Shown here one piece after another: positions 1-25,104 of a DNA stretch of 25,104 bases. Made by a program: the position numbers and the translations under genes. How positions within the stretch are numbered: the stretch's first letter is position 1; each line of letters opens with the position of its first letter. The stretch spans positions 1 to 25,104 of the forward strand of contig CAZJCO010000001.1 in NCBI GenBank assembly GCA_964544375.1. Direction: 5' to 3'. The stretch is from an uncultured Myxococcales bacterium. GTDB taxonomy: Bacteria > Desulfobacterota > Binatia > UBA1149 > SPBQ01. The notes beneath the pieces were generated by a model. That model saw nothing but the letters and a program-made list of their open reading frames with translations, was not told the origin of the DNA and searched no databases.

Positions 1-900
1 TTTCGCCCACTCGCCGACTTTGGCCAACTGTCCGTCGCCACTACGCTCGAGGTAGTACCCCGTGGGGGCGTCGGGCGTCTTGGCCCCGAGTCGAAATCCG
101 GCGCTTCCCTTGTCTCCGAGTTCCGCCGAAATGGTTAGCGCGCGATCGTCGAGGCCGAGCTGTTCGGCGCTGATTTCACCTGGCTCGTAGTAGGCTTGCG
201 CACGTAGTGCATTGATTCCCAGGACGACGGATTTGACGCGATTCTTGTCGGCCCTCCACTGCTTCGGCTTGGTGATATTCCACTGGTCGCCGTCGCGTTC
301 GAGTCGAATTTCTTGTTCTGCGCGTTTGAGGGTGACCGCGAGGACGTGTTGCGTGTCGATGTCAAAGAGATTCTTGTCGCGCAGCTCGAACGGAGTCTTC
401 TTGACGCCGGTGTGAACGATCAGCGGCACCACGATGACTTCGTCGCTTCCTTCGACGCGAACGAATGCTTGATAGCCGACCGGAGTGGTCTCGCCGACGA
501 TCATGCTGGGTAGGTCGGTTCCGTCTTTGAGCGTCAAGGTGATGCGGGCGCGTTCCCCTTTGTCGGCGAGGCCGTAGGTAGCGGGTGCCTGGGCCTTCTC
601 TCCGGGAATGCGGCGCTCGGCTTTGGCTCCGAGGATTTGGTCGAGAAGGCGTTCGATCGCGGTCTTGTCGCCGGGAGCGTCGACCGGCTGCTTCATCTGC
701 CAGCCATCGTCGTGACGCTCCACGCGCAGTGTCGGGTCATTCGGATACTCGAGGCGAATTGCCGAGACCGCTTCCGGTTCGATTTTGTAGACTCGGTCGA
801 AGTCCGACGGAGGGCCCATGTTGGGCCGTTCGACCACGTAGATGTAAGTACCGAGGCCGACGACGACGATCCCGAGCAGCACCGTCTTCCAGATACTCAC
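1..900 (-). CDS. DUF4340-type membrane-anchored protein, ABC/Gld-associated (3' end runs off the window)
   Basis: Absent from the ORF track because it has no stop in the window. Translated by hand from GTG at 900, which overlaps the TGA of the upstream gene: MSIWKTVLLGIVVVGLGTYIYVVERP... Open to base 1. N-terminal TM helix, two W-x-I/M-x-x-P...A/G-D-K repeats and FELRDKNLF, typical of DUF4340 proteins after gldG-like genes. Confidence 0.8.
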   Translation of the reverse strand, partial: MSIWKTVLLGIVVVGLGTYIYVVERPNMGPPSDFDRVYKIEPEAVSAIRLEYPNDPTLRVERHDDGWQMKQPVDAPGDKTAIERLLDQILGAKAERRIPGEKAQAPATYGLADKGERARITLTLKDGTDLPSMIVGETTPVGYQAFVRVEGSDEVIVVPLIVHTGVKKTPFELRDKNLFDIDTQHVLAVTLKRAEQEIRLERDGDQWNITKPKQWRADKNRVKSVVLGINALRAQAYYEPGEISAEQLGLDDRALTISAELGDKGSAGFRLGAKTPDAPTGYYLERSGDGQLAKVGEWAK

Positions 901-2459
901 AGAGAGGAACGCCTCCACCACACGGCAATTCCACAAAGCAGGATCAACTCGGGAATGATGAGTACGGACAGGTAGAATACGTTACGCGCCTGAGCCGGCG
1001 AGAGGCGGGCTCGGGACGCGCGCACGGCCCTCGGGCCAATCGAGATGAGGGCAGACTCGCCCGCAAGCCAACCGACCGTTCCGAGGACGAGCGAGTCGTT
1101 GTAGAGCTGGTGCCAATACTTGTTCGAGGCCAGATCAACGTCTCCGTAGACCGCCAGTTCGAGTTCGCCGTCGCCTTGGCCGCCGATGTCCTTGACGTAG
1201 GCGCTGACGGCGACCGCCACCGAGACCGGACCGCGGAGATCCTCGCTGCCGAGTTCGGCTTCGCTATTGGAAAACAGTCGTTCGACGTCCGTTTCCGCCC
1301 AACTCGAGGCGGCGGTCGAGGCGAGGGTCTTGACGACCAGGCCCTGTCGAGGAGACTGAGACGGCCGAACGGACCGCGCCAGCGACATGATCGTGCGCTG
1401 CTTCATCGACTTGACGGCGGGATGGTCGCTGTAGGACGAAATGATCGGTTCGAGGCCGAGGGAGACGCCTTGGAATAGCCGAAGCTGCTGATCGACGATA
1501 ACGTCGTCGCCTATCTCGACGCTCCAGTTGCGAAGCATGGCTGCCAGCCGAGGCGCGCGACGCGGCTCGACCAGGGCCAGCAGACGACCACCGCGCTTCA
1601 GGTACTTCTCGAGGACCTCGATCTCGCGCGGGAAGTACTCCTTATCGCCGGCCGCGGCGACGACAACGGCGGCGTCTTCCGGTACTTCTTCGAGCTCGGC
1701 GAGGAATAGGGTATCCACGAGATAGTTTTGGTTGCGAAGATCGGTTGCAAAGCTTCCGTAACCTCGAGGACCACGTGAATCGTCGATCGCCGGTTCTCCG
1801 TGTCCTTCGACGAAATAGATCTTCTTGCGCTCTTTCGTCGCGACGCTGTGAATCCCGTTGGTGACAGCCTGCTCCTCGGTACTGGTGACCAGCGTGCTGC
1901 GCTCGCCCTGCTTGATCTTGAGGCTGGGGAGCTGACTGATTGCTGCTTCTTGGGCCAATTCGGGATGAACCTGAGGATCGATGAAGCGCACGTCGATACG
2001 GTCGCTGTGATAGCGGTAGGCGTCGAAAAGCTCCTCTAAAATGGGATCGCTGCCGCCCTCGACGAAGGCGTCGACGTGGACGTCCTCTTCCAGTTCCTCG
2101 AGCACCTTACGGGATTGTTCCGAGATGCTGTTGACACCCTCGGCGCTCAAGTCGGTGCGATAATGGTAGCGTGCGCCGAGAAAGTTGAGCATGACGACGA
2201 GCGCGACAAAAAACAGCGTGTACACGGTGGCGTTGAGCCCGTACCGCGTCGAGCGCTGCCGCATGAACTGCGTCATCGACGCGGAACCGCGGGTAAAGTA
2301 CCAGGCCAAACAGACGACACCGGCGGCAAGATGCAGTAGCGAATACCAACCAAAGGCGAAGAAGCTGCTGAGCGGATTCCAGGTCAGCCAGTGCGCGAGC
2401 AGGCCGAAGAGCAGGAAGATCAGGCCGGCGATTCCGAGAATCGGTGCACGCGGTGCCAT
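897..2459 (-). CDS. GldG-like ABC transporter auxiliary component
   Basis: Three N-terminal TM segments, RYHYRTDLSAEGVNSISEQS, KIYFVEGHGE motif, C-terminal TM ending WWRR. Start moved to ATG 2459 (MAPRAP), just after the permease stop. Confidence 0.82.
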   Translation of the reverse strand: MAPRAPILGIAGLIFLLFGLLAHWLTWNPLSSFFAFGWYSLLHLAAGVVCLAWYFTRGSASMTQFMRQRSTRYGLNATVYTLFFVALVVMLNFLGARYHYRTDLSAEGVNSISEQSRKVLEELEEDVHVDAFVEGGSDPILEELFDAYRYHSDRIDVRFIDPQVHPELAQEAAISQLPSLKIKQGERSTLVTSTEEQAVTNGIHSVATKERKKIYFVEGHGEPAIDDSRGPRGYGSFATDLRNQNYLVDTLFLAELEEVPEDAAVVVAAAGDKEYFPREIEVLEKYLKRGGRLLALVEPRRAPRLAAMLRNWSVEIGDDVIVDQQLRLFQGVSLGLEPIISSYSDHPAVKSMKQRTIMSLARSVRPSQSPRQGLVVKTLASTAASSWAETDVERLFSNSEAELGSEDLRGPVSVAVAVSAYVKDIGGQGDGELELAVYGDVDLASNKYWHQLYNDSLVLGTVGWLAGESALISIGPRAVRASRARLSPAQARNVFYLSVLIIPELILLCGIAVWWRRSSL

Positions 2460-2461
2460 CG

Positions 2462-3224
2462 CTACTTCCACCTCGCGCTTTCCACCGCACGGTGGGTGAG
2501 AAACAGAAAGATCGCCGAGGCGCTGACGAAGTAGATGATTTCCTTGCTGTCGATCAGGCCCCTCGCCAGTTCCCGGAAGTGCTCCGTTACCGACAGATAG
2601 GTGAGTACCGCTTTGAGGGCGGGCGTCGCCCCCTCGGCCGGCCAGTTGATGACGAACAAGAGCAAGGTGATGACAATCGCGCTGACCGCAGCGATGATCT
2701 GGTTCGACGTTAGCGCGGAAGTGAAGTTTCCTATGGCGACGTAGGTGATCGCGACGAGCGCCAAGCCGAGATAGCCGCTGACGATGAGTCCGGTTTCGGG
2801 ATTGCCGTAGATCATCAGGATGGCGGGGTAGATGAGCGCCAAGCCGACCATCATCAGCACGATGGCGACGCCCGCGAGAAACTTGCCAGCGACAATTTCG
2901 GCGACGCGAACCGGAGACGTGAAGAGCAGTTCGTAGGTGCCGGAACTGCGCTCCTCAGCGAAGCTGCGCATGGTAATCATCGGTACCACGATGAGCAAAA
3001 CGATCGAAAGGTTTTGCAGCAGAGGAGAGATGACGGCGTCGTTGAGATTGAGCCATGCGATGTTCGCGCCGGGCATGTTCGAGTAGATCGTGACCATTCG
3101 ATTGAACTGGCCGAGCAAGTTGAAGAAAAACCAGCCGGCGAGAAGTTCGAAACCCGTGAGAATGACGTAAGCGATCGGTGAAACGAACAGCGAACGAATA
3201 TCACGCCATGCGATGGCAAGGACG

Positions 3225-3232
<8 letters not shown>
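2462..3232 (-). CDS. ABC-2 type permease (GldF-like)
   Basis: MRNVLAIAWRDIRSLFVSPIAY..., TMRSFAEERSSGTYELLFTSPV...IVAGKFLA, about 6 TM segments. Start set at ATG 3232, overlapping the ATPase stop. Confidence 0.9.
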
Positions 3233-3968
<736 letters not shown>

Positions 3969-4014
3969 ACGCTTTATCGCAAAGCGTCGCCCATTGGTTA
4001 CGGGCAACGCTTGT

Positions 4015-4043
4015 TCTTTAACGACGCCGGCGTTGGCTGTCAA
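4015..4043 (-). promoter_or_regulatory. Possible sigma70 promoter for the ABC operon
   Basis: On the minus strand, TTGACA (4043-4038), 17 nt, then TAAAGA (4020-4015). The -35 is perfect but the -10 is weak. Confidence 0.3.
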
Positions 4044-4089
4044 CAAGTGCCGCGGCGGCCTGCGGAGCCGGTTTGCATTTGAGGCGGCG

Positions 4090-6723
4090 ATGCAAGAGCC
4101 TTCGCCCGTGAGCGCCGAAGAAAAGTCGGCTGTCTACCTGCTCGACGTCAGTTTTTTCACCTTCCGTGCCTACCATGCGCTGCCACCGCTCAATACATCT
4201 TCGGGGCTGGCGACGAATGCGGTCCACGGCGTGGAATCCATGCTCGAGCGTCTGATTCGGACCGAGGAGCCGGCCTATCTGGCGGCTTGCTTCGACAGTC
4301 CGGGCCCCTCGTTTCGCAACGAGGTCTATCCTTCGTACAAGGCCAACCGAGCCGAGCCGGATGAAGATCTGCGTGTGCAATTCCCCTATGTGCGCCGTCT
4401 GATCGAGGCCATGGCGATACGCTGCATCGAGCATCCGCGTTACGAGGCCGACGATCTGTTGGCAACCTTGGCCAAACGTTTCGCCGACCAAGGGCATCGC
4501 GTCGTTATCGTGACCGGCGACAAGGATCTGATGCAGTGCGTGGGCGAGCGCGTCAAGCTCTACGATCCGATGCGGAATCGAAGGATGGGTCCGAGCGAAG
4601 TGGTAGAAAAGTTCGGCGTCGGCCCCGAGGCCGTCACCGATGTTCAGGGGTTGATGGGTGACCCGACCGACAACATCCCTGGCGTGCGAGGCGTCGGCCC
4701 GAAGACGGCGGCAGCGCTGATCGGTCACTTTGGCTCGCTCGAAAGCACGCTCGAGCGAAGCGAAGAAATCGCCCTGCTCGAGCTGCGTGGCGCGGCCTCG
4801 GTTCGCAAGAAGATCGAAGCGGGAAGGGCCGAGGCTTTGCTGTCCAAAGATCTCGCGACGGTCCGTACCGACGCGCCGCTCGAGGTAGTTCTCGGCGACC
4901 TCGCCTTCGCGAGTCCGCATACGCCGGAGTTGCTGGCGCTGGCCGAAGAACTCGAGATGGAGCGTCTTGCGCGTAAACTGCGGCTACTGGTCGATGCGTC
5001 GGGGTCGACGCTTGTAGGCGCCTCGTCGAAGTCGGGCGAAGGGACGCAGGAGGACGGCACGCGCCTAAGCGACGATTGGGGCTCCCTCGAAGCGGGAAAA
5101 CTCCGCTTCGTGCTGACGCTAGACGAGGACGAGACCCCCGTATCGGCGCTTTCGGACGGGCGCCGTGGCTGCTTGCTCAAGGGGCGTGAGCGACTGTCGC
5201 ATGCCGTTGCTGCACTGCTTGAATCCGGCGCCTCGCTCTGCGGTTTCGACTTGAAGTTGTTGTGTCGTCTCTGTGGGCTCGAATCGATGCCGCGGGGCTT
5301 CGATCTCGGCGTGGCGTCCTACCTGTTCGATCCCTCGGTAGGCGACCACGGGCGTGCGGCTGTGATAGAGCGTTTCTTAGGAGAGGCCGCCGCGGACACG
5401 GCCGGTGGCAGCCCTGCAGGGATGGCGGCCGCGCTCGATCAGATCGACCGCCTGTTGCCCCGGCTACGCGAAGGGCTAGCGGAGAGGGAGCAAGGTGAAC
5501 TCTACGACACGCTCGAGCATCCGTTGGTCGGTATTCTGGCACAAATTGAGGCACGTGGCGTTCTGCTCGACGAGAAACTGTTAGCGAAGTTGGCCGAGGA
5601 ATTCGACGGTCGGATGAAAGCGCTGGTCTCCAAGATCTACGAAGCCGCCGGCTGCGAGTTCAATATTCTTTCGCCGGTGCAACTGCGAGAGATCTTGTTC
5701 GAACGCTTGCAGTTGCCGACCAAAGGAATCAAGAAGACCAAGAGCGGTCTTTCGACGGATAGCGACTCTTTGCAGGCGCTGTCGGCAAAGCACCCGCTAC
5801 CGGCCTTGGTGCTGGAGTATCGTGGTCTGGCGAAACTGAAGTCCACCTATCTCGATGCCTTGCCCCGCGTTGCCGACGCCGAGGGGCGGATTCACACCAG
5901 TCTCAATCAGACGGTGACCGCCACCGGCCGCTTGAGTTCGAGCGAGCCGAACCTTCAGAATATCCCTATTCGGACGGAGGACGGCGCCAAGATCCGGCGC
6001 GCCTTTGTCGCGCCTCGAGGGCACGTGTTGCTGTCGGCGGACTACAATCAAATCGAGCTACGCGTGTTGGCCCACCTGGCGCAGGACGAGGCTCTGATCG
6101 CCGCTTTTCGCAAGGGGCTCGACATCCATGCGGCGACCGCGAGTGAAGTGTTCGGGGTCAGCCTGGAAGAGGTGACCACTGCCATGCGGCGCGCCTCGAA
6201 GGTGATCAATTACGGGATCATCTACGGTATGGGGGCGACACGCATGTCGCGCGAACTCGGAATTCCGCGGTCGGAAGCGGCCGACTACATCGAGCGCTAC
6301 TTCGCCCGCTATTCGGGTGTTCGCCTTTTTTACGCCCACATGCTTGCCGGCGCCCGGCGCACGGGCTACGTTTCCACCCTGTTGGGACGCCGGCGCTATC
6401 TACCGGATATCGAAAGCGAAAACGGCCGCAAGCGACAGGCCACCGAGCGGGTCGCGACGAACACGCCGATCCAAGGAAGCGCGGCCGACATCATCAAACT
6501 GGCGATGATCCGGCTCGACTCGCGACTTCGCCGCAGGGGCGCCGCAGCGCGGATGGTGCTGCAAATTCACGACGAGCTGCTCCTCGAGGTGCCGAAGAAA
6601 GAAGTCGACGGGGTCGACGACGACGTGCGAGATGCTATGGAAGGCGCCGCATCGCTCGCCGTGCCTCTGCTGGTCGACATCGGACACGGGCGGAACTGGG
6701 CGGTAGCCCACCGGGTAGGCTAG
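4090..6723 (+). CDS. polA: DNA polymerase I
   Basis: 5'-3' exonuclease motifs (YLLD...FRAYHA, EADD, GDKD, GDPTDNIPGVRGVG) and polymerase motifs (TGRLSSSEPNLQNIP, SADYNQIELR, KVINYGIIYG, QIHDEL). Start at ATG 4090 after GAGG. Confidence 0.98.
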   Translation: MQEPSPVSAEEKSAVYLLDVSFFTFRAYHALPPLNTSSGLATNAVHGVESMLERLIRTEEPAYLAACFDSPGPSFRNEVYPSYKANRAEPDEDLRVQFPYVRRLIEAMAIRCIEHPRYEADDLLATLAKRFADQGHRVVIVTGDKDLMQCVGERVKLYDPMRNRRMGPSEVVEKFGVGPEAVTDVQGLMGDPTDNIPGVRGVGPKTAAALIGHFGSLESTLERSEEIALLELRGAASVRKKIEAGRAEALLSKDLATVRTDAPLEVVLGDLAFASPHTPELLALAEELEMERLARKLRLLVDASGSTLVGASSKSGEGTQEDGTRLSDDWGSLEAGKLRFVLTLDEDETPVSALSDGRRGCLLKGRERLSHAVAALLESGASLCGFDLKLLCRLCGLESMPRGFDLGVASYLFDPSVGDHGRAAVIERFLGEAAADTAGGSPAGMAAALDQIDRLLPRLREGLAEREQGELYDTLEHPLVGILAQIEARGVLLDEKLLAKLAEEFDGRMKALVSKIYEAAGCEFNILSPVQLREILFERLQLPTKGIKKTKSGLSTDSDSLQALSAKHPLPALVLEYRGLAKLKSTYLDALPRVADAEGRIHTSLNQTVTATGRLSSSEPNLQNIPIRTEDGAKIRRAFVAPRGHVLLSADYNQIELRVLAHLAQDEALIAAFRKGLDIHAATASEVFGVSLEEVTTAMRRASKVINYGIIYGMGATRMSRELGIPRSEAADYIERYFARYSGVRLFYAHMLAGARRTGYVSTLLGRRRYLPDIESENGRKRQATERVATNTPIQGSAADIIKLAMIRLDSRLRRRGAAARMVLQIHDELLLEVPKKEVDGVDDDVRDAMEGAASLAVPLLVDIGHGRNWAVAHRVG

Positions 6724-6742
6724 ATAGGCTAGGATGGAAAGA

Positions 6743-6782
6743 GTCGAATAATGACTGCAAGGGGCCGTCTATCATTATTGAC
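6743..6782. repeat. AT-rich inverted repeat upstream of the ECF sigma gene
   Basis: AATAATGA (6747-6754), 17 nt, TCATTATT (6772-6779). It extends to GTC(G)AATAATGA / TCATTATTGAC with a 1-nt bulge. Confidence 0.55.
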
Positions 6783-6796
6783 ATGGAGCACTTTGC

Positions 6797-7366
6797 GTGG
6801 AGCTTAGCGACCCCGAGCTCGTCGAACGCGGCAGGTCCGGCGATCGGAGAGCGCTGCAGATCCTGGTTGAACGCTACCAGCGTAGGGTCCTCGGCGTCGT
6901 CGTCGGGATGGTGCGGAATCCCGAAGACGCGCGAGAAATCGTCCAGGAAGCTTTTGTCCGTGCGTTTCGTGGTCTGGAGCGGTTCAAAGGGGATTCCTCA
7001 TTTTACACCTGGCTCTATCGTATCGCCGTCAATCTCGCCATCGATGCTCAACGAAAGGACGGTAAACGTACGCACGTCGAATTCGATGAGTCGCAACCGC
7101 CGGCCGATGCCCCGTTGGCAATGGGCGGCAGAACGAAAGGTGCGGATCCGTACGAGGCGGTCCGCAACCGGGAGTTGGGAGAAAAGATTTTCCGCGCAAT
7201 TGACGGTTTGACGCCTGATCATCGGGCGGTCATACTGCTGCGGGAAATCGAAGGTTTGACGTACGAAGAGATCAGTCAGACGCTGGGTTGCTCCATGGGG
7301 ACCGTGATGAGTCGGCTTCATTACGCGCGCAAGAAGCTCCAGGACAAACTACAAGAGTTGCTGTGA
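6797..7366 (+). CDS. ECF RNA polymerase sigma factor (RpoE/SigW-like)
   Basis: Region 2 (DAREIVQEAFVRAF...FYTWLYRIAVN) and region 4 (LREIEGLTYEEISQTLGCSMGTVMSRLHYARKKL). GTG start with GGAG upstream. Confidence 0.95.
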   Translation: MELSDPELVERGRSGDRRALQILVERYQRRVLGVVVGMVRNPEDAREIVQEAFVRAFRGLERFKGDSSFYTWLYRIAVNLAIDAQRKDGKRTHVEFDESQPPADAPLAMGGRTKGADPYEAVRNRELGEKIFRAIDGLTPDHRAVILLREIEGLTYEEISQTLGCSMGTVMSRLHYARKKLQDKLQELL

Positions 7367-7375
7367 GGTGATGAG

Positions 7376-7960
7376 GTGACGCGTATTCCCGATTGTCGCG
7401 AGTTCGAGTCGAAACTGGACTCCTATCTAGACGCCGAACTGCCGCACGATGAGATGTCGGCGTCGGCGGCGCACGTACGGGGCTGTGCCAAGTGTGATGC
7501 GATCGTCACGCGATATCAGGAAACCAGGGCGTTACTGACAACGGCTGTAGCGGAAAGCGCTGCAGCCGTTGACGTTTCTGGGCTGTGGCAAAACATCGAC
7601 CGCTCGCTGGAACCGCTGGGTTCGCCTCTACGCAGACGTTGGACGAATTGGCTTGGTCTGCTTGTGGGTGACGGATCGGGTCTGTCGTCGTGGCGGCTCG
7701 ATTGGCGCATGGGCACGGCAGCGGCGTTTGCCGCGGCCGCGGCCGTGGTGGTCGTCGGATTGGCCTGGCAGCTGCGCGGTCCGGGTCCGATTTCCTCCGG
7801 TCGTGTTGCGACGGCGCCGGCGGTACAGGTTGATGCTGTCGAGGTTGCGGCAGGTCATACGGTGACGACCTGGACGCGGCCTCGGACACATACCCGCGTG
7901 ATTTGGGTATCCGACTCCAACGCTGGATTTGGCTTTACCAATGTCAGCGACGGCCGCTAG
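7376..7960 (+). CDS. Zinc-binding (ZAS, zf-HC2) transmembrane anti-sigma factor
   Basis: C...HVRGCAKC (HxxxCxxC), one TM segment (AAAFAAAAAVVVVGLAW), short extracytoplasmic tail; lies directly after the ECF gene. Confidence 0.85.
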   Translation: MTRIPDCREFESKLDSYLDAELPHDEMSASAAHVRGCAKCDAIVTRYQETRALLTTAVAESAAAVDVSGLWQNIDRSLEPLGSPLRRRWTNWLGLLVGDGSGLSSWRLDWRMGTAAAFAAAAAVVVVGLAWQLRGPGPISSGRVATAPAVQVDAVEVAAGHTVTTWTRPRTHTRVIWVSDSNAGFGFTNVSDGR

Positions 7961-7966
7961 CGAGCC

Positions 7967-8446
7967 ATGCTAAAACGTCTGACCACGCTCCTGATACTAT
8001 TGTCCACGATCCTTGCCCCGCTCGTCGCTCTCGCCGGATCTCCGATCATTCAAATCTCGGCGGTTCTCGCTTCCCACGATAAGAAACAGTTCGACCCACG
8101 TCTTCGCGACTTGCGTTCGGATTTACGCGCGCTGCCGTTCAAGGGTTATCAGCTCTACGGTATTCATTCGTGCCGGCTGGAAAGTGGCGATCAGTGCGGC
8201 ATGGATCTTCCCGGCGGAGACTATCTGCACGTGATGGCGGTCGAGCAGACCGACCGTTATCTGAAGATGCGGCTGTTGGTCAACCGAAACAATCGTCCCG
8301 TATTGGTTACCGACATTACGCTGAATCGGGACGCCAACGTGATCATCAAAGGCCCAAGGTCGCAGCAAGGCGCGATCGTTCTCGGGATCCGTGCGCAACG
8401 CGGTCGCGCGGATACGCCCGCTGCCGTGGGTAAGGCCCGTCGCTGA
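7967..8446 (+). CDS. Hypothetical exported protein
   Basis: Signal-peptide-like N-terminus (MLKRLTTLLILLSTILAPLVALA), beta-rich mature part with two Cys, 6 nt after the anti-sigma stop. Confidence 0.75.
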   Translation: MLKRLTTLLILLSTILAPLVALAGSPIIQISAVLASHDKKQFDPRLRDLRSDLRALPFKGYQLYGIHSCRLESGDQCGMDLPGGDYLHVMAVEQTDRYLKMRLLVNRNNRPVLVTDITLNRDANVIIKGPRSQQGAIVLGIRAQRGRADTPAAVGKARR

Positions 8447-8754
8447 TGGCCGATTGGGGGTTCTCGGGTCTCTACAGCAGGGCCGAGGAGCAGGTCCGCG
8501 GACTCGTTGATGCCTTCCAACGGGAGAGCCGGGACGCCGGCATGTCGGCGTTGATCACGCCGGTCGATCCGTTCAACCGTGCGAGTTTCTTGACACCACT
8601 GGTCGCCGCCGTTGGCGTTGCCGGTGTACTCTTCCTCTCGAGCGTTGCTGCGGGTGCTTTGATAGCCGCGGCGGTGGCTTTGTTGGCAGTCTATTTTCTA
8701 TTGACGGAAGTCTTCGGTTACGAGATCGAACTGGCGATGCCGCCCGGCGCCTGA
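8446..8754 (+). CDS. Hypothetical small membrane protein
   Basis: ATG overlaps the upstream TGA; two hydrophobic helices in the C-terminal half. Confidence 0.68.
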   Translation: MADWGFSGLYSRAEEQVRGLVDAFQRESRDAGMSALITPVDPFNRASFLTPLVAAVGVAGVLFLSSVAAGALIAAAVALLAVYFLLTEVFGYEIELAMPPGA

Positions 8755-8772
8755 AGCGCCGGGCGGCATCGC
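8734..8772. terminator. Perfect 17-bp hairpin between convergent genes (probable bidirectional terminator or stabiliser)
   Basis: GCGATGCCGCCCGGCGC-ctgaa-GCGCCGGGCGGCATCGC, next to the convergent sat stop at 8774. No classical U-tract directly adjacent. Confidence 0.65.
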
Positions 8773-8773
8773 G

Positions 8774-9934
8774 TCAGCTTTTCGTCGCATCCCTCAGAAT
8801 TGCGGCTACCTCGGCGCGCGTGAATTCGGGTGGCGGCAGTTGGCCCTGGCTGAGCATTTTGCGAACGCGGGTGCCGCTTAGGAAAACGTGCGCATCCTTG
8901 TCGTGCGGGCAGGTCTTGGTTGACGCCATGCCTTGGCAGAGCTTGCAGTAGAAGGTGTGCTCGTAGTTGATGCAGGTGATTCCGATCTCTCCCGGCGCGA
9001 ACTCCTTGAAGATCTCCTGCGCGTCGTAAGTGCCGTAGTAATTGCCTACTCCAGCGTGGTCGCGGCCGACGATGAAATGGGTGCAGCCGTAGTTCTGACG
9101 CATGAGCGCGTGGAGGATTGCTTCTCGAGGACCGGCGTAATGCATGTTCGCCGGCAGCACCGAGAGCAGGACGCGGTCGGCCGGATAGTAGTTCTCGAGT
9201 AGCACCTGATAGCAGCGCATGCGGACATCGGCCGGGATGTCGTCGCTCTTGGTCTCGCCTACCAGCGGGTGCAGTAGCAGACCGTCGACCATCTCGAGAG
9301 CGCACTTCTGAAGATACTCGTGCGCGCGATGAACCGGATTGCGCGTTTGGAAGGCGACGATCGTACGCCATCCGCGCTCGCGAAACGCCGCGCGCGTCTG
9401 TGCTGGTTCGAGTCGGTGCTCGGCAAACGGCAAGCCCGACGGATGCCTCAGCATGGTGATCCGTCCGGCCAGGTAGATATCGCCCTGGGCGTAGACCGCG
9501 GCGACTCCGGGATGGGCCTCATCCGTCGTACGGTAGACCTTTTCGGCTTCGACGCGTTTGTCCGGCTGGTAGCGGCTGCAGAGGTGAAGGATTGCAAGCA
9601 CGTCGCCGTTTTCGTCGGCGAGGGCGACGTCGTCTCCGTCCGTCAGGCGTTCGGCTTCCTCGCAGGTGACGGTGAGGGTGATCGGAATCGGCCACACCAG
9701 ACCGTTGGCCAAGCGCATGTCCTGCACGACCGACTCGTAGTCCTCACGACCCATGAAGCCGTCGAGCGGACTGAATCCGCCGATTGCCAGCATTTCCAGA
9801 TTGGCTCGTTTGCGCGCATCCAATACCAGGCGGGGTAGGTCGGCACTCTTGTCGTCCCAGGCTGCTCGCTCTTCGTCATCGGCCATCCGATGGACCAAAC
9901 TGCCACCATGTGGCGCGATTGCGTCTTCAGGCAT
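8774..9934 (-). CDS. sat: Sulfate adenylyltransferase (ATP sulfurylase, Sat type)
   Basis: [40 protein letters not shown] motifs. 386 aa, with no APS-kinase fusion. Confidence 0.97.
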
Positions 9935-10039
9935 TTCCTTTTCCTTTCCTCCGTGAATAGTGCGGGTCCTGGCGGGTGCTCAGGGGTCGCCCGCCGCAAC
10001 TCTATCCGAATCCGCTTGTGCGCCCAAATCGGGCCGGTC

Positions 10040-11473
10040 TCAGTTGGGGTAGACGCCAAGGAGCGGCCAGTACAGCAACACGGTTGCGTTGAATGCCAAC
10101 CAGGCGAGAACCCCCATCAGCATGCCGGGAACGATGATGTCGCGCAGGCGCAGATAGCCCGAGGAATAGGCAATTGCGTTGGCCGGCGTTCCAATCGGAA
10201 AAGCGAACGCGAGACCGGCGGGGATTGCGACGGCCGGCGCTACGACCGAGAGTTGAATGCCGACTTCTCGCGCGAGACCAATTCCGACTGGCATCATCAG
10301 TGCCACCACCGCCGAATTGCTGATTGCCTCGGTCAGGATCCAGGAGGTAAGGGACAACGCCGCGCAGACCGTGGGCGGCGACACGGCCCAGAGGCCGATG
10401 GTCCGGTCTGCGAGCCATCCTGCCGCGCCGGAGACGTCGAGCGCCTTGCCCAAGCAGATGGCGCCTCCGTACATCAAGATGATTCCCCAGTTGACGTATT
10501 CCTCTACATCCCGCCATGCTACCAACCGCAGCGCGAATAGAACTACGACGGCGAGAATCGCAACGTTGGCCAGCCCTAGCCGATGGCCGAAAAACACCCA
10601 GGTGGCGACTGTACAGAGCATGATCAGGCCGATCGCCTTTTCTTCAATCGTAGCTCGACCGAGGGCGGCAACGCGTTGACTGAGTACTTCTTCGGCCTGG
10701 CTGACGCTGTCGATGTCGATCGGAAACCAGTGCGTGATGACGCCGTAGCCGACCAACAACATCGCGCCGACGACCGGCAGGGCGTGCAAGCTCCAAGAGA
10801 GAAAAGTAAAGGAAGACTCTCCCGTCACCTGCTCGAGGATGGCCAATGCGAGGGGCGCCCTTCCTCCGCCCAGCAGGGTCGCCACGCCGCCGATCGTCGA
10901 GCCCCAGGCCATGGCGACGAAGAGGGCCTTGCCGTAGGAGCTCCGCAGCTGCCGCAGGCCGAGTACGGTGGCAATCTCGGCGACGATCGGGAAGTTCATT
11001 GCTGCCACGGCGTGCTCTGACATCCAGAACGAAAGGAACGCATTGAGGAGGAAGATCGCCACCAGTAGGCGGCGCGGCGAGTGGCCGAACCTTCTCAAAA
11101 CCAGCAGGCTGAGGCGGGTAGACAGACCCGACTTCATCAGGCAAGCCGCCAGGATGAACGCTCCGAGAATGAAAAAGACGGCCGAATTGCCGAACAGGGC
11201 GTAGGCTTCTTCAGAGCCGAGAACTCCGGTCAACGGCAGTAGGGCAATTGCCAGGAGGCTCGTAATCATCAGCGGGAGGACGCTGAGGGCCCAGAAGACC
11301 ACGCAAAGCGCGAACACGGCGAGCGCTTGCTGCCCTTGGGCGGACAGTCCGGCCGGAGTGTCCGCGCTAGCGATCCACCAGTAGATTGCGACGCCCGCCA
11401 GTAGACGTAACAGACGGTTCGAGCGAGAAAGCAGCACCAGCCACAAAGGGCGCGTATCGACGACGACGTCCAC
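10040..11473 (-). CDS. DASS/SLC13 family anion:Na+ symporter, probably for sulfate or another sulfur oxyanion
   Basis: Highly hydrophobic, with STIGGVATLLGG, ISNSA and PIGTPANAIAY motifs. Start moved to GTG 11473, just after the radical SAM stop. Substrate inferred from adjacency to sat. Confidence 0.88.
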   Translation of the reverse strand: MDVVVDTRPLWLVLLSRSNRLLRLLAGVAIYWWIASADTPAGLSAQGQQALAVFALCVVFWALSVLPLMITSLLAIALLPLTGVLGSEEAYALFGNSAVFFILGAFILAACLMKSGLSTRLSLLVLRRFGHSPRRLLVAIFLLNAFLSFWMSEHAVAAMNFPIVAEIATVLGLRQLRSSYGKALFVAMAWGSTIGGVATLLGGGRAPLALAILEQVTGESSFTFLSWSLHALPVVGAMLLVGYGVITHWFPIDIDSVSQAEEVLSQRVAALGRATIEEKAIGLIMLCTVATWVFFGHRLGLANVAILAVVVLFALRLVAWRDVEEYVNWGIILMYGGAICLGKALDVSGAAGWLADRTIGLWAVSPPTVCAALSLTSWILTEAISNSAVVALMMPVGIGLAREVGIQLSVVAPAVAIPAGLAFAFPIGTPANAIAYSSGYLRLRDIIVPGMLMGVLAWLAFNATVLLYWPLLGVYPN

Positions 11474-11477
11474 TTGC

Positions 11478-12704
11478 CTACAGTCTCGATGCGTTGAAGG
11501 AGTCGCTGACGCGCTTGACGCGAAGGCGCCGTCGGAGTTTGGACAGACCGCGTACCGCTCGGCTGCCAATCCGCGAACGGTAGAAACTGCTGACGGCGAC
11601 ATCGATGCGGGCTTCGTCTCCTGCAAAAAAGCGAGCCTCGATCGGGGTGATTGCGTAACCGAGATCCCGCATGTGCTGAACGTTGATGCGCGCCGCACGA
11701 ACCCGCTCGTAAAGATGCGCATAGAGTGGGGTAACCTGCTCGGGATCCGGCGGCGCATGATTGCGGAGCGCGGTTTCTTCGAGAGGGCGGAACAACGACA
11801 GCACGGGGACTACGCCGGAAGAGGTAAGTTCGTCGATCCCGGCGAGGGTGGATTCGACTGGTTCCAGCCCGACGATGAGATCGCTCCAGACGGTGCCGCT
11901 CGGAAAGATGCGAGCGGCGTATTCGAGTGCACACAAGTAGCGTTCGCGACCGATGAGCTGGTTGCGACCGCGACAGATCGTGGCGAGAATTTCGGGATCG
12001 AAAATTTGCAGACTGTAGCTCAGGGCGTCGACACCGGATGCATAGCAGCGGTCGATCCAGCGGTCGTCGGCGGGCGGATGCACTTGAACGGCGACGAGGG
12101 TGTCGAAATGGCGTTTGACCGCTCGTACGTAGGGTTCGAGGAACGCAAAACCACCGTCCTCCGCTTCGAAGTGCCCGGTATTGAAATACACGAACTCGGC
12201 GGCGCCCTCGTCAAACGCCGCGCGTACGACTTCCAGGACCTCCTCGATGGGCCGCGGGGCGCGTACGACGCCGTCGGTCTGCGCGAGTGTGCAGAACTGG
12301 CAACCAAGGCCACGTGCGCTGAAGCCGCATGCCGAAGCGGGATCGATCGATAGGTAACCCGCGTGGACGGTGGCGACCTGCCACATCGGCGTACCCTCGG
12401 TGGTAGTGGCGCAATAGAAGCGGGGTGGGGCGATCAGGCTTACGGGCACTTGGGTGCCGTCTTCGCTGTTGCAAAGGAAAAAAGCGTCGTTTTCGCAGTC
12501 CAGCACGTACGGTGAGTCGGCGGCCATCGGGGTTGCGATCGGACACTCGGCGATAATGTCTTGAGGCAGAATGACTTCGAGACCGCGGCTAGCGAAATCG
12601 CGCGCAGCGGAAGCCGGGTTCAGTGTGGCCAGATCCGCCAGCGCGGGCGACAGTCGGATTCCCTTGACGGCGACATCGATCTTCAGCTCAACGGGGTTAC
12701 GCAA
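11478..12704 (-). CDS. Radical SAM protein with atypical CX8CX2C motif (MSMEG_0568/NitD-like)
   Basis: CGFSARGLGCQFC at 12329-12291; TIM-barrel motifs GVDALSYSLQIFD, SDLIVGLE and VVPVLSLFRP. Start set at TTG 12704, with GAGG upstream and overlapping the preceding stop. Confidence 0.86.
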   Translation of the reverse strand: MRNPVELKIDVAVKGIRLSPALADLATLNPASAARDFASRGLEVILPQDIIAECPIATPMAADSPYVLDCENDAFFLCNSEDGTQVPVSLIAPPRFYCATTTEGTPMWQVATVHAGYLSIDPASACGFSARGLGCQFCTLAQTDGVVRAPRPIEEVLEVVRAAFDEGAAEFVYFNTGHFEAEDGGFAFLEPYVRAVKRHFDTLVAVQVHPPADDRWIDRCYASGVDALSYSLQIFDPEILATICRGRNQLIGRERYLCALEYAARIFPSGTVWSDLIVGLEPVESTLAGIDELTSSGVVPVLSLFRPLEETALRNHAPPDPEQVTPLYAHLYERVRAARINVQHMRDLGYAITPIEARFFAGDEARIDVAVSSFYRSRIGSRAVRGLSKLRRRLRVKRVSDSFNASRL

Positions 12705-13206
12705 GGGGCGCCTCGTCAGCCGGCTCTGTCGGCCGTCGTTGCCATCCGAGCAGGACGCCAATCGCCCGGGCTGCGGCATCGCAGGCAGCGATTGCGTGGA
12801 GCAAGGTCGAAACCGGGGCGCCCGCGGCCGCGCCGTCGTCGCTCTGCGAGCGATGGCACTCGGAGCGGCCCGACGACGGTGCCTTGCTTGCCGTCACGCC
12901 GCCGAGCAGCTTGCAGCCGACGATGCGGTACCAGACGATCGGAGTTCTGTCGTCGGGCCCCCGAGGGCTCAAGCTCTCTCCGTCGGGTTCGCGATCGGCG
13001 AGGATCAGGCAGTCCGCCCGGCGATCCGGTTCCCGCGTGACCTGGACGCCGGTCGCGCGAAGATATCGCTCGAGTATGTCTAGAGCTTCGGTGTGTCCCT
13101 GTAGCTCAACGATGCTGGCGAGCAGTCGCTCCTGGCCGCTGCCGCCGACTTCGGGAATGACGATCTGACGAGCGTAGCGCTCGATATCGCGTTCGGATAG
13201 AGGCAC
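12697..13206 (-). CDS. Degenerate ThiF/MoeB (E1-like) protein: keeps the N-terminal RYxRQ but lacks the ATP-binding motifs
   Basis: ERYARQIVIPEVGGSGQERLLAS matches the MoeB N-terminus. GxGxxG is replaced by GHTEAL, and SNLxRQ and the CxxC pairs are missing. The C-terminal helix (AIAACDAAARAIGVLLG) is kept. Confidence 0.75.
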   Translation of the reverse strand: MPLSERDIERYARQIVIPEVGGSGQERLLASIVELQGHTEALDILERYLRATGVQVTREPDRRADCLILADREPDGESLSPRGPDDRTPIVWYRIVGCKLLGGVTASKAPSSGRSECHRSQSDDGAAAGAPVSTLLHAIAACDAAARAIGVLLGWQRRPTEPADEAPLA

Positions 13207-13213
13207 GAGAACA

Positions 13214-13453
13214 TCACTCGATGACGTTCTTTTCGATCGGTTCGACTTTCACGCCCTGCTCGGCGATCCACGCAACGGCTTTCTCGATCTCGTCTTCGTC
13301 GCCTTCGAGTTCGAGGGCGACGATTCCGATGTGGTCCGAAATCGAGGCGCCGCGAATGTTCGTCACGACCCGGAACTTGTGCCCGACGTGGTAGATGATC
13401 GGTTCCTTGATCTGATCTTCGCTATAGGTGAGGTAAAATCGATAAATCGCCAT
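13214..13453 (-). CDS. Stand-alone NIL domain protein
   Basis: 79 aa: MAIYRFYLTY...KEPIIYHVGHKFRVVTNIRGASI...ALELEGDEDEIEKAVAWIAEQGVKVE. GAGGAG RBS before ATG 13453. Confidence 0.87.
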   Translation of the reverse strand: MAIYRFYLTYSEDQIKEPIIYHVGHKFRVVTNIRGASISDHIGIVALELEGDEDEIEKAVAWIAEQGVKVEPIEKNVIE

Positions 13454-13454
13454 G

Positions 13455-14423
13455 TCATGCTCCTCGAAACTGGGGTCGCGGCAGATCCTTCCAGCCAGCC
13501 CAAAGATTGGTCGACAGGTAGCGGTCGCCGAAATCACAGAAGATCGTGACGACGCAACCGCGTTCTAGTGTCGATGCCACTTCGAGAGCGCCCACCATGG
13601 CGGCGCCGCTCGACTGCCCAACGAGAATGCCGTCTTCGCGGGCCAGCCGGTAGACCATGTCGTAGGCGGCTTCGGTCGCCACCCCGATTTTGTGGTCGAG
13701 TTCCTCTTCGTGATAGATGCCGGGGACGATCGAGCTCTCCATATGTTTGAGGCCCTCGATGCCGTGGAATGCGTCGTCTGGTTCGACCGCCACGACCTGG
13801 ACGTGCCGGCTCTGTGATTTCAAGAAACGTCCGGTGCCCATCACCGTGCCGCCGGTTCCGATGCTGGCGACGAAGTGCGTTACGGCCCCCTTGGTCTGCT
13901 GCCAAATCTCCGGTCCGGTAGTCAGAAAGTGCGCCTCCGGATTGGCCTCGTTGAAGTACTGATCGGGCTTGAAGTAGCTATCGCGGTCGGCCTCGTAAAT
14001 CTCGCGGCAGCGCAGAAGCGCACCGTCGGATCCCTCGAGGCCGCTGGAATAGATTGCCTCGGCGCCGTAGGCGGCCAGGATGCGTTTGCGTTCGGTCGAG
14101 ACGTTGTCCGGCATGACCAGGCGAACGGGATACCCGAAGGCCGCGCCGATCATCGCCAGAGCAATGCCCGTGTTGCCCGACGTCGAGTCGAGAATCGTCT
14201 TTCCCGGCGTCAACTCTCCGGACTCGATGCCGCGACGGATCATGTTCCACGCGGGACGGTCCTTGACCGAACCGGCGGGATTGAAGCCTTCGAGCTTGGC
14301 GAACACCTCAACGTCAGGAGCAATCTCACGAGAGACGTTGCGGATGCGTACCAGCGGTGTCTTGCCGACGATGTCGAGAACACGCGGCACGCGAGTGCCG
14401 GCGATGGGGCTGGTCTCGCTCAT
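13455..14423 (-). CDS. cysM: PLP-dependent cysteine synthase family protein (CysM-like, probably carrier-thiocarboxylate dependent)
   Basis: VGKTPLV, KLEGFNPAGSVKDR (PLP lysine), STSGNTG, SIGTGGT and GQSSGA motifs. Follows the sulfur carrier gene. Confidence 0.9.
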   Translation of the reverse strand: MSETSPIAGTRVPRVLDIVGKTPLVRIRNVSREIAPDVEVFAKLEGFNPAGSVKDRPAWNMIRRGIESGELTPGKTILDSTSGNTGIALAMIGAAFGYPVRLVMPDNVSTERKRILAAYGAEAIYSSGLEGSDGALLRCREIYEADRDSYFKPDQYFNEANPEAHFLTTGPEIWQQTKGAVTHFVASIGTGGTVMGTGRFLKSQSRHVQVVAVEPDDAFHGIEGLKHMESSIVPGIYHEEELDHKIGVATEAAYDMVYRLAREDGILVGQSSGAAMVGALEVASTLERGCVVTIFCDFGDRYLSTNLWAGWKDLPRPQFRGA

Positions 14424-14491
14424 GCCTATCGCGCACCGATTTCCAAGCGATGGTTGCGTGTCGTCGCCGGCATCTTGGCGAGCTCCCGCTG

Positions 14492-14773
14492 CTAGCTGCG
14501 GCCGCCAGCGATGGCGGGAACGATCGACACCTCGTCTCCCTCTTTGACTGCGGAATCGAGATTCTCGAGAAAACGAATATCGTCACCGTTCAGATAGAGA
14601 TTGACGAAGCGCCGGACCGCACCGTCGGCGTCGCAGATTCTTTCTTTGATGCCCGGGTGCTTTTGTTCTAGGTCGTCGAGAATCGCGCCGATCGAGTTGC
14701 CGTCGACAGACACCGACTCTTGACCGCCGGTGAACTTCCTCAGCGGAGTGGGGATACGAACTTGAACTGCCAT
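14492..14773 (-). CDS. MoaD/ThiS/CysO family ubiquitin-like sulfur carrier with C-terminal GG-RS
   Basis: MAVQVRIPTPLRKFTGG...RRFVNLYLNGDDIRFL...VSIVPAIAGGRS*. AGGAGG RBS. Confidence 0.95.
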   Translation of the reverse strand: MAVQVRIPTPLRKFTGGQESVSVDGNSIGAILDDLEQKHPGIKERICDADGAVRRFVNLYLNGDDIRFLENLDSAVKEGDEVSIVPAIAGGRS

Positions 14774-14829
14774 CTACTGTTCCTCCTGATGAACGTGTCC
14801 TTATGCGCGAGGCGTTCGCGGCGCGCAAC

Positions 14830-16092
14830 TCATGCCGACGCGGCTTTCGCCGCCGCTTGATCGCTAAGTTTCCGATAGAGTTCGTCGAAATCATCGAGTT
14901 TTGCGGCAATTCGTCGGGGCTCGGCGACCGAGTCCATCACTGCCTCGAGGGTCTTGTATCCGTTCCCCGTAACACTGATTACGATCGATTCGTCCGCTGG
15001 AATCCTCCCCTGTTCGATCAGTTTCTTAGCGACCGCCACGGTGGTACCGCCCGCCGGCTCCGTGAAGATTCCTTCGGTTTCGGCAAGCAGCTTGATCCCG
15101 GCGACGATCTCTTCGTCGGTAGCCGCTTCTCCCCAGCCGCCACTGTTGCGGACCGCCTTGAGCACGTAGTAACCGTCGGCCGGGTTGCCGATGGCGATCG
15201 ACTTCGCGATCGTGTTCGGCTTTACCGGTTCGATCAAGTCGCTCTCGCGATGCAACGCGTGAACGACCGGTGCGCATCCGGCCGCCTGAGCCGTGTAGAT
15301 TTTCCACGGGCTGTCCTTTACCAGACCGACCGCGACCAGTTCTTCGAAGGCCTTGGCGACCTTGGGCAGGATCGTGCCGCCGGCGGTAGGAACCACGATG
15401 TGACGTGGAAGCTTCCACCCCAACTGCTCGGCGACTTCGAAGCCGTAGGTCTTGGCGCCTTCGGTGTAGAACGGCCGCAGATTGATGTTGGCGAATGCCC
15501 ACTGGTACTTGTCCGCGATCTCCGTGCACAGGCGGTTGACGTCGTCGTAATTGCCCGAGATCGCGACGGTCGTTGGCTGATAGACGGCCGAACCGATGAC
15601 TTTACCGCGCTCGAGATTGTCCGGAATGAAAATGAAACAGCGAAGACCAGCGCGCGCCGCATGGGCGGACACCGAGTTGGCGAGATTGCCCGTCGAGGCG
15701 CAGGAAACCGTGTCGAAACCGAACTCGATTGCTTTGGTAATTGCTACCGATACGACACGATCCTTGTAAGAAAAGGTCGGGTGGTTGACCGAATCGTCCT
15801 TGACGTAGAGCTCCTTGACCCCCAGCGCTTCTGCCAGCCGGTCCGCACGAACCAGCGGGGTGCAGCCGGAATGCAGACCGATCTTCGGCTCGCTCTCAAT
15901 CGGGAGCAACTCCCGATAACGCCATAGATTGCGCGCGCGTCCTTCGATTTTTCGCCTTGTAACGGTCGACGCGATGGCTTCGTAGTCGTAACAGACCTCC
16001 AGCGGTCCGAAGCAGAATTCGCAGACGTGATGAGGGCCCAGTTCGTAAGCCTCACCGCACTCGCGGCACTTCAATCCGGTGATCAGTGACAT
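14830..16092 (-). CDS. thrC: Threonine synthase-like PLP enzyme (fold type II) with N-terminal Zn ribbon
   Basis: CRECG...CEFC, LWRYRELLP, PTFSYKDR (PLP lysine), CASTGNLA, EGAKT, TGNGYK. Family is secure; the actual reaction is uncertain (see findings). Confidence 0.9.
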   Translation of the reverse strand: MSLITGLKCRECGEAYELGPHHVCEFCFGPLEVCYDYEAIASTVTRRKIEGRARNLWRYRELLPIESEPKIGLHSGCTPLVRADRLAEALGVKELYVKDDSVNHPTFSYKDRVVSVAITKAIEFGFDTVSCASTGNLANSVSAHAARAGLRCFIFIPDNLERGKVIGSAVYQPTTVAISGNYDDVNRLCTEIADKYQWAFANINLRPFYTEGAKTYGFEVAEQLGWKLPRHIVVPTAGGTILPKVAKAFEELVAVGLVKDSPWKIYTAQAAGCAPVVHALHRESDLIEPVKPNTIAKSIAIGNPADGYYVLKAVRNSGGWGEAATDEEIVAGIKLLAETEGIFTEPAGGTTVAVAKKLIEQGRIPADESIVISVTGNGYKTLEAVMDSVAEPRRIAAKLDDFDELYRKLSDQAAAKAASA

Positions 16093-16826
16093 GCTTCAGG
16101 CCTCCTTGCTTGCTCGCGATGCAGACGGCTGCAGCAGCGGCACCGCGGATCTCGAGGAAAATCGACCAGTCTCCAGCGCTGGCCGCGAGCTTGGTAGATC
16201 GTCAGGACACCCGGGCGCCATGCTGGATCTCCGGTCAGCGCTCGCACCGCCGAAAGCGCTTGTACGAAGCCGATGACTCCGGCAACCGGGGAGAGTATGC
16301 CGAGGCGGTCGCATCCTTCTGGAAGTTCGCTGCCGGCCTCACGCGAAGGAAAAGCACACTCGAGACAGGCCGAGCGTCCGGGGTCGATGCCCATGGCCTG
16401 TCCTGCGGTGCGCACCACGCCTCCGTAGGACATCGGCCGACCGACTTCTGTAGCGGTTGCGTTGATGAGAAACTTACTTGCCGGGTCGTCCGTGGCGTCG
16501 ATGATGAAGTCGTGGCTGCGCATCAGTTCGGCAGCGTTGCTTTGTTCGAAACGTCCGACCAGCGGCTGCAGCCGGCAGCTTCGGAACATCCCGGCCAGGG
16601 TCGCCGCCGCGGCCTCCGCCTTGGGGCGGCCGATGGCGTCGTCGTCGAACAGGATTTGTCGCTGCAGGTTCGACAACTCGACCACGTCCGCGTCGAGCAG
16701 GGTGACATGCCCCACGCCGCCGCGCGCCAGTCCGAGCGCGGCGGGACATCCGAGCGCACCGCAACCTACGACGAGTACCCGCGCCTGGGCCAGGATCTCG
16801 GCACTGTTGTCGGTCTCTGCGTACAA
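16083..16826 (-). CDS. ThiF/MoeB/HesA family E1-like adenylyltransferase lacking the N-terminal RYxRQ helix
   Basis: VLVVGCGALG, LLDADVVELSNLQRQ, GRPKA, IIDATDD, CLEC, EGCDRLG, RDPRCRCC. The track's ATG 16880 lies inside the riboswitch, so the likely start is in-frame TTG 16826 preceded by AAGAGG. Confidence 0.86.
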   Translation of the reverse strand: MYAETDNSAEILAQARVLVVGCGALGCPAALGLARGGVGHVTLLDADVVELSNLQRQILFDDDAIGRPKAEAAAATLAGMFRSCRLQPLVGRFEQSNAAELMRSHDFIIDATDDPASKFLINATATEVGRPMSYGGVVRTAGQAMGIDPGRSACLECAFPSREAGSELPEGCDRLGILSPVAGVIGFVQALSAVRALTGDPAWRPGVLTIYQARGQRWRLVDFPRDPRCRCCSRLHREQARRPEACH

Positions 16827-16859
16827 AAAAACCTCTTCCGAGAATGGCAAGGAAGAGGC
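16825..16859 (-). terminator. Intrinsic terminator of the riboswitch expression platform
   Basis: Minus strand GCCUCUUCC-uugccauucuc-GGAAGAGGU (9-bp stem), ending in a run of 7 U. Confidence 0.9.
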
Positions 16860-16873
16860 TGCTCGCTTTCCTC

Positions 16874-16990
16874 GCCTCATCTCTCGCCCTTTCGTCTCGG
16901 GCAGTAGGATTTAGCACCAGCACCCACCTAGGGGCGGGCCGGTTGCTGTGGCTTCGCAGGGCCTATTCCCTCCACCACTCTCAATAAGGC
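16874..16990 (-). ncRNA. SAM-I (S-box) riboswitch aptamer
   Basis: Minus strand GCCUUAUUGAGAGUGGUGGAGGGAAUAGGCCCUGCGAAGCCACAGCAACC...GGUGCUAAAUCC...GAUGAGGC. P1 GCCUUAU/AUGAGGC, P2 GUGGU/GCCAC with kink-turn GA pairs, P3 GCAACC/GGUGC, P4 GCCC/GGGC. The pseudoknot shows a compensatory UAG/CUA in place of the usual UGG/CCA. Confidence 0.93.
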
Positions 16991-16996
16991 AGGTGA

Positions 16997-17025
16997 AGCG
17001 TAGCTAATCGCCGGCATGGTGTCAA
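16997..17025 (-). promoter_or_regulatory. Sigma70 promoter of the riboswitch leader
   Basis: TTGACA (17025-17020), 17 nt, TACGCT (17002-16997). The aptamer begins 6 nt downstream. Confidence 0.78.
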
Positions 17026-17055
17026 CGGCCGGGGCAAAAGACCGGGCAGCTTGGA

Positions 17056-17835
17056 ATGACCGCCGGACCCTGCGAAGAGAGTTCCGTGGCCGGCCGGCAC
17101 ATACCCTTGCGGGGCGCATTCAACTTCCGCGATCTCGGCGGTTTCCGCGGCGACAGCGGCCGTCTGGTGACCGACGGTCGTGCTTACCGGGCCGACGCAC
17201 TGCACCGGCTCGAAGCCGAAGATGTCCGCTTGCTCGAGACCCTCTCTATCGAATGCTTCTTTGACCTGCGTAGTGAGGCGGAGTTGGCCAAGGACGGGAT
17301 CGGGGCCTTCGAGGCCGCCAACGGCCGGCACTGCCATGTTCCTCTGGTGAGCGTGAGCCTGAGCCCCTTCGATCCCTCGATCAATTGGCGCGAGATGAAT
17401 CTTCTCGATCGCTATCTCGAGATGCTCAAGGACGGCGGAGCCGCGATCCGCGCCGTCCTCGACGGTTTCCTGGAGGTCGATCGCGGTGCCGTCGTTTTTC
17501 ACTGTAGCGGCGGAAAAGACCGAACGGGTGTCGTCGCTGCCGTGTTGCTGCGGACGCTCGGCGTATCCGACGAGGACATCGTCGAAGACTACGCGAGCTC
17601 GGAAGGTTATCTGCGTTCGATCATTCTGCGTTATCGAGCCGAACTCGAGGCCATTGGGCTCGATCGGGATGCGGTCGAATACCTGACCTCTAGCAAGCCG
17701 GAACGCATGCGCCGCATGCTCAGCGAACTCGACCGAGTTTGGGGATCGACGGAAGGCTACCTCGACACGATCGGCTTCGGTGCCGACCGGCGGCAGCGCT
17801 TGCGCTCGCGCCTGTTGCTCGCGCCCTCGTCCTGA
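17056..17835 (+). CDS. Tyrosine-protein phosphatase family protein (Y_phosphatase3 / PtpB-like)
   Basis: NFRDLGG, FFDLRSEAE, P-loop FHCSGGKDRTG (CX5R), IVEDYASS. Confidence 0.9.
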   Translation: MTAGPCEESSVAGRHIPLRGAFNFRDLGGFRGDSGRLVTDGRAYRADALHRLEAEDVRLLETLSIECFFDLRSEAELAKDGIGAFEAANGRHCHVPLVSVSLSPFDPSINWREMNLLDRYLEMLKDGGAAIRAVLDGFLEVDRGAVVFHCSGGKDRTGVVAAVLLRTLGVSDEDIVEDYASSEGYLRSIILRYRAELEAIGLDRDAVEYLTSSKPERMRRMLSELDRVWGSTEGYLDTIGFGADRRQRLRSRLLLAPSS

Positions 17836-17836
17836 C

Positions 17837-18499
17837 TCAGCCAGAAAGGGCGGTAAGCCGTTCTTTCGCCGAGCGCGCGGCCTCAGTTTCCGGAAAGTTG
17901 TCGAGGATAAACTGGTAGCGTGCGCGGGCTGCCTGCGGGCGTCGCGAACGGGCGTAGTAATCTCCCACGAACAGTTCGTGGTCGGCCAGATGTTCTTCGA
18001 CCTGGGCCAAGCGAAACGCCGCTAGGCGCCCGTAGAGCGAGTCTTCGTAGCGCGCCATCACGCGCTCGAGCTGGCGCCGCGCGTTCTCGGCGGCCGACTG
18101 GTCGCGGTCGCGAGCGCGCATTTGGTCCAGGTAGCACATACCGATGGTGTACTCGACGAAGGCGAGATGCGTGCTGGTCGGGTGCAGACGTTCGAAGTCT
18201 GTAAATGCCGCGATCGCCTTGTCGTATTTGCCGTTTAGATAGTAGGCCTGGGCCACTCGCAATCGAGCGACTTCGGCAAGGTCGGAAAACGGATACTGTT
18301 CGAGGAGTTCGTCGTAAAGACGGCTTGCGGTGAAGAAATTGCGTGCTTCGAATTCGGCATTGGCCTCGGCGAAAAGACTCTTCTCTCCGCGAGGGGGGGG
18401 TGCCGAGCAAGAGGTGACCAGAAGCGCTAGCGCGAGCAGGATCAGCGCCAGAGACGCGCAGCGCCGGCATCCGAGCATCGGTCTGAGCGGTGGGAACAT
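17837..18499 (-). CDS. bamD: Outer membrane protein assembly factor BamD
   Basis: Lipobox LVTSC, TPR repeats (LLEQYPFS, FERLHPTS, DRDQS, ELFVGDYY). The start could instead be the second ATG (MLGCRR). Confidence 0.9.
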   Translation of the reverse strand: MFPPLRPMLGCRRCASLALILLALALLVTSCSAPPPRGEKSLFAEANAEFEARNFFTASRLYDELLEQYPFSDLAEVARLRVAQAYYLNGKYDKAIAAFTDFERLHPTSTHLAFVEYTIGMCYLDQMRARDRDQSAAENARRQLERVMARYEDSLYGRLAAFRLAQVEEHLADHELFVGDYYARSRRPQAARARYQFILDNFPETEAARSAKERLTALSG

Positions 18500-18567
18500 T
18501 CGGTAAGATTAGCGGGGATTGTTCGCCAGCGCCACGTTCGTGCCGGCAGAACTGCGCCTGGTCGCGT

Positions 18568-18594
18568 TTGACCGTCTGTGGCTGAACGCATAAT
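18568..18594 (+). promoter_or_regulatory. Possible sigma70 promoter of the ArsA-like pair
   Basis: TTGACC, 15 nt, CATAAT; the spacer is short. Confidence 0.3.
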
Positions 18595-18607
18595 GGCCTA
18601 GGCAACC

Positions 18608-19564
18608 ATGACAGCGTCTCGCCTTCATCTCGTCGTCGGCAAGGGCGGCGTCGGCAAATCGACGGTTACCGCGGCGATGGCCCTGGCGCTGGCGCAGCAG
18701 GGGCGACGCGTGTTGGCACTCGAACTCGATGGTCCCGGCGGCTTGGCACGCGCTTTCGGGGTCACGCCCGATCGACCGGCCAGTTTTCTCCGTGTGCGCC
18801 ACCGGCTCTCGGTCGGCTTCGTCGACGGCCAATCCGCCCTGGCCGAGTACCTGGGGCTCGTCATTCCCATCCGCCGTCTGCTCGATACCGTCTTCGGTAG
18901 TCGAATCTACAAGAACTTTGTCGCTGCCGCACCCGGCCTCAAAGAGCTGATGACGATGGGGAAAGTTTGGTACGAGTTCCAGCGTTGCGGAGACGATGGT
19001 CGCCCGGTCTGGGACGCGATTGTCGTCGACGCGGGAGCGTCGGGGCACAGTTTGCAATATCTGCAGATGCCGGCGGCGGCTGCGAGAACCTTCCGCAGCG
19101 GTCTGGTTCACCGCGAATCCCAGCGCGTAGCAGCGCTGCTCGGTGACGCGGCAACGACCCGTGTCCACGTTGTCACTGTGGCCGAGGACATGCCGCTGGC
19201 CGAAGCGCTCCAGATCCTCGCGCGATTGCGCGGAGAGCTGCGGCTTCCGGTCGGACGACTGTTCGTGAATCGCTGGCGCGCCGAGGCCCCGGAGGGCGCT
19301 CGGGCCGTGCTCGAGCGCCTGAGTACGGCGGCGCCCGCGGGCGCGGATGGCGCGTCGCTGACGATTCTCGAAGGCGTTCGGAGCGCGGGCTATCGCTGCG
19401 TGCAATGGGCCGAACTGCAGCGGCGCAGCCTTGATCGCTTCCAGGCACGAATGGGTCTGCAGCCGATTCTGCTGCCGCTGCTTGCGGTCGAAGAGTTCGG
19501 CACGGACGAGGTCGAGAGGTTGGCGAGTTTGGTCGCGCACGGGCCACGAGAGGTCGTCTTGTGA
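18608..19564 (+). CDS. ArsA/Get3 family ATPase, subunit A (Rv3679/BagA-like)
   Basis: VGKGGVGKST deviant Walker A, AAAPGLKEL, VVDAGASGH, VAEDMP, FVNR. Confidence 0.88.
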   Translation: MTASRLHLVVGKGGVGKSTVTAAMALALAQQGRRVLALELDGPGGLARAFGVTPDRPASFLRVRHRLSVGFVDGQSALAEYLGLVIPIRRLLDTVFGSRIYKNFVAAAPGLKELMTMGKVWYEFQRCGDDGRPVWDAIVVDAGASGHSLQYLQMPAAAARTFRSGLVHRESQRVAALLGDAATTRVHVVTVAEDMPLAEALQILARLRGELRLPVGRLFVNRWRAEAPEGARAVLERLSTAAPAGADGASLTILEGVRSAGYRCVQWAELQRRSLDRFQARMGLQPILLPLLAVEEFGTDEVERLASLVAHGPREVVL

Positions 19565-20709
19565 GTCTGGCGCCATTGATCGAAGGTCACCGGGTCCTGG
19601 TTTGCGTCGGCAGCGGAGGGGTCGGCAAGACCACCACGGCTGCCGCTCTGGCGCTGCAGGGGGCACTCATGGGGCGGCGAGCGATGGTGCTCACGATCGA
19701 TCCCGCCAGACGTCTGGCGCAATCGCTCGGCCTAGAGGCGCTGCGCAGTGGTGGGCAGCCGATCGACGAGGAGATCTTCGCCGACGCCGGTTTGCAACCG
19801 CAGGGGAGTCTCTGCGCCGGAATGCTCGAACAGGAGAGCGCCTGGGACCAGTTCATCGCGCGCCATGCCCCCAACGAGGAACTGCGCGAGACCATTCTCA
19901 GCAATGAGTTCTACCGCCATTTGTCGCGCTCGTTTGCGGGCTCGGCGGAATACATGGCGATCGAAGAACTGGGGCGCATCGAGGAAAGCGGCGAATATGA
20001 CCTGATCGTTCTCGATACACCGCCGACCGGGCATGCGCTGGACTTCCTCGAAGCGCCCAAGCGCCTGGACGACTTTCTCGACCGATCTGTGGTCGGTTGG
20101 TTCGTGCGCCCCTATGCTTCGGCCGGCTGGAGCGCGTGGAAGACGGCGAGCCGGAGCGTTCGGTTTCTCATGCAGCGAATCGAGGACGCGACCGGCAGCC
20201 AGTCACTGCGGCAGATCTCGGAGTTCTTCGTCGCGATGGAGAGCCTGTTCGATGGGATCAACGAACGAGGGCGCAAGGTTCGCTCCCTCTTGACGAGCGA
20301 GCGAACCGCGTTTGTGCTGGTCGCAGGTCCGCAAGAGCAGGTCCTCGGAGAGAGCGAGCTGCTGACGAGCAAGATGCGTGAACTCGCGATGCCGTTGAGG
20401 GGTGTGGTGATGAACCGTGTTTATCCGATGCCCGCCGGCGGCGAGTCCGAACCGACGGAGGCCGACGTTCGACGCGCCTTGCGTGCGGCCCATGATGGTG
20501 CGATCGCGTCGGAAATCGAGGACTGGCTCGTCGCCCGCTATCTAGAGGGCTGCACGATCGCGCGCTCGGAGGAGATTCGTCGGGAGTCTTTCGAGGCTGG
20601 GCTTGACGACGACGTGCGTTGCGTCGCGGTTCCGGAGTTCGAAGCAGACGTGCACGACCTCGTTTCGTTGGCCCGGGTGGGCCATGTGCTGGTAACCACG
20701 ACGGACTGA
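19561..20709 (+). CDS. ArsA/Get3 family ATPase, subunit B (Rv3680/BagB-like)
   Basis: VGSGGVGKTT, TIDPARRLA, GSAEYMA, VLDTPPTGHALDFLEAP, VVMNR. GTG overlaps the upstream TGA. Confidence 0.9.
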   Translation: MSLAPLIEGHRVLVCVGSGGVGKTTTAAALALQGALMGRRAMVLTIDPARRLAQSLGLEALRSGGQPIDEEIFADAGLQPQGSLCAGMLEQESAWDQFIARHAPNEELRETILSNEFYRHLSRSFAGSAEYMAIEELGRIEESGEYDLIVLDTPPTGHALDFLEAPKRLDDFLDRSVVGWFVRPYASAGWSAWKTASRSVRFLMQRIEDATGSQSLRQISEFFVAMESLFDGINERGRKVRSLLTSERTAFVLVAGPQEQVLGESELLTSKMRELAMPLRGVVMNRVYPMPAGGESEPTEADVRRALRAAHDGAIASEIEDWLVARYLEGCTIARSEEIRRESFEAGLDDDVRCVAVPEFEADVHDLVSLARVGHVLVTTTD

Positions 20710-20716
20710 GGCCGGG

Positions 20717-21988
20717 TCAGAAGGCGTCGATCGATCCCCAAACGCCGCAGGCCGGGCAACGTGTTTGCCAAGCCTTCGACGGAACTCCGCAGGCCGTACA
20801 CTTGGGTTCGGGTTTGGACAACTCCGCTGCTTCGAGTGCTTTGCGGGCCTCGCGTTGGGCAAGTTCTCCGTGTTCCCGCTGTTCTTCGATGAGAGCGCGC
20901 AGGGCGGCGGTCGCGGCTGGCGCGCGCGACTCGGTTACTTCCTGCAGTAACCGGTCGGCTTCCGCAAGCTTGCCGGCGTCCGTCATGACGCGCGCTGCGC
21001 GCAGCTTGAGCAGCTCGTTACTTGCGTGCCGGTTGACCGCTTTCTGGTAGAACTTGACCAGACGGGGTTGAAGCTCGGCCGGCGTCAAGCGTTCCAGCGT
21101 GTCGAGGACGGCACTGTGAGGCCTGCGCTTGACCGATTTTTCCAGCAAGCGAATCGCTTTTTTCAGTTGGCCTTCGGCCGCCAGTGCTTCCGCGCGAGCC
21201 GTCACTGCCGGAACGAATTCCGGTTCCTCCCCGGTGAGGCGTTGCAGCGCCTCGCCGCGGCCGTTCCCGTTGAGTTGCATTGCGGCCTCGAATCGCGCAC
21301 CGAGGAGACGGTTGCGCTCGGCTGCGTCCTGCGGCTGGCGATCGACCAACCGTTGCTGGATCTCGGCGGCGCGCTCCCATTGCTCCTGTGCGAACAAGAG
21401 ATCACGCAGCATGCGTAGGAGGACCGTGCTGGTTTCGCAGTGGGACACGGCGCGTTCGAGCGTTTCGATCGCAGCCTTGTGATCGCCCATCGCGAGTAAG
21501 GCGCGCGCCAATGCGTGCAGCAGAAGGGGGTCGTTGCCGAAATCTTTCTGTCCTTCTTCGAGTGCCCGACGCGCGCCTTCCGGGTCGGACGAACGCAGAA
21601 AGGTCTCCGCATAGTCGACAACGTCGCTCGCGTCGGGCGGCTTGCTCTGGGTTGCCTTGGTGAGCAGTGCCCGTGCGCGCTCGTACTCGCCGGCGAGCAG
21701 AAGCGAACGGGCAGAGGCCTTGTACTCGGCGGTACGCTCGGCGTGACGCAGTTCGCGCTGCACACGCCATTCGCGGATTGCGTGACGGCCCTCGCGCATG
21801 AGCGCGAAAAGAAACGAGACCGCGGCGCCGGCCAAGGCGGCGGCCAGCATTAACATGCCCAGCGGCAGCGTGTAGTCCAGGCCCGGCCCGAGGCGGAAGC
21901 CGATGTCCTGCGAGTTGAAATAAACCAGCGAACTCACCGCCGCAACGAGGACGATGAAGACGACAAATAAGAGAATTCTTCGCAGCAT
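20717..21988 (-). CDS. LapA-domain/TPR/rubredoxin protein (LapA-LapB-like fusion)
   Basis: Two N-terminal TM segments with a YFNSQDI loop (LapA-like), a TPR array, and C-terminal CTACG...WQTRCPACGVWGSI (LapB/YciM rubredoxin motif). Confidence 0.75.
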   Translation of the reverse strand: MLRRILLFVVFIVLVAAVSSLVYFNSQDIGFRLGPGLDYTLPLGMLMLAAALAGAAVSFLFALMREGRHAIREWRVQRELRHAERTAEYKASARSLLLAGEYERARALLTKATQSKPPDASDVVDYAETFLRSSDPEGARRALEEGQKDFGNDPLLLHALARALLAMGDHKAAIETLERAVSHCETSTVLLRMLRDLLFAQEQWERAAEIQQRLVDRQPQDAAERNRLLGARFEAAMQLNGNGRGEALQRLTGEEPEFVPAVTARAEALAAEGQLKKAIRLLEKSVKRRPHSAVLDTLERLTPAELQPRLVKFYQKAVNRHASNELLKLRAARVMTDAGKLAEADRLLQEVTESRAPAATAALRALIEEQREHGELAQREARKALEAAELSKPEPKCTACGVPSKAWQTRCPACGVWGSIDAF

Positions 21989-22008
21989 GGTCTACCGTCG
22001 GCGCGATC

Positions 22009-22392
22009 TCAGGCCGGCGCCCCCTGTATGGCAGAGCCAGGCTCATACGTCCAACGGGGAGCCTCCCGCCAGAGACGCTCCAAGTCGAACAATTCGCGTG
22101 TCTGCTGTTGAAAAACGTGGACGACGGCCTCGCCGAAGTCGAGCAGCGCCCAATGCCCTTGTTCGATACCCTCGGTCGACAAACAGGGGATACCGCGAGC
22201 TTTGAATCCGTCCAATACATTATTGCTGATGGCTTTTACTTGGATGTCGGAACGGCCCGAGCAAATGACGAAGTAATCCGTTACCGAGGACAGCTCGCGG
22301 AGATCCAAGACGACGATGTCGGTCGATTTTTTGTCGGCGGCGAGTTCGGAAGCAAGCGTGGCGATATCGAGAGCGTCGAGGTCCGAGTTCAA
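22009..22392 (-). CDS. rsfS: Ribosome silencing factor
   Basis: DKKSTDIVVLDL, DYFVICSG, WALLDFGEAVVHVF...RELFDLERLW. Follows nadD. Confidence 0.95.
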   Translation of the reverse strand: MNSDLDALDIATLASELAADKKSTDIVVLDLRELSSVTDYFVICSGRSDIQVKAISNNVLDGFKARGIPCLSTEGIEQGHWALLDFGEAVVHVFQQQTRELFDLERLWREAPRWTYEPGSAIQGAPA

Positions 22393-23069
22393 GTGCGATT
22401 CACTCCGTAGAGCCCGTGCTTGAGGATATAGCGTGCCACTTCGGCGCCGGTGAGCTGCTCGATCCCGAGCCCCCGCTCGAGCAGATCGCGGATTTCGGAC
22501 GAGGACGCTCGTATGCCTTTGATCGGTTGGAAGACCAACTTGTGGCCGCTTGGGTGCACGTAGCCGTCGATGGCCGGATCATAGCAACAGCTCGCCCGGG
22601 CAGCAACGGGCGGCGCTGGGCACGCCGGCGGCGTGGCTTGTCCCGGACGGCTGGTAACCACGAGATTTGCCAGTTCGAGCAGACGCTCGGGGCGCGACCA
22701 GCTGTCTACGTCGCAATAGGCATCGTTTCCGAGAATCAGAAACAGCTCGTGTTCGGGATAGTTCTCACGCGTCGAAAGCAGCGTGTCGACGGTGTAGGAA
22801 GGGCCGTTGCGGTCGACCTCGACGGTACTGACCTGGAGACGGGGGTCCCGGTCGGCTGCCAGTTCGAGCATCGCAAGCCGATCACGTATGGGTGCGCGCG
22901 CCACCTGGCCCTTGTGCGGCGGCCTCGCCGAAAGAACCAGCAGGACTCTTTCGAGCGCAAAGACGTCGGCCGTTTCGCAGGCACTGGCGACGTGGCCGAG
23001 GTGTACCGGGTCGAACGTGCCGCCGAGGACACCGATCCGAGGGCCGGGCTTCGGGGCCGCGTCTGCCAC
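22389..23069 (-). CDS. nadD: Nicotinate-nucleotide adenylyltransferase
   Basis: GVLGGTFDPVHLGH, PPHK, SYTVDT, ASSSEIR. Start moved to GTG 23069, just after the proA stop. Confidence 0.95.
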   Translation of the reverse strand: MADAAPKPGPRIGVLGGTFDPVHLGHVASACETADVFALERVLLVLSARPPHKGQVARAPIRDRLAMLELAADRDPRLQVSTVEVDRNGPSYTVDTLLSTRENYPEHELFLILGNDAYCDVDSWSRPERLLELANLVVTSRPGQATPPACPAPPVAARASCCYDPAIDGYVHPSGHKLVFQPIKGIRASSSEIRDLLERGLGIEQLTGAEVARYILKHGLYGVNRT

Positions 23070-23070
23070 C

Positions 23071-24327
23071 TCAGCGGACGGTTCCGTCGCCGCGGACGAC
23101 GTATTTGTAGGTCGTGAGTTCTCGCAGCCCCATCGGGCCCCGCGCATGGATGCGATTGGTCGAGATGCCGACTTCGGCGCCGAATCCGAACTCAAAGCCG
23201 TCGGTGAAGCGCGTCGAGGCGTTGGCGTAGACGACGGCGGAGTCGACCAGCGATAAGAATCGCTGCGCGTGTTCCTCGTCGCTACTGACGATCGCATCCG
23301 AGTGTCCCGAGCCGTAGCGGTTGATGAAGTTCACGGCTTCCGTGAGGGAGTCGACCACACGGACCGACAAGATCAGATCGAGGTACTCCGTGCGCCAGTC
23401 TTCTTCGGTAGCCGGCTCGGCGCCGTCGAGAAACCCTATCGAACGAGGGCAGGCACGCAGCCGGACGCCGGCGCCCGTGAGTTCCGGGCCGACGCGGCGG
23501 AGAAACGCTTGCGCGATACGTTCGTGAACCACGAGGTTCTCAATCGCGTTGCAGACGCCAGGGCGCTGCAGCTTCGCGTTCAGTGTAATCGCTACGGCCA
23601 TGTCGAGATCGCAGGGATCGTCGACGTACACGCTGCACACGCCTTCGTAATGTTTGATCACGGGGATGCGCGAGTTTTCGGCAATTGCGCGGACCAATCC
23701 GGGGCCGCCCCGCGGAATGATGACGTCGATGCCGTCGTCTTGGCGCAATAATGCCGTTGTCGTCGCGCGGTCGGTAGCTTTGATCAGCTGCAGCGAATGC
23801 TCCGGAATTCCGGCGCGGTCGAACTCGGCGATGAGCAGATCCGCCAACGCCTGGTTCGTATGGATCGCTTCTTTCCCACCTTTGAGGATCGCCGCGTTGC
23901 CCGACTTGATGCAAAGCGCGGCGACGTCGGCGGTCACGTTCGGTCGCGACTCGTAGATGACAGCAATCACGCCGATGGGAATCGGAACTTTGCGGATCCG
24001 GATACCCGAGGGCGCGGTCCATTCTTCGATCGCGCTCTCGAGTGGGTCGGCTAGGGCAGCGACGGTTTCGAGGCCAGCGGCGACCGCTTCGATTCGCCGC
24101 GAATCGAGCGTCAAGCGATCGATCAGCGCCTCGGTCAATCCCGCCGCGCGGCCGGCCTCAAGGTCCTTCGCGTTCGCGTCGAGCAGAGCGGAGGTCTCTT
24201 GTCGAATCCGTGTCGCGGAAGACGAGAGGGCTTTCGAGCGAACGTCGTTCGTGGTGGCCGCCAGACTTGTCGCCGCGACGCGTGCCTGCCGGCAGAGCGT
24301 GGCGACGTGCTCTTCGCAGTTCGTCAT
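23071..24327 (-). CDS. proA: Gamma-glutamyl phosphate reductase
   Basis: PIGVIAVIYESRPNVT, IPRGG, PGVCNAIE, GSGHSDAI, NASTRFTDG, GISTNRIHARGPMGL. Confidence 0.97.
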   Translation of the reverse strand: MTNCEEHVATLCRQARVAATSLAATTNDVRSKALSSSATRIRQETSALLDANAKDLEAGRAAGLTEALIDRLTLDSRRIEAVAAGLETVAALADPLESAIEEWTAPSGIRIRKVPIPIGVIAVIYESRPNVTADVAALCIKSGNAAILKGGKEAIHTNQALADLLIAEFDRAGIPEHSLQLIKATDRATTTALLRQDDGIDVIIPRGGPGLVRAIAENSRIPVIKHYEGVCSVYVDDPCDLDMAVAITLNAKLQRPGVCNAIENLVVHERIAQAFLRRVGPELTGAGVRLRACPRSIGFLDGAEPATEEDWRTEYLDLILSVRVVDSLTEAVNFINRYGSGHSDAIVSSDEEHAQRFLSLVDSAVVYANASTRFTDGFEFGFGAEVGISTNRIHARGPMGLRELTTYKYVVRGDGTVR

Positions 24328-25104
24328 GGTGCGGGTTCTCCGTTGTTTTCACCGACTTCGCTGAGAAGGATCAGGTTGTCGCGGTGGATGATTTCGTCTC
24401 CCATGTCATAGCCCAGCAACTCGCCGATGCGATTGCTATGCGCTCCACGGATCTGCTTGCAGGCCGCAGCGTCGTAGTTGACCAGTCCTCGGGCAATTTC
24501 CTTTCCGGCCAGGTTGGTACAACTGACGCAGTCCCCGACGTCGAAGCTTCCCTGGACTTCGCAGATTCCGGAGGGCAGTAAGCTGCCGCCGCGACGCTGC
24601 AGCGCAGTGACCGCTCCGTCGTCGATTATCAGCCGGCCACGGCACGCCATGCCATAGGCGATCCAATGCTTGCGGCTCGACAGCGGCGACAGGTTCGCCT
24701 GGATCAGCGTGCCGACGCTGCTGCTTGCGTCGAGCGCCTTCGATAACGTTCGTTCCCGCCGCCCGTTGGCGATGATCGTCGGAATTCCCCGACGCGCGGC
24801 GCTGCGCGCGGCGCGCAGTTTGCTGGCCATGCCGCCGGTGCCGAGTTTCCCGGCTTCGTCCGAGACGCCGGCGATGGCCGCGTCGATGTTCGTTACGACC
24901 TGCACGAGACTGCCGTCGCCCACACGGGGATCGACCGAGAGTAGACCGTCGACGTCGCTAAGGATGAGCAGCAGGTCGGCGCTCACCAGTCCCGCCACCA
25001 ATGCCGACAGGCGGTCGTTGTCTCCGAACTTGAGTTCCTCGATCGCCACAGAGTCGTTCTCGTTGACGCTCGGCATGATTCGCGGGTCTCGGAGTCGATG
25101 TCGC
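24324..25104 (-). CDS. proB: Glutamate 5-kinase (5' part outside the window)
   Basis: VNENDSV, FGDNDRLSA, LSDVDGL, GTGGMASK and a C-terminal PUA domain. The frame is open to the window edge. Confidence 0.95.
   Translation of the reverse strand, partial: RHRLRDPRIMPSVNENDSVAIEELKFGDNDRLSALVAGLVSADLLLILSDVDGLLSVDPRVGDGSLVQVVTNIDAAIAGVSDEAGKLGTGGMASKLRAARSAARRGIPTIIANGRRERTLSKALDASSSVGTLIQANLSPLSSRKHWIAYGMACRGRLIIDDGAVTALQRRGGSLLPSGICEVQGSFDVGDCVSCTNLAGKEIARGLVNYDAAACKQIRGAHSNRIGELLGYDMGDEIIHRDNLILLSEVGENNGEPAP

Follow-up and report, generated by a model that had tools for sequence, protein, structure and literature searches.

Nine co-oriented genes are located on the minus strand at positions 8774-17025 of the window, the entire 25,104-nucleotide stretch from an uncultured Binatia bacterium for which sequence analysis was performed. 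After the leader, the order of the genes is E1, ThrC-like enzyme, CysO-like carrier, CysM, NIL, pseudo-E1 (pE1), X, DASS, and Sat. An earlier note on this DNA had described a SAM-I-led unit of nine co-oriented genes and assigned each gene to a family; all of these elements were found here, and Pfam and NCBIfam support the assignment of every one of the nine. The features, in the direction of transcription, are as follows.

16997-17025, minus strand: candidate sigma-70-type promoter, TTGACA (17025-17020), N17 spacer, TACGCT (17002-16997)
16874-16990, minus strand: SAM-I (S-box) riboswitch aptamer, Rfam RF00162
16825-16858, minus strand: expression platform, intrinsic terminator with T7, read from the sequence
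16083-16826, minus strand: catalytic E1, ThiF/MoeB-type adenylyltransferase, 247 aa, Pfam ThiF 199 bits
14830-16092, minus strand: ThrC-like PLP enzyme, 420 aa, with N-terminal Cys4 zinc ribbon, PALP and NF006050
14492-14773, minus strand: ubiquitin-like sulfur carrier, CysO/MetO-like, 93 aa, Pfam ThiS and NF041918 (SAMP1)
13455-14423, minus strand: CysM-type cysteine synthase, 322 aa, TIGR01136 and TIGR01138
13214-13453, minus strand: stand-alone NIL domain protein, 79 aa, Pfam NIL 54.7 bits
12697-13206, minus strand: pE1, 169 aa, minimised ThiF/MoeB fold
11478-12704, minus strand: radical-SAM-fold protein X, 408 aa, NF045502 and PF04055, TTG start (12704) overlapping the pE1 stop
10040-11473, minus strand: DASS (SLC13-type) anion symporter, 477 aa, GTG start (11473) 4 nt past the X stop
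8774-9934, minus strand: Sat, homo-oligomeric ATP sulfurylase, 386 aa, NF003166, good ribosome-binding site (GGAGG)
8734-8772, minus strand: GC-rich 3' hairpin of 18 bp, directly past the Sat stop and shared with a convergent gene

It can be observed that the E1 and ThrC-like genes overlap by 10 nt and the pE1 and X genes by 8 nt, and that gaps of 56 nt (ThrC-like/carrier), 68 nt (carrier/CysM), 1 nt (CysM/NIL), 7 nt (NIL/pE1), 4 nt (X/DASS), and 105 nt (DASS/Sat) lie at the other junctions. Most of the nine genes are translationally coupled, and co-transcription presumably extends over the gaps of 56, 68, and 105 nt. The hairpin beyond Sat has a folding energy of -46.3 kcal/mol (z = -7.4), unmatched by any of 200 shuffled sequences, and transcription of the unit probably ends there. 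The whole region probably acts as a single SAM-repressed transcription unit, supplying both sulfur amino acids via a protein-thiocarboxylate route. The order E1-(ThrC)-carrier-CysM-(NIL)-pE1-X-DASS-(Sat) was found in approximately 47 species-level genomes, nearly all of Binatia. Gene presence was counted over a non-redundant set of 39 related loci whose upstream sequence was long enough: E1 and the carrier are present in all 39, CysM and pE1 in 38 each, the ThrC-like gene in 32, and NIL in 25. DASS directly follows X in 42 of 46 loci; for Sat, 20 of 36 related loci have the gene at a distance of no more than 5.5 kb. The arrangement of the operon is not of chance origin. Furthermore, the gene-neighbourhood search suggested in the earlier note found X, DASS, and sat together with the carrier module in other genomes as well, so that the note's own refuting test on this point did not refute it.

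In the leader, the claim of one promoter was retained in part. A TTGACA-N17-TACGCT candidate can be read from the sequence, ending 6 nt upstream of the aptamer, with a weak -10 box that matches the consensus at three of six positions; a consensus promoter scan called none at the leader. A single promoter before the operon is therefore plausible, as a candidate only. The SAM-I riboswitch proposed at this position was confirmed by a full-length match (1-108) to RF00162 at 16990-16874 of the minus strand, at E = 5.7e-15 and with a score of 70.9 bits, above the gathering score of 44.4. Directly after the aptamer, the terminator stem is formed by CCTCTTCC (16858-16851) and GGAAGAGG (16839-16832), followed by T7 (16831-16825); the probable Shine-Dalgarno sequence for E1 is covered by the stem as well. 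Alternative pairings appear in the RNA fold of the leader, and translated T-runs (FFL/FLY) are present at the equivalent site in many orthologous leaders. The most likely start of E1 is TTG at 16826, past the terminator. A start at ATG 16880, inside the aptamer, is less likely. Gene starts were likewise corrected to ATG 13453 for NIL, TTG 12704 for X, and GTG 11473 for DASS. In 29 related loci, a homologous aptamer precedes E1. The riboswitch accompanies 29 of the 32 loci with a ThrC-like gene and none of the seven without (Fisher p = 8e-6, kinship between loci being ignored), and NIL is distributed similarly, in 25/32 versus 0/7. Since both occur only with the ThrC-like gene, the riboswitch and the NIL protein probably belong to the methionine branch. 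The NIL protein itself, starting at ATG 13453, weakly matches the C-terminus of MetN.

The carrier and two PLP enzymes named in the earlier note were both substantiated, the CysM-type and ThrC-type enzymes flanking a CysO-like carrier. In the PDB, this carrier is matched best by M. tuberculosis CysO, chain 3dwg_C of the CysM-CysO complex 3DWG (E = 3.9e-25). CysM reaches 352 bits with TIGR01136 cysKM (cut-off 344) and 382 bits with TIGR01138 cysM; its PDB matches include E. coli CysM at 1.8e-73 and, from M. tuberculosis, CysM (3dwg_A/3dki) at approximately 1e-60. Together, carrier and CysM resemble thiocarboxylate-dependent CysO/CysM cysteine synthesis. The ThrC-like protein matches PALP with 225 bits and NF006050 with 304 bits, barely over the NCBI threonine-synthase cut-off of 303, and its best PDB matches are threonine synthases. 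By analogy, and with the carrier gene beside it in 32 of 39 loci, it may be a MetM-type homocysteine synthase dependent on carrier thiocarboxylate. In Streptomyces albulus, an O-phosphohomoserine route to homocysteine through MetM/MetO under SAM-riboswitch control has been reported (Hasebe et al. 2024, cited in PMC12172450 and bioRxiv 10.1101/2024.10.14.618325). The set of ThrC-like enzyme, carrier, and SAM riboswitch resembles this system. Judged by its genes, the first half of the operon represents a known kind of pathway, CysO/CysM cysteine synthesis with MetM/MetO homocysteine synthesis, and the earlier view that the combination is unrecognised no longer applies to the half made up of the ThrC-like enzyme, carrier, and SAM riboswitch.

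Regarding the second half, DASS scores 252.8 bits with TIGR00785 (cut-off 198.6) and 183 bits with Na_sulph_symp; its substrate is presumably sulfate, possibly also thiosulfate. Sat, with PUA_2 and ATP-sulfurylase domains, scores 571.7 bits with NF003166 (cut-off 387), and it is probable that DASS imports sulfate and Sat activates it. X and DASS are also neighbours in further lineages, accompanied by Sat or CysDN and by TusA or ThiS/JAB/ThiF. The contexts of X there are Rrf2-Sat-X-DASS (L052), Sat-X-DASS-Usp-JAB-CysM (L046 and L053), TusA-X::DASS-CysD-CysN (L055), TusA-X-DASS (L057), Rrf2-ThiS-JAB-ThiF-X-DASS (L059), and ThiF-ThiS-JAB::X (L054). P0176 is an X::DASS fusion and P0154 a JAB::X fusion, the latter encoded directly downstream of a ThiS gene. 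As a proposed partner of DASS, X represents a second new, conserved, and uncharacterised part of the operon.

X matches NF045502 variant_rSAM with 195 bits and PF04055 Radical_SAM with 36.8 bits, and has a TIM barrel as well as a beta domain at the N-terminus; the C-terminal helix, LRRRLRV, is basic and conserved. X carries a variant CX8CX2C motif (C126, C135, F137, C138) and a BioB/LipA-like IVGLEP motif. In an alignment of 60 Binatia sequences, neither the aromatic residue nor any cysteine of the triad varies, which favours real Fe-S/SAM chemistry there over a purely structural role. All three cluster cysteines are gone in several branches with the same synteny (P0121-P0124, P0220, and others), making an essential radical step less likely. 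The C-terminal LRRxLRV tail is invariant and marks the subfamily, being more conserved than the Fe-S cysteines. We tentatively propose that X is a cytoplasmic partner of DASS, docked via the basic C-terminal helix, which couples or gates sulfur-oxyanion uptake to the carrier relay, the [4Fe-4S]/adenosyl-ligand site serving in Binatia as a SAM/redox sensor or in sulfur handling. This is the least certain part of the proposal. The earlier note had set X in the place of a reductase or JAMM protease; the adjacency to DASS across unrelated lineages, extending to fusion, speaks against this placement, as do the co-existence or fusion of X with JAB elsewhere and the cluster cysteines, dispensable in several branches.

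A doubtful alternative is that X is a catalytic radical-SAM/Fe-S enzyme which, at the transporter, would turn an imported or activated oxyanion, be it APS, sulfite, or thiosulfate, into reduced sulfur for the E1-bound carrier adenylate or, in other lineages, for TusA, replacing the MoeZ rhodanese and possibly CysH/Sir. No other uncharacterised enzyme-like protein is always found between the E1 module and DASS/Sat, X is translationally coupled to pE1, and other lineages pair it with either ATP sulfurylase (Sat, CysDN) and either carrier (ThiS, TusA). The invariance of the triad and F137 in Binatia, an E1 without a rhodanese domain, and a window without a reductase point in the same direction. 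The AF2 model (pLDDT 84.8) has HydE, LipA, BioB, NifB, and ThiH as top Foldseek matches, and the nearest folds, HydE, LipA, and BioB, are sulfur-handling; however, the similarity is generic (TM approximately 0.43). Moreover, the cysteine-less members share identical synteny, no second cluster site was seen in the alignment, where the only further conserved cysteine, C244, is not invariant, and cysH and sir may sit elsewhere in the genome. We know of no case of sulfur-oxyanion reduction by a radical-SAM enzyme.

The split E1 is the other new, conserved, and uncharacterised part of the operon. E1 contains GxGxxG, SNLQRQ, RPK, and DATD motifs, the catalytic-loop Cys, and two CxxC, and its Pfam ThiF match spans profile positions 15-238 only. 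The RYxRQ arginine-finger helix is absent from its N-terminus, and Pfam and NCBIfam show no rhodanese or MoeZ-type second domain. Of the loci examined, only L001 and its duplicate L002 have this N-terminus. MoeB/ThiF models match pE1 at residues 2-55 only, corresponding to an E1 N-terminal fragment; pE1 retains the helix as ERYARQ and has no GxGxxG or SNLxRQ/K motif, catalytic Cys, or either CxxC zinc motif. Among pE1 orthologs, GxGxxG, SNLxRQ, and CxxC are lost by degrees, LsdxQIERYsRQIxxPxxGxxGQxrLL is present in all loci, and a complete E1 occupies the pE1 position in L001 and L025. It is somewhat favoured that E1 and pE1 form an asymmetric heterodimer in which pE1, having no ATP site of its own, gives the arginine-finger helix and a ThiF-like dimerisation scaffold. 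SAE1/UBA2, NAE1/UBA3, and Tcd1/Tcd2 divide the work between their subunits in this way. The arginine finger acts in trans (ThiF R11, MoeB R14), and Tcd1-Tcd2 is a precedent for an asymmetric E1-type pair (PMC13139853). In MoeB and ThiF it is reported to be non-essential (PMC13139853), so loss of the helix from E1 need not force a heterodimer. A further point against is that, in profile-profile comparison of the short pE1 forms with E1, only approximately 39 columns aligned, with a probability of 52%.

It is improbable that pE1 is a functionless, decaying duplicate, with E1 an ordinary homodimer and the gene order reflecting shared ancestry in one phylum. Conservation is weak over the C-terminal two thirds of pE1 (31% mean column identity), and a single lineage supplies nearly all loci. 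Against this, the ORF is intact in 38 of 39 deeply divergent loci (X identity down to 37%, E1 37-58%), 13 positions are invariant, including Y11, A12, R13, and Q14 in the arginine-finger motif as well as A140 in the conserved AACDAAA helix, and pE1 is translationally coupled to X. The AF2 model is confident (pLDDT 79.8) and ThiF-like, Foldseek giving ThiF, MoeB, and Uba4 as best matches (TM 0.53-0.63 to ThiF/MoeB), with SAE1 and APPBP1 lower. Moreover, the loss of the helix in E1 and its retention in pE1 are complementary. The second E1-like protein, considered in the earlier note to replace a rhodanese or protease, is thus more likely an obligate partner of E1.

The carrier ends in SIVPAIAGG-RS. 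SIVPAIAGG is invariant in 42 orthologs, with 1-5 residues beyond GG in 26 and GG as the terminus in 16; C-terminal trimming would be needed for the former, and no peptidase gene for it lies within the operon or window. That X itself trims past Gly-Gly or releases an amino-acid adduct in place of a JAMM peptidase (Mec/HcyD) is very improbable: the extended carriers, the operon and window without a JAB gene, and the JAB::X fusion downstream of ThiS (P0154, L054) would suit it, but fusion or co-occurrence with JAB (L046, L054, L059) implies joint action instead of replacement, X is linked equally tightly to DASS, Sat, and TusA without ThiS nearby, and it is retained where carriers already end in GG. 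Genes for APS reductase, sulfite reductase, rhodanese, and JAMM/JAB are absent from the window, which encodes neither a sulfur donor to the adenylate, nor a carrier-processing peptidase, nor the steps from APS to sulfide. Once the RS extension had been cut off, the C-terminal glycine would be adenylated by E1 and the acyl-adenylate turned into a thiocarboxylate. From this thiocarboxylate, CysM would make cysteine, and the ThrC-like enzyme, as a MetM type, would make homocysteine with O-phosphohomoserine.

The leader of the operon carries a SAM-I aptamer, the sole Rfam family found across the whole 25-kb window, and a candidate promoter is located just ahead of it.

17025-16997, minus strand: candidate promoter TTGACA-N17-TACGCT, 6 nt upstream of the aptamer, with a weak -10 box, read by eye
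16990-16874, minus strand: SAM-I aptamer RF00162, 70.9 bits against a gathering score of 44.4, covering model positions 1-108

A consensus promoter scan of the window returned zero sites. Located 16 nt downstream of the aptamer, a GC-rich stem of 8 bp, CCTCTTCC/GGAAGAGG, and the seven T after it constitute an intrinsic terminator, which was missed by a terminator scan that performed no better than on shuffles and was read by eye. The listed ATG of the E1 gene at 16880 falls inside the aptamer, and translation therefore most probably begins at TTG 16826, where the T-run ends, and the ribosome-binding site would lie within the terminator stem. Such an overlap represents a predicted off-switch expression platform. 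With good confidence, binding of SAM to the leader would terminate transcription, while at low SAM the importer of sulfate (possibly also thiosulfate) and ATP sulfurylase would be produced, together with the carrier, the enzyme that activates it and both PLP synthases. The eight junctions of the nine minus-strand genes measure -10, 56, 68, 1, 7, -8, 4 and 105 nt, and an 18-bp hairpin (-46 kcal/mol, z=-7.4) lies directly 3' of the Sat stop codon. The families named in the earlier note, which had proposed a nine-gene sulfur-relay operon from the sequence, were all borne out by Pfam and NCBIfam: a ThiF-type E1, a ThrC-type PLP enzyme with an N-terminal zinc ribbon, a ThiS/SAMP1-type carrier, CysM, NIL, a variant radical-SAM protein (NF045502; here X), a DASS symporter and the ATP sulfurylase Sat. 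In the pseudo-E1 (pE1), likeness to the MoeB N-terminus is confined to the first 55 residues. The flanking genes are housekeeping genes (polA, an ECF sigma/anti-sigma pair, an ABC-2 transporter, bamD, a tyrosine phosphatase, ArsA-like ATPases, lapB, nadD and proAB), and no gene for APS reductase, sulfite reductase, rhodanese or JAMM protein was found in these flanks within the window.

The conservation of the arrangement was analyzed in related genomes. A scan of one genome per species yielded 47 loci, nearly all of them from Binatia or from MAGs of the same synteny labelled "Deltaproteobacteria" or "Myxococcales". X homologs are plentiful in metagenomes, and the named ones are assigned to Candidatus Binatia. 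All conclusions drawn here are based on sequence, synteny and predicted structure, and the genomes come from uncultured organisms.

Components present in related loci (tblastn map with the nine window proteins, tallied over non-redundant loci)
E1 present: 39/39 loci
Carrier present: 39/39 loci
CysM present: 38/39 loci
pE1 present: 38/39 loci
ThrC-like enzyme present: 32/39 loci
NIL present: 25/39 loci
DASS directly after X: 42/46 loci
Sat within 5.5 kb: 20/36 loci

The order E1-(ThrC)-carrier-CysM-(NIL)-pE1-X-DASS-(Usp)-(Sat) is invariable, and Pfam-labelled gene calls on three long contigs agree with it independently. The earlier note had joined X, DASS and Sat to the carrier module. In the locus map these three recur with that module in other genomes, so that the proposal stands on this point.

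The cysteine/homocysteine core is of known kinds, CysO/CysM and MetM/MetO. The closest solved relative of the carrier is M. tuberculosis CysO in the CysM-CysO complex 3DWG (E=3.9e-25), and this ThiS/MoaD-fold, CysO-like carrier is encoded beside a CysM-type enzyme, as in CysO/CysM synthesis. Moreover, a ThrC-homologous PLP enzyme, an adjoining carrier gene and a SAM riboswitch are found together, which is the gene set of MetM/MetO; the ThrC-like protein is called a threonine synthase by NCBIfam (304 vs a cut-off of 303 bits). With good confidence, the carrier thiocarboxylate would be used by CysM to form cysteine and by the MetM-like enzyme to form homocysteine. Assignment of the ThrC-like gene as a cysteate synthase was rejected (TIGR03844, 60 bits vs 325). 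The pathway for thiazole (ThiFSGH) or molybdopterin (MoaA/MoaD/MoeB) was also rejected, ThiG, ThiH, MoaA and MoaE being absent. An anti-phage Ubl/E1 system of the Bil, CBASS Cap2 or 6A-MBL type was likewise rejected: it gave only a 68-bit partial match against a cut-off of 320, and the context of SAM riboswitch, CysM, ThrC-like gene and Sat speaks for metabolism instead.

The M. tuberculosis CysO-CysM-Mec-MoeZ system shares with the present operon a ubiquitin-like carrier with an AGG tail, an adjacent CysM-type PLP enzyme and a ThiF-family E1. Unlike in that system, E1 here consists of the ThiF domain alone (residues 27-249 of a 265-aa ORF), has no C-terminal rhodanese domain of the MoeZ type and reaches 128 bits against the NF005902 MoeZ profile, whose cut-off is 647. 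Furthermore, Mec/JAMM is absent from operon and window, with no JAB/Prok-JAB match among the window's larger ORFs, a second PLP enzyme shares the carrier, and control is by a SAM riboswitch. Two residues also follow the Gly-Gly of the carrier. The carrier motif SIVPAIAGG is invariant in 42 orthologs, 16 of which end at GG while in the others 1-5 residues follow, R being the commonest; the window's carrier ends in GG-RS rather than in the free C-terminal Gly-Gly of CysO/CysM synthesis. A processing peptidase would therefore be required, and none is encoded in the operon. JAB adjoins X, or is fused to it, in the related loci L046, L054 and L059. The shared carrier, the rhodanese-less E1, the lack of a JAMM gene in the cluster and the untrimmed carrier distinguish the core from both CysO/CysM and MetM/MetO.

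In Streptomyces albulus, MetM/MetO converts O-phosphohomoserine and MetO thiocarboxylate to homocysteine (Hasebe et al. 2024, Appl Environ Microbiol 90:e01247-24, as cited in PMC12172450), with a SAM riboswitch upstream according to the same account (PMC12172450) and with activation of the MoeZ type according to GapMind 2026. The likeness is one of gene arrangement and lies in the ThrC-homologous enzyme by the carrier gene and the riboswitch upstream. Unlike in S. albulus, the same operon here adds CysM, NIL, pE1, X, DASS and Sat, and Mec is absent. Protein-thiocarboxylate-dependent homocysteine synthesis with sulfate-assimilation genes clustered alongside is also the arrangement of Wolinella succinogenes (HcyS/HcyD/HcyF/Sir/MetY), which the operon would resemble in both respects. 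However, the operon has a ThrC-type PLP enzyme where Wolinella has one of the MetY type, and neither a MetY-type sulfhydrylase nor JAMM HcyD nor sulfite reductase was found in the operon by Pfam/NCBIfam, so that it is not the Wolinella system.

It can be observed in the related loci that the core falls into two parts. With four of the aptamers as the basis of a covariance model, the riboswitch was located ahead of the E1 gene in 29 loci. In raw counts that ignore phylogeny, the riboswitch is present in 29/32 loci with the ThrC-like gene vs 0/7 without it, and NIL in 25/32 vs 0/7, a clean pattern. The cysteine module core is E1-carrier-CysM-pE1-X-DASS, and the methionine branch is the ThrC-like gene, NIL and the SAM riboswitch, which travel together. 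Since NIL (13214-13453 in the window) is tied, among loci L001-L051, to those with the ThrC-like gene, the counts suggest a role for it in the homocysteine/methionine branch and not with the carrier or X. In MetN, the NIL (C2) domain is regulatory and binds methionine, and the grouping fits this function. It also fits the occurrence of NIL in an archaeal homocysteine system (PMC5764234). In three loci (L003, L018 and L019) the ThrC-like gene is present and the SAM-I aptamer was not detected; control there may be exerted by a diverged riboswitch or another mechanism. The non-Binatia clusters L052 and L059 carry an Rrf2-family regulator instead. In the main, the core adds a large uncultured phylum to the known range of a pathway described recently, with one carrier that would serve both amino acids. 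Two points, the E1/pE1 pair and the X-DASS module, go beyond this established chemistry; no description of the split E1 or of X-DASS was found in the literature searched, and the function of one component may be new.

Analysis of the two E1-like proteins reveals a division of motifs between them. In the catalytic E1 the adenylation motifs are complete, the loop cysteine and the two CxxC pairs are present, and the protein starts only ~17 residues ahead of GxGxxG. Of the E1 orthologs, only that of L001 has the RYxRQ helix that ThiF and MoeB carry ahead of the Rossmann fold. In pE1, encoded four genes downstream of E1, the N-terminal motif LsdxQIERYsRQIxxPxxGxxGQxrLL is conserved throughout. The remainder of the protein at the pE1 position is a complete E1 in L001 and L025, and in other genomes it progressively lacks GxGxxG, SNLxRQ, the lysine, the catalytic loop and finally the zinc motifs, the endpoint being forms of 150-170 residues that include the window's. 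The AlphaFold model of pE1 (pLDDT 79.8) is closest to E. coli ThiF, MoeB and Uba4 (TM 0.53-0.63) and has further matches in SAE1 and APPBP1, both inactive subunits. When short pE1 forms were aligned with E1 profile to profile, the match was weak, covering 39 columns at a probability of 52%, and the homology of pE1 and E1 therefore rests on the N-terminal motif, the complete E1s of L001 and L025 and the predicted fold. By sequence and fold, the arginine-finger helix occurs only in pE1, and the nucleotide-binding and catalytic motifs only in E1.

Such a division has precedents. Arg11 of ThiF and Arg14 of MoeB complete the ATP site of the neighbouring subunit, and in yeast Tcd1-Tcd2 a degenerate paralog donates the arginine finger to the active one; the finger is reported to be non-essential in MoeB and ThiF (PMC13139853). 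Eukaryotic E1s pair an active adenylation domain with an inactive one (PMC12355090). From the helix lost from E1 and kept by pE1, and from the ThiF, MoeB and Tcd1-Tcd2 precedents, we infer with moderate confidence that E1 and pE1 would act as an obligate asymmetric heterodimer. This putative pair resembles SAE1-UBA2, NAE1/APPBP1-UBA3 and Tcd1-Tcd2 in joining an active ThiF-fold subunit to a degenerate arginine-finger donor (PMC13139853, PMC12355090). Unlike eukaryotic E1s, these are small bacterial proteins from genes four apart, without catalytic-cysteine or UFD domains. If true, the pair would be a bacterial, sulfur-metabolic case of the active/inactive asymmetry of adenylation domains by which eukaryotic E1s are defined. 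Intermediates are preserved from two complete E1s (L001) to the 150-170-residue remnant, so that the origin of E1 asymmetry is open to experiment.

Regarding the second point, X constantly adjoins a DASS transporter or is fused to it. The transporter is a member of its family by profile (TIGR00785, 252.8 bits vs 198.6), and its substrate would be sulfate, judging from the Sat or CysDN neighbours.

Gene order around X in other lineages (double colons denote fusions)
L052: Rrf2-Sat-X-DASS
L046/L053 (Armatimonadetes): Sat-X-DASS-Usp-JAB-CysM
L055: TusA-X::DASS-CysD-CysN
L057: TusA-X-DASS
L054: ThiF-ThiS-JAB::X
L059: Rrf2-ThiS-JAB-ThiF-X-DASS

Among the X homologs, P0176 is an X::DASS fusion and P0154 a Prok-JAB::X fusion. 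The order TusA-X-DASS appears around P0165, whose context, like those of P0146 and P0192, comes from a contig of 1.3-3 kb. The companions of X-DASS vary, comprising either type of ATP sulfurylase and a sulfur relay of ThiS/E1/JAB or TusA, and the module is conserved between lineages of very different G+C content. The stand-alone ~408-aa X proteins P0082, P0103 and P0125 are named 'solute carrier family 13 (sodium-dependent dicarboxylate transporter)' by JGI, which the X-DASS link and fusions explain: the names are probably transfers from X::DASS fusions and hence misannotations. PHP-domain proteins lie beside X clusters in two unrelated lineages (L052 1370-2407, minus strand; L054 2465-3007, plus strand). 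Some PHP enzymes hydrolyse 3',5'-adenosine bisphosphate, and such a role would fit a PAPS-using sulfate pathway.

The model of X (pLDDT 84.8) has a radical-SAM barrel, and the profiles agree (PF04055, 36.8 bits vs 29.5; NF045502, 195 vs 125), while the score against TIGR04043, 134 bits, is below the cut-off of 304. The nearest folds, HydE, LipA, BioB, NifB and ThiH, are distant and generic (Foldseek E ~1e-7, TM ~0.43), and the X profile found no match among PDB sequences even at E<=10; identity as ThiH or MoaA was ruled out by profile. X shares with the BioB/LipA/HydE/ThiH group, NF045502 and TIGR04043 the TIM-barrel, a three-Cys site with an aromatic residue and a GxIxGxxE-like motif, IVGLEP, of the BioB/LipA kind. 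Unlike that group, it has CX8CX2C in place of the canonical CX3CX2C, no auxiliary cluster site and an LRRxLRV tail, and the Cys are lost in some members. The family comprises 311 clusters below 1e-30 among 1.84 billion representative proteins. It should be noted that the most conserved feature of the subfamily is not the cluster site but the basic C-terminal helix LRRxLRV, which in the X::DASS fusion stands immediately before the first transmembrane segment. Relatives further removed, which lack this tail, occur in unrelated contexts, as does P0192, at the edge of the subfamily, in which the motif is absent. To our knowledge, no member of the NF045502/TIGR04043 relatives has been characterised, and we know of no radical-SAM-fold protein that is a partner or subunit of a transporter or takes part in sulfate assimilation. 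Our literature search found no paper on this radical SAM family or on its combination with Sat and a carrier, and nothing useful on sulfur assimilation in Binatia.

The reading preferred here, a fair possibility though short of a probable one, is that X is a cytoplasmic partner of DASS, docked through its C-terminal helix and linking uptake to the relay enzymes. Its putative adenosyl-ligand/Fe-S site in Binatia would then serve as a sensor of SAM or of redox state, or perform a step in sulfur handling. Sulfur-compound transporters that need, or are gated by, a small cytoplasmic sulfur-related partner are exemplified by YeeE/YeeD (TsuA/TsuB), which takes up thiosulfate, and MetNI. A TusA-family protein precedes X-DASS in L055 and L057; unlike in these systems, the transporter here is of the DASS family, the partner has the radical-SAM fold and NIL is free-standing. 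Strict catalysis by X, which would make it the enzyme of the missing reduction or sulfur transfer in place of the MoeZ rhodanese or even CysH/Sir, would be the most interesting possibility if true and agrees with a site (C126, C135 and C138, with F137 before the last Cys) that is invariant in 60 Binatia sequences. It is nevertheless unlikely, given that all three Cys are lost in tail-bearing members, including the Armatimonadetes branch P0121-P0124 and P0220 of L059, and these Cys-less members retain the synteny. It is improbable that X-DASS is a hitherto unrecognised device for acquiring sulfur, in which a radical-SAM-fold Fe-S protein docked on a sulfate/thiosulfate transporter passes sulfur straight to a protein carrier, served in Binatia by the asymmetric E1. 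If true, a ThiS-type thiocarboxylate or a TusA persulfide would receive sulfur from the imported or activated oxyanion, and carrier-bound assimilation would bypass free sulfide and canonical CysH/Sir. Whether as sensor or enzyme, the X-DASS module, with X as the possible transporter partner, marks an unannotated step in sulfur acquisition by many environmental bacteria.

Several variations were observed around the transporter. Two classes of Sat gene are found downstream of DASS, with about 60-75% and about 33-37% identity to the window's Sat (L010, L013, L015-L017, L020, L021, L025, L029, L032, L035, L036, L038, L039, L042, L043, L045 and L048), and a different type of ATP sulfurylase has evidently been recruited to the same position. 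A universal-stress-protein (Usp) gene follows DASS in L001, a thermophilic Binatia MAG (12741-13205), and in the Armatimonadetes locus L046 (12797-13315); the window has no Usp and a 105-nt gap instead. In L031, L050 and L051, from MFD long-read MAGs, the matches to DASS, CysM, the ThrC-like enzyme and the carrier are split across frames, which may reflect assembly indels or real pseudogenes.

Some neighbours of the operon also recur. At 6797-8754 (plus strand), genes for an ECF sigma factor and a zf-HC2 anti-sigma factor and two small ORFs without Pfam match (7967-8446 and 8446-8754) converge on the operon end, and this block is likewise downstream of the operon in L001, L003 and L004. A 385-aa minus-strand ORF without Pfam match (18509-19666), probably spurious, overlaps the two consecutive ArsA-like/ParA-type ATPase genes at 18608-20709 (plus strand), which are kept beside the block in L004. 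The divergent gene for a Y_phosphatase3-family tyrosine phosphatase (17056-17835, plus strand), whose ATG is ~30 nt from the candidate -35 box, also neighbours the L004 operon.

Follow-up and report, generated by a model that had tools for sequence, protein, structure and literature searches.

Two E1-like genes in one operon

A 25,104-nt stretch of DNA, referred to below as the window, carries on its reverse strand two E1-like genes within one operon (Table 1). The question raised by this locus is whether their products, each of which lacks what the other keeps, work as one enzyme. The initial annotation had proposed that they form an obligate active/inactive heterodimer, a bacterial parallel of the eukaryotic E1 division of labour.

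Table 1. Features of the operon, listed from the leader to the last gene
Feature	Coordinates	Strand	Evidence
SAM-I riboswitch aptamer, operon leader	16874..16990	-	Rfam RF00162, 70.9 bits, E 5.7e-15
Intrinsic terminator, riboswitch expression platform	16825..16858	-	Sequence and MFE fold
Catalytic E1 subunit, ThiF/MoeB adenylation domain without N-terminal RYxRQ (Arg-finger) helix	16083..16826	-	247 aa
Threonine-synthase-like PLP enzyme with N-terminal Zn ribbon	14830..16092	-	Pfam PALP; NCBIfam threonine synthase PRK08197, 304 bits
ThiS/MoaD/SAMP1-type sulfur carrier	14492..14773	-	Pfam ThiS; NCBIfam SAMP1, 66.6 bits
CysM-type cysteine synthase	13455..14423	-	Pfam PALP; TIGR01138 cysM, 382 bits
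NIL-domain protein, 79 aa	13214..13453	-	Pfam NIL; synteny
Degenerate E1-like partner, equivalent of inactive adenylation domain	12697..13206	-	169 aa
Variant radical SAM protein	11478..12705	-	Pfam; NCBIfam NF045502; gene coordinates of relatives
Na+/sulfate-type symporter	10040..11490 (start approximate)	-	Pfam Na_sulph_symp; relatives 478-492 aa
ATP sulfurylase, last gene of the cluster on this strand	8774..9934	-	Pfam ATP-sulfurylase and PUA_2

A GG-ending carrier of ThiS/MoaD fold (...AIAGG-RS in the comparison of C-termini) is encoded beside CysM-type and ThrC-like PLP enzymes, the arrangement expected of a thiocarboxylate pathway. The ThrC-like product is a candidate MetM-type homocysteine synthase using the carrier thiocarboxylate, as in the MetM/MetO pathway (preprint 10.1101/2024.10.14.618325). 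The operon would thus make cysteine and homocysteine by way of a ThiS/MoaD-type sulfur carrier, with SAM turning its expression off. According to Pfam and NCBIfam, neither E1-like protein has a rhodanese domain, and no JAMM peptidase is present among the 19 window proteins scanned, though the carrier ends in GG-RS; rhodanese and JAMM genes (MoeZ- and Mec-type) may lie elsewhere in the genome.

Complementary motifs of the two proteins

The 247-aa protein corresponds to a ThiF/MoeB adenylation domain that begins at about MoeB residue 26. In a phmmer search against PDB its residues 9-233 match residues 26-248 of E. coli MoeB (E 1e-35) and 25-244 of ThiF, MoeB residues 1-25 and the RYxRQ helix having no counterpart, and the Pfam ThiF match (199 bits) covers profile positions 15-238 only. 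All adenylation motifs are there (P-loop GCGALG, SNLQRQ, Lys, and IDATDD), as are a complete structural Zn site formed by two CxxC pairs (CLEC and CRCC) and a Cys aligned with the crossover-loop Cys of MoeB, and each of these is invariant in the alignment of 14 relatives. The protein ends in ...ARRPEACH. The helix is also missing in 113 of its 120 closest homologues.

As for the 169-aa protein, it keeps an ERYARQ helix, GxxGQ, a Rossmann-like core, and a long C-terminal helix (AACDAAA...LLG), and has none of the motifs for binding ATP, Zn, or carrier: QGHTEA occupies the P-loop position, and SNLxRQ and CxxC are absent. It has no Pfam match. Its similarity to E1 enzymes is limited to the first ~55 residues (ERYARQ…GxxGQ), where residues 3-38 align with residues 3-40 of Uba4/ThiF (E 0.013) and residues 2-54 with the N-terminus of NCBIfam MoeB models (E 1e-5). 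The alignments of both proteins to MoeB/ThiF thus bear out the complementary halves described in the initial annotation, including the presence in the short protein of the very helix that the long one lacks.

The AF2 model of the short protein (pLDDT 79.6, pTM 0.74, with low confidence at residues ~107-129) predicts a reduced ThiF/E1 adenylation-type fold. ThiF and MoeB are its best Foldseek matches (E 2e-5, probability 1.0, query-normalised TM-score 0.6), and Uba4, PaaA, SAE1, and APPBP1, as well as TruD and LynD, are further structural matches.

Co-occurrence and natural fusions

In the retrieved loci, each of the 20 active E1 genes without the helix (15 in Cys/Met operons and 5 in Myxococcus) is accompanied by a neighbouring E1-like gene that has the helix and lacks the P-loop. 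No such partner gene occurs at any of the ~64 helix-bearing E1 loci examined, among them two intact operons of the Cys/Met type, L017 and L020, which share the layout but have a full-length E1; a third locus of this type, L013, is cut. Loss of the helix from the catalytic gene thus tracks presence of the partner perfectly over about 85 loci, which are phylogenetically non-independent and amount to only ~3-4 independent contexts. Since the complementary pair recurs at every related locus examined, it is more than a chance arrangement, and the co-conservation expected of such a pair is what the loci display.

The partners form a series in size, from ~240 aa (still recognised by Pfam ThiF and with Zn sites) through 212 aa (L006) and the 169 aa of the window down to ~155 aa. 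Those of L008, L012, and L050 (236-247 aa) align with MoeB/ThiF from end to end (E 1e-23 to 1e-30), keep CxxC, and have lost the P-loop and SNLxRQ; by this alignment they are full-length ThiF paralogues minus the ATP-site motifs only.

Both halves also occur within one chain. A family of 73 proteins of at least 400 aa, from Planctomycetota wherever a source is named, has a helix-less active E1 domain (73/73), followed by TusA and then by a dead E1-like domain, which carries [YF][AS]RQ without P-loop or SNLxRQ in 72 of the 73. Its Arg, R338, is invariant in these 72 fusion proteins, and hhalign maps the short family onto this C-terminal module with 99.1% probability. The fusion model reaches pLDDT 89.6 and pTM 0.89, global scores that do not include the domain interface; its Arg-helix blocks score 91-92, compared with 76 and 65 for the short protein modelled alone.

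A putative two-gene asymmetric E1

The two proteins are paired here on the basis of motif complement, conservation, co-occurrence, fold, and natural fusion. The reading favoured, which has strong computational support and a probability of roughly 0.75, is that the 247-aa protein as active and the 169-aa protein as inactive subunit make up a heterodimer, so that two paralogous genes would share the E1 role. The larger protein would provide the whole adenylation site (P-loop, Arg, Lys, Asp, Zn site, and crossover-loop Cys) and the carrier-binding C-terminal sheet, without the helix. The smaller one, a stripped-down E1 fold predicted to bind neither ATP, Zn, nor carrier and retaining the helix with its invariant Arg, would replace the second protomer. 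Such a heterodimer would have just one active site, which the small subunit would complete by lending its Arg13 in trans, and its catalytic activity would depend on the partner.

The premise that this Arg acts in trans is well founded: ThiF Arg11 and MoeB Arg14 reach the active site from the neighbouring subunit, and Tcd2 receives Arg59 from Tcd1 (PMC13139853), while in BilD Arg9 likewise comes from the inactive domain (PMC10557695). The Arg fingers of MoeB and ThiF and R59 of Tcd1 are, however, non-essential (PMC13139853). For this reason the word "obligate" in the initial annotation, as well as the catalytic weight of the Arg, is not established, whereas the active/inactive pair itself is indirectly supported by conservation, co-occurrence, the paralogues, the fusion, and the fold.

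The same dispensability of the finger in MoeB, ThiF, and Tcd speaks for a different explanation, according to which the catalytic protein, like E. coli TcdA, forms a self-sufficient homodimer that has no Arg finger, and the short protein is either a regulator that titrates the E1 or an adaptor or scaffold through which a sulfur donor (NIL protein, radical SAM enzyme, or TusA-like module) reaches the E1 or the carrier. Gene order fits a scaffold as well: in relatives the NIL gene always lies directly upstream of the partner gene, which in the window begins with a GTG at 13206, 8 nt past the NIL stop, and translation of the radical SAM gene is coupled to that of the partner, since its probable start, the TTG at 12705, makes it overlap the partner stop by 8 nt (TTGCGTAA), as in L003 and L005. 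Other lineages fuse the partner to TusA (P0256) or place it beyond TusA in the fusion protein. A self-sufficient homodimer nevertheless leaves unexplained why the partner is found exactly where the catalytic helix is lost and never where it is kept, and why the Arg is invariant in both split and fused forms, and the short protein could be a scaffold and still heterodimerise, so that the two are no true alternatives. This explanation is considered unlikely. Under the favoured heterodimer, a further role of the dead subunit as a docking platform for sulfur delivery is likely, because relatives fuse it to TusA.

Conservation of the short gene

A second alternative is that the short open reading frame is a decaying leftover of a duplicated thiF, either a pseudogene or otherwise non-functional. 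The lack of a Pfam match and of all catalytic motifs, the weakly modelled segment at residues ~107-129, and a dN/dS above that of the neighbours could be read in this way. The short gene has an overall dN/dS of 0.35 (0.16 within codons 1-55, 0.42 beyond them), compared with 0.17 for the NIL gene and 0.065 for CysM. These values are, however, well below 1, and in Myxococcus the partners (0.16-0.30) are close to their catalytic genes (0.17-0.23).

Family data point the same way. Fifteen homologues of 154-178 aa share 32-43% identity, synteny is kept across lineages this divergent, and a profile search returns at least 54 clusters or representatives at E<=1e-30, nearly all of 150-190 aa. The motif [YFW]x[RK][QH] is present in 153 of 157 short-family sequences (with the Arg read from the motif tally), and Y11, A12, R13, and Q14 are invariant in the family alignment. 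A true P-loop was not confirmed among the 157, as 22 of 23 apparent matches are the GxGAAGQ loop or degenerate forms without SNLxRQ; SNLxRQ itself occurs in one member, where it belongs to the active domain of a fusion protein. The equivalent domain is, moreover, retained in the fusions. Family conservation, dN/dS, and the fusion domain thus effectively refute the pseudogene reading, which is left with very little probability, and the decay that would have undone the initial proposal is not seen: as far as sequence comparison can tell, the short gene is conserved, under purifying selection, and no pseudogene.

The leader region and the start of the catalytic gene

Upstream of the catalytic gene there is no room for the helix, as the initial annotation had stated, since the DNA is occupied by a SAM-I riboswitch and its terminator. 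A SAM-I element also precedes the E1 gene in L001 and L005. The terminator has an 8-bp GC-rich stem, an 11-nt loop, and U7, in the order CCTCTTCC (16858-16851), loop, GGAAGAGG (16839-16832), and T7 (16831-16825). The gene starts with a TTG at 16826, overlapping the end of the T-run, and the 3' stem GGAAGAGG likely doubles as the Shine-Dalgarno sequence for this start. Many homologues of the E1 have miscalled N-termini containing 'EEVFLY', which is the translated terminator.

Another alternative makes the long protein an ordinary full-length ThiF whose helix escaped notice because the start codon was misassigned or because of a frameshift or assembly error. The nanopore MAG locus L024, where the helix is encoded in a different frame that overlaps the E1 gene, might suggest this. 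The idea is nevertheless hardly credible and was rejected for the window, where a well-scoring riboswitch and terminator lie upstream of 16826, RYxRQ is absent from all upstream frames, even the longest stop-to-stop one (to 16910), and 113 of 120 homologues from many independent assemblies share the same N-terminal start.

Comparison with known systems

According to the initial annotation, the inactive subunit of a eukaryotic E1 pair supplies an Arg from its N-terminus to the one active site, which lies in its partner. NAE1(APPBP1)-UBA3 and SAE1-SAE2(UBA2) resemble the present pair in having two paralogous adenylation-fold subunits, one without nucleotide binding. In contrast to them, the present system is bacterial, acts with a ThiS/MoaD-type carrier in Cys/Met biosynthesis, and has no E2; its catalytic subunit lacks the catalytic-Cys domain and the UFD, and its inactive subunit is only 169 aa, without the Zn/crossover region and C-terminal sheet. 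An independent, convergent origin is probable.

Yeast Tcd1-Tcd2 (ct6A dehydratase) is also a ThiF-family pair in which inactive Tcd1 lends Arg59 to active Tcd2; both genes are needed in vivo, and the effect of R59A is small (PMC13139853). It differs in being eukaryotic, in its tRNA substrate, and in the full-size, homodimer-capable fold of Tcd1 (PMC13139853). BilD, the bacterial E1 of the Bil (ubiquitination-like) antiviral operons, combines one inactive and one active adenylation domain in a pseudo-dimer with a key Arg9 from the inactive one. Its two domains lie on one polypeptide, however, with the inactive one leading; it also carries a mobile CYS domain, works with an E2, and serves defence rather than metabolism (PMC10557695). 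The present system has two genes, and the Planctomycetota fusion has the opposite order with TusA between. The parallel with eukaryotic E1s drawn in the initial annotation therefore stands as a parallel and not as the first of its kind, BilD being already known.

MoeB, ThiF, and MoeZ (CysO-CysM, MetO-MetM) are close to the catalytic subunit in sequence, and the operon logic of thiocarboxylate-dependent Cys and Hcy synthesis is shared; they differ as symmetric homodimers with the RYxRQ helix in every chain, and the rhodanese domain of MoeZ is missing here. The E1-like domains of YcaO cyclodehydratases (TruD, LynD, and McbB) are likewise degenerate, non-adenylating E1 folds serving as partner modules, but bind leader peptides for the YcaO enzyme and are unpaired with an active E1.

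Bacterial ThiF/MoeB-type E1-like enzymes have been described as symmetric homodimers (PMC12355090, PMC12596934, PMC10557695), and inactive/active asymmetry of adenylation domains counts as a defining trait of eukaryotic E1s and the recently found Bil defence E1. If the heterodimer is real, a two-gene asymmetric E1 operates in ordinary sulfur metabolism, with natural intermediates (~240 to ~155 aa and a fused form) showing the passage from homodimer to heterodimer by duplication and complementary loss. It would provide a minimal system to ask what the second protomer and the Arg finger contribute, one open to genetic testing, since cultivated Myxococcus strains also have the pair. In Binatota, Methylomirabilota, Myxococcus, and Planctomycetota, many "hypothetical proteins" and ThiF genes with wrongly called starts would have to be re-annotated.

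A wider speculation, quite improbable as a whole, is that asymmetric E1s with one active site are an old and recurrent bacterial design and no peculiarity of eukaryotes or defence systems. In the sulfur-carrier E1s of Binatota, Methylomirabilota, Myxococcota, and Planctomycetota, one protomer would time and again have become a dead subunit giving the Arg helix and a sulfur-donor docking arm (TusA, NIL, or radical SAM) for a directional sulfur relay, and one lineage could be homologous to the ancestor of eukaryotic inactive/active E1s.

Active-site motifs of the two proteins

The long catalytic protein (247 aa) and the short E1-like protein (169 aa) probably form a heterodimeric E1, a reading to which we give a probability of about 75%. 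The long protein matches Pfam ThiF with 199 bits, the match beginning only at profile position 15, and aligns with residues 26–248 of E. coli MoeB (E = 1e-35) and residues 25–244 of ThiF (E = 5e-34). It carries GCGALG, SNLQRQ, Lys, IDATDD, both CxxC pairs, and the crossover-loop Cys, all invariant in a 14-member alignment (A2). The N-terminal RYxRQ helix is missing, as it is in 113 of the 120 closest homologues. A mis-annotated start as the cause was considered and rejected; the TTG start at 16826 lies at the end of the terminator U-tract, and RYxRQ is absent from the longest possible upstream frame, which extends to 16910.

The short protein has no Pfam match. Its residues 3–38 align with residues 3–40 of Uba4/ThiF, and residues 2–54 with the N-terminus of NCBIfam MoeB models (E = 1e-5). 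QGHTEA occupies the P-loop position, and both SNLxRQ and CxxC are missing. According to these alignment and motif checks, the initial annotation described both proteins accurately: a long one with the active-site motifs, no helix, and no room for one upstream, where the riboswitch lies, and a short one that keeps the helix and has lost the other motifs.

Gene callers frequently place the E1 start inside the riboswitch or terminator. Database homologues often have the N-terminus "...SEEVFLY", i.e., the translated terminator stem and U-tract (16826–16880 in the window); such miscalled EEVFLY starts occur in P0021, P0022, P0024, P0027, P0028, P0045, P0050, P0052, and P0062, while properly called homologues start M/L-Y there. 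Many helix-less E1s, including homologues P0018–P0060 and Myxococcus loci L021–L051, also share a conserved tail, RRQxxC[HPR][SLT], beyond the second Zn CxxC, which reads ...ARRPEACH in the window (16083–16130) and ...PEACAT in Myxococcus. The tail Cys, present in 59 of the 120 closest homologues, could act as a mobile persulfide carrier in place of the MoeZ/Uba4 rhodanese domain; neither E1-like protein contains a rhodanese domain.

Conservation of the short protein

A protein search returned 15 homologues of the short protein (154–178 aa, 32–43% identity). Invariant residues in the resulting 16-sequence alignment (A1) are Y11, A12, R13, Q14, G21, G24, Q25, L28, G37, G53, and G103, and the family has a conserved C-terminal helix (AACDAAA...LLG). 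Against 1.8 billion representatives, the family profile gave 54 matches at E ≤ 1e-30, nearly all of 150–190 aa and with full-length coverage. The motif [YFW]x[RK][QH], its Arg being read from the motif tally, is found in 153 of 157 family sequences. Apparent P-loops flagged by a first regular expression in 22 short proteins were rejected, nearly all being the GIGAAGQ loop that follows the Arg helix.

For a close pair of loci (L090/L091, 84% amino-acid identity), dN/dS of the short gene equals 0.35, with 0.16 in the first 55 codons and 0.42 in the remainder; values for the neighbouring NIL and CysM genes are 0.17 and 0.065, respectively. The short gene is under constraint, strongest in the helix region. 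With conserved homologues, the retained motif, and this dN/dS, it is not a pseudogene, the outcome that would have undone the proposal of the initial annotation.

Co-occurrence of helix loss and partner

Contigs with short-family members share gene order and riboswitch with the window, and their E1 (237–243 aa) likewise lacks the helix. Scanning a single genome for each species yielded 80 loci, which were classified by script; a stricter helix expression missed canonical E1s (false negatives), and the locus counts rest on other classifications. Cys/Met-type operons were found in 18 loci, 15 of them with a helix-less E1, and in all 15, NIL or CysM is followed by another E1-like gene, which has [RY]Y[AS]RQ...GxxGQ and lacks a P-loop. 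The remaining 3 (L013, L017, and L020) have an E1 with RYSRQ. No second E1-like gene lies within ±8 kb in L017 and L020, HMM search included, and the L013 locus ends at the contig end.

Five genomes of cultured Myxococcus strains also encode a helix-less E1, followed by ThiS, a 213-aa partner with RYSRQ and without P-loop (dN/dS 0.16–0.30), and then APS-kinase-like and PP-loop genes. Where the E1 gene is of the ordinary helix-bearing kind (approximately 64 loci), no such partner was found. With 15 of 15 and 5 of 5 helix-less loci having the partner, helix loss and partner presence are thus tightly coupled. In Myxococcus, the split E1 occurs in a second setting that is accessible to experiment. 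The cluster occupies approximately 7.9–12.3 kb in each of L021, L022, L032, L049, and L051 and adjoins a two-component system; its PP-loop gene encodes a PP-loop ATPase. In a Phycisphaerales MAG (L024, 7827–8963), a helix RYDRQ... lies in another frame, overlapping the start of the E1 ORF, which is most simply explained by a frameshift error of long-read assembly.

Natural fusion with TusA and predicted structures

The short-family profile also matched residues 331–398 of a 469-aa protein, P0258, in which an active ThiF domain lacking the helix is followed by TusA and then by a C-terminal domain from ...LERYARQVVLPEVGLAGQ without a P-loop. It belongs to a family of approximately 440–570 aa (P0258/L089, 3561–4970; L092, 6001–7407; P0280–P0355) whose sole annotation is "ThiF family adenylyltransferase", and every source-named member retrieved with it is from Planctomycetota. 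Among the 73 members of at least 400 aa, the N-terminal helix is missing in all, a C-terminal [YF][AS]RQ domain is present in 72, and a P-loop or SNLxRQ in that domain occurs in none. R338 is invariant in the family, and hhalign relates the short family to the C-terminal module with 99.1% probability. A MAFFT block alignment for P0258 with separate catalytic and short-family rows put the short family on the N-terminal domain, YARQ against NLPRQ; it was discarded, and the 72-member family alignment (A6) was used instead. Such a fusion of the helix-less E1 and dead E1-like modules is classical evidence for physical joint action. In the two contigs inspected, no ThiS gene adjoins the gene of the three-module fusion. 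In another relative, P0256, the dead E1-like domain is fused to TusA alone.

In the short-protein model (pLDDT 79.6, pTM 0.74, 14-sequence alignment), the N-terminus forms two helices and the C-terminus a long one; the model also contains a small parallel sheet with helices and a beta-hairpin. In the PDB, E. coli ThiF and MoeB match it best (E = 2e-5, probability 1.0), followed by Uba4, PaaA, the E1-like domains of LynD/TruD, SAE1, and APPBP1. The fusion model (pLDDT 89.6, pTM 0.89, 72 sequences) implies a confident predicted arrangement of the three domains relative to each other. The Arg-helix region scores 91–92 in this model versus 76 and 65 in the isolated short protein.

Proposed mechanism and comparison with known E1s

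In the proposed heterodimer, ATP-Mg and the carrier would both bind to the 247-aa protein, which would adenylate the C-terminal Gly of the carrier. The 169-aa protein would take the place of the second protomer, its N-terminal helix with Arg13 entering the lone active site, and sulfur delivery would then yield the thiocarboxylate for the CysM-like and ThrC-like enzymes.

The premise of a trans-acting N-terminal Arg has support in the literature: the neighbouring subunit supplies Arg11 in ThiF and Arg14 in MoeB, and the inactive yeast Tcd1 donates Arg59 to Tcd2 (PMC13139853). Each ThiF active site is completed by the N-terminus of the other monomer (PMC12596934), and in BilD, Arg9 passes from the inactive to the active domain (PMC10557695). 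The window pair would work like APPBP1-UBA3, SAE1-SAE2, Tcd1-Tcd2, and BilD. Compared with canonical homodimeric ThiF/MoeB, the pair belongs to the superfamily, yet each protein misses one defining feature. The Arg fingers of MoeB/ThiF and Tcd1 are reportedly not essential (PMC13139853), and therefore the chief role of the partner may be structural, i.e., dimer stability or a platform for the sulfur donor, rather than catalytic.

Previously known bacterial E1-like proteins are all homodimers, BilD excepted (PMC10557695). Within the literature searched, no paper was found on a two-gene asymmetric (heterodimeric) bacterial sulfur-carrier E1, and no relevant one on the ThiF-TusA-dead-E1 fusion.

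Origin of the partner

Partners in L008, L012, and L050 (236–247 aa) still match Pfam ThiF and align end to end with MoeB/ThiF (E from 1e-23 to 1e-30, ~30% identity); they keep the CxxC pairs, but the P-loop, SNLxRQ, and Asp motif are gone. The L006 partner has 212 aa, and those of the window and its closest relatives ~155–180 aa. Full-size ThiF-like partners and this graded shrinkage thus point to duplication followed by complementary degeneration. Gene fission is ruled out, as the longer partners are complete ThiF paralogues and not N-terminal fragments. In a rough NJ tree of E1 catalytic domains, which has no support values, helix-less catalytic genes form two groups, and L008, L012, and L050, with the least degenerate partners, group beside the full-length operon E1s of L013, L017, and L020. 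The tree hints that the split possibly arose more than once.

Gene cluster and pathway

A single minus-strand gene cluster spans approximately 8.8–17.0 kb of the window. A simple terminator scan overlooked the riboswitch terminator owing to its loop length.

Features of the E1 gene cluster
Feature	Position	Strand	Remarks
SAM-I riboswitch	16990-16874	-	RF00162, 70.9 bits
Intrinsic terminator	16858-16825	-	CCTCTTCC, 11-nt loop, GGAAGAGG, U7; visible in sequence and fold
ThiF/MoeB-like gene	16826-16083	-	
Threonine-synthase-like PLP enzyme	16092-14830	-	
ThiS/MoaD/SAMP1-type carrier	14773-14492	-	C-terminus AIAGG-RS
CysM-type cysteine synthase	14423-13455	-	
NIL-domain protein	13453-13214	-	79 aa
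Short E1-like ORF	13206-12697	-	169 aa
Variant radical SAM protein	probably 12705-11478	-	NF045502 / MSMEG_0568-like
Na/sulfate-type symporter	10040-11490 (start approximate)	-	
ATP sulfurylase	8774-9934	-	

From the cluster composition we infer that cysteine (CysO/CysM type) and homocysteine (MetO/MetM type, a pathway summarized in preprint 10.1101/2024.10.14.618325) are synthesized in a thiocarboxylate-dependent manner, and SAM feedback control fits such a role. Depending on the genome, the carrier has 0–6 further residues after AIAGG (RS at 14492–14500 in the window; ThiS genes of L001–L088), and a C-terminal peptidase is therefore needed in some genomes. The scanned window proteins yielded neither a JAMM/Mec-like gene nor a cysteine desulfurase.

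The NIL, radical SAM, symporter, and ATP sulfurylase genes accompany the E1 pair in many relatives, and this combination suggests that sulfate sulfur reaches the carrier thiocarboxylate by an unusual route. The likely start codon of the radical SAM gene is TTG 12705, with an overlap of 8 nt with the partner stop (TTGCGTAA, 12697–12705), an arrangement identical in L003 and L005. A start at ATG 12779, with an 83-nt overlap, is less likely; TTG 12705 gives a protein of 408 aa, the same as in L003.

Follow-up and report, generated by a model that had tools for sequence, protein, structure and literature searches.

Radical SAM proteins are regarded as enzymes almost by definition. The protein described here, which we call X, has its closest relatives in two sequence families. 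TIGR04043 (MSMEG_0568/NitD) shares with X a homologous barrel, an N-terminal domain, and a CX8CX2C-type cluster motif, but NitD belongs to the Nit1C nitrilase cluster, whereas X is found among sulfur assimilation genes. Further, TIGR04043-like relatives have cysteine-rich C-termini (of the GCxxCxxC or LGPxCIPCQNN type), while X ends in LRRxLRV..SDSFDSSxL. The second family, NF045502, is a named sequence model only, with a description that gives no function, partner, or context; we also did not find in that description any pairing or fusion with a DASS permease, the C-terminal tail, or members without the cluster. An existing catalogue of the Megacluster-4-6 groups of RadicalSAM.org includes long-spacer cluster motifs (CX8CX2C) (PMC9477430). 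The best structural matches of X (LipA/LIAS, HydE, ThiH, BioB, and NifB) have the barrel in common with it; the sulfur-inserting enzymes LipA, BioB, MiaB, and RimO carry a second set of conserved cysteines for an auxiliary Fe-S cluster, from which they draw the sulfur, and X does not.

Several importers have domains with comparable regulatory roles, namely, SPX on Pho90 (a DASS-fold transporter in which this regulatory domain is N-terminal), STAS on SulP sulfate transporters, and NIL of MetNI. X may be likened to SPX/Pho90, STAS/SulP, and NIL (C2)/MetN as a cytoplasmic module tying an importer to metabolic state, but the folds of those modules are unrelated to that of X, and the regulatory role of X is a proposed one. 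The thiocarboxylate route to cysteine and homocysteine, to which the operon around X belongs, was recognized only recently.

RESULTS

Coordinates, family, and fold of X

The window, by which we mean the whole 25,104-nt stretch of DNA analyzed, carries X and its neighbors on the minus strand (Table 1). The X reading frame starts with TTG (12704-12702), preceded by GAGG 7 nt 5', and stops with TAG (11480-11478). A longer version starting with ATG at 12779 is unlikely; the homologues and the NF045502 profile start at the TTG position. X overlaps pseudo-E1 by 8 nt (the TAA stop of the latter is at 12699-12697), and a gap of 4 nt separates its stop from the GTG start of the DASS gene (11473). The encoded protein consists of an N-terminal beta-rich domain (approximately residues 1 to 120), a partial TIM barrel, and a C-terminal tail.

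Table 1. Features of the X operon in the window
Feature	Coordinates	Strand	Evidence
ATP sulfurylase (Sat)	8774..9934	(-)	NF003166, 571.7 bits
DASS/SLC13-family anion permease, probable sulfate importer	10040..11473	(-)	TIGR00785, 253.7 bits; PF00939
X, 408-aa radical-SAM-fold protein, NF045502 member	11478..12704	(-)	ORF, family scores, alignment A1, AlphaFold2/Foldseek
X tail LSKLRRRLRVKRVSDSFNASRL, residues 387-408	11481..11546	(-)	Alignment A2, models, fusion comparison
X cluster motif C126-x8-C135-x2-C138 (CGFSARGLGCQFC)	12291..12329	(-)	Codons read directly; alignment A1
Pseudo-E1 (E1b), degenerate ThiF/MoeB paralogue	12697..13206	(-)	Only residues 2-55 match MoeB models
Stand-alone NIL-domain protein, 79 aa	13214..13453	(-)	PF09383, 54.7 bits
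CysM-type cysteine synthase	13455..14423	(-)	TIGR01136, 351.7 bits (cut-off 344.15)
ThiS/MoaD-type sulfur carrier, end ...AIAGG-RS	14492..14773	(-)	NF041918, 66.6 bits; PF02597
Threonine-synthase-like protein, probable MetM-type homocysteine synthase	14830..16092	(-)	ThrC models
Intact ThiF/MoeB-type E1 (E1a)	16083..16880	(-)	PF00899, 199.1 bits
SAM-I riboswitch, head of operon	16874..16990	(-)	RF00162, 70.9 bits

X passed the thresholds of both Pfam Radical_SAM (PF04055; 36.8 bits against a gathering score of 29.5) and NF045502 "variant rSAM" (194.9 bits against a cut-off of 125, with profile positions 2 to 353 of 357 covered). The second-best family match was TIGR04043, at 134.2 bits (E = 5e-39) and below the cut-off of 303.7. 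Judged by its sequence, X is a member of NF045502 and a relative of the MSMEG_0568/Nit1C family that lies outside it. Nitrilase, GNAT, AIRS-like, and flavin monooxygenase genes were all absent from the window ORFs scanned and from the scanned neighbors of the related loci.

The codons at 12329-12291 read C-GFSARGLG-C-QF-C, with an aromatic residue (F137) just before the last cysteine, so that the primary structure of X offers the three cysteines of the radical SAM superfamily in a variant spacing. C126, C135, and C138 were invariant across 28 homologues of 50 to 68% identity (alignment A1). Clustering of the homologue ORFs from the 53 genome loci that we compared gave 52, of which 48 had the CX8CX2C spacing; two of the four exceptions were cut by a contig end. 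The SAM-type motifs (the Phe of CxFC, a GxIxGxxE-like LIVGLEPVES, and the ribose-type GVDALSYS) were likewise conserved in A1, and binding of SAM and of a [4Fe-4S] cluster has very probably been retained by X in this lineage. A1 contained a fourth invariant cysteine, C244, alongside several invariant Arg, Asp, and Glu residues; it was the only invariant cysteine beyond the three of the motif, where an auxiliary cluster would call for at least three more. A role as a sulfur donor of the LipA/BioB type was rejected on this ground.

The AlphaFold2 model of free X (pLDDT, 83.7) contained a partial (beta/alpha)6 TIM barrel. Foldseek matched this model with a probability of 1.0 to LipA/LIAS, HydE, ThiH, BioB, NifB, PylB, and others. 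Compared with the first five of these solved radical SAM barrels (E values of ∼1e-7), X had a TM score of ∼0.45 and an identity of 14 to 18% over ∼230 to 270 aligned columns of the barrel. Because these matches are to generic radical SAM barrels only, no function can be transferred from them to X. A search of PDB sequences with the X family profile gave zero matches at E values up to 1.

The description in the initial annotation thus held in its main points: an atypical radical SAM family protein, an 8-residue first spacer in the motif, the two gene junctions, and the absence of nitrilase and other Nit1C genes (here among the window ORFs scanned). It had also pointed to a resemblance to MSMEG_0568/NitD, to be checked by a profile search of TIGR04043 against other radical SAM subfamilies; that search assigned X to NF045502, and it bore out the kinship with TIGR04043 while placing X outside that family.

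The operon and its sulfur pathway

The operon around X is one for thiocarboxylate-dependent synthesis of cysteine and methionine and is led by a SAM riboswitch. Its threonine-synthase-like protein is a probable MetM-type enzyme, using O-phosphohomoserine and the carrier thiocarboxylate, an assignment that draws on gene context. The MetM/MetO pathway is described in 10.1101/2024.10.14.618325, where Hasebe et al. 2024 are cited. The CysM-type protein scored 382.3 bits against TIGR01138, slightly under the cut-off of 394.2. The true start of E1a probably lies downstream of 16880. Pseudo-E1 retains the N-terminal LSxxxIERYxRQ helix and has neither the GxGxxG nor the DxDxVxxSNLxRQ motif; an alignment of E1a and E1b over the loci showed intact versions in L021, L030, and L033. 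The C-termini of the ThiS-type carriers were compared between loci as well. Synteny of the NIL-domain gene is conserved, and in L061 it is fused to ThiS. A NIL protein, the type of domain that MetNI carries, is thus encoded in the X operon itself.

Across the 53 related loci, the recurrent neighbors of X were E1, ThrC-like, ThiS, CysM, NIL, DASS, and Sat genes, with Sat near X on the same strand in 26 of them. An E1-family gene was located directly 5' of X in most loci, and one JAB::X fusion adjoined a ThiS gene. Together, these E1-like genes and the JAB::X fusion hint at a link with the carrier system. Among the outcomes that the initial annotation had named as refuting its reading was a lack of association between the homologues and sulfur genes; a tight association was found in the 53 genome loci and in further metagenome loci from several phyla, so the reading was not refuted on this point.

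The SAM-I riboswitch also leads the homologous operons in L001, L021, L030, L045, L062, and L063. Of the loci tested, it was found in 7 of 10 with cluster-bearing X versus none of 4 with cluster-less X, a small sample of loci that are not phylogenetically independent. In two of the four cluster-less loci, an Rrf2 regulator replaces the riboswitch.

Among the window ORFs scanned, the operon contained the transporter and ATP sulfurylase and neither an APS reductase nor a sulfite reductase. In the operons of Zetaproteobacteria, an X::DASS fusion is flanked by a gene for sulfite reductase::TusA on one side and by cysH (encoding a thioredoxin-type APS reductase) on the other, and CysDN is present too. 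CysH and Sir::TusA co-occur with X::DASS in a single operon in both Mariprofundus and Ghiorsea, which refutes mutual exclusivity. Furthermore, L061 carries a gene for an AprA-like APS reductase. Since complete operons hold ATP sulfurylase, APS reductase, and sulfite reductase, there is no gap in the pathway for X to fill, and the imported substrate is most likely sulfate.

Pairing and fusion with a DASS permease

A DASS gene was located immediately 3' of X in 49 of the 53 genome loci and in the metagenome loci L057, L058, and L061. The remaining four genome loci (L028, L034, L037, and L029) had X with no neighboring DASS, and we count them against the gating model developed below. The DASS permease of the window has a conserved N-terminus (MDVVVDTRPLW), and its hairpin-1 motif reads SEH in place of SNT. 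An apparent DASS::Usp fusion in L027 was set aside as a likely frameshift because DASS transporters are expected to have their C-terminus in the periplasm.

In Zetaproteobacteria, X forms the N-terminal part of a fusion with DASS. This protein of ∼880 amino acids is the standard form there, represented by at least 120 protein clusters, and occurs in isolates including Mariprofundus ferrooxydans, M. ferrinatatus, and Ghiorsea bivora. In the Mariprofundus fusion, the X part likewise passes the NF045502 cut-off (177 bits). The fusions retain the cluster motif in 119 of 120 proteins, with the spacing CX9CX2C in 118. Proteins of ∼880 amino acids annotated as "DASS family sodium-coupled anion symporter" contain an unannotated putative Fe-S domain, and with SEH in place of the first SNT motif of the transporter, the label "sodium-coupled" may be wrong too. 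The AlphaFold2 model of one fusion (P0169, 881 residues) had a pLDDT of 85.7 and a pTM of 0.77, and its DASS half is a structural homologue of Pho90. Genomics and this one pTM value suggest that X docks on DASS. We found no published description of the X-DASS pairing in the literature.

The C-terminal tail

The tail, LRRxLRV..SDSFDSSxL, is the best-conserved element in the whole X family. R391, R392, L394, R395, S402, and L408 were invariant even when cluster-less relatives were included (alignment A2). Its pLDDT was below 50 in free X versus 66 to 78 for the matching helix of natural fusion P0169. The X::DASS fusions retain LRRxLRV, which continues into the first transmembrane helix (TM1) of DASS; in them, only the acidic end of the tail is dispensable. 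With its basic and then acidic character, the tail is probably a docking segment for the cytoplasmic N-terminal face of DASS. We also considered that its free C-terminal carboxylate might act as a carrier, as in ThiS or LysW, and be a substrate for E1 or an ATP-grasp enzyme. This was rejected as the main reading because the natural fusions leave the tail without a free C-terminus.

Loss of the cluster cysteines

In several lineages (L031, L044, P0134/L058, P0221/L057, and P0212/L061), the cluster cysteines have been lost while the pairing of X with DASS is retained. If a radical reaction were indispensable, such repeated loss within one and the same genomic setting would be difficult to explain. 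A further cluster-less subgroup (P0198 and P0215) has the tail but, instead of DASS, adjoins murC/mpl and a canonical radical SAM gene; the tail is therefore not purely DASS specific. Both the Binatia and the Zetaproteobacteria clade show strong conservation of the three cysteines, C244, and many polar pocket residues, a pattern that suits an enzyme as well as it suits a sensor.

DISCUSSION

We tentatively favor a view of X as a cytoplasmic module that binds a [4Fe-4S] cluster and SAM and sits docked on a sulfate permease, where its most likely task would be to couple sulfate uptake to SAM or Fe-S status. The 4-nt gap between the two genes points to translational coupling, so X and DASS would be produced in step. 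X would then dock through its C-terminal tail onto the cytoplasmic N-terminal face of DASS, and its ligand or the state of its cluster would gate sulfate import. The ligand sensed would be SAM, the end product of the pathway, possibly together with Fe-S or redox status. Gating of this kind would add a fast posttranslational brake on top of the slower control by the SAM riboswitch, and it does not need the link to the carrier system at which the E1-like genes and the JAB::X fusion hint. The initial annotation had found it odd for a SAM-consuming enzyme to stand under SAM repression; the oddity would disappear with SAM acting as a ligand to be sensed and not as a cosubstrate.

The main rival, which comes close to the view of the initial annotation, is that X could be an active radical SAM enzyme of sulfur assimilation, perhaps acting on the imported anion at its exit from the permease, on the ThiS-type carrier or the E1 complex, or on the transporter, with the cluster-less relatives as derived pseudoenzymes. 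The invariance of CX8CX2C and the SAM motifs in the Binatia clade and the near-universal motif of the Zetaproteobacteria fusions fit an enzyme well, and the invariant C244 with its Arg, Asp, and Glu residues suggests a defined pocket. The E1-family gene directly 5' of X in most loci and the JAB::X fusion beside a ThiS gene would suit a carrier-linked reaction, and the nearest solved structures are of sulfur-inserting or cofactor-building radical SAM enzymes (LipA, HydE, ThiH, and BioB). However, those structural matches are generic, the cluster ligands have been lost repeatedly in an unchanged gene context, and the complete operons leave no step over. Sulfur insertion of the LipA/BioB/MiaB type is improbable in a protein that has no auxiliary-cluster cysteines, and fusion to a permease or 1:1 translational coupling with it would be unusual for a soluble biosynthetic enzyme. 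We regard catalysis as possible but less probable than the docked module. The specific activities proposed in the initial annotation are not supported: against cleavage of C-S or S-O bonds in an imported organosulfur compound stand the likely import of sulfate, the absence of a missing step, and the repeated loss of the cluster cysteines, and against modification of the carrier stands the fact that X is constantly partnered by the DASS permease (in 49 of 53 loci and in the fusions), not by the carrier.

That cluster-less members keep both the DASS pairing and the tail, and that conservation of the tail exceeds that of the catalytic motifs family-wide, would also be expected if X were a structural or assembly subunit of the permease, a radical SAM relic in which the cluster is kept for fold stability alone. 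We consider this unlikely: purifying selection on the cysteines, the SAM motifs, and the pocket in two distant clades exceeds what fold stability needs, and we know of no requirement of DASS transporters for accessory subunits. Slightly less probable again is a chemically coupled importer, in which the radical SAM domain would carry out SAM-derived radical or cluster chemistry on the emerging anion or on some sulfur anion different from sulfate. If this were true, uptake and the first transformation would be performed by one machine, a kind of group translocation for sulfur, and lineages without the cluster would have gone back to transport alone. The lack of APS and sulfite reductases among the scanned ORFs of the window operon might suggest that X replaces one of them where cysH and sir are missing. 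We reject this substitution as highly improbable because both enzymes are encoded beside X::DASS in Zetaproteobacteria; moreover, L061 has its own AprA-like gene, and the cluster-less X proteins are incapable of redox chemistry. Finally, the long-spacer motif and the TIGR04043 match are what a NitD/MSMEG_0568-type enzyme of a Nit1C-like nitrile or cyanide pathway would show, but the score falls far below the family cut-off and the Nit1C genes are absent from the scanned window ORFs and the scanned neighbors in related loci, which leaves this assignment a negligible chance.

The favored reading, X as a gating module on a sulfate permease, would widen the view of radical SAM proteins, since across whole lineages X would be a module fused to or docked on a secondary transporter, able to lose its cluster and still keep that partner. 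To our knowledge, there is no earlier case of a radical SAM fold serving as a transporter subunit or as a SAM/Fe-S sensor. The hypothesis is directly testable, as cultured strains of Mariprofundus and Ghiorsea have the fused form, and Escherichia coli or another heterologous host would allow assays of their genes. The finding bears on how bacteria that use the thiocarboxylate route may match sulfate uptake to demand.

Identity of the radical SAM-fold protein

The radical SAM-fold protein studied here (X) has 408 residues, and its minus-strand gene, at 11478-12704, runs from a TTG start (12704-12702), with a GAGG Shine-Dalgarno sequence 7 nt 5' of it, to a TAG stop (11480-11478). A longer reading from ATG at 12779 is unlikely, as the TTG position is where homologues and the NF045502 profile start. 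The gene overlaps the upstream pseudo-E1 gene by 8 nt (TAA stop, 12699-12697), and the GTG start of the DASS permease gene (11473) lies 4 nt past its stop. Codons 12329-12291 encode CGFSARGLGCQFC, that is, C126-x8-C135-x2-C138, and the three cysteines are invariant across 28 homologues of 50 to 68% identity (alignment A1). The initial annotation had described this gene, motif, overlap and spacing correctly in every detail.

X passes the Pfam Radical_SAM threshold. Its AlphaFold2 model (pLDDT 83.7, pTM 0.84) matched solved radical SAM barrels with a Foldseek probability of 1.0; the best matches (LipA/LIAS, TsrM, HydE, ThiH, BioB and NifB; TM ∼0.45, identity 14 to 18%) are generic, and no PDB sequence was detectable with the family profile. 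X was assigned to NCBIfam NF045502, "variant_rSAM" (194.9 bits; cut-off, 125), while TIGR04043 (MSMEG_0568), whose cut-off is 303.7, gave only 134 bits, and X is therefore a relative rather than a member of the Nit1C NitD family. The resemblance to MSMEG_0568/NitD pointed out in the initial annotation is thus one of kinship and not of membership, and its remark that Nit1C genes are missing agrees with our finding none among the window ORFs scanned. Among 1.84 billion representative proteins, 1,850 relatives were found at E ≤0.001 (297 of these below 1e-30), the more distant ones including ATP-grasp domain fusions. X has a radical SAM fold and belongs to a family that is catalogued but uncharacterised. 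The family model is already known, as is the motif variant, CX8CX2C being listed for uncharacterised RadicalSAM.org megaclusters (PMC9477430). Full-text literature searches turned up no account of the pairing with DASS or fusion to it, of the C-terminal tail or of cluster-less members.

The operon and its neighbors

Features of the window and of related loci (L-numbers), with operon positions in the window
Feature	Location	Coordinates (strand)	Remark
SAM-I riboswitch	window	16874-16990 (-)	position 1
ThiF-type E1	window	(-)	position 2
Threonine-synthase-like protein	window	14830-16092 (-)	position 3
ThiS/SAMP-type carrier	window	14492-14773 (-)	position 4; C-terminus GG-RS
CysM	window	(-)	position 5
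NIL-domain protein	window	13214-13453 (-)	position 6; 79 aa
Pseudo-E1	window	12697-13206 (-)	position 7
X, radical SAM protein	window	11478-12704 (-)	position 8
DASS permease	window	10040-11473 (-)	position 9
ATP sulfurylase (Sat)	window	(-)	position 10
ECF sigma factor, zf-HC2 anti-sigma factor, two small conserved proteins, polA	window	6797-8754 (+) and 3943-6723 (+)	
Two neighboring ArsA/Get3-like P-loop ATPases	window	18608-20709 (+)	318 and 382 aa
Usp-like protein	L009	12667-13173	
Usp-like protein	L044	12797-13315	
Usp-like protein	L061	12560-13027	
ThiS::NIL	L061	7288-7806	
Sulfite reductase::TusA	L062	7626-9971	
Sulfite reductase::TusA	L063	7662-9995	

The gene set of the window matches CysO/CysM-type protein-thiocarboxylate-dependent cysteine synthesis plus the MetM/MetO homocysteine route, whose recent description in Streptomyces is cited in 10.1101/2024.10.14.618325. 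This context makes the threonine-synthase-like protein a probable MetM-type homocysteine synthase, likely misannotated as ThrC; it has an N-terminal Cys-rich zinc-ribbon-like segment (CRECGE...CEFC) with a weak NinF Pfam match, also seen in its Zetaproteobacteria orthologues. The operon is flanked by housekeeping genes (polA, an ECF sigma/anti-sigma pair, bamD, an ABC transporter and proline genes). The sigma, anti-sigma, small-protein and polA genes (ORF clusters 11, 22, 16, 33 and 15) are syntenic with the sulfur operon in many Binatia loci, and a Pfam scan of the two small proteins gave no matches. The ArsA/Get3-like pair is kept in some related loci (clusters 37 and 38).

The pseudo-E1 is a degenerate ThiF/MoeB paralogue that has lost its nucleotide-binding motifs and retains only the N-terminal LSxxQIERYSRQ helix (LSxxxIERYxRQ) and part of the C-terminal region. 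Intact counterparts occur in three loci (L021, L030 and L033). It lies directly 5' of X across Binatia, progressively degenerate, in the slot held by a sulfite reductase::TusA gene in Zetaproteobacteria. It may serve as an adaptor or pair with the intact E1 as a catalytically inactive subunit. Most related-locus carriers have 1 to 5 residues past GG (R, L, A, C, TRSLS and others), and those of Zetaproteobacteria end in GGC; given such residues, a JAMM/Mec-type protease would be needed. The window operon contains no gene for one; JAB genes are present in L030, L033, L057 and L061, and one JAB::X fusion protein is encoded next to ThiS. The stand-alone NIL-domain protein keeps its place between CysM and the pseudo-E1 or X gene across loci. 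In L061, a NIL domain is fused to the ThiS C-terminus, beyond GG, which suggests that it acts on or with the carrier; it is perhaps a methionine-responsive element.

Pairing and fusion with the DASS permease

A one-genome-per-species scan yielded 53 loci, nearly all from Binatia MAGs, with one Armatimonadota MAG and unclassified bacteria. The recurring order was E1, ThrC-like, ThiS, CysM, NIL, (pseudo-E1), X, DASS, (Usp), (Sat), with DASS directly 3' of X in 49 loci and a same-strand Sat gene near X in 26. In 21 of the 53 loci, a gene for the small Usp-like protein (∼155 to 170 aa), which matches PF00582 weakly, separates DASS from Sat; the window is without it, and DASS and Sat are there 105 nt apart. 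At residues ∼152 to 160 of the window DASS, MSEHAVAAM replaces the first hairpin "SNT" motif, whereas the Na+-coupled transporters VcINDY and NaCT have ISNTATAAM. Among DASS proteins partnered with X, this Glu and His never vary, and the second motif reads SNS. These transporters may therefore differ from the characterised Na+/carboxylate members in their coupling ion or substrate site.

An 881-aa X::DASS protein was found among the representative proteins, and a search with it identified the fusion as the usual arrangement in Zetaproteobacteria, where it makes up at least 120 distinct clusters at 90% identity (∼875 to 895 aa); CX9CX2C occurs in 118 of 120 fusions. Sources include Mariprofundus ferrooxydans, M. 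ferrinatatus, M. micogutta, M. erugo and Ghiorsea bivora, whose proteins are annotated merely as DASS symporters. On the M. ferrinatatus chromosome and Ghiorsea contigs, the operon runs SAM riboswitch, ThrC-like protein, ThiS, NIL, CysM, ThiF, sulfite reductase::TusA, X::DASS, CysH (a thioredoxin-type APS reductase), then in Ghiorsea DsrE2 and TusA, and finally CysD and CysN. The sulfite reductase directly 5' of X::DASS is of the assimilatory type with a C-terminal TusA domain, and the arrangement suggests a persulfide relay from it to the ThiF/ThiS thiocarboxylation step.

The conserved partner of X is therefore a DASS permease in a sulfate-assimilation setting, and the two form a covalent fusion throughout one bacterial class, while translational coupling links them in the window. 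Given the fusions, we regard X as a physical component of the transporter. The canonical pathway needs no contribution from X to be complete, and since the canonical reduction enzymes coexist with X, it is no substitute for a missing step.

The conserved tail and loss of the cluster

One or all cluster cysteines have been lost in several diverse tail-bearing members (alignment A2: P0134, P0135, P0141, P0153, P0212, P0221, P0246 and the P0198/P0209/P0215/P0239/P0254 group), as well as in L031 (Binatia) and L044 (Armatimonadota). X and DASS are nonetheless neighbors in L057 (P0221; Rrf2, ThiS, JAB, ThiF, X, DASS), L058 (P0134; Rrf2, Sat, X, DASS), L061 (P0212; ThrC-like, ThiS::NIL, CysM, JAB, ThiF, X, DASS, Usp, AprA-like) and L044 (Sat, X, DASS, Usp). 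Thus, the cluster is dispensable in some lineages, and the DASS pairing survives loss of the Fe-S ligands.

The most conserved element of the family is C-terminal, LRRxLRV(K/R)xVSDS(F/Y)xSxxL, with R391, R392, L394, R395, S402 and L408 invariant in A2. The free-X model shows this tail as disordered (pLDDT <50). In the fusions, LRRxLRV is retained, and a variable linker takes the place of the acidic end and leads into the first transmembrane helix of DASS; the equivalent helix has a pLDDT of 66 to 78 in the full-length fusion model (pLDDT 85.7, pTM 0.77). DASS partners have a conserved N-terminus, MDVVVDTRPLW. We infer that the tail is a putative docking element. The P0198/P0215 group has degenerated further and lacks the GxIxGxxE-like motif as well. 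Its genes (L056 and L059) have no DASS gene close by; they are flanked by a murC/mpl-like ligase gene on one side and, on the other, by an Rv1681-like gene for a canonical radical SAM protein. The group retains the tail LRRKLR(I/V)K.(V/I)SDSYESAGL, a conservation that none of the explanations offered here accounts for.

Proposed role of X

We tentatively favor a model in which X, in the lineage of the window, would bind a [4Fe-4S] cluster and SAM, as the conservation of the relevant motifs indicates, dock on the cytoplasmic face of the permease and gate sulfate uptake according to SAM and possibly also Fe-S or redox status. That X partners DASS is a much firmer claim than that it gates transport. 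SPX, STAS and NIL domains have such roles on importers; they are parallels to the proposed role of X, and a NIL domain is encoded in its own operon. Pho90 is structurally related to the DASS half of the fusion model. A SAM riboswitch was present in 7 of 10 cluster-bearing loci tested versus 0 of 4 cluster-less ones, which, in a small sample of phylogenetically non-independent loci, is a weak correlation in favor of the model. The initial annotation found a SAM consumer under SAM repression odd; the gating model would explain a "SAM user" in a SAM-repressed operon.

An active radical SAM enzyme with an unspecified substrate would fit the strong conservation of the Cys motif, C244 and polar pocket residues, and the E1 and JAB neighbors, but we consider it rather unlikely given the repeated loss of the cluster, the fusion to a permease, the lack of an auxiliary cluster in X and a pathway with no step left unassigned. 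The interpretation in the initial annotation is partly supported: its link to sulfur stands, but its suggestions of C-S or S-O cleavage or of a modification of the carrier find no support. That X is an inert structural subunit is still less probable. Replacement of APS or sulfite reductase is contradicted by CysH and sulfite reductase::TusA beside X::DASS in Zetaproteobacteria and is hardly credible; a Nit1C-type function, which failed both the score and the context test, can practically be dismissed. The gating model remains our preferred reading, and its novel element would be a transporter module derived from a radical SAM fold.

Follow-up and report, generated by a model that had tools for sequence, protein, structure and literature searches.

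MetM is a homologue of threonine synthase (ThrC) that acts together with a small sulfur carrier, MetO. In Streptomyces albulus, the pair converts O-phosphohomoserine to homocysteine (Hasebe et al. 2024, as cited in 10.1101/2024.10.14.618325 and PMC12172450). According to these two citing accounts, metM was found behind a SAM riboswitch, and the enzyme uses MetO-thiocarboxylate. MetM is often misannotated as threonine synthase (10.1101/2024.10.14.618325). A cyanobacterial member of the clade described below is 51.6 % identical to S. albulus MetM. For the Microcystis member, weak activity as a threonine synthase and as a threonine deaminase was measured in vitro, and methionine did not rise in vivo; the enzyme assay contained no carrier thiocarboxylate (PMC12172450). 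Protein-thiocarboxylate-dependent homocysteine synthesis is also attributed to the HcyS/HcyF/HcyD/MetY system of Wolinella succinogenes (Krishnamoorthy & Begley 2011, PMC3089676, as cited in PMC5764234).

The ThrC-like gene described here lies in a 25,104-nt stretch of DNA, referred to as the window. Its product is very probably a MetM-type homocysteine synthase and not a threonine synthase, an assignment supported by homology and gene context. The initial annotation had proposed that the enzyme would form homocysteine from O-phosphohomoserine and a carrier thiocarboxylate. Homology and gene context support this reading, which is not new: the same reaction is reported for MetM/MetO of S. albulus. 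Since that pathway was published in 2024, the gene represents a further, still mis-annotated member and not a new kind of enzyme.

The gene and its operon

The ThrC-like gene is a 420-aa ORF with an ATG start in the ORF listing of the window (Table 1). The protein is a fold-type II PLP enzyme of the ThrC fold, homologous to ThrC as MetM is and possessing the Schiff-base lysine, with an extra four-Cys ribbon at its N-terminus. An AF2 model (pLDDT 83.5) has threonine synthases as its nearest solved folds in Foldseek, with TM scores of 0.83-0.85 normalised to the target; this search returned no deposited MetM structure and gave no residue-level insight. The PLP-lysine motif PTFSYKDR is followed by a clade-specific VV in place of the GM found in ThrC. 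The two CxxC pairs of the ribbon, at residues 9-12 and 24-27, are invariant in alignment A1, and the four cysteines are retained in 79-84 of 84 clade members. The solved threonine synthases of ~350 aa have no ribbon, and their alignment to the ThrC-like protein begins only at residue ~56.

Table 1. Features of the ThrC-like gene and its operon in the window.
Feature	Position	Strand	Evidence
SAM-I riboswitch aptamer	16874..16990	-	Rfam RF00162, 70.9 bits vs gathering 44.4, E = 5.7e-15
E1-like adenylyltransferase, ThiF/MoeB domain only, 265 aa, no rhodanese domain	16083..16880	-	Pfam ThiF 199 bits
ThrC-like PLP enzyme	14830..16092	-	Pfam PALP 225 bits
N-terminal four-Cys ribbon of ThrC-like protein (C9, C12, C24, C27)	16012..16068	-	Sequence
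PLP-lysine motif PTFSYKDR, residues 105-112, Lys110	15757..15780	-	Sequence
ThiS/MoaD-family sulfur carrier, CysO/MetO type, 93 aa, ends ...AIAGG-RS	14492..14773	-	Pfam ThiS 62 bits
CysM-type cysteine synthase	13455..14423	-	TIGR01138 cysM 382 bits; TIGR01136 cysKM 351.7 vs cut-off 344
Small NIL-domain protein, 79 aa from ATG 13453	13214..13453	-	Pfam NIL 54.7 bits
169-aa ORF, ThiF-like remnant	12697..13206	-	Retains first ~54 residues of ThiF-like protein only
Variant radical-SAM protein	11478..12779	-	NF045502 194.9 bits
DASS-family anion symporter	10040..11758	-	TIGR00785 252.8 bits; Pfam Na_sulph_symp starts at residue 115
ATP sulfurylase, last gene of same-strand string	8774..9934	-	Pfam ATP-sulfurylase 337.5 bits + PUA_2

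The SAM-I riboswitch precedes the E1 gene, so the ThrC-like gene is the second gene behind it. Its ATG lies inside the last codons of the E1 gene, at ...GAAGCATGTCACTGA, with an overlap of 10 nt and AAGGAGG 7 nt upstream. The carrier gene begins 56 nt downstream, preceded by AGGAGG. The gene order, the overlap with the E1 stop, the PLP motif and the zinc ribbon had all been called in the initial annotation, and each was found as described.

Control by a SAM riboswitch is shared with MetM. The window riboswitch scores 103.5 bits with a custom covariance model, and the ATG of the first gene (16880..16878) falls within the 3' strand of its helix P1. Scans of the operon for terminators and promoters did not exceed the chance expectation, with eight terminator-like sites found and 7.3 expected. 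The E1 is presumed to be the activator of the carrier. Its best solved relatives are MoeB (1jw9) and ThiF (1zfn), and an E1 gene occupies the same position in the Binatia relatives L002, L003 and L006.

The carrier is of the GG-ending ThiS/MoaD type to which MetO belongs. Its GG is followed by RS, two residues that would have to come off before activation. The best solved match of the carrier is M. tuberculosis CysO (3dwg_C, 91 bits), and it is 49 % identical to a Nonomuraea carrier that also lies behind a riboswitch-controlled ThrC-like gene. The CysM-type enzyme next to it, which matches CysM 2v03 (251 bits) and M. tuberculosis CysM 3dwg_A (208 bits) in the PDB, may be another PLP enzyme served by this carrier.

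In eight loci from several phyla (L020, L023, L029, L032, L035, L040, L060 and L077), the NIL domain is fused straight after the carrier GG, a link of which no description was found in the searchable literature. The ThiF-like remnant has lost the nucleotide-binding glycine motif, and L002 encodes a full 257-aa ThiF at that position. The radical-SAM gene also occurs in L002, L023 and L040, and in these three loci an ATP sulfurylase is found in the matching position. The ORF listed for the DASS symporter runs into the gene upstream, so the true start of the symporter is probably near 11,47x; its L002 homologue has 483 aa.

The window, which covers 25 kb of the source genome, contains one ThrC-like gene, and neither hom nor thrB was found among its genes. 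No Mec/JAMM protease was found among the window ORFs, or among the genes that separate the ThrC-like gene from its carrier in L007, L009, L012, L035, L058 and L068. The gaps in these six loci hold two small sulfite-reductase-like genes, an ORF resembling flagellin and further ORFs that could not be assigned. The missing protease gene in the window, the RS after the carrier GG and the E1 without a rhodanese domain count against the MetM-type assignment.

Related loci and the separation from threonine synthases

The comparison covered 83 related loci drawn from many phyla. In 71 of them a carrier gene follows on the same strand, within 400 bp in 64, and 27 have a SAM-I riboswitch upstream. The clade to which the target belongs is large and spans phyla. 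Its genes are linked to a GG carrier of the CysO/MetO type and, in many lineages, also to a SAM riboswitch. The complete genome of Nonomuraea gerenzanensis, for example, combines the riboswitch with a ThrC-like gene whose product shares 52 % identity with the window protein, and with a carrier whose last residues are AVAGG. The plasmid collection that yielded Nonomuraea gave no Streptomyces copy. With the Nonomuraea protein as query, a search for homologues gave Streptosporangiales only, and Micromonosporaceae were the only group named when 20 representatives were looked up in clusters.

The ThrC-like gene and the carrier are paired in cyanobacteria, Actinomycetota and Planctomycetota without a CysM gene in the neighbourhood, so it is the ThrC-like gene and not CysM that the carrier accompanies. 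This pairing argues against a reading in which a MetM-like synthase makes homocysteine, or another thiol amino acid, from free sulfide or persulfide or acts on another activated homoserine ester, with the carrier serving mainly CysM. The published MetM, which uses MetO-thiocarboxylate in the accounts that cite it, also speaks against such a donor. The reading draws on the position of CysM beside the carrier, on the carrier's closest solved match being CysO, and on the sulfate-activation genes within the same clusters, to which L035 and L068 add a small sulfite-reductase-like gene. It can also point to about nine clade members for which several kb of sequence downstream are available and no carrier is adjacent (Acidobacteriota, Aquificaceae and one Actinomycetota MAG), four of which still have a SAM riboswitch. 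With the evidence on both sides taken together, a donor other than the carrier is improbable.

The MetM-type assignment is further supported by the position of the protein among ThrC homologues. In a neighbour-joining tree of 181 sequences, the solved ThrCs and the second ThrC copies paired with clade members at the same locus form a clade of their own. The window protein lies outside it, with the carrier-linked clade; its identity is 33.6-38.3 % to ThrCs and 52-83 % to the carrier-linked clade. A set of ThrC-invariant residues was taken from the solved and locus-paired ThrCs in T. thermophilus numbering. Eighteen positions are invariant in ThrC (GMTAFLSNRGAATASWSD) and hold different conserved residues in the carrier-linked clade (VVLEYNNRYAGKKSDGGT). 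The window protein has the clade state at all 18 positions and the ThrC state at none. The ThrC-invariant residues that it does not possess are the GM after KDR, T88, S155, N157, R160, the GNAGN loop, T239/A240, S248/W249 and D323, with replacements that include T88L, S155N, N157R and R160Y. The replaced positions, given here as sequence facts, may have a role in phosphate or water handling; a literature search on the T. thermophilus ThrC residues that bind the substrate phosphate gave nothing usable. A further 56 positions are invariant in both groups.

In six cases (L015, L016, L021, L073, L075 and the Nonomuraea genome), a canonical ThrC is encoded alongside a clade member, either at the same locus or in the same genome. 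Three Nitrospirota loci encode a second ThrC of ~365 aa after the ThrC-like, carrier and NIL genes. This second protein scores 508 bits against Aquifex ThrC, versus 196 bits for the window protein. Two Nostoc loci have a second copy too, and N. gerenzanensis encodes a separate canonical ThrC that is 64.5 % identical to M. tuberculosis ThrC.

The coexistence of the two enzymes, the separate clade and the absence of all 18 signature residues make it highly unlikely that the target is a genuine threonine synthase of a zinc-ribbon type that merely shares an operon with sulfur genes. Shut-off at high SAM fits an enzyme of the methionine pathway and not a threonine synthase, and linkage to a SAM-off riboswitch and a carrier across phyla would make no regulatory sense for the latter; the window is also without hom and thrB. 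What favours threonine synthase is the fold, the catalytic lysine and the many PLP-site residues held in common, including the shared invariant positions, together with the weak activity reported for a cyanobacterial clade member (PMC12172450). The NCBI models named threonine synthase also exceed their cut-offs (TIGR00260, 284.6 vs 167.1; NF006050, 304.2 vs 303), and all named homologues in public sources are labelled threonine synthase. Neither model splits ThrC from the carrier-linked clade, so these scores explain the annotation rather than the function.

Another sulfur replacement has very little probability: ThrC paralogues make cysteate in methanogens and the operon does encode an uncharacterised radical-SAM protein and a NIL protein, but a cysteate-synthase-like reaction (sulfite on O-phosphoserine) or a non-proteinogenic thio-amino acid made with these two proteins is at odds with SAM control, which points to methionine, and with the lack of the radical-SAM gene in close relatives, L003 among them, in which the core genes are retained. 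Cysteate synthase itself was rejected on score (TIGR03844, 60.5 bits vs a cut-off of 324.9).

Proposed reaction and the operon as a possible module

The mechanism proposed for the MetM-type enzyme is drawn by analogy with the published MetM/MetO and CysM/CysO chemistry. Trimming of the C-terminal RS would first expose the GG of the carrier. The operon E1 would then adenylate the GG terminus, and sulfur, probably supplied through the sulfate-assimilation genes with which the operon ends, would be incorporated to form the thiocarboxylate. On the enzyme, O-phosphohomoserine would bind to PLP and eliminate phosphate as in ThrC, giving a vinylglycine-type intermediate. The carrier thiocarboxylate would add to this intermediate at C-gamma, instead of water at C-beta. 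Homocysteine may be freed directly, or by way of a carrier-homocysteine adduct that a Mec/JAMM-type hydrolase from another locus would cut. At high SAM, the riboswitch would shut off the whole operon, probably by holding the start codon of the first gene in helix P1.

A wider reading can be offered tentatively, as a possibility that we consider doubtful. The Binatia-type operon may be a self-contained, SAM-controlled module for sulfur assimilation through a thiocarboxylate, in which one carrier feeds both CysM for cysteine and the MetM-type enzyme for homocysteine, and the NIL protein is an obligatory partner. Given its fusion straight after the carrier GG in the eight loci, NIL would then be a cleavable pro-domain, or a sensor of methionine or homocysteine that gates carrier activation.

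If the assignment is true, the locus would be one more example of sulfur transfer from a protein thiocarboxylate, in this instance involving a ThrC-fold enzyme. As a discovery it is a modest one, since both the enzyme family and the chemistry it performs have been in print since 2024. The consequence for annotation is broader. TIGR00260 and NF006050 capture the whole clade, so thousands of genes in Binatia, Planctomycetota, Acidobacteriota, Nitrospirota, Cyanobacteria, Actinomycetota and other groups are named threonine synthase, and pathway reconstructions therefore miss a methionine route. The 18-position signature (VVLEYNNRYAGKKSDGGT versus GMTAFLSNRGAATASWSD) combined with a downstream GG carrier provides a simple rule for re-annotation.

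Comparison with described systems

MetM/MetO of S. albulus is the closest match. Both loci have a ThrC-homologous PLP gene directly upstream of a small GG carrier, a SAM riboswitch and a threonine synthase label, and the chemistry proposed for the window enzyme is identical to the published chemistry. The window operon is richer than the Streptomyces pair. It encodes its own E1, whereas S. albulus relies on MoeZ encoded elsewhere, and it adds CysM, the NIL protein, the ThiF remnant, the radical-SAM protein, the DASS transporter and ATP sulfurylase. The window carrier ends in GG-RS, and the host is a Binatia-type Gram-negative MAG and not an actinomycete. Orthology to S. albulus MetM was judged through two proxies: the Nonomuraea gene, the nearest actinobacterial representative, which has the matching layout, falls in the clade of the window protein and is ~52 % identical to it, and the cyanobacterial clade member with 51.6 % identity to S. 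albulus MetM.

The CysO/CysM/MoeZ/Mec system of M. tuberculosis shares the CysO-type carrier, a neighbouring CysM-type enzyme, E1 activation of the GG terminus and the logic of joining a phospho-ester with a protein thiocarboxylate. The M. tuberculosis reaction is a beta-replacement on O-phosphoserine by an enzyme of the CysK/CysM fold, in contrast to the gamma-replacement on O-phosphohomoserine proposed for the ThrC-fold enzyme of the window. The window also has no Mec gene, and its E1 has no MoeZ rhodanese domain. As far as the citing literature describes it, the HcyS system of W. succinogenes resembles the window in the residues to be trimmed after GG, the operon-encoded E1 and the sulfate-assimilation genes in the cluster. 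Its enzyme, however, is MetY, a fold-type I O-acetylhomoserine sulfhydrylase acting on O-acetylhomoserine, and not a ThrC-fold enzyme acting on O-phosphohomoserine.

Canonical ThrC (2zsj, Aquifex; 6cgq, B. subtilis; 1uim, T. thermophilus; 2d1f, M. tuberculosis) has the same fold, the S-x-K-D-R core and the ASTGN loop; its substrate and first half-reaction are presumably shared as well. The window protein differs from it by the extra N-terminal zinc ribbon of ~55 residues and an 8-residue insertion near residue 282, and its gene differs in context and regulation. Methanogen cysteate synthase is likewise a ThrC-fold paralogue recruited for sulfur replacement, but it uses O-phosphoserine and sulfite, and the window protein falls outside its TIGR03844 family.

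Gene order and control of the operon

The ThrC-like gene lies in a single tight gene string on the reverse strand, the last gene of which ends at 8774. The initial annotation had placed this gene second under a SAM riboswitch, with its start overlapping the E1 stop and the carrier gene directly after it. All of this was recovered: the riboswitch precedes E1 (the ThiF-type adenylyltransferase), the ThrC-like ATG falls within the final E1 codons (a 10-nt overlap) with AAGGAGG 7 nt upstream, and 56 nt separate the gene from the carrier gene. The PLP motif PTFSYKDR (residues 105-112) and the N-terminal zinc ribbon (CxxC pairs at 9-12 and 24-27) are also present as described.

Features of the operon and of related loci
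Feature	Sequence	Position	Strand	Details
SAM-I riboswitch	Window	16990..16874	-	RF00162, 70.9 bits, E = 5.7e-15
ThiF-only E1	Window	16880..16083	-	265 aa, no rhodanese domain
ThrC-like ORF	Window	16092..14830	-	420 aa
ThiS/MoaD carrier	Window	14773..14492	-	
CysM	Window	14423..13455	-	
NIL-domain protein	Window	13453..13214	-	79 aa
ThiF remnant	Window	12697-13206	-	169 aa
Variant radical-SAM protein (NF045502), DASS anion transporter, ATP sulfurylase	Window	8774-12779	-	end of string
Flanking genes	Window	17056-17835; 17837-18499; 18608-20709	+; -; +	
Second ThrC	L015 (Nitrospirota)	1959-3101		directly downstream of ThrC-like, carrier and NIL genes
Second ThrC	L016 (Nitrospirota)	9853-10947		directly downstream of ThrC-like, carrier and NIL genes
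Second ThrC	L021 (Nitrospirota)	2138-3268		directly downstream of ThrC-like, carrier and NIL genes
Sulfite-reductase-like gene	L035	1751-2794		NIR_SIR + 4Fe-4S domains
Sulfite-reductase-like gene	L068	6228-7208		NIR_SIR + 4Fe-4S domains

A scan of the string found terminator-like sites at chance level and no convincing terminator after the riboswitch. Since the ATG of the first gene (16880) is also part of the 3' strand of the riboswitch P1 helix (AGAG-ATG-AGGC), SAM control of the operon is suggested to be a translational shut-off.

Only ~54 N-terminal residues of a ThiF-like protein survive in the 169-aa ORF, and the nucleotide-binding glycine motif is gone. The Binatia relative L002 has an intact 257-aa ThiF here, whose N-terminal part is 48 % identical to the remnant, and a comparable ORF of 163 aa occurs in another such relative, L003. 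Decay of a second E1 could account for the remnant, or the short product may have acquired a different function. The flanking genes encode a tyrosine-phosphatase-family protein, a BamD/YfiO-like outer-membrane lipoprotein and two ArsA-like ATPases. L003 shares these neighbors, which are compatible with a Gram-negative (Binatia-type) source.

Separation from threonine synthase

Among public sequences, the homologues at 76-90 % identity belong to MAGs of Candidatus Binatia and 'Deltaproteobacteria', and every one is labelled threonine synthase. Solved ThrCs align to the window protein with only 166-196 bits, starting at residue ~56. ThrC structures are the closest matches to an AF2 model of the protein (pLDDT 83.5), with target-normalised TM scores of 0.83-0.85; the PDB copy searched contained no MetM structure. 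A neighbor-joining tree was computed from 181 sequences, comprising the loci, representatives at 50 % identity and four solved ThrCs; in it the window protein falls in a Binatia subclade of the clade linked to carriers and riboswitches. It is 52-83 % identical to this linked clade versus 33.6-38.3 % to canonical ThrCs.

A second ThrC gene (~365 aa) follows the ThrC-like, carrier and NIL genes in three Nitrospirota loci, so both paralogues occur in one cluster. The L016 copy scores 508 bits against Aquifex ThrC. Two Nostoc loci also have a second copy, and the second copies form one tree clade with the solved ThrCs.

The clade has a signature of 18 positions that are invariant in ThrC and hold a different residue at >=90 % conservation in the clade (GMTAFLSNRGAATASWSD in ThrC; VVLEYNNRYAGKKSDGGT in the clade), and the window protein has the clade state at 18/18. 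Among them are both residues that follow KDR, the one that comes next after ASTGN (T88 to L, T. thermophilus numbering), the GNAGN loop and the N-S-V-N-P-x-R segment (S155N, N157R, R160Y); an 8-residue insertion is a further clade-specific feature. Several of the ThrC residues at these positions probably contact the substrate phosphate, which guides water addition.

Other ThrC-like groups with a zinc ribbon (P0235, P0252, P0265, P0268 and others; 35-40 % identity to the window protein) have neither the ThrC nor the MetM-like signature, e.g. ASAPYFGNTGGGDSDGAD. The ribbon alone therefore does not define the clade, and these subfamilies may differ in function from ThrC and MetM alike. Haloarchaeal and Azospirillum plasmid 'thrC' products, compared by identity and ribbon alone, have the ribbon and about 35-38 % identity.

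That the window protein is truly a threonine synthase, as annotated, is very improbable. A Microcystis member of the clade, which adjoins a metO-like gene, was a weak threonine synthase in vitro (Vmax about 0.018 umol per mg per min), also showed threonine deaminase activity and did not raise methionine in vivo (PMC12172450). This assay was run without carrier thiocarboxylate, and Microcystis has a separate 'ThrC2' (PMC12172450). We treat the weak activity as a residual side activity, though one that leaves the annotated function a small probability.

Distribution and the carrier

A scan of one genome per species returned at least 597 relatives. The best 80 of these, at 56-69 % identity to the window protein, come from Binatia, Planctomycetota, Acidobacteriota, Nitrospirota, Nitrospinota, Desulfobacterota, Chloroflexota, Cyanobacteria and others. 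With L001-L003 they make 83 loci, all ORFs of which were searched with the window's proteins. Of the 83 loci, 71 have a carrier homologue encoded downstream on the same strand (<=400 bp away in 64), and three of the 12 carrier-less loci stop <900 bp past the ThrC-like gene and are thus uninformative. Seven SAM riboswitches confirmed with Rfam were used to build a covariance model, which detected an upstream, same-strand element in 27 of the 83 loci and none at the cyanobacterial loci, in agreement with PMC12172450. The Binatia relatives L002, L003, L006 and L008 retain the order E1, ThrC-like, carrier, CysM, NIL.

Four Acidobacteriota loci (L019, L034, L047, L065) have the riboswitch and no adjacent carrier gene. 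These four and the likewise carrier-less L030 (Aquificaceae) and L048 (Actinomycetota, with E1 and NIL genes in place of the carrier) have 16-18/18 signature positions; their carrier may be encoded elsewhere, or another sulfur donor used.

The window carrier ends ...AIAGG-RS, two residues past GG. Of 70 complete carriers from related loci, 41 terminate at GG and another 22 extend 1-8 residues beyond it. A search of the window for a JAMM/Mec-type protease gene found none.

About 30 loci have a NIL-domain protein encoded past the carrier or CysM. In eight, from several phyla (L020, L023, L029, L032, L035, L040, L060, L077), it is fused in frame directly past the carrier GG as an 80-85-residue extension clearly homologous to the window NIL protein; about 20 others have a free-standing NIL gene after the carrier. 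Exposing GG in the fusions would require cleaving off the NIL part. No description of a carrier-NIL fusion was found in the searchable literature.

The radical-SAM, DASS and ATP sulfurylase genes also extend the string in L002, L023 and L040. They are absent from the close relative L003, which marks them as an optional addition to the core operon, serving sulfate uptake and activation. Two Desulfobacterota-type loci, L035 and L068, have a small sulfite-reductase-like gene between the ThrC-like gene and carrier.

Proposed reaction and comparison with MetM/MetO

The fold, PLP lysine, clade membership and carrier and riboswitch linkage are established, and a true ThrC coexists in relatives. By analogy with MetM/MetO, CysM/CysO and HcyS/MetY, the RS tail would be taken off the carrier, and its GG terminus would be adenylated by E1 and turned into a thiocarboxylate by sulfur. 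The window enzyme would then eliminate phosphate from PLP-bound O-phosphohomoserine, the carrier thiocarboxylate would attack C-gamma, and homocysteine would be freed, perhaps via an adduct, to be cleaved by a Mec-type hydrolase whose gene lies elsewhere. ATP sulfurylase and DASS at the operon end, and the sulfite-reductase-like gene in two relatives, point to assimilated sulfide as the probable sulfur source.

Clade, signature and context thus favor the initial proposal of homocysteine formation from O-phosphohomoserine via the carrier thiocarboxylate, a reaction already published as the MetM/MetO pathway of Streptomyces albulus. Hasebe et al. 2024 (AEM 90:e01247-24) is summarized in appendix 4 of the GapMind update (bioRxiv 10.1101/2024.10.14.618325), according to which the carrier MetO is activated by MoeZ and matured by Mec. 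As outlined in PMC12172450, S. albulus metM is preceded by a SAM riboswitch and adjoins metO; metM homologues are distributed among cyanobacteria (PMC12172450). With S. albulus MetM known here by description, the window gene is probably a mis-annotated MetM-type homocysteine synthase of a Binatia-like bacterium.

The Nonomuraea gerenzanensis chromosome, obtained whole from a plasmid collection, has the actinobacterial metM-metO layout: a SAM riboswitch (68.7 bits), the ThrC-like gene directly after it, then the carrier. The ThrC-like protein falls in the linked clade, with the same zinc ribbon and 52 % identity to the window protein, and the carrier ends AVAGG (49 % identity to the window carrier). 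A canonical ThrC, 64.5 % identical to that of M. tuberculosis, is also encoded. The window operon is richer than the Streptomyces metM-metO pair.
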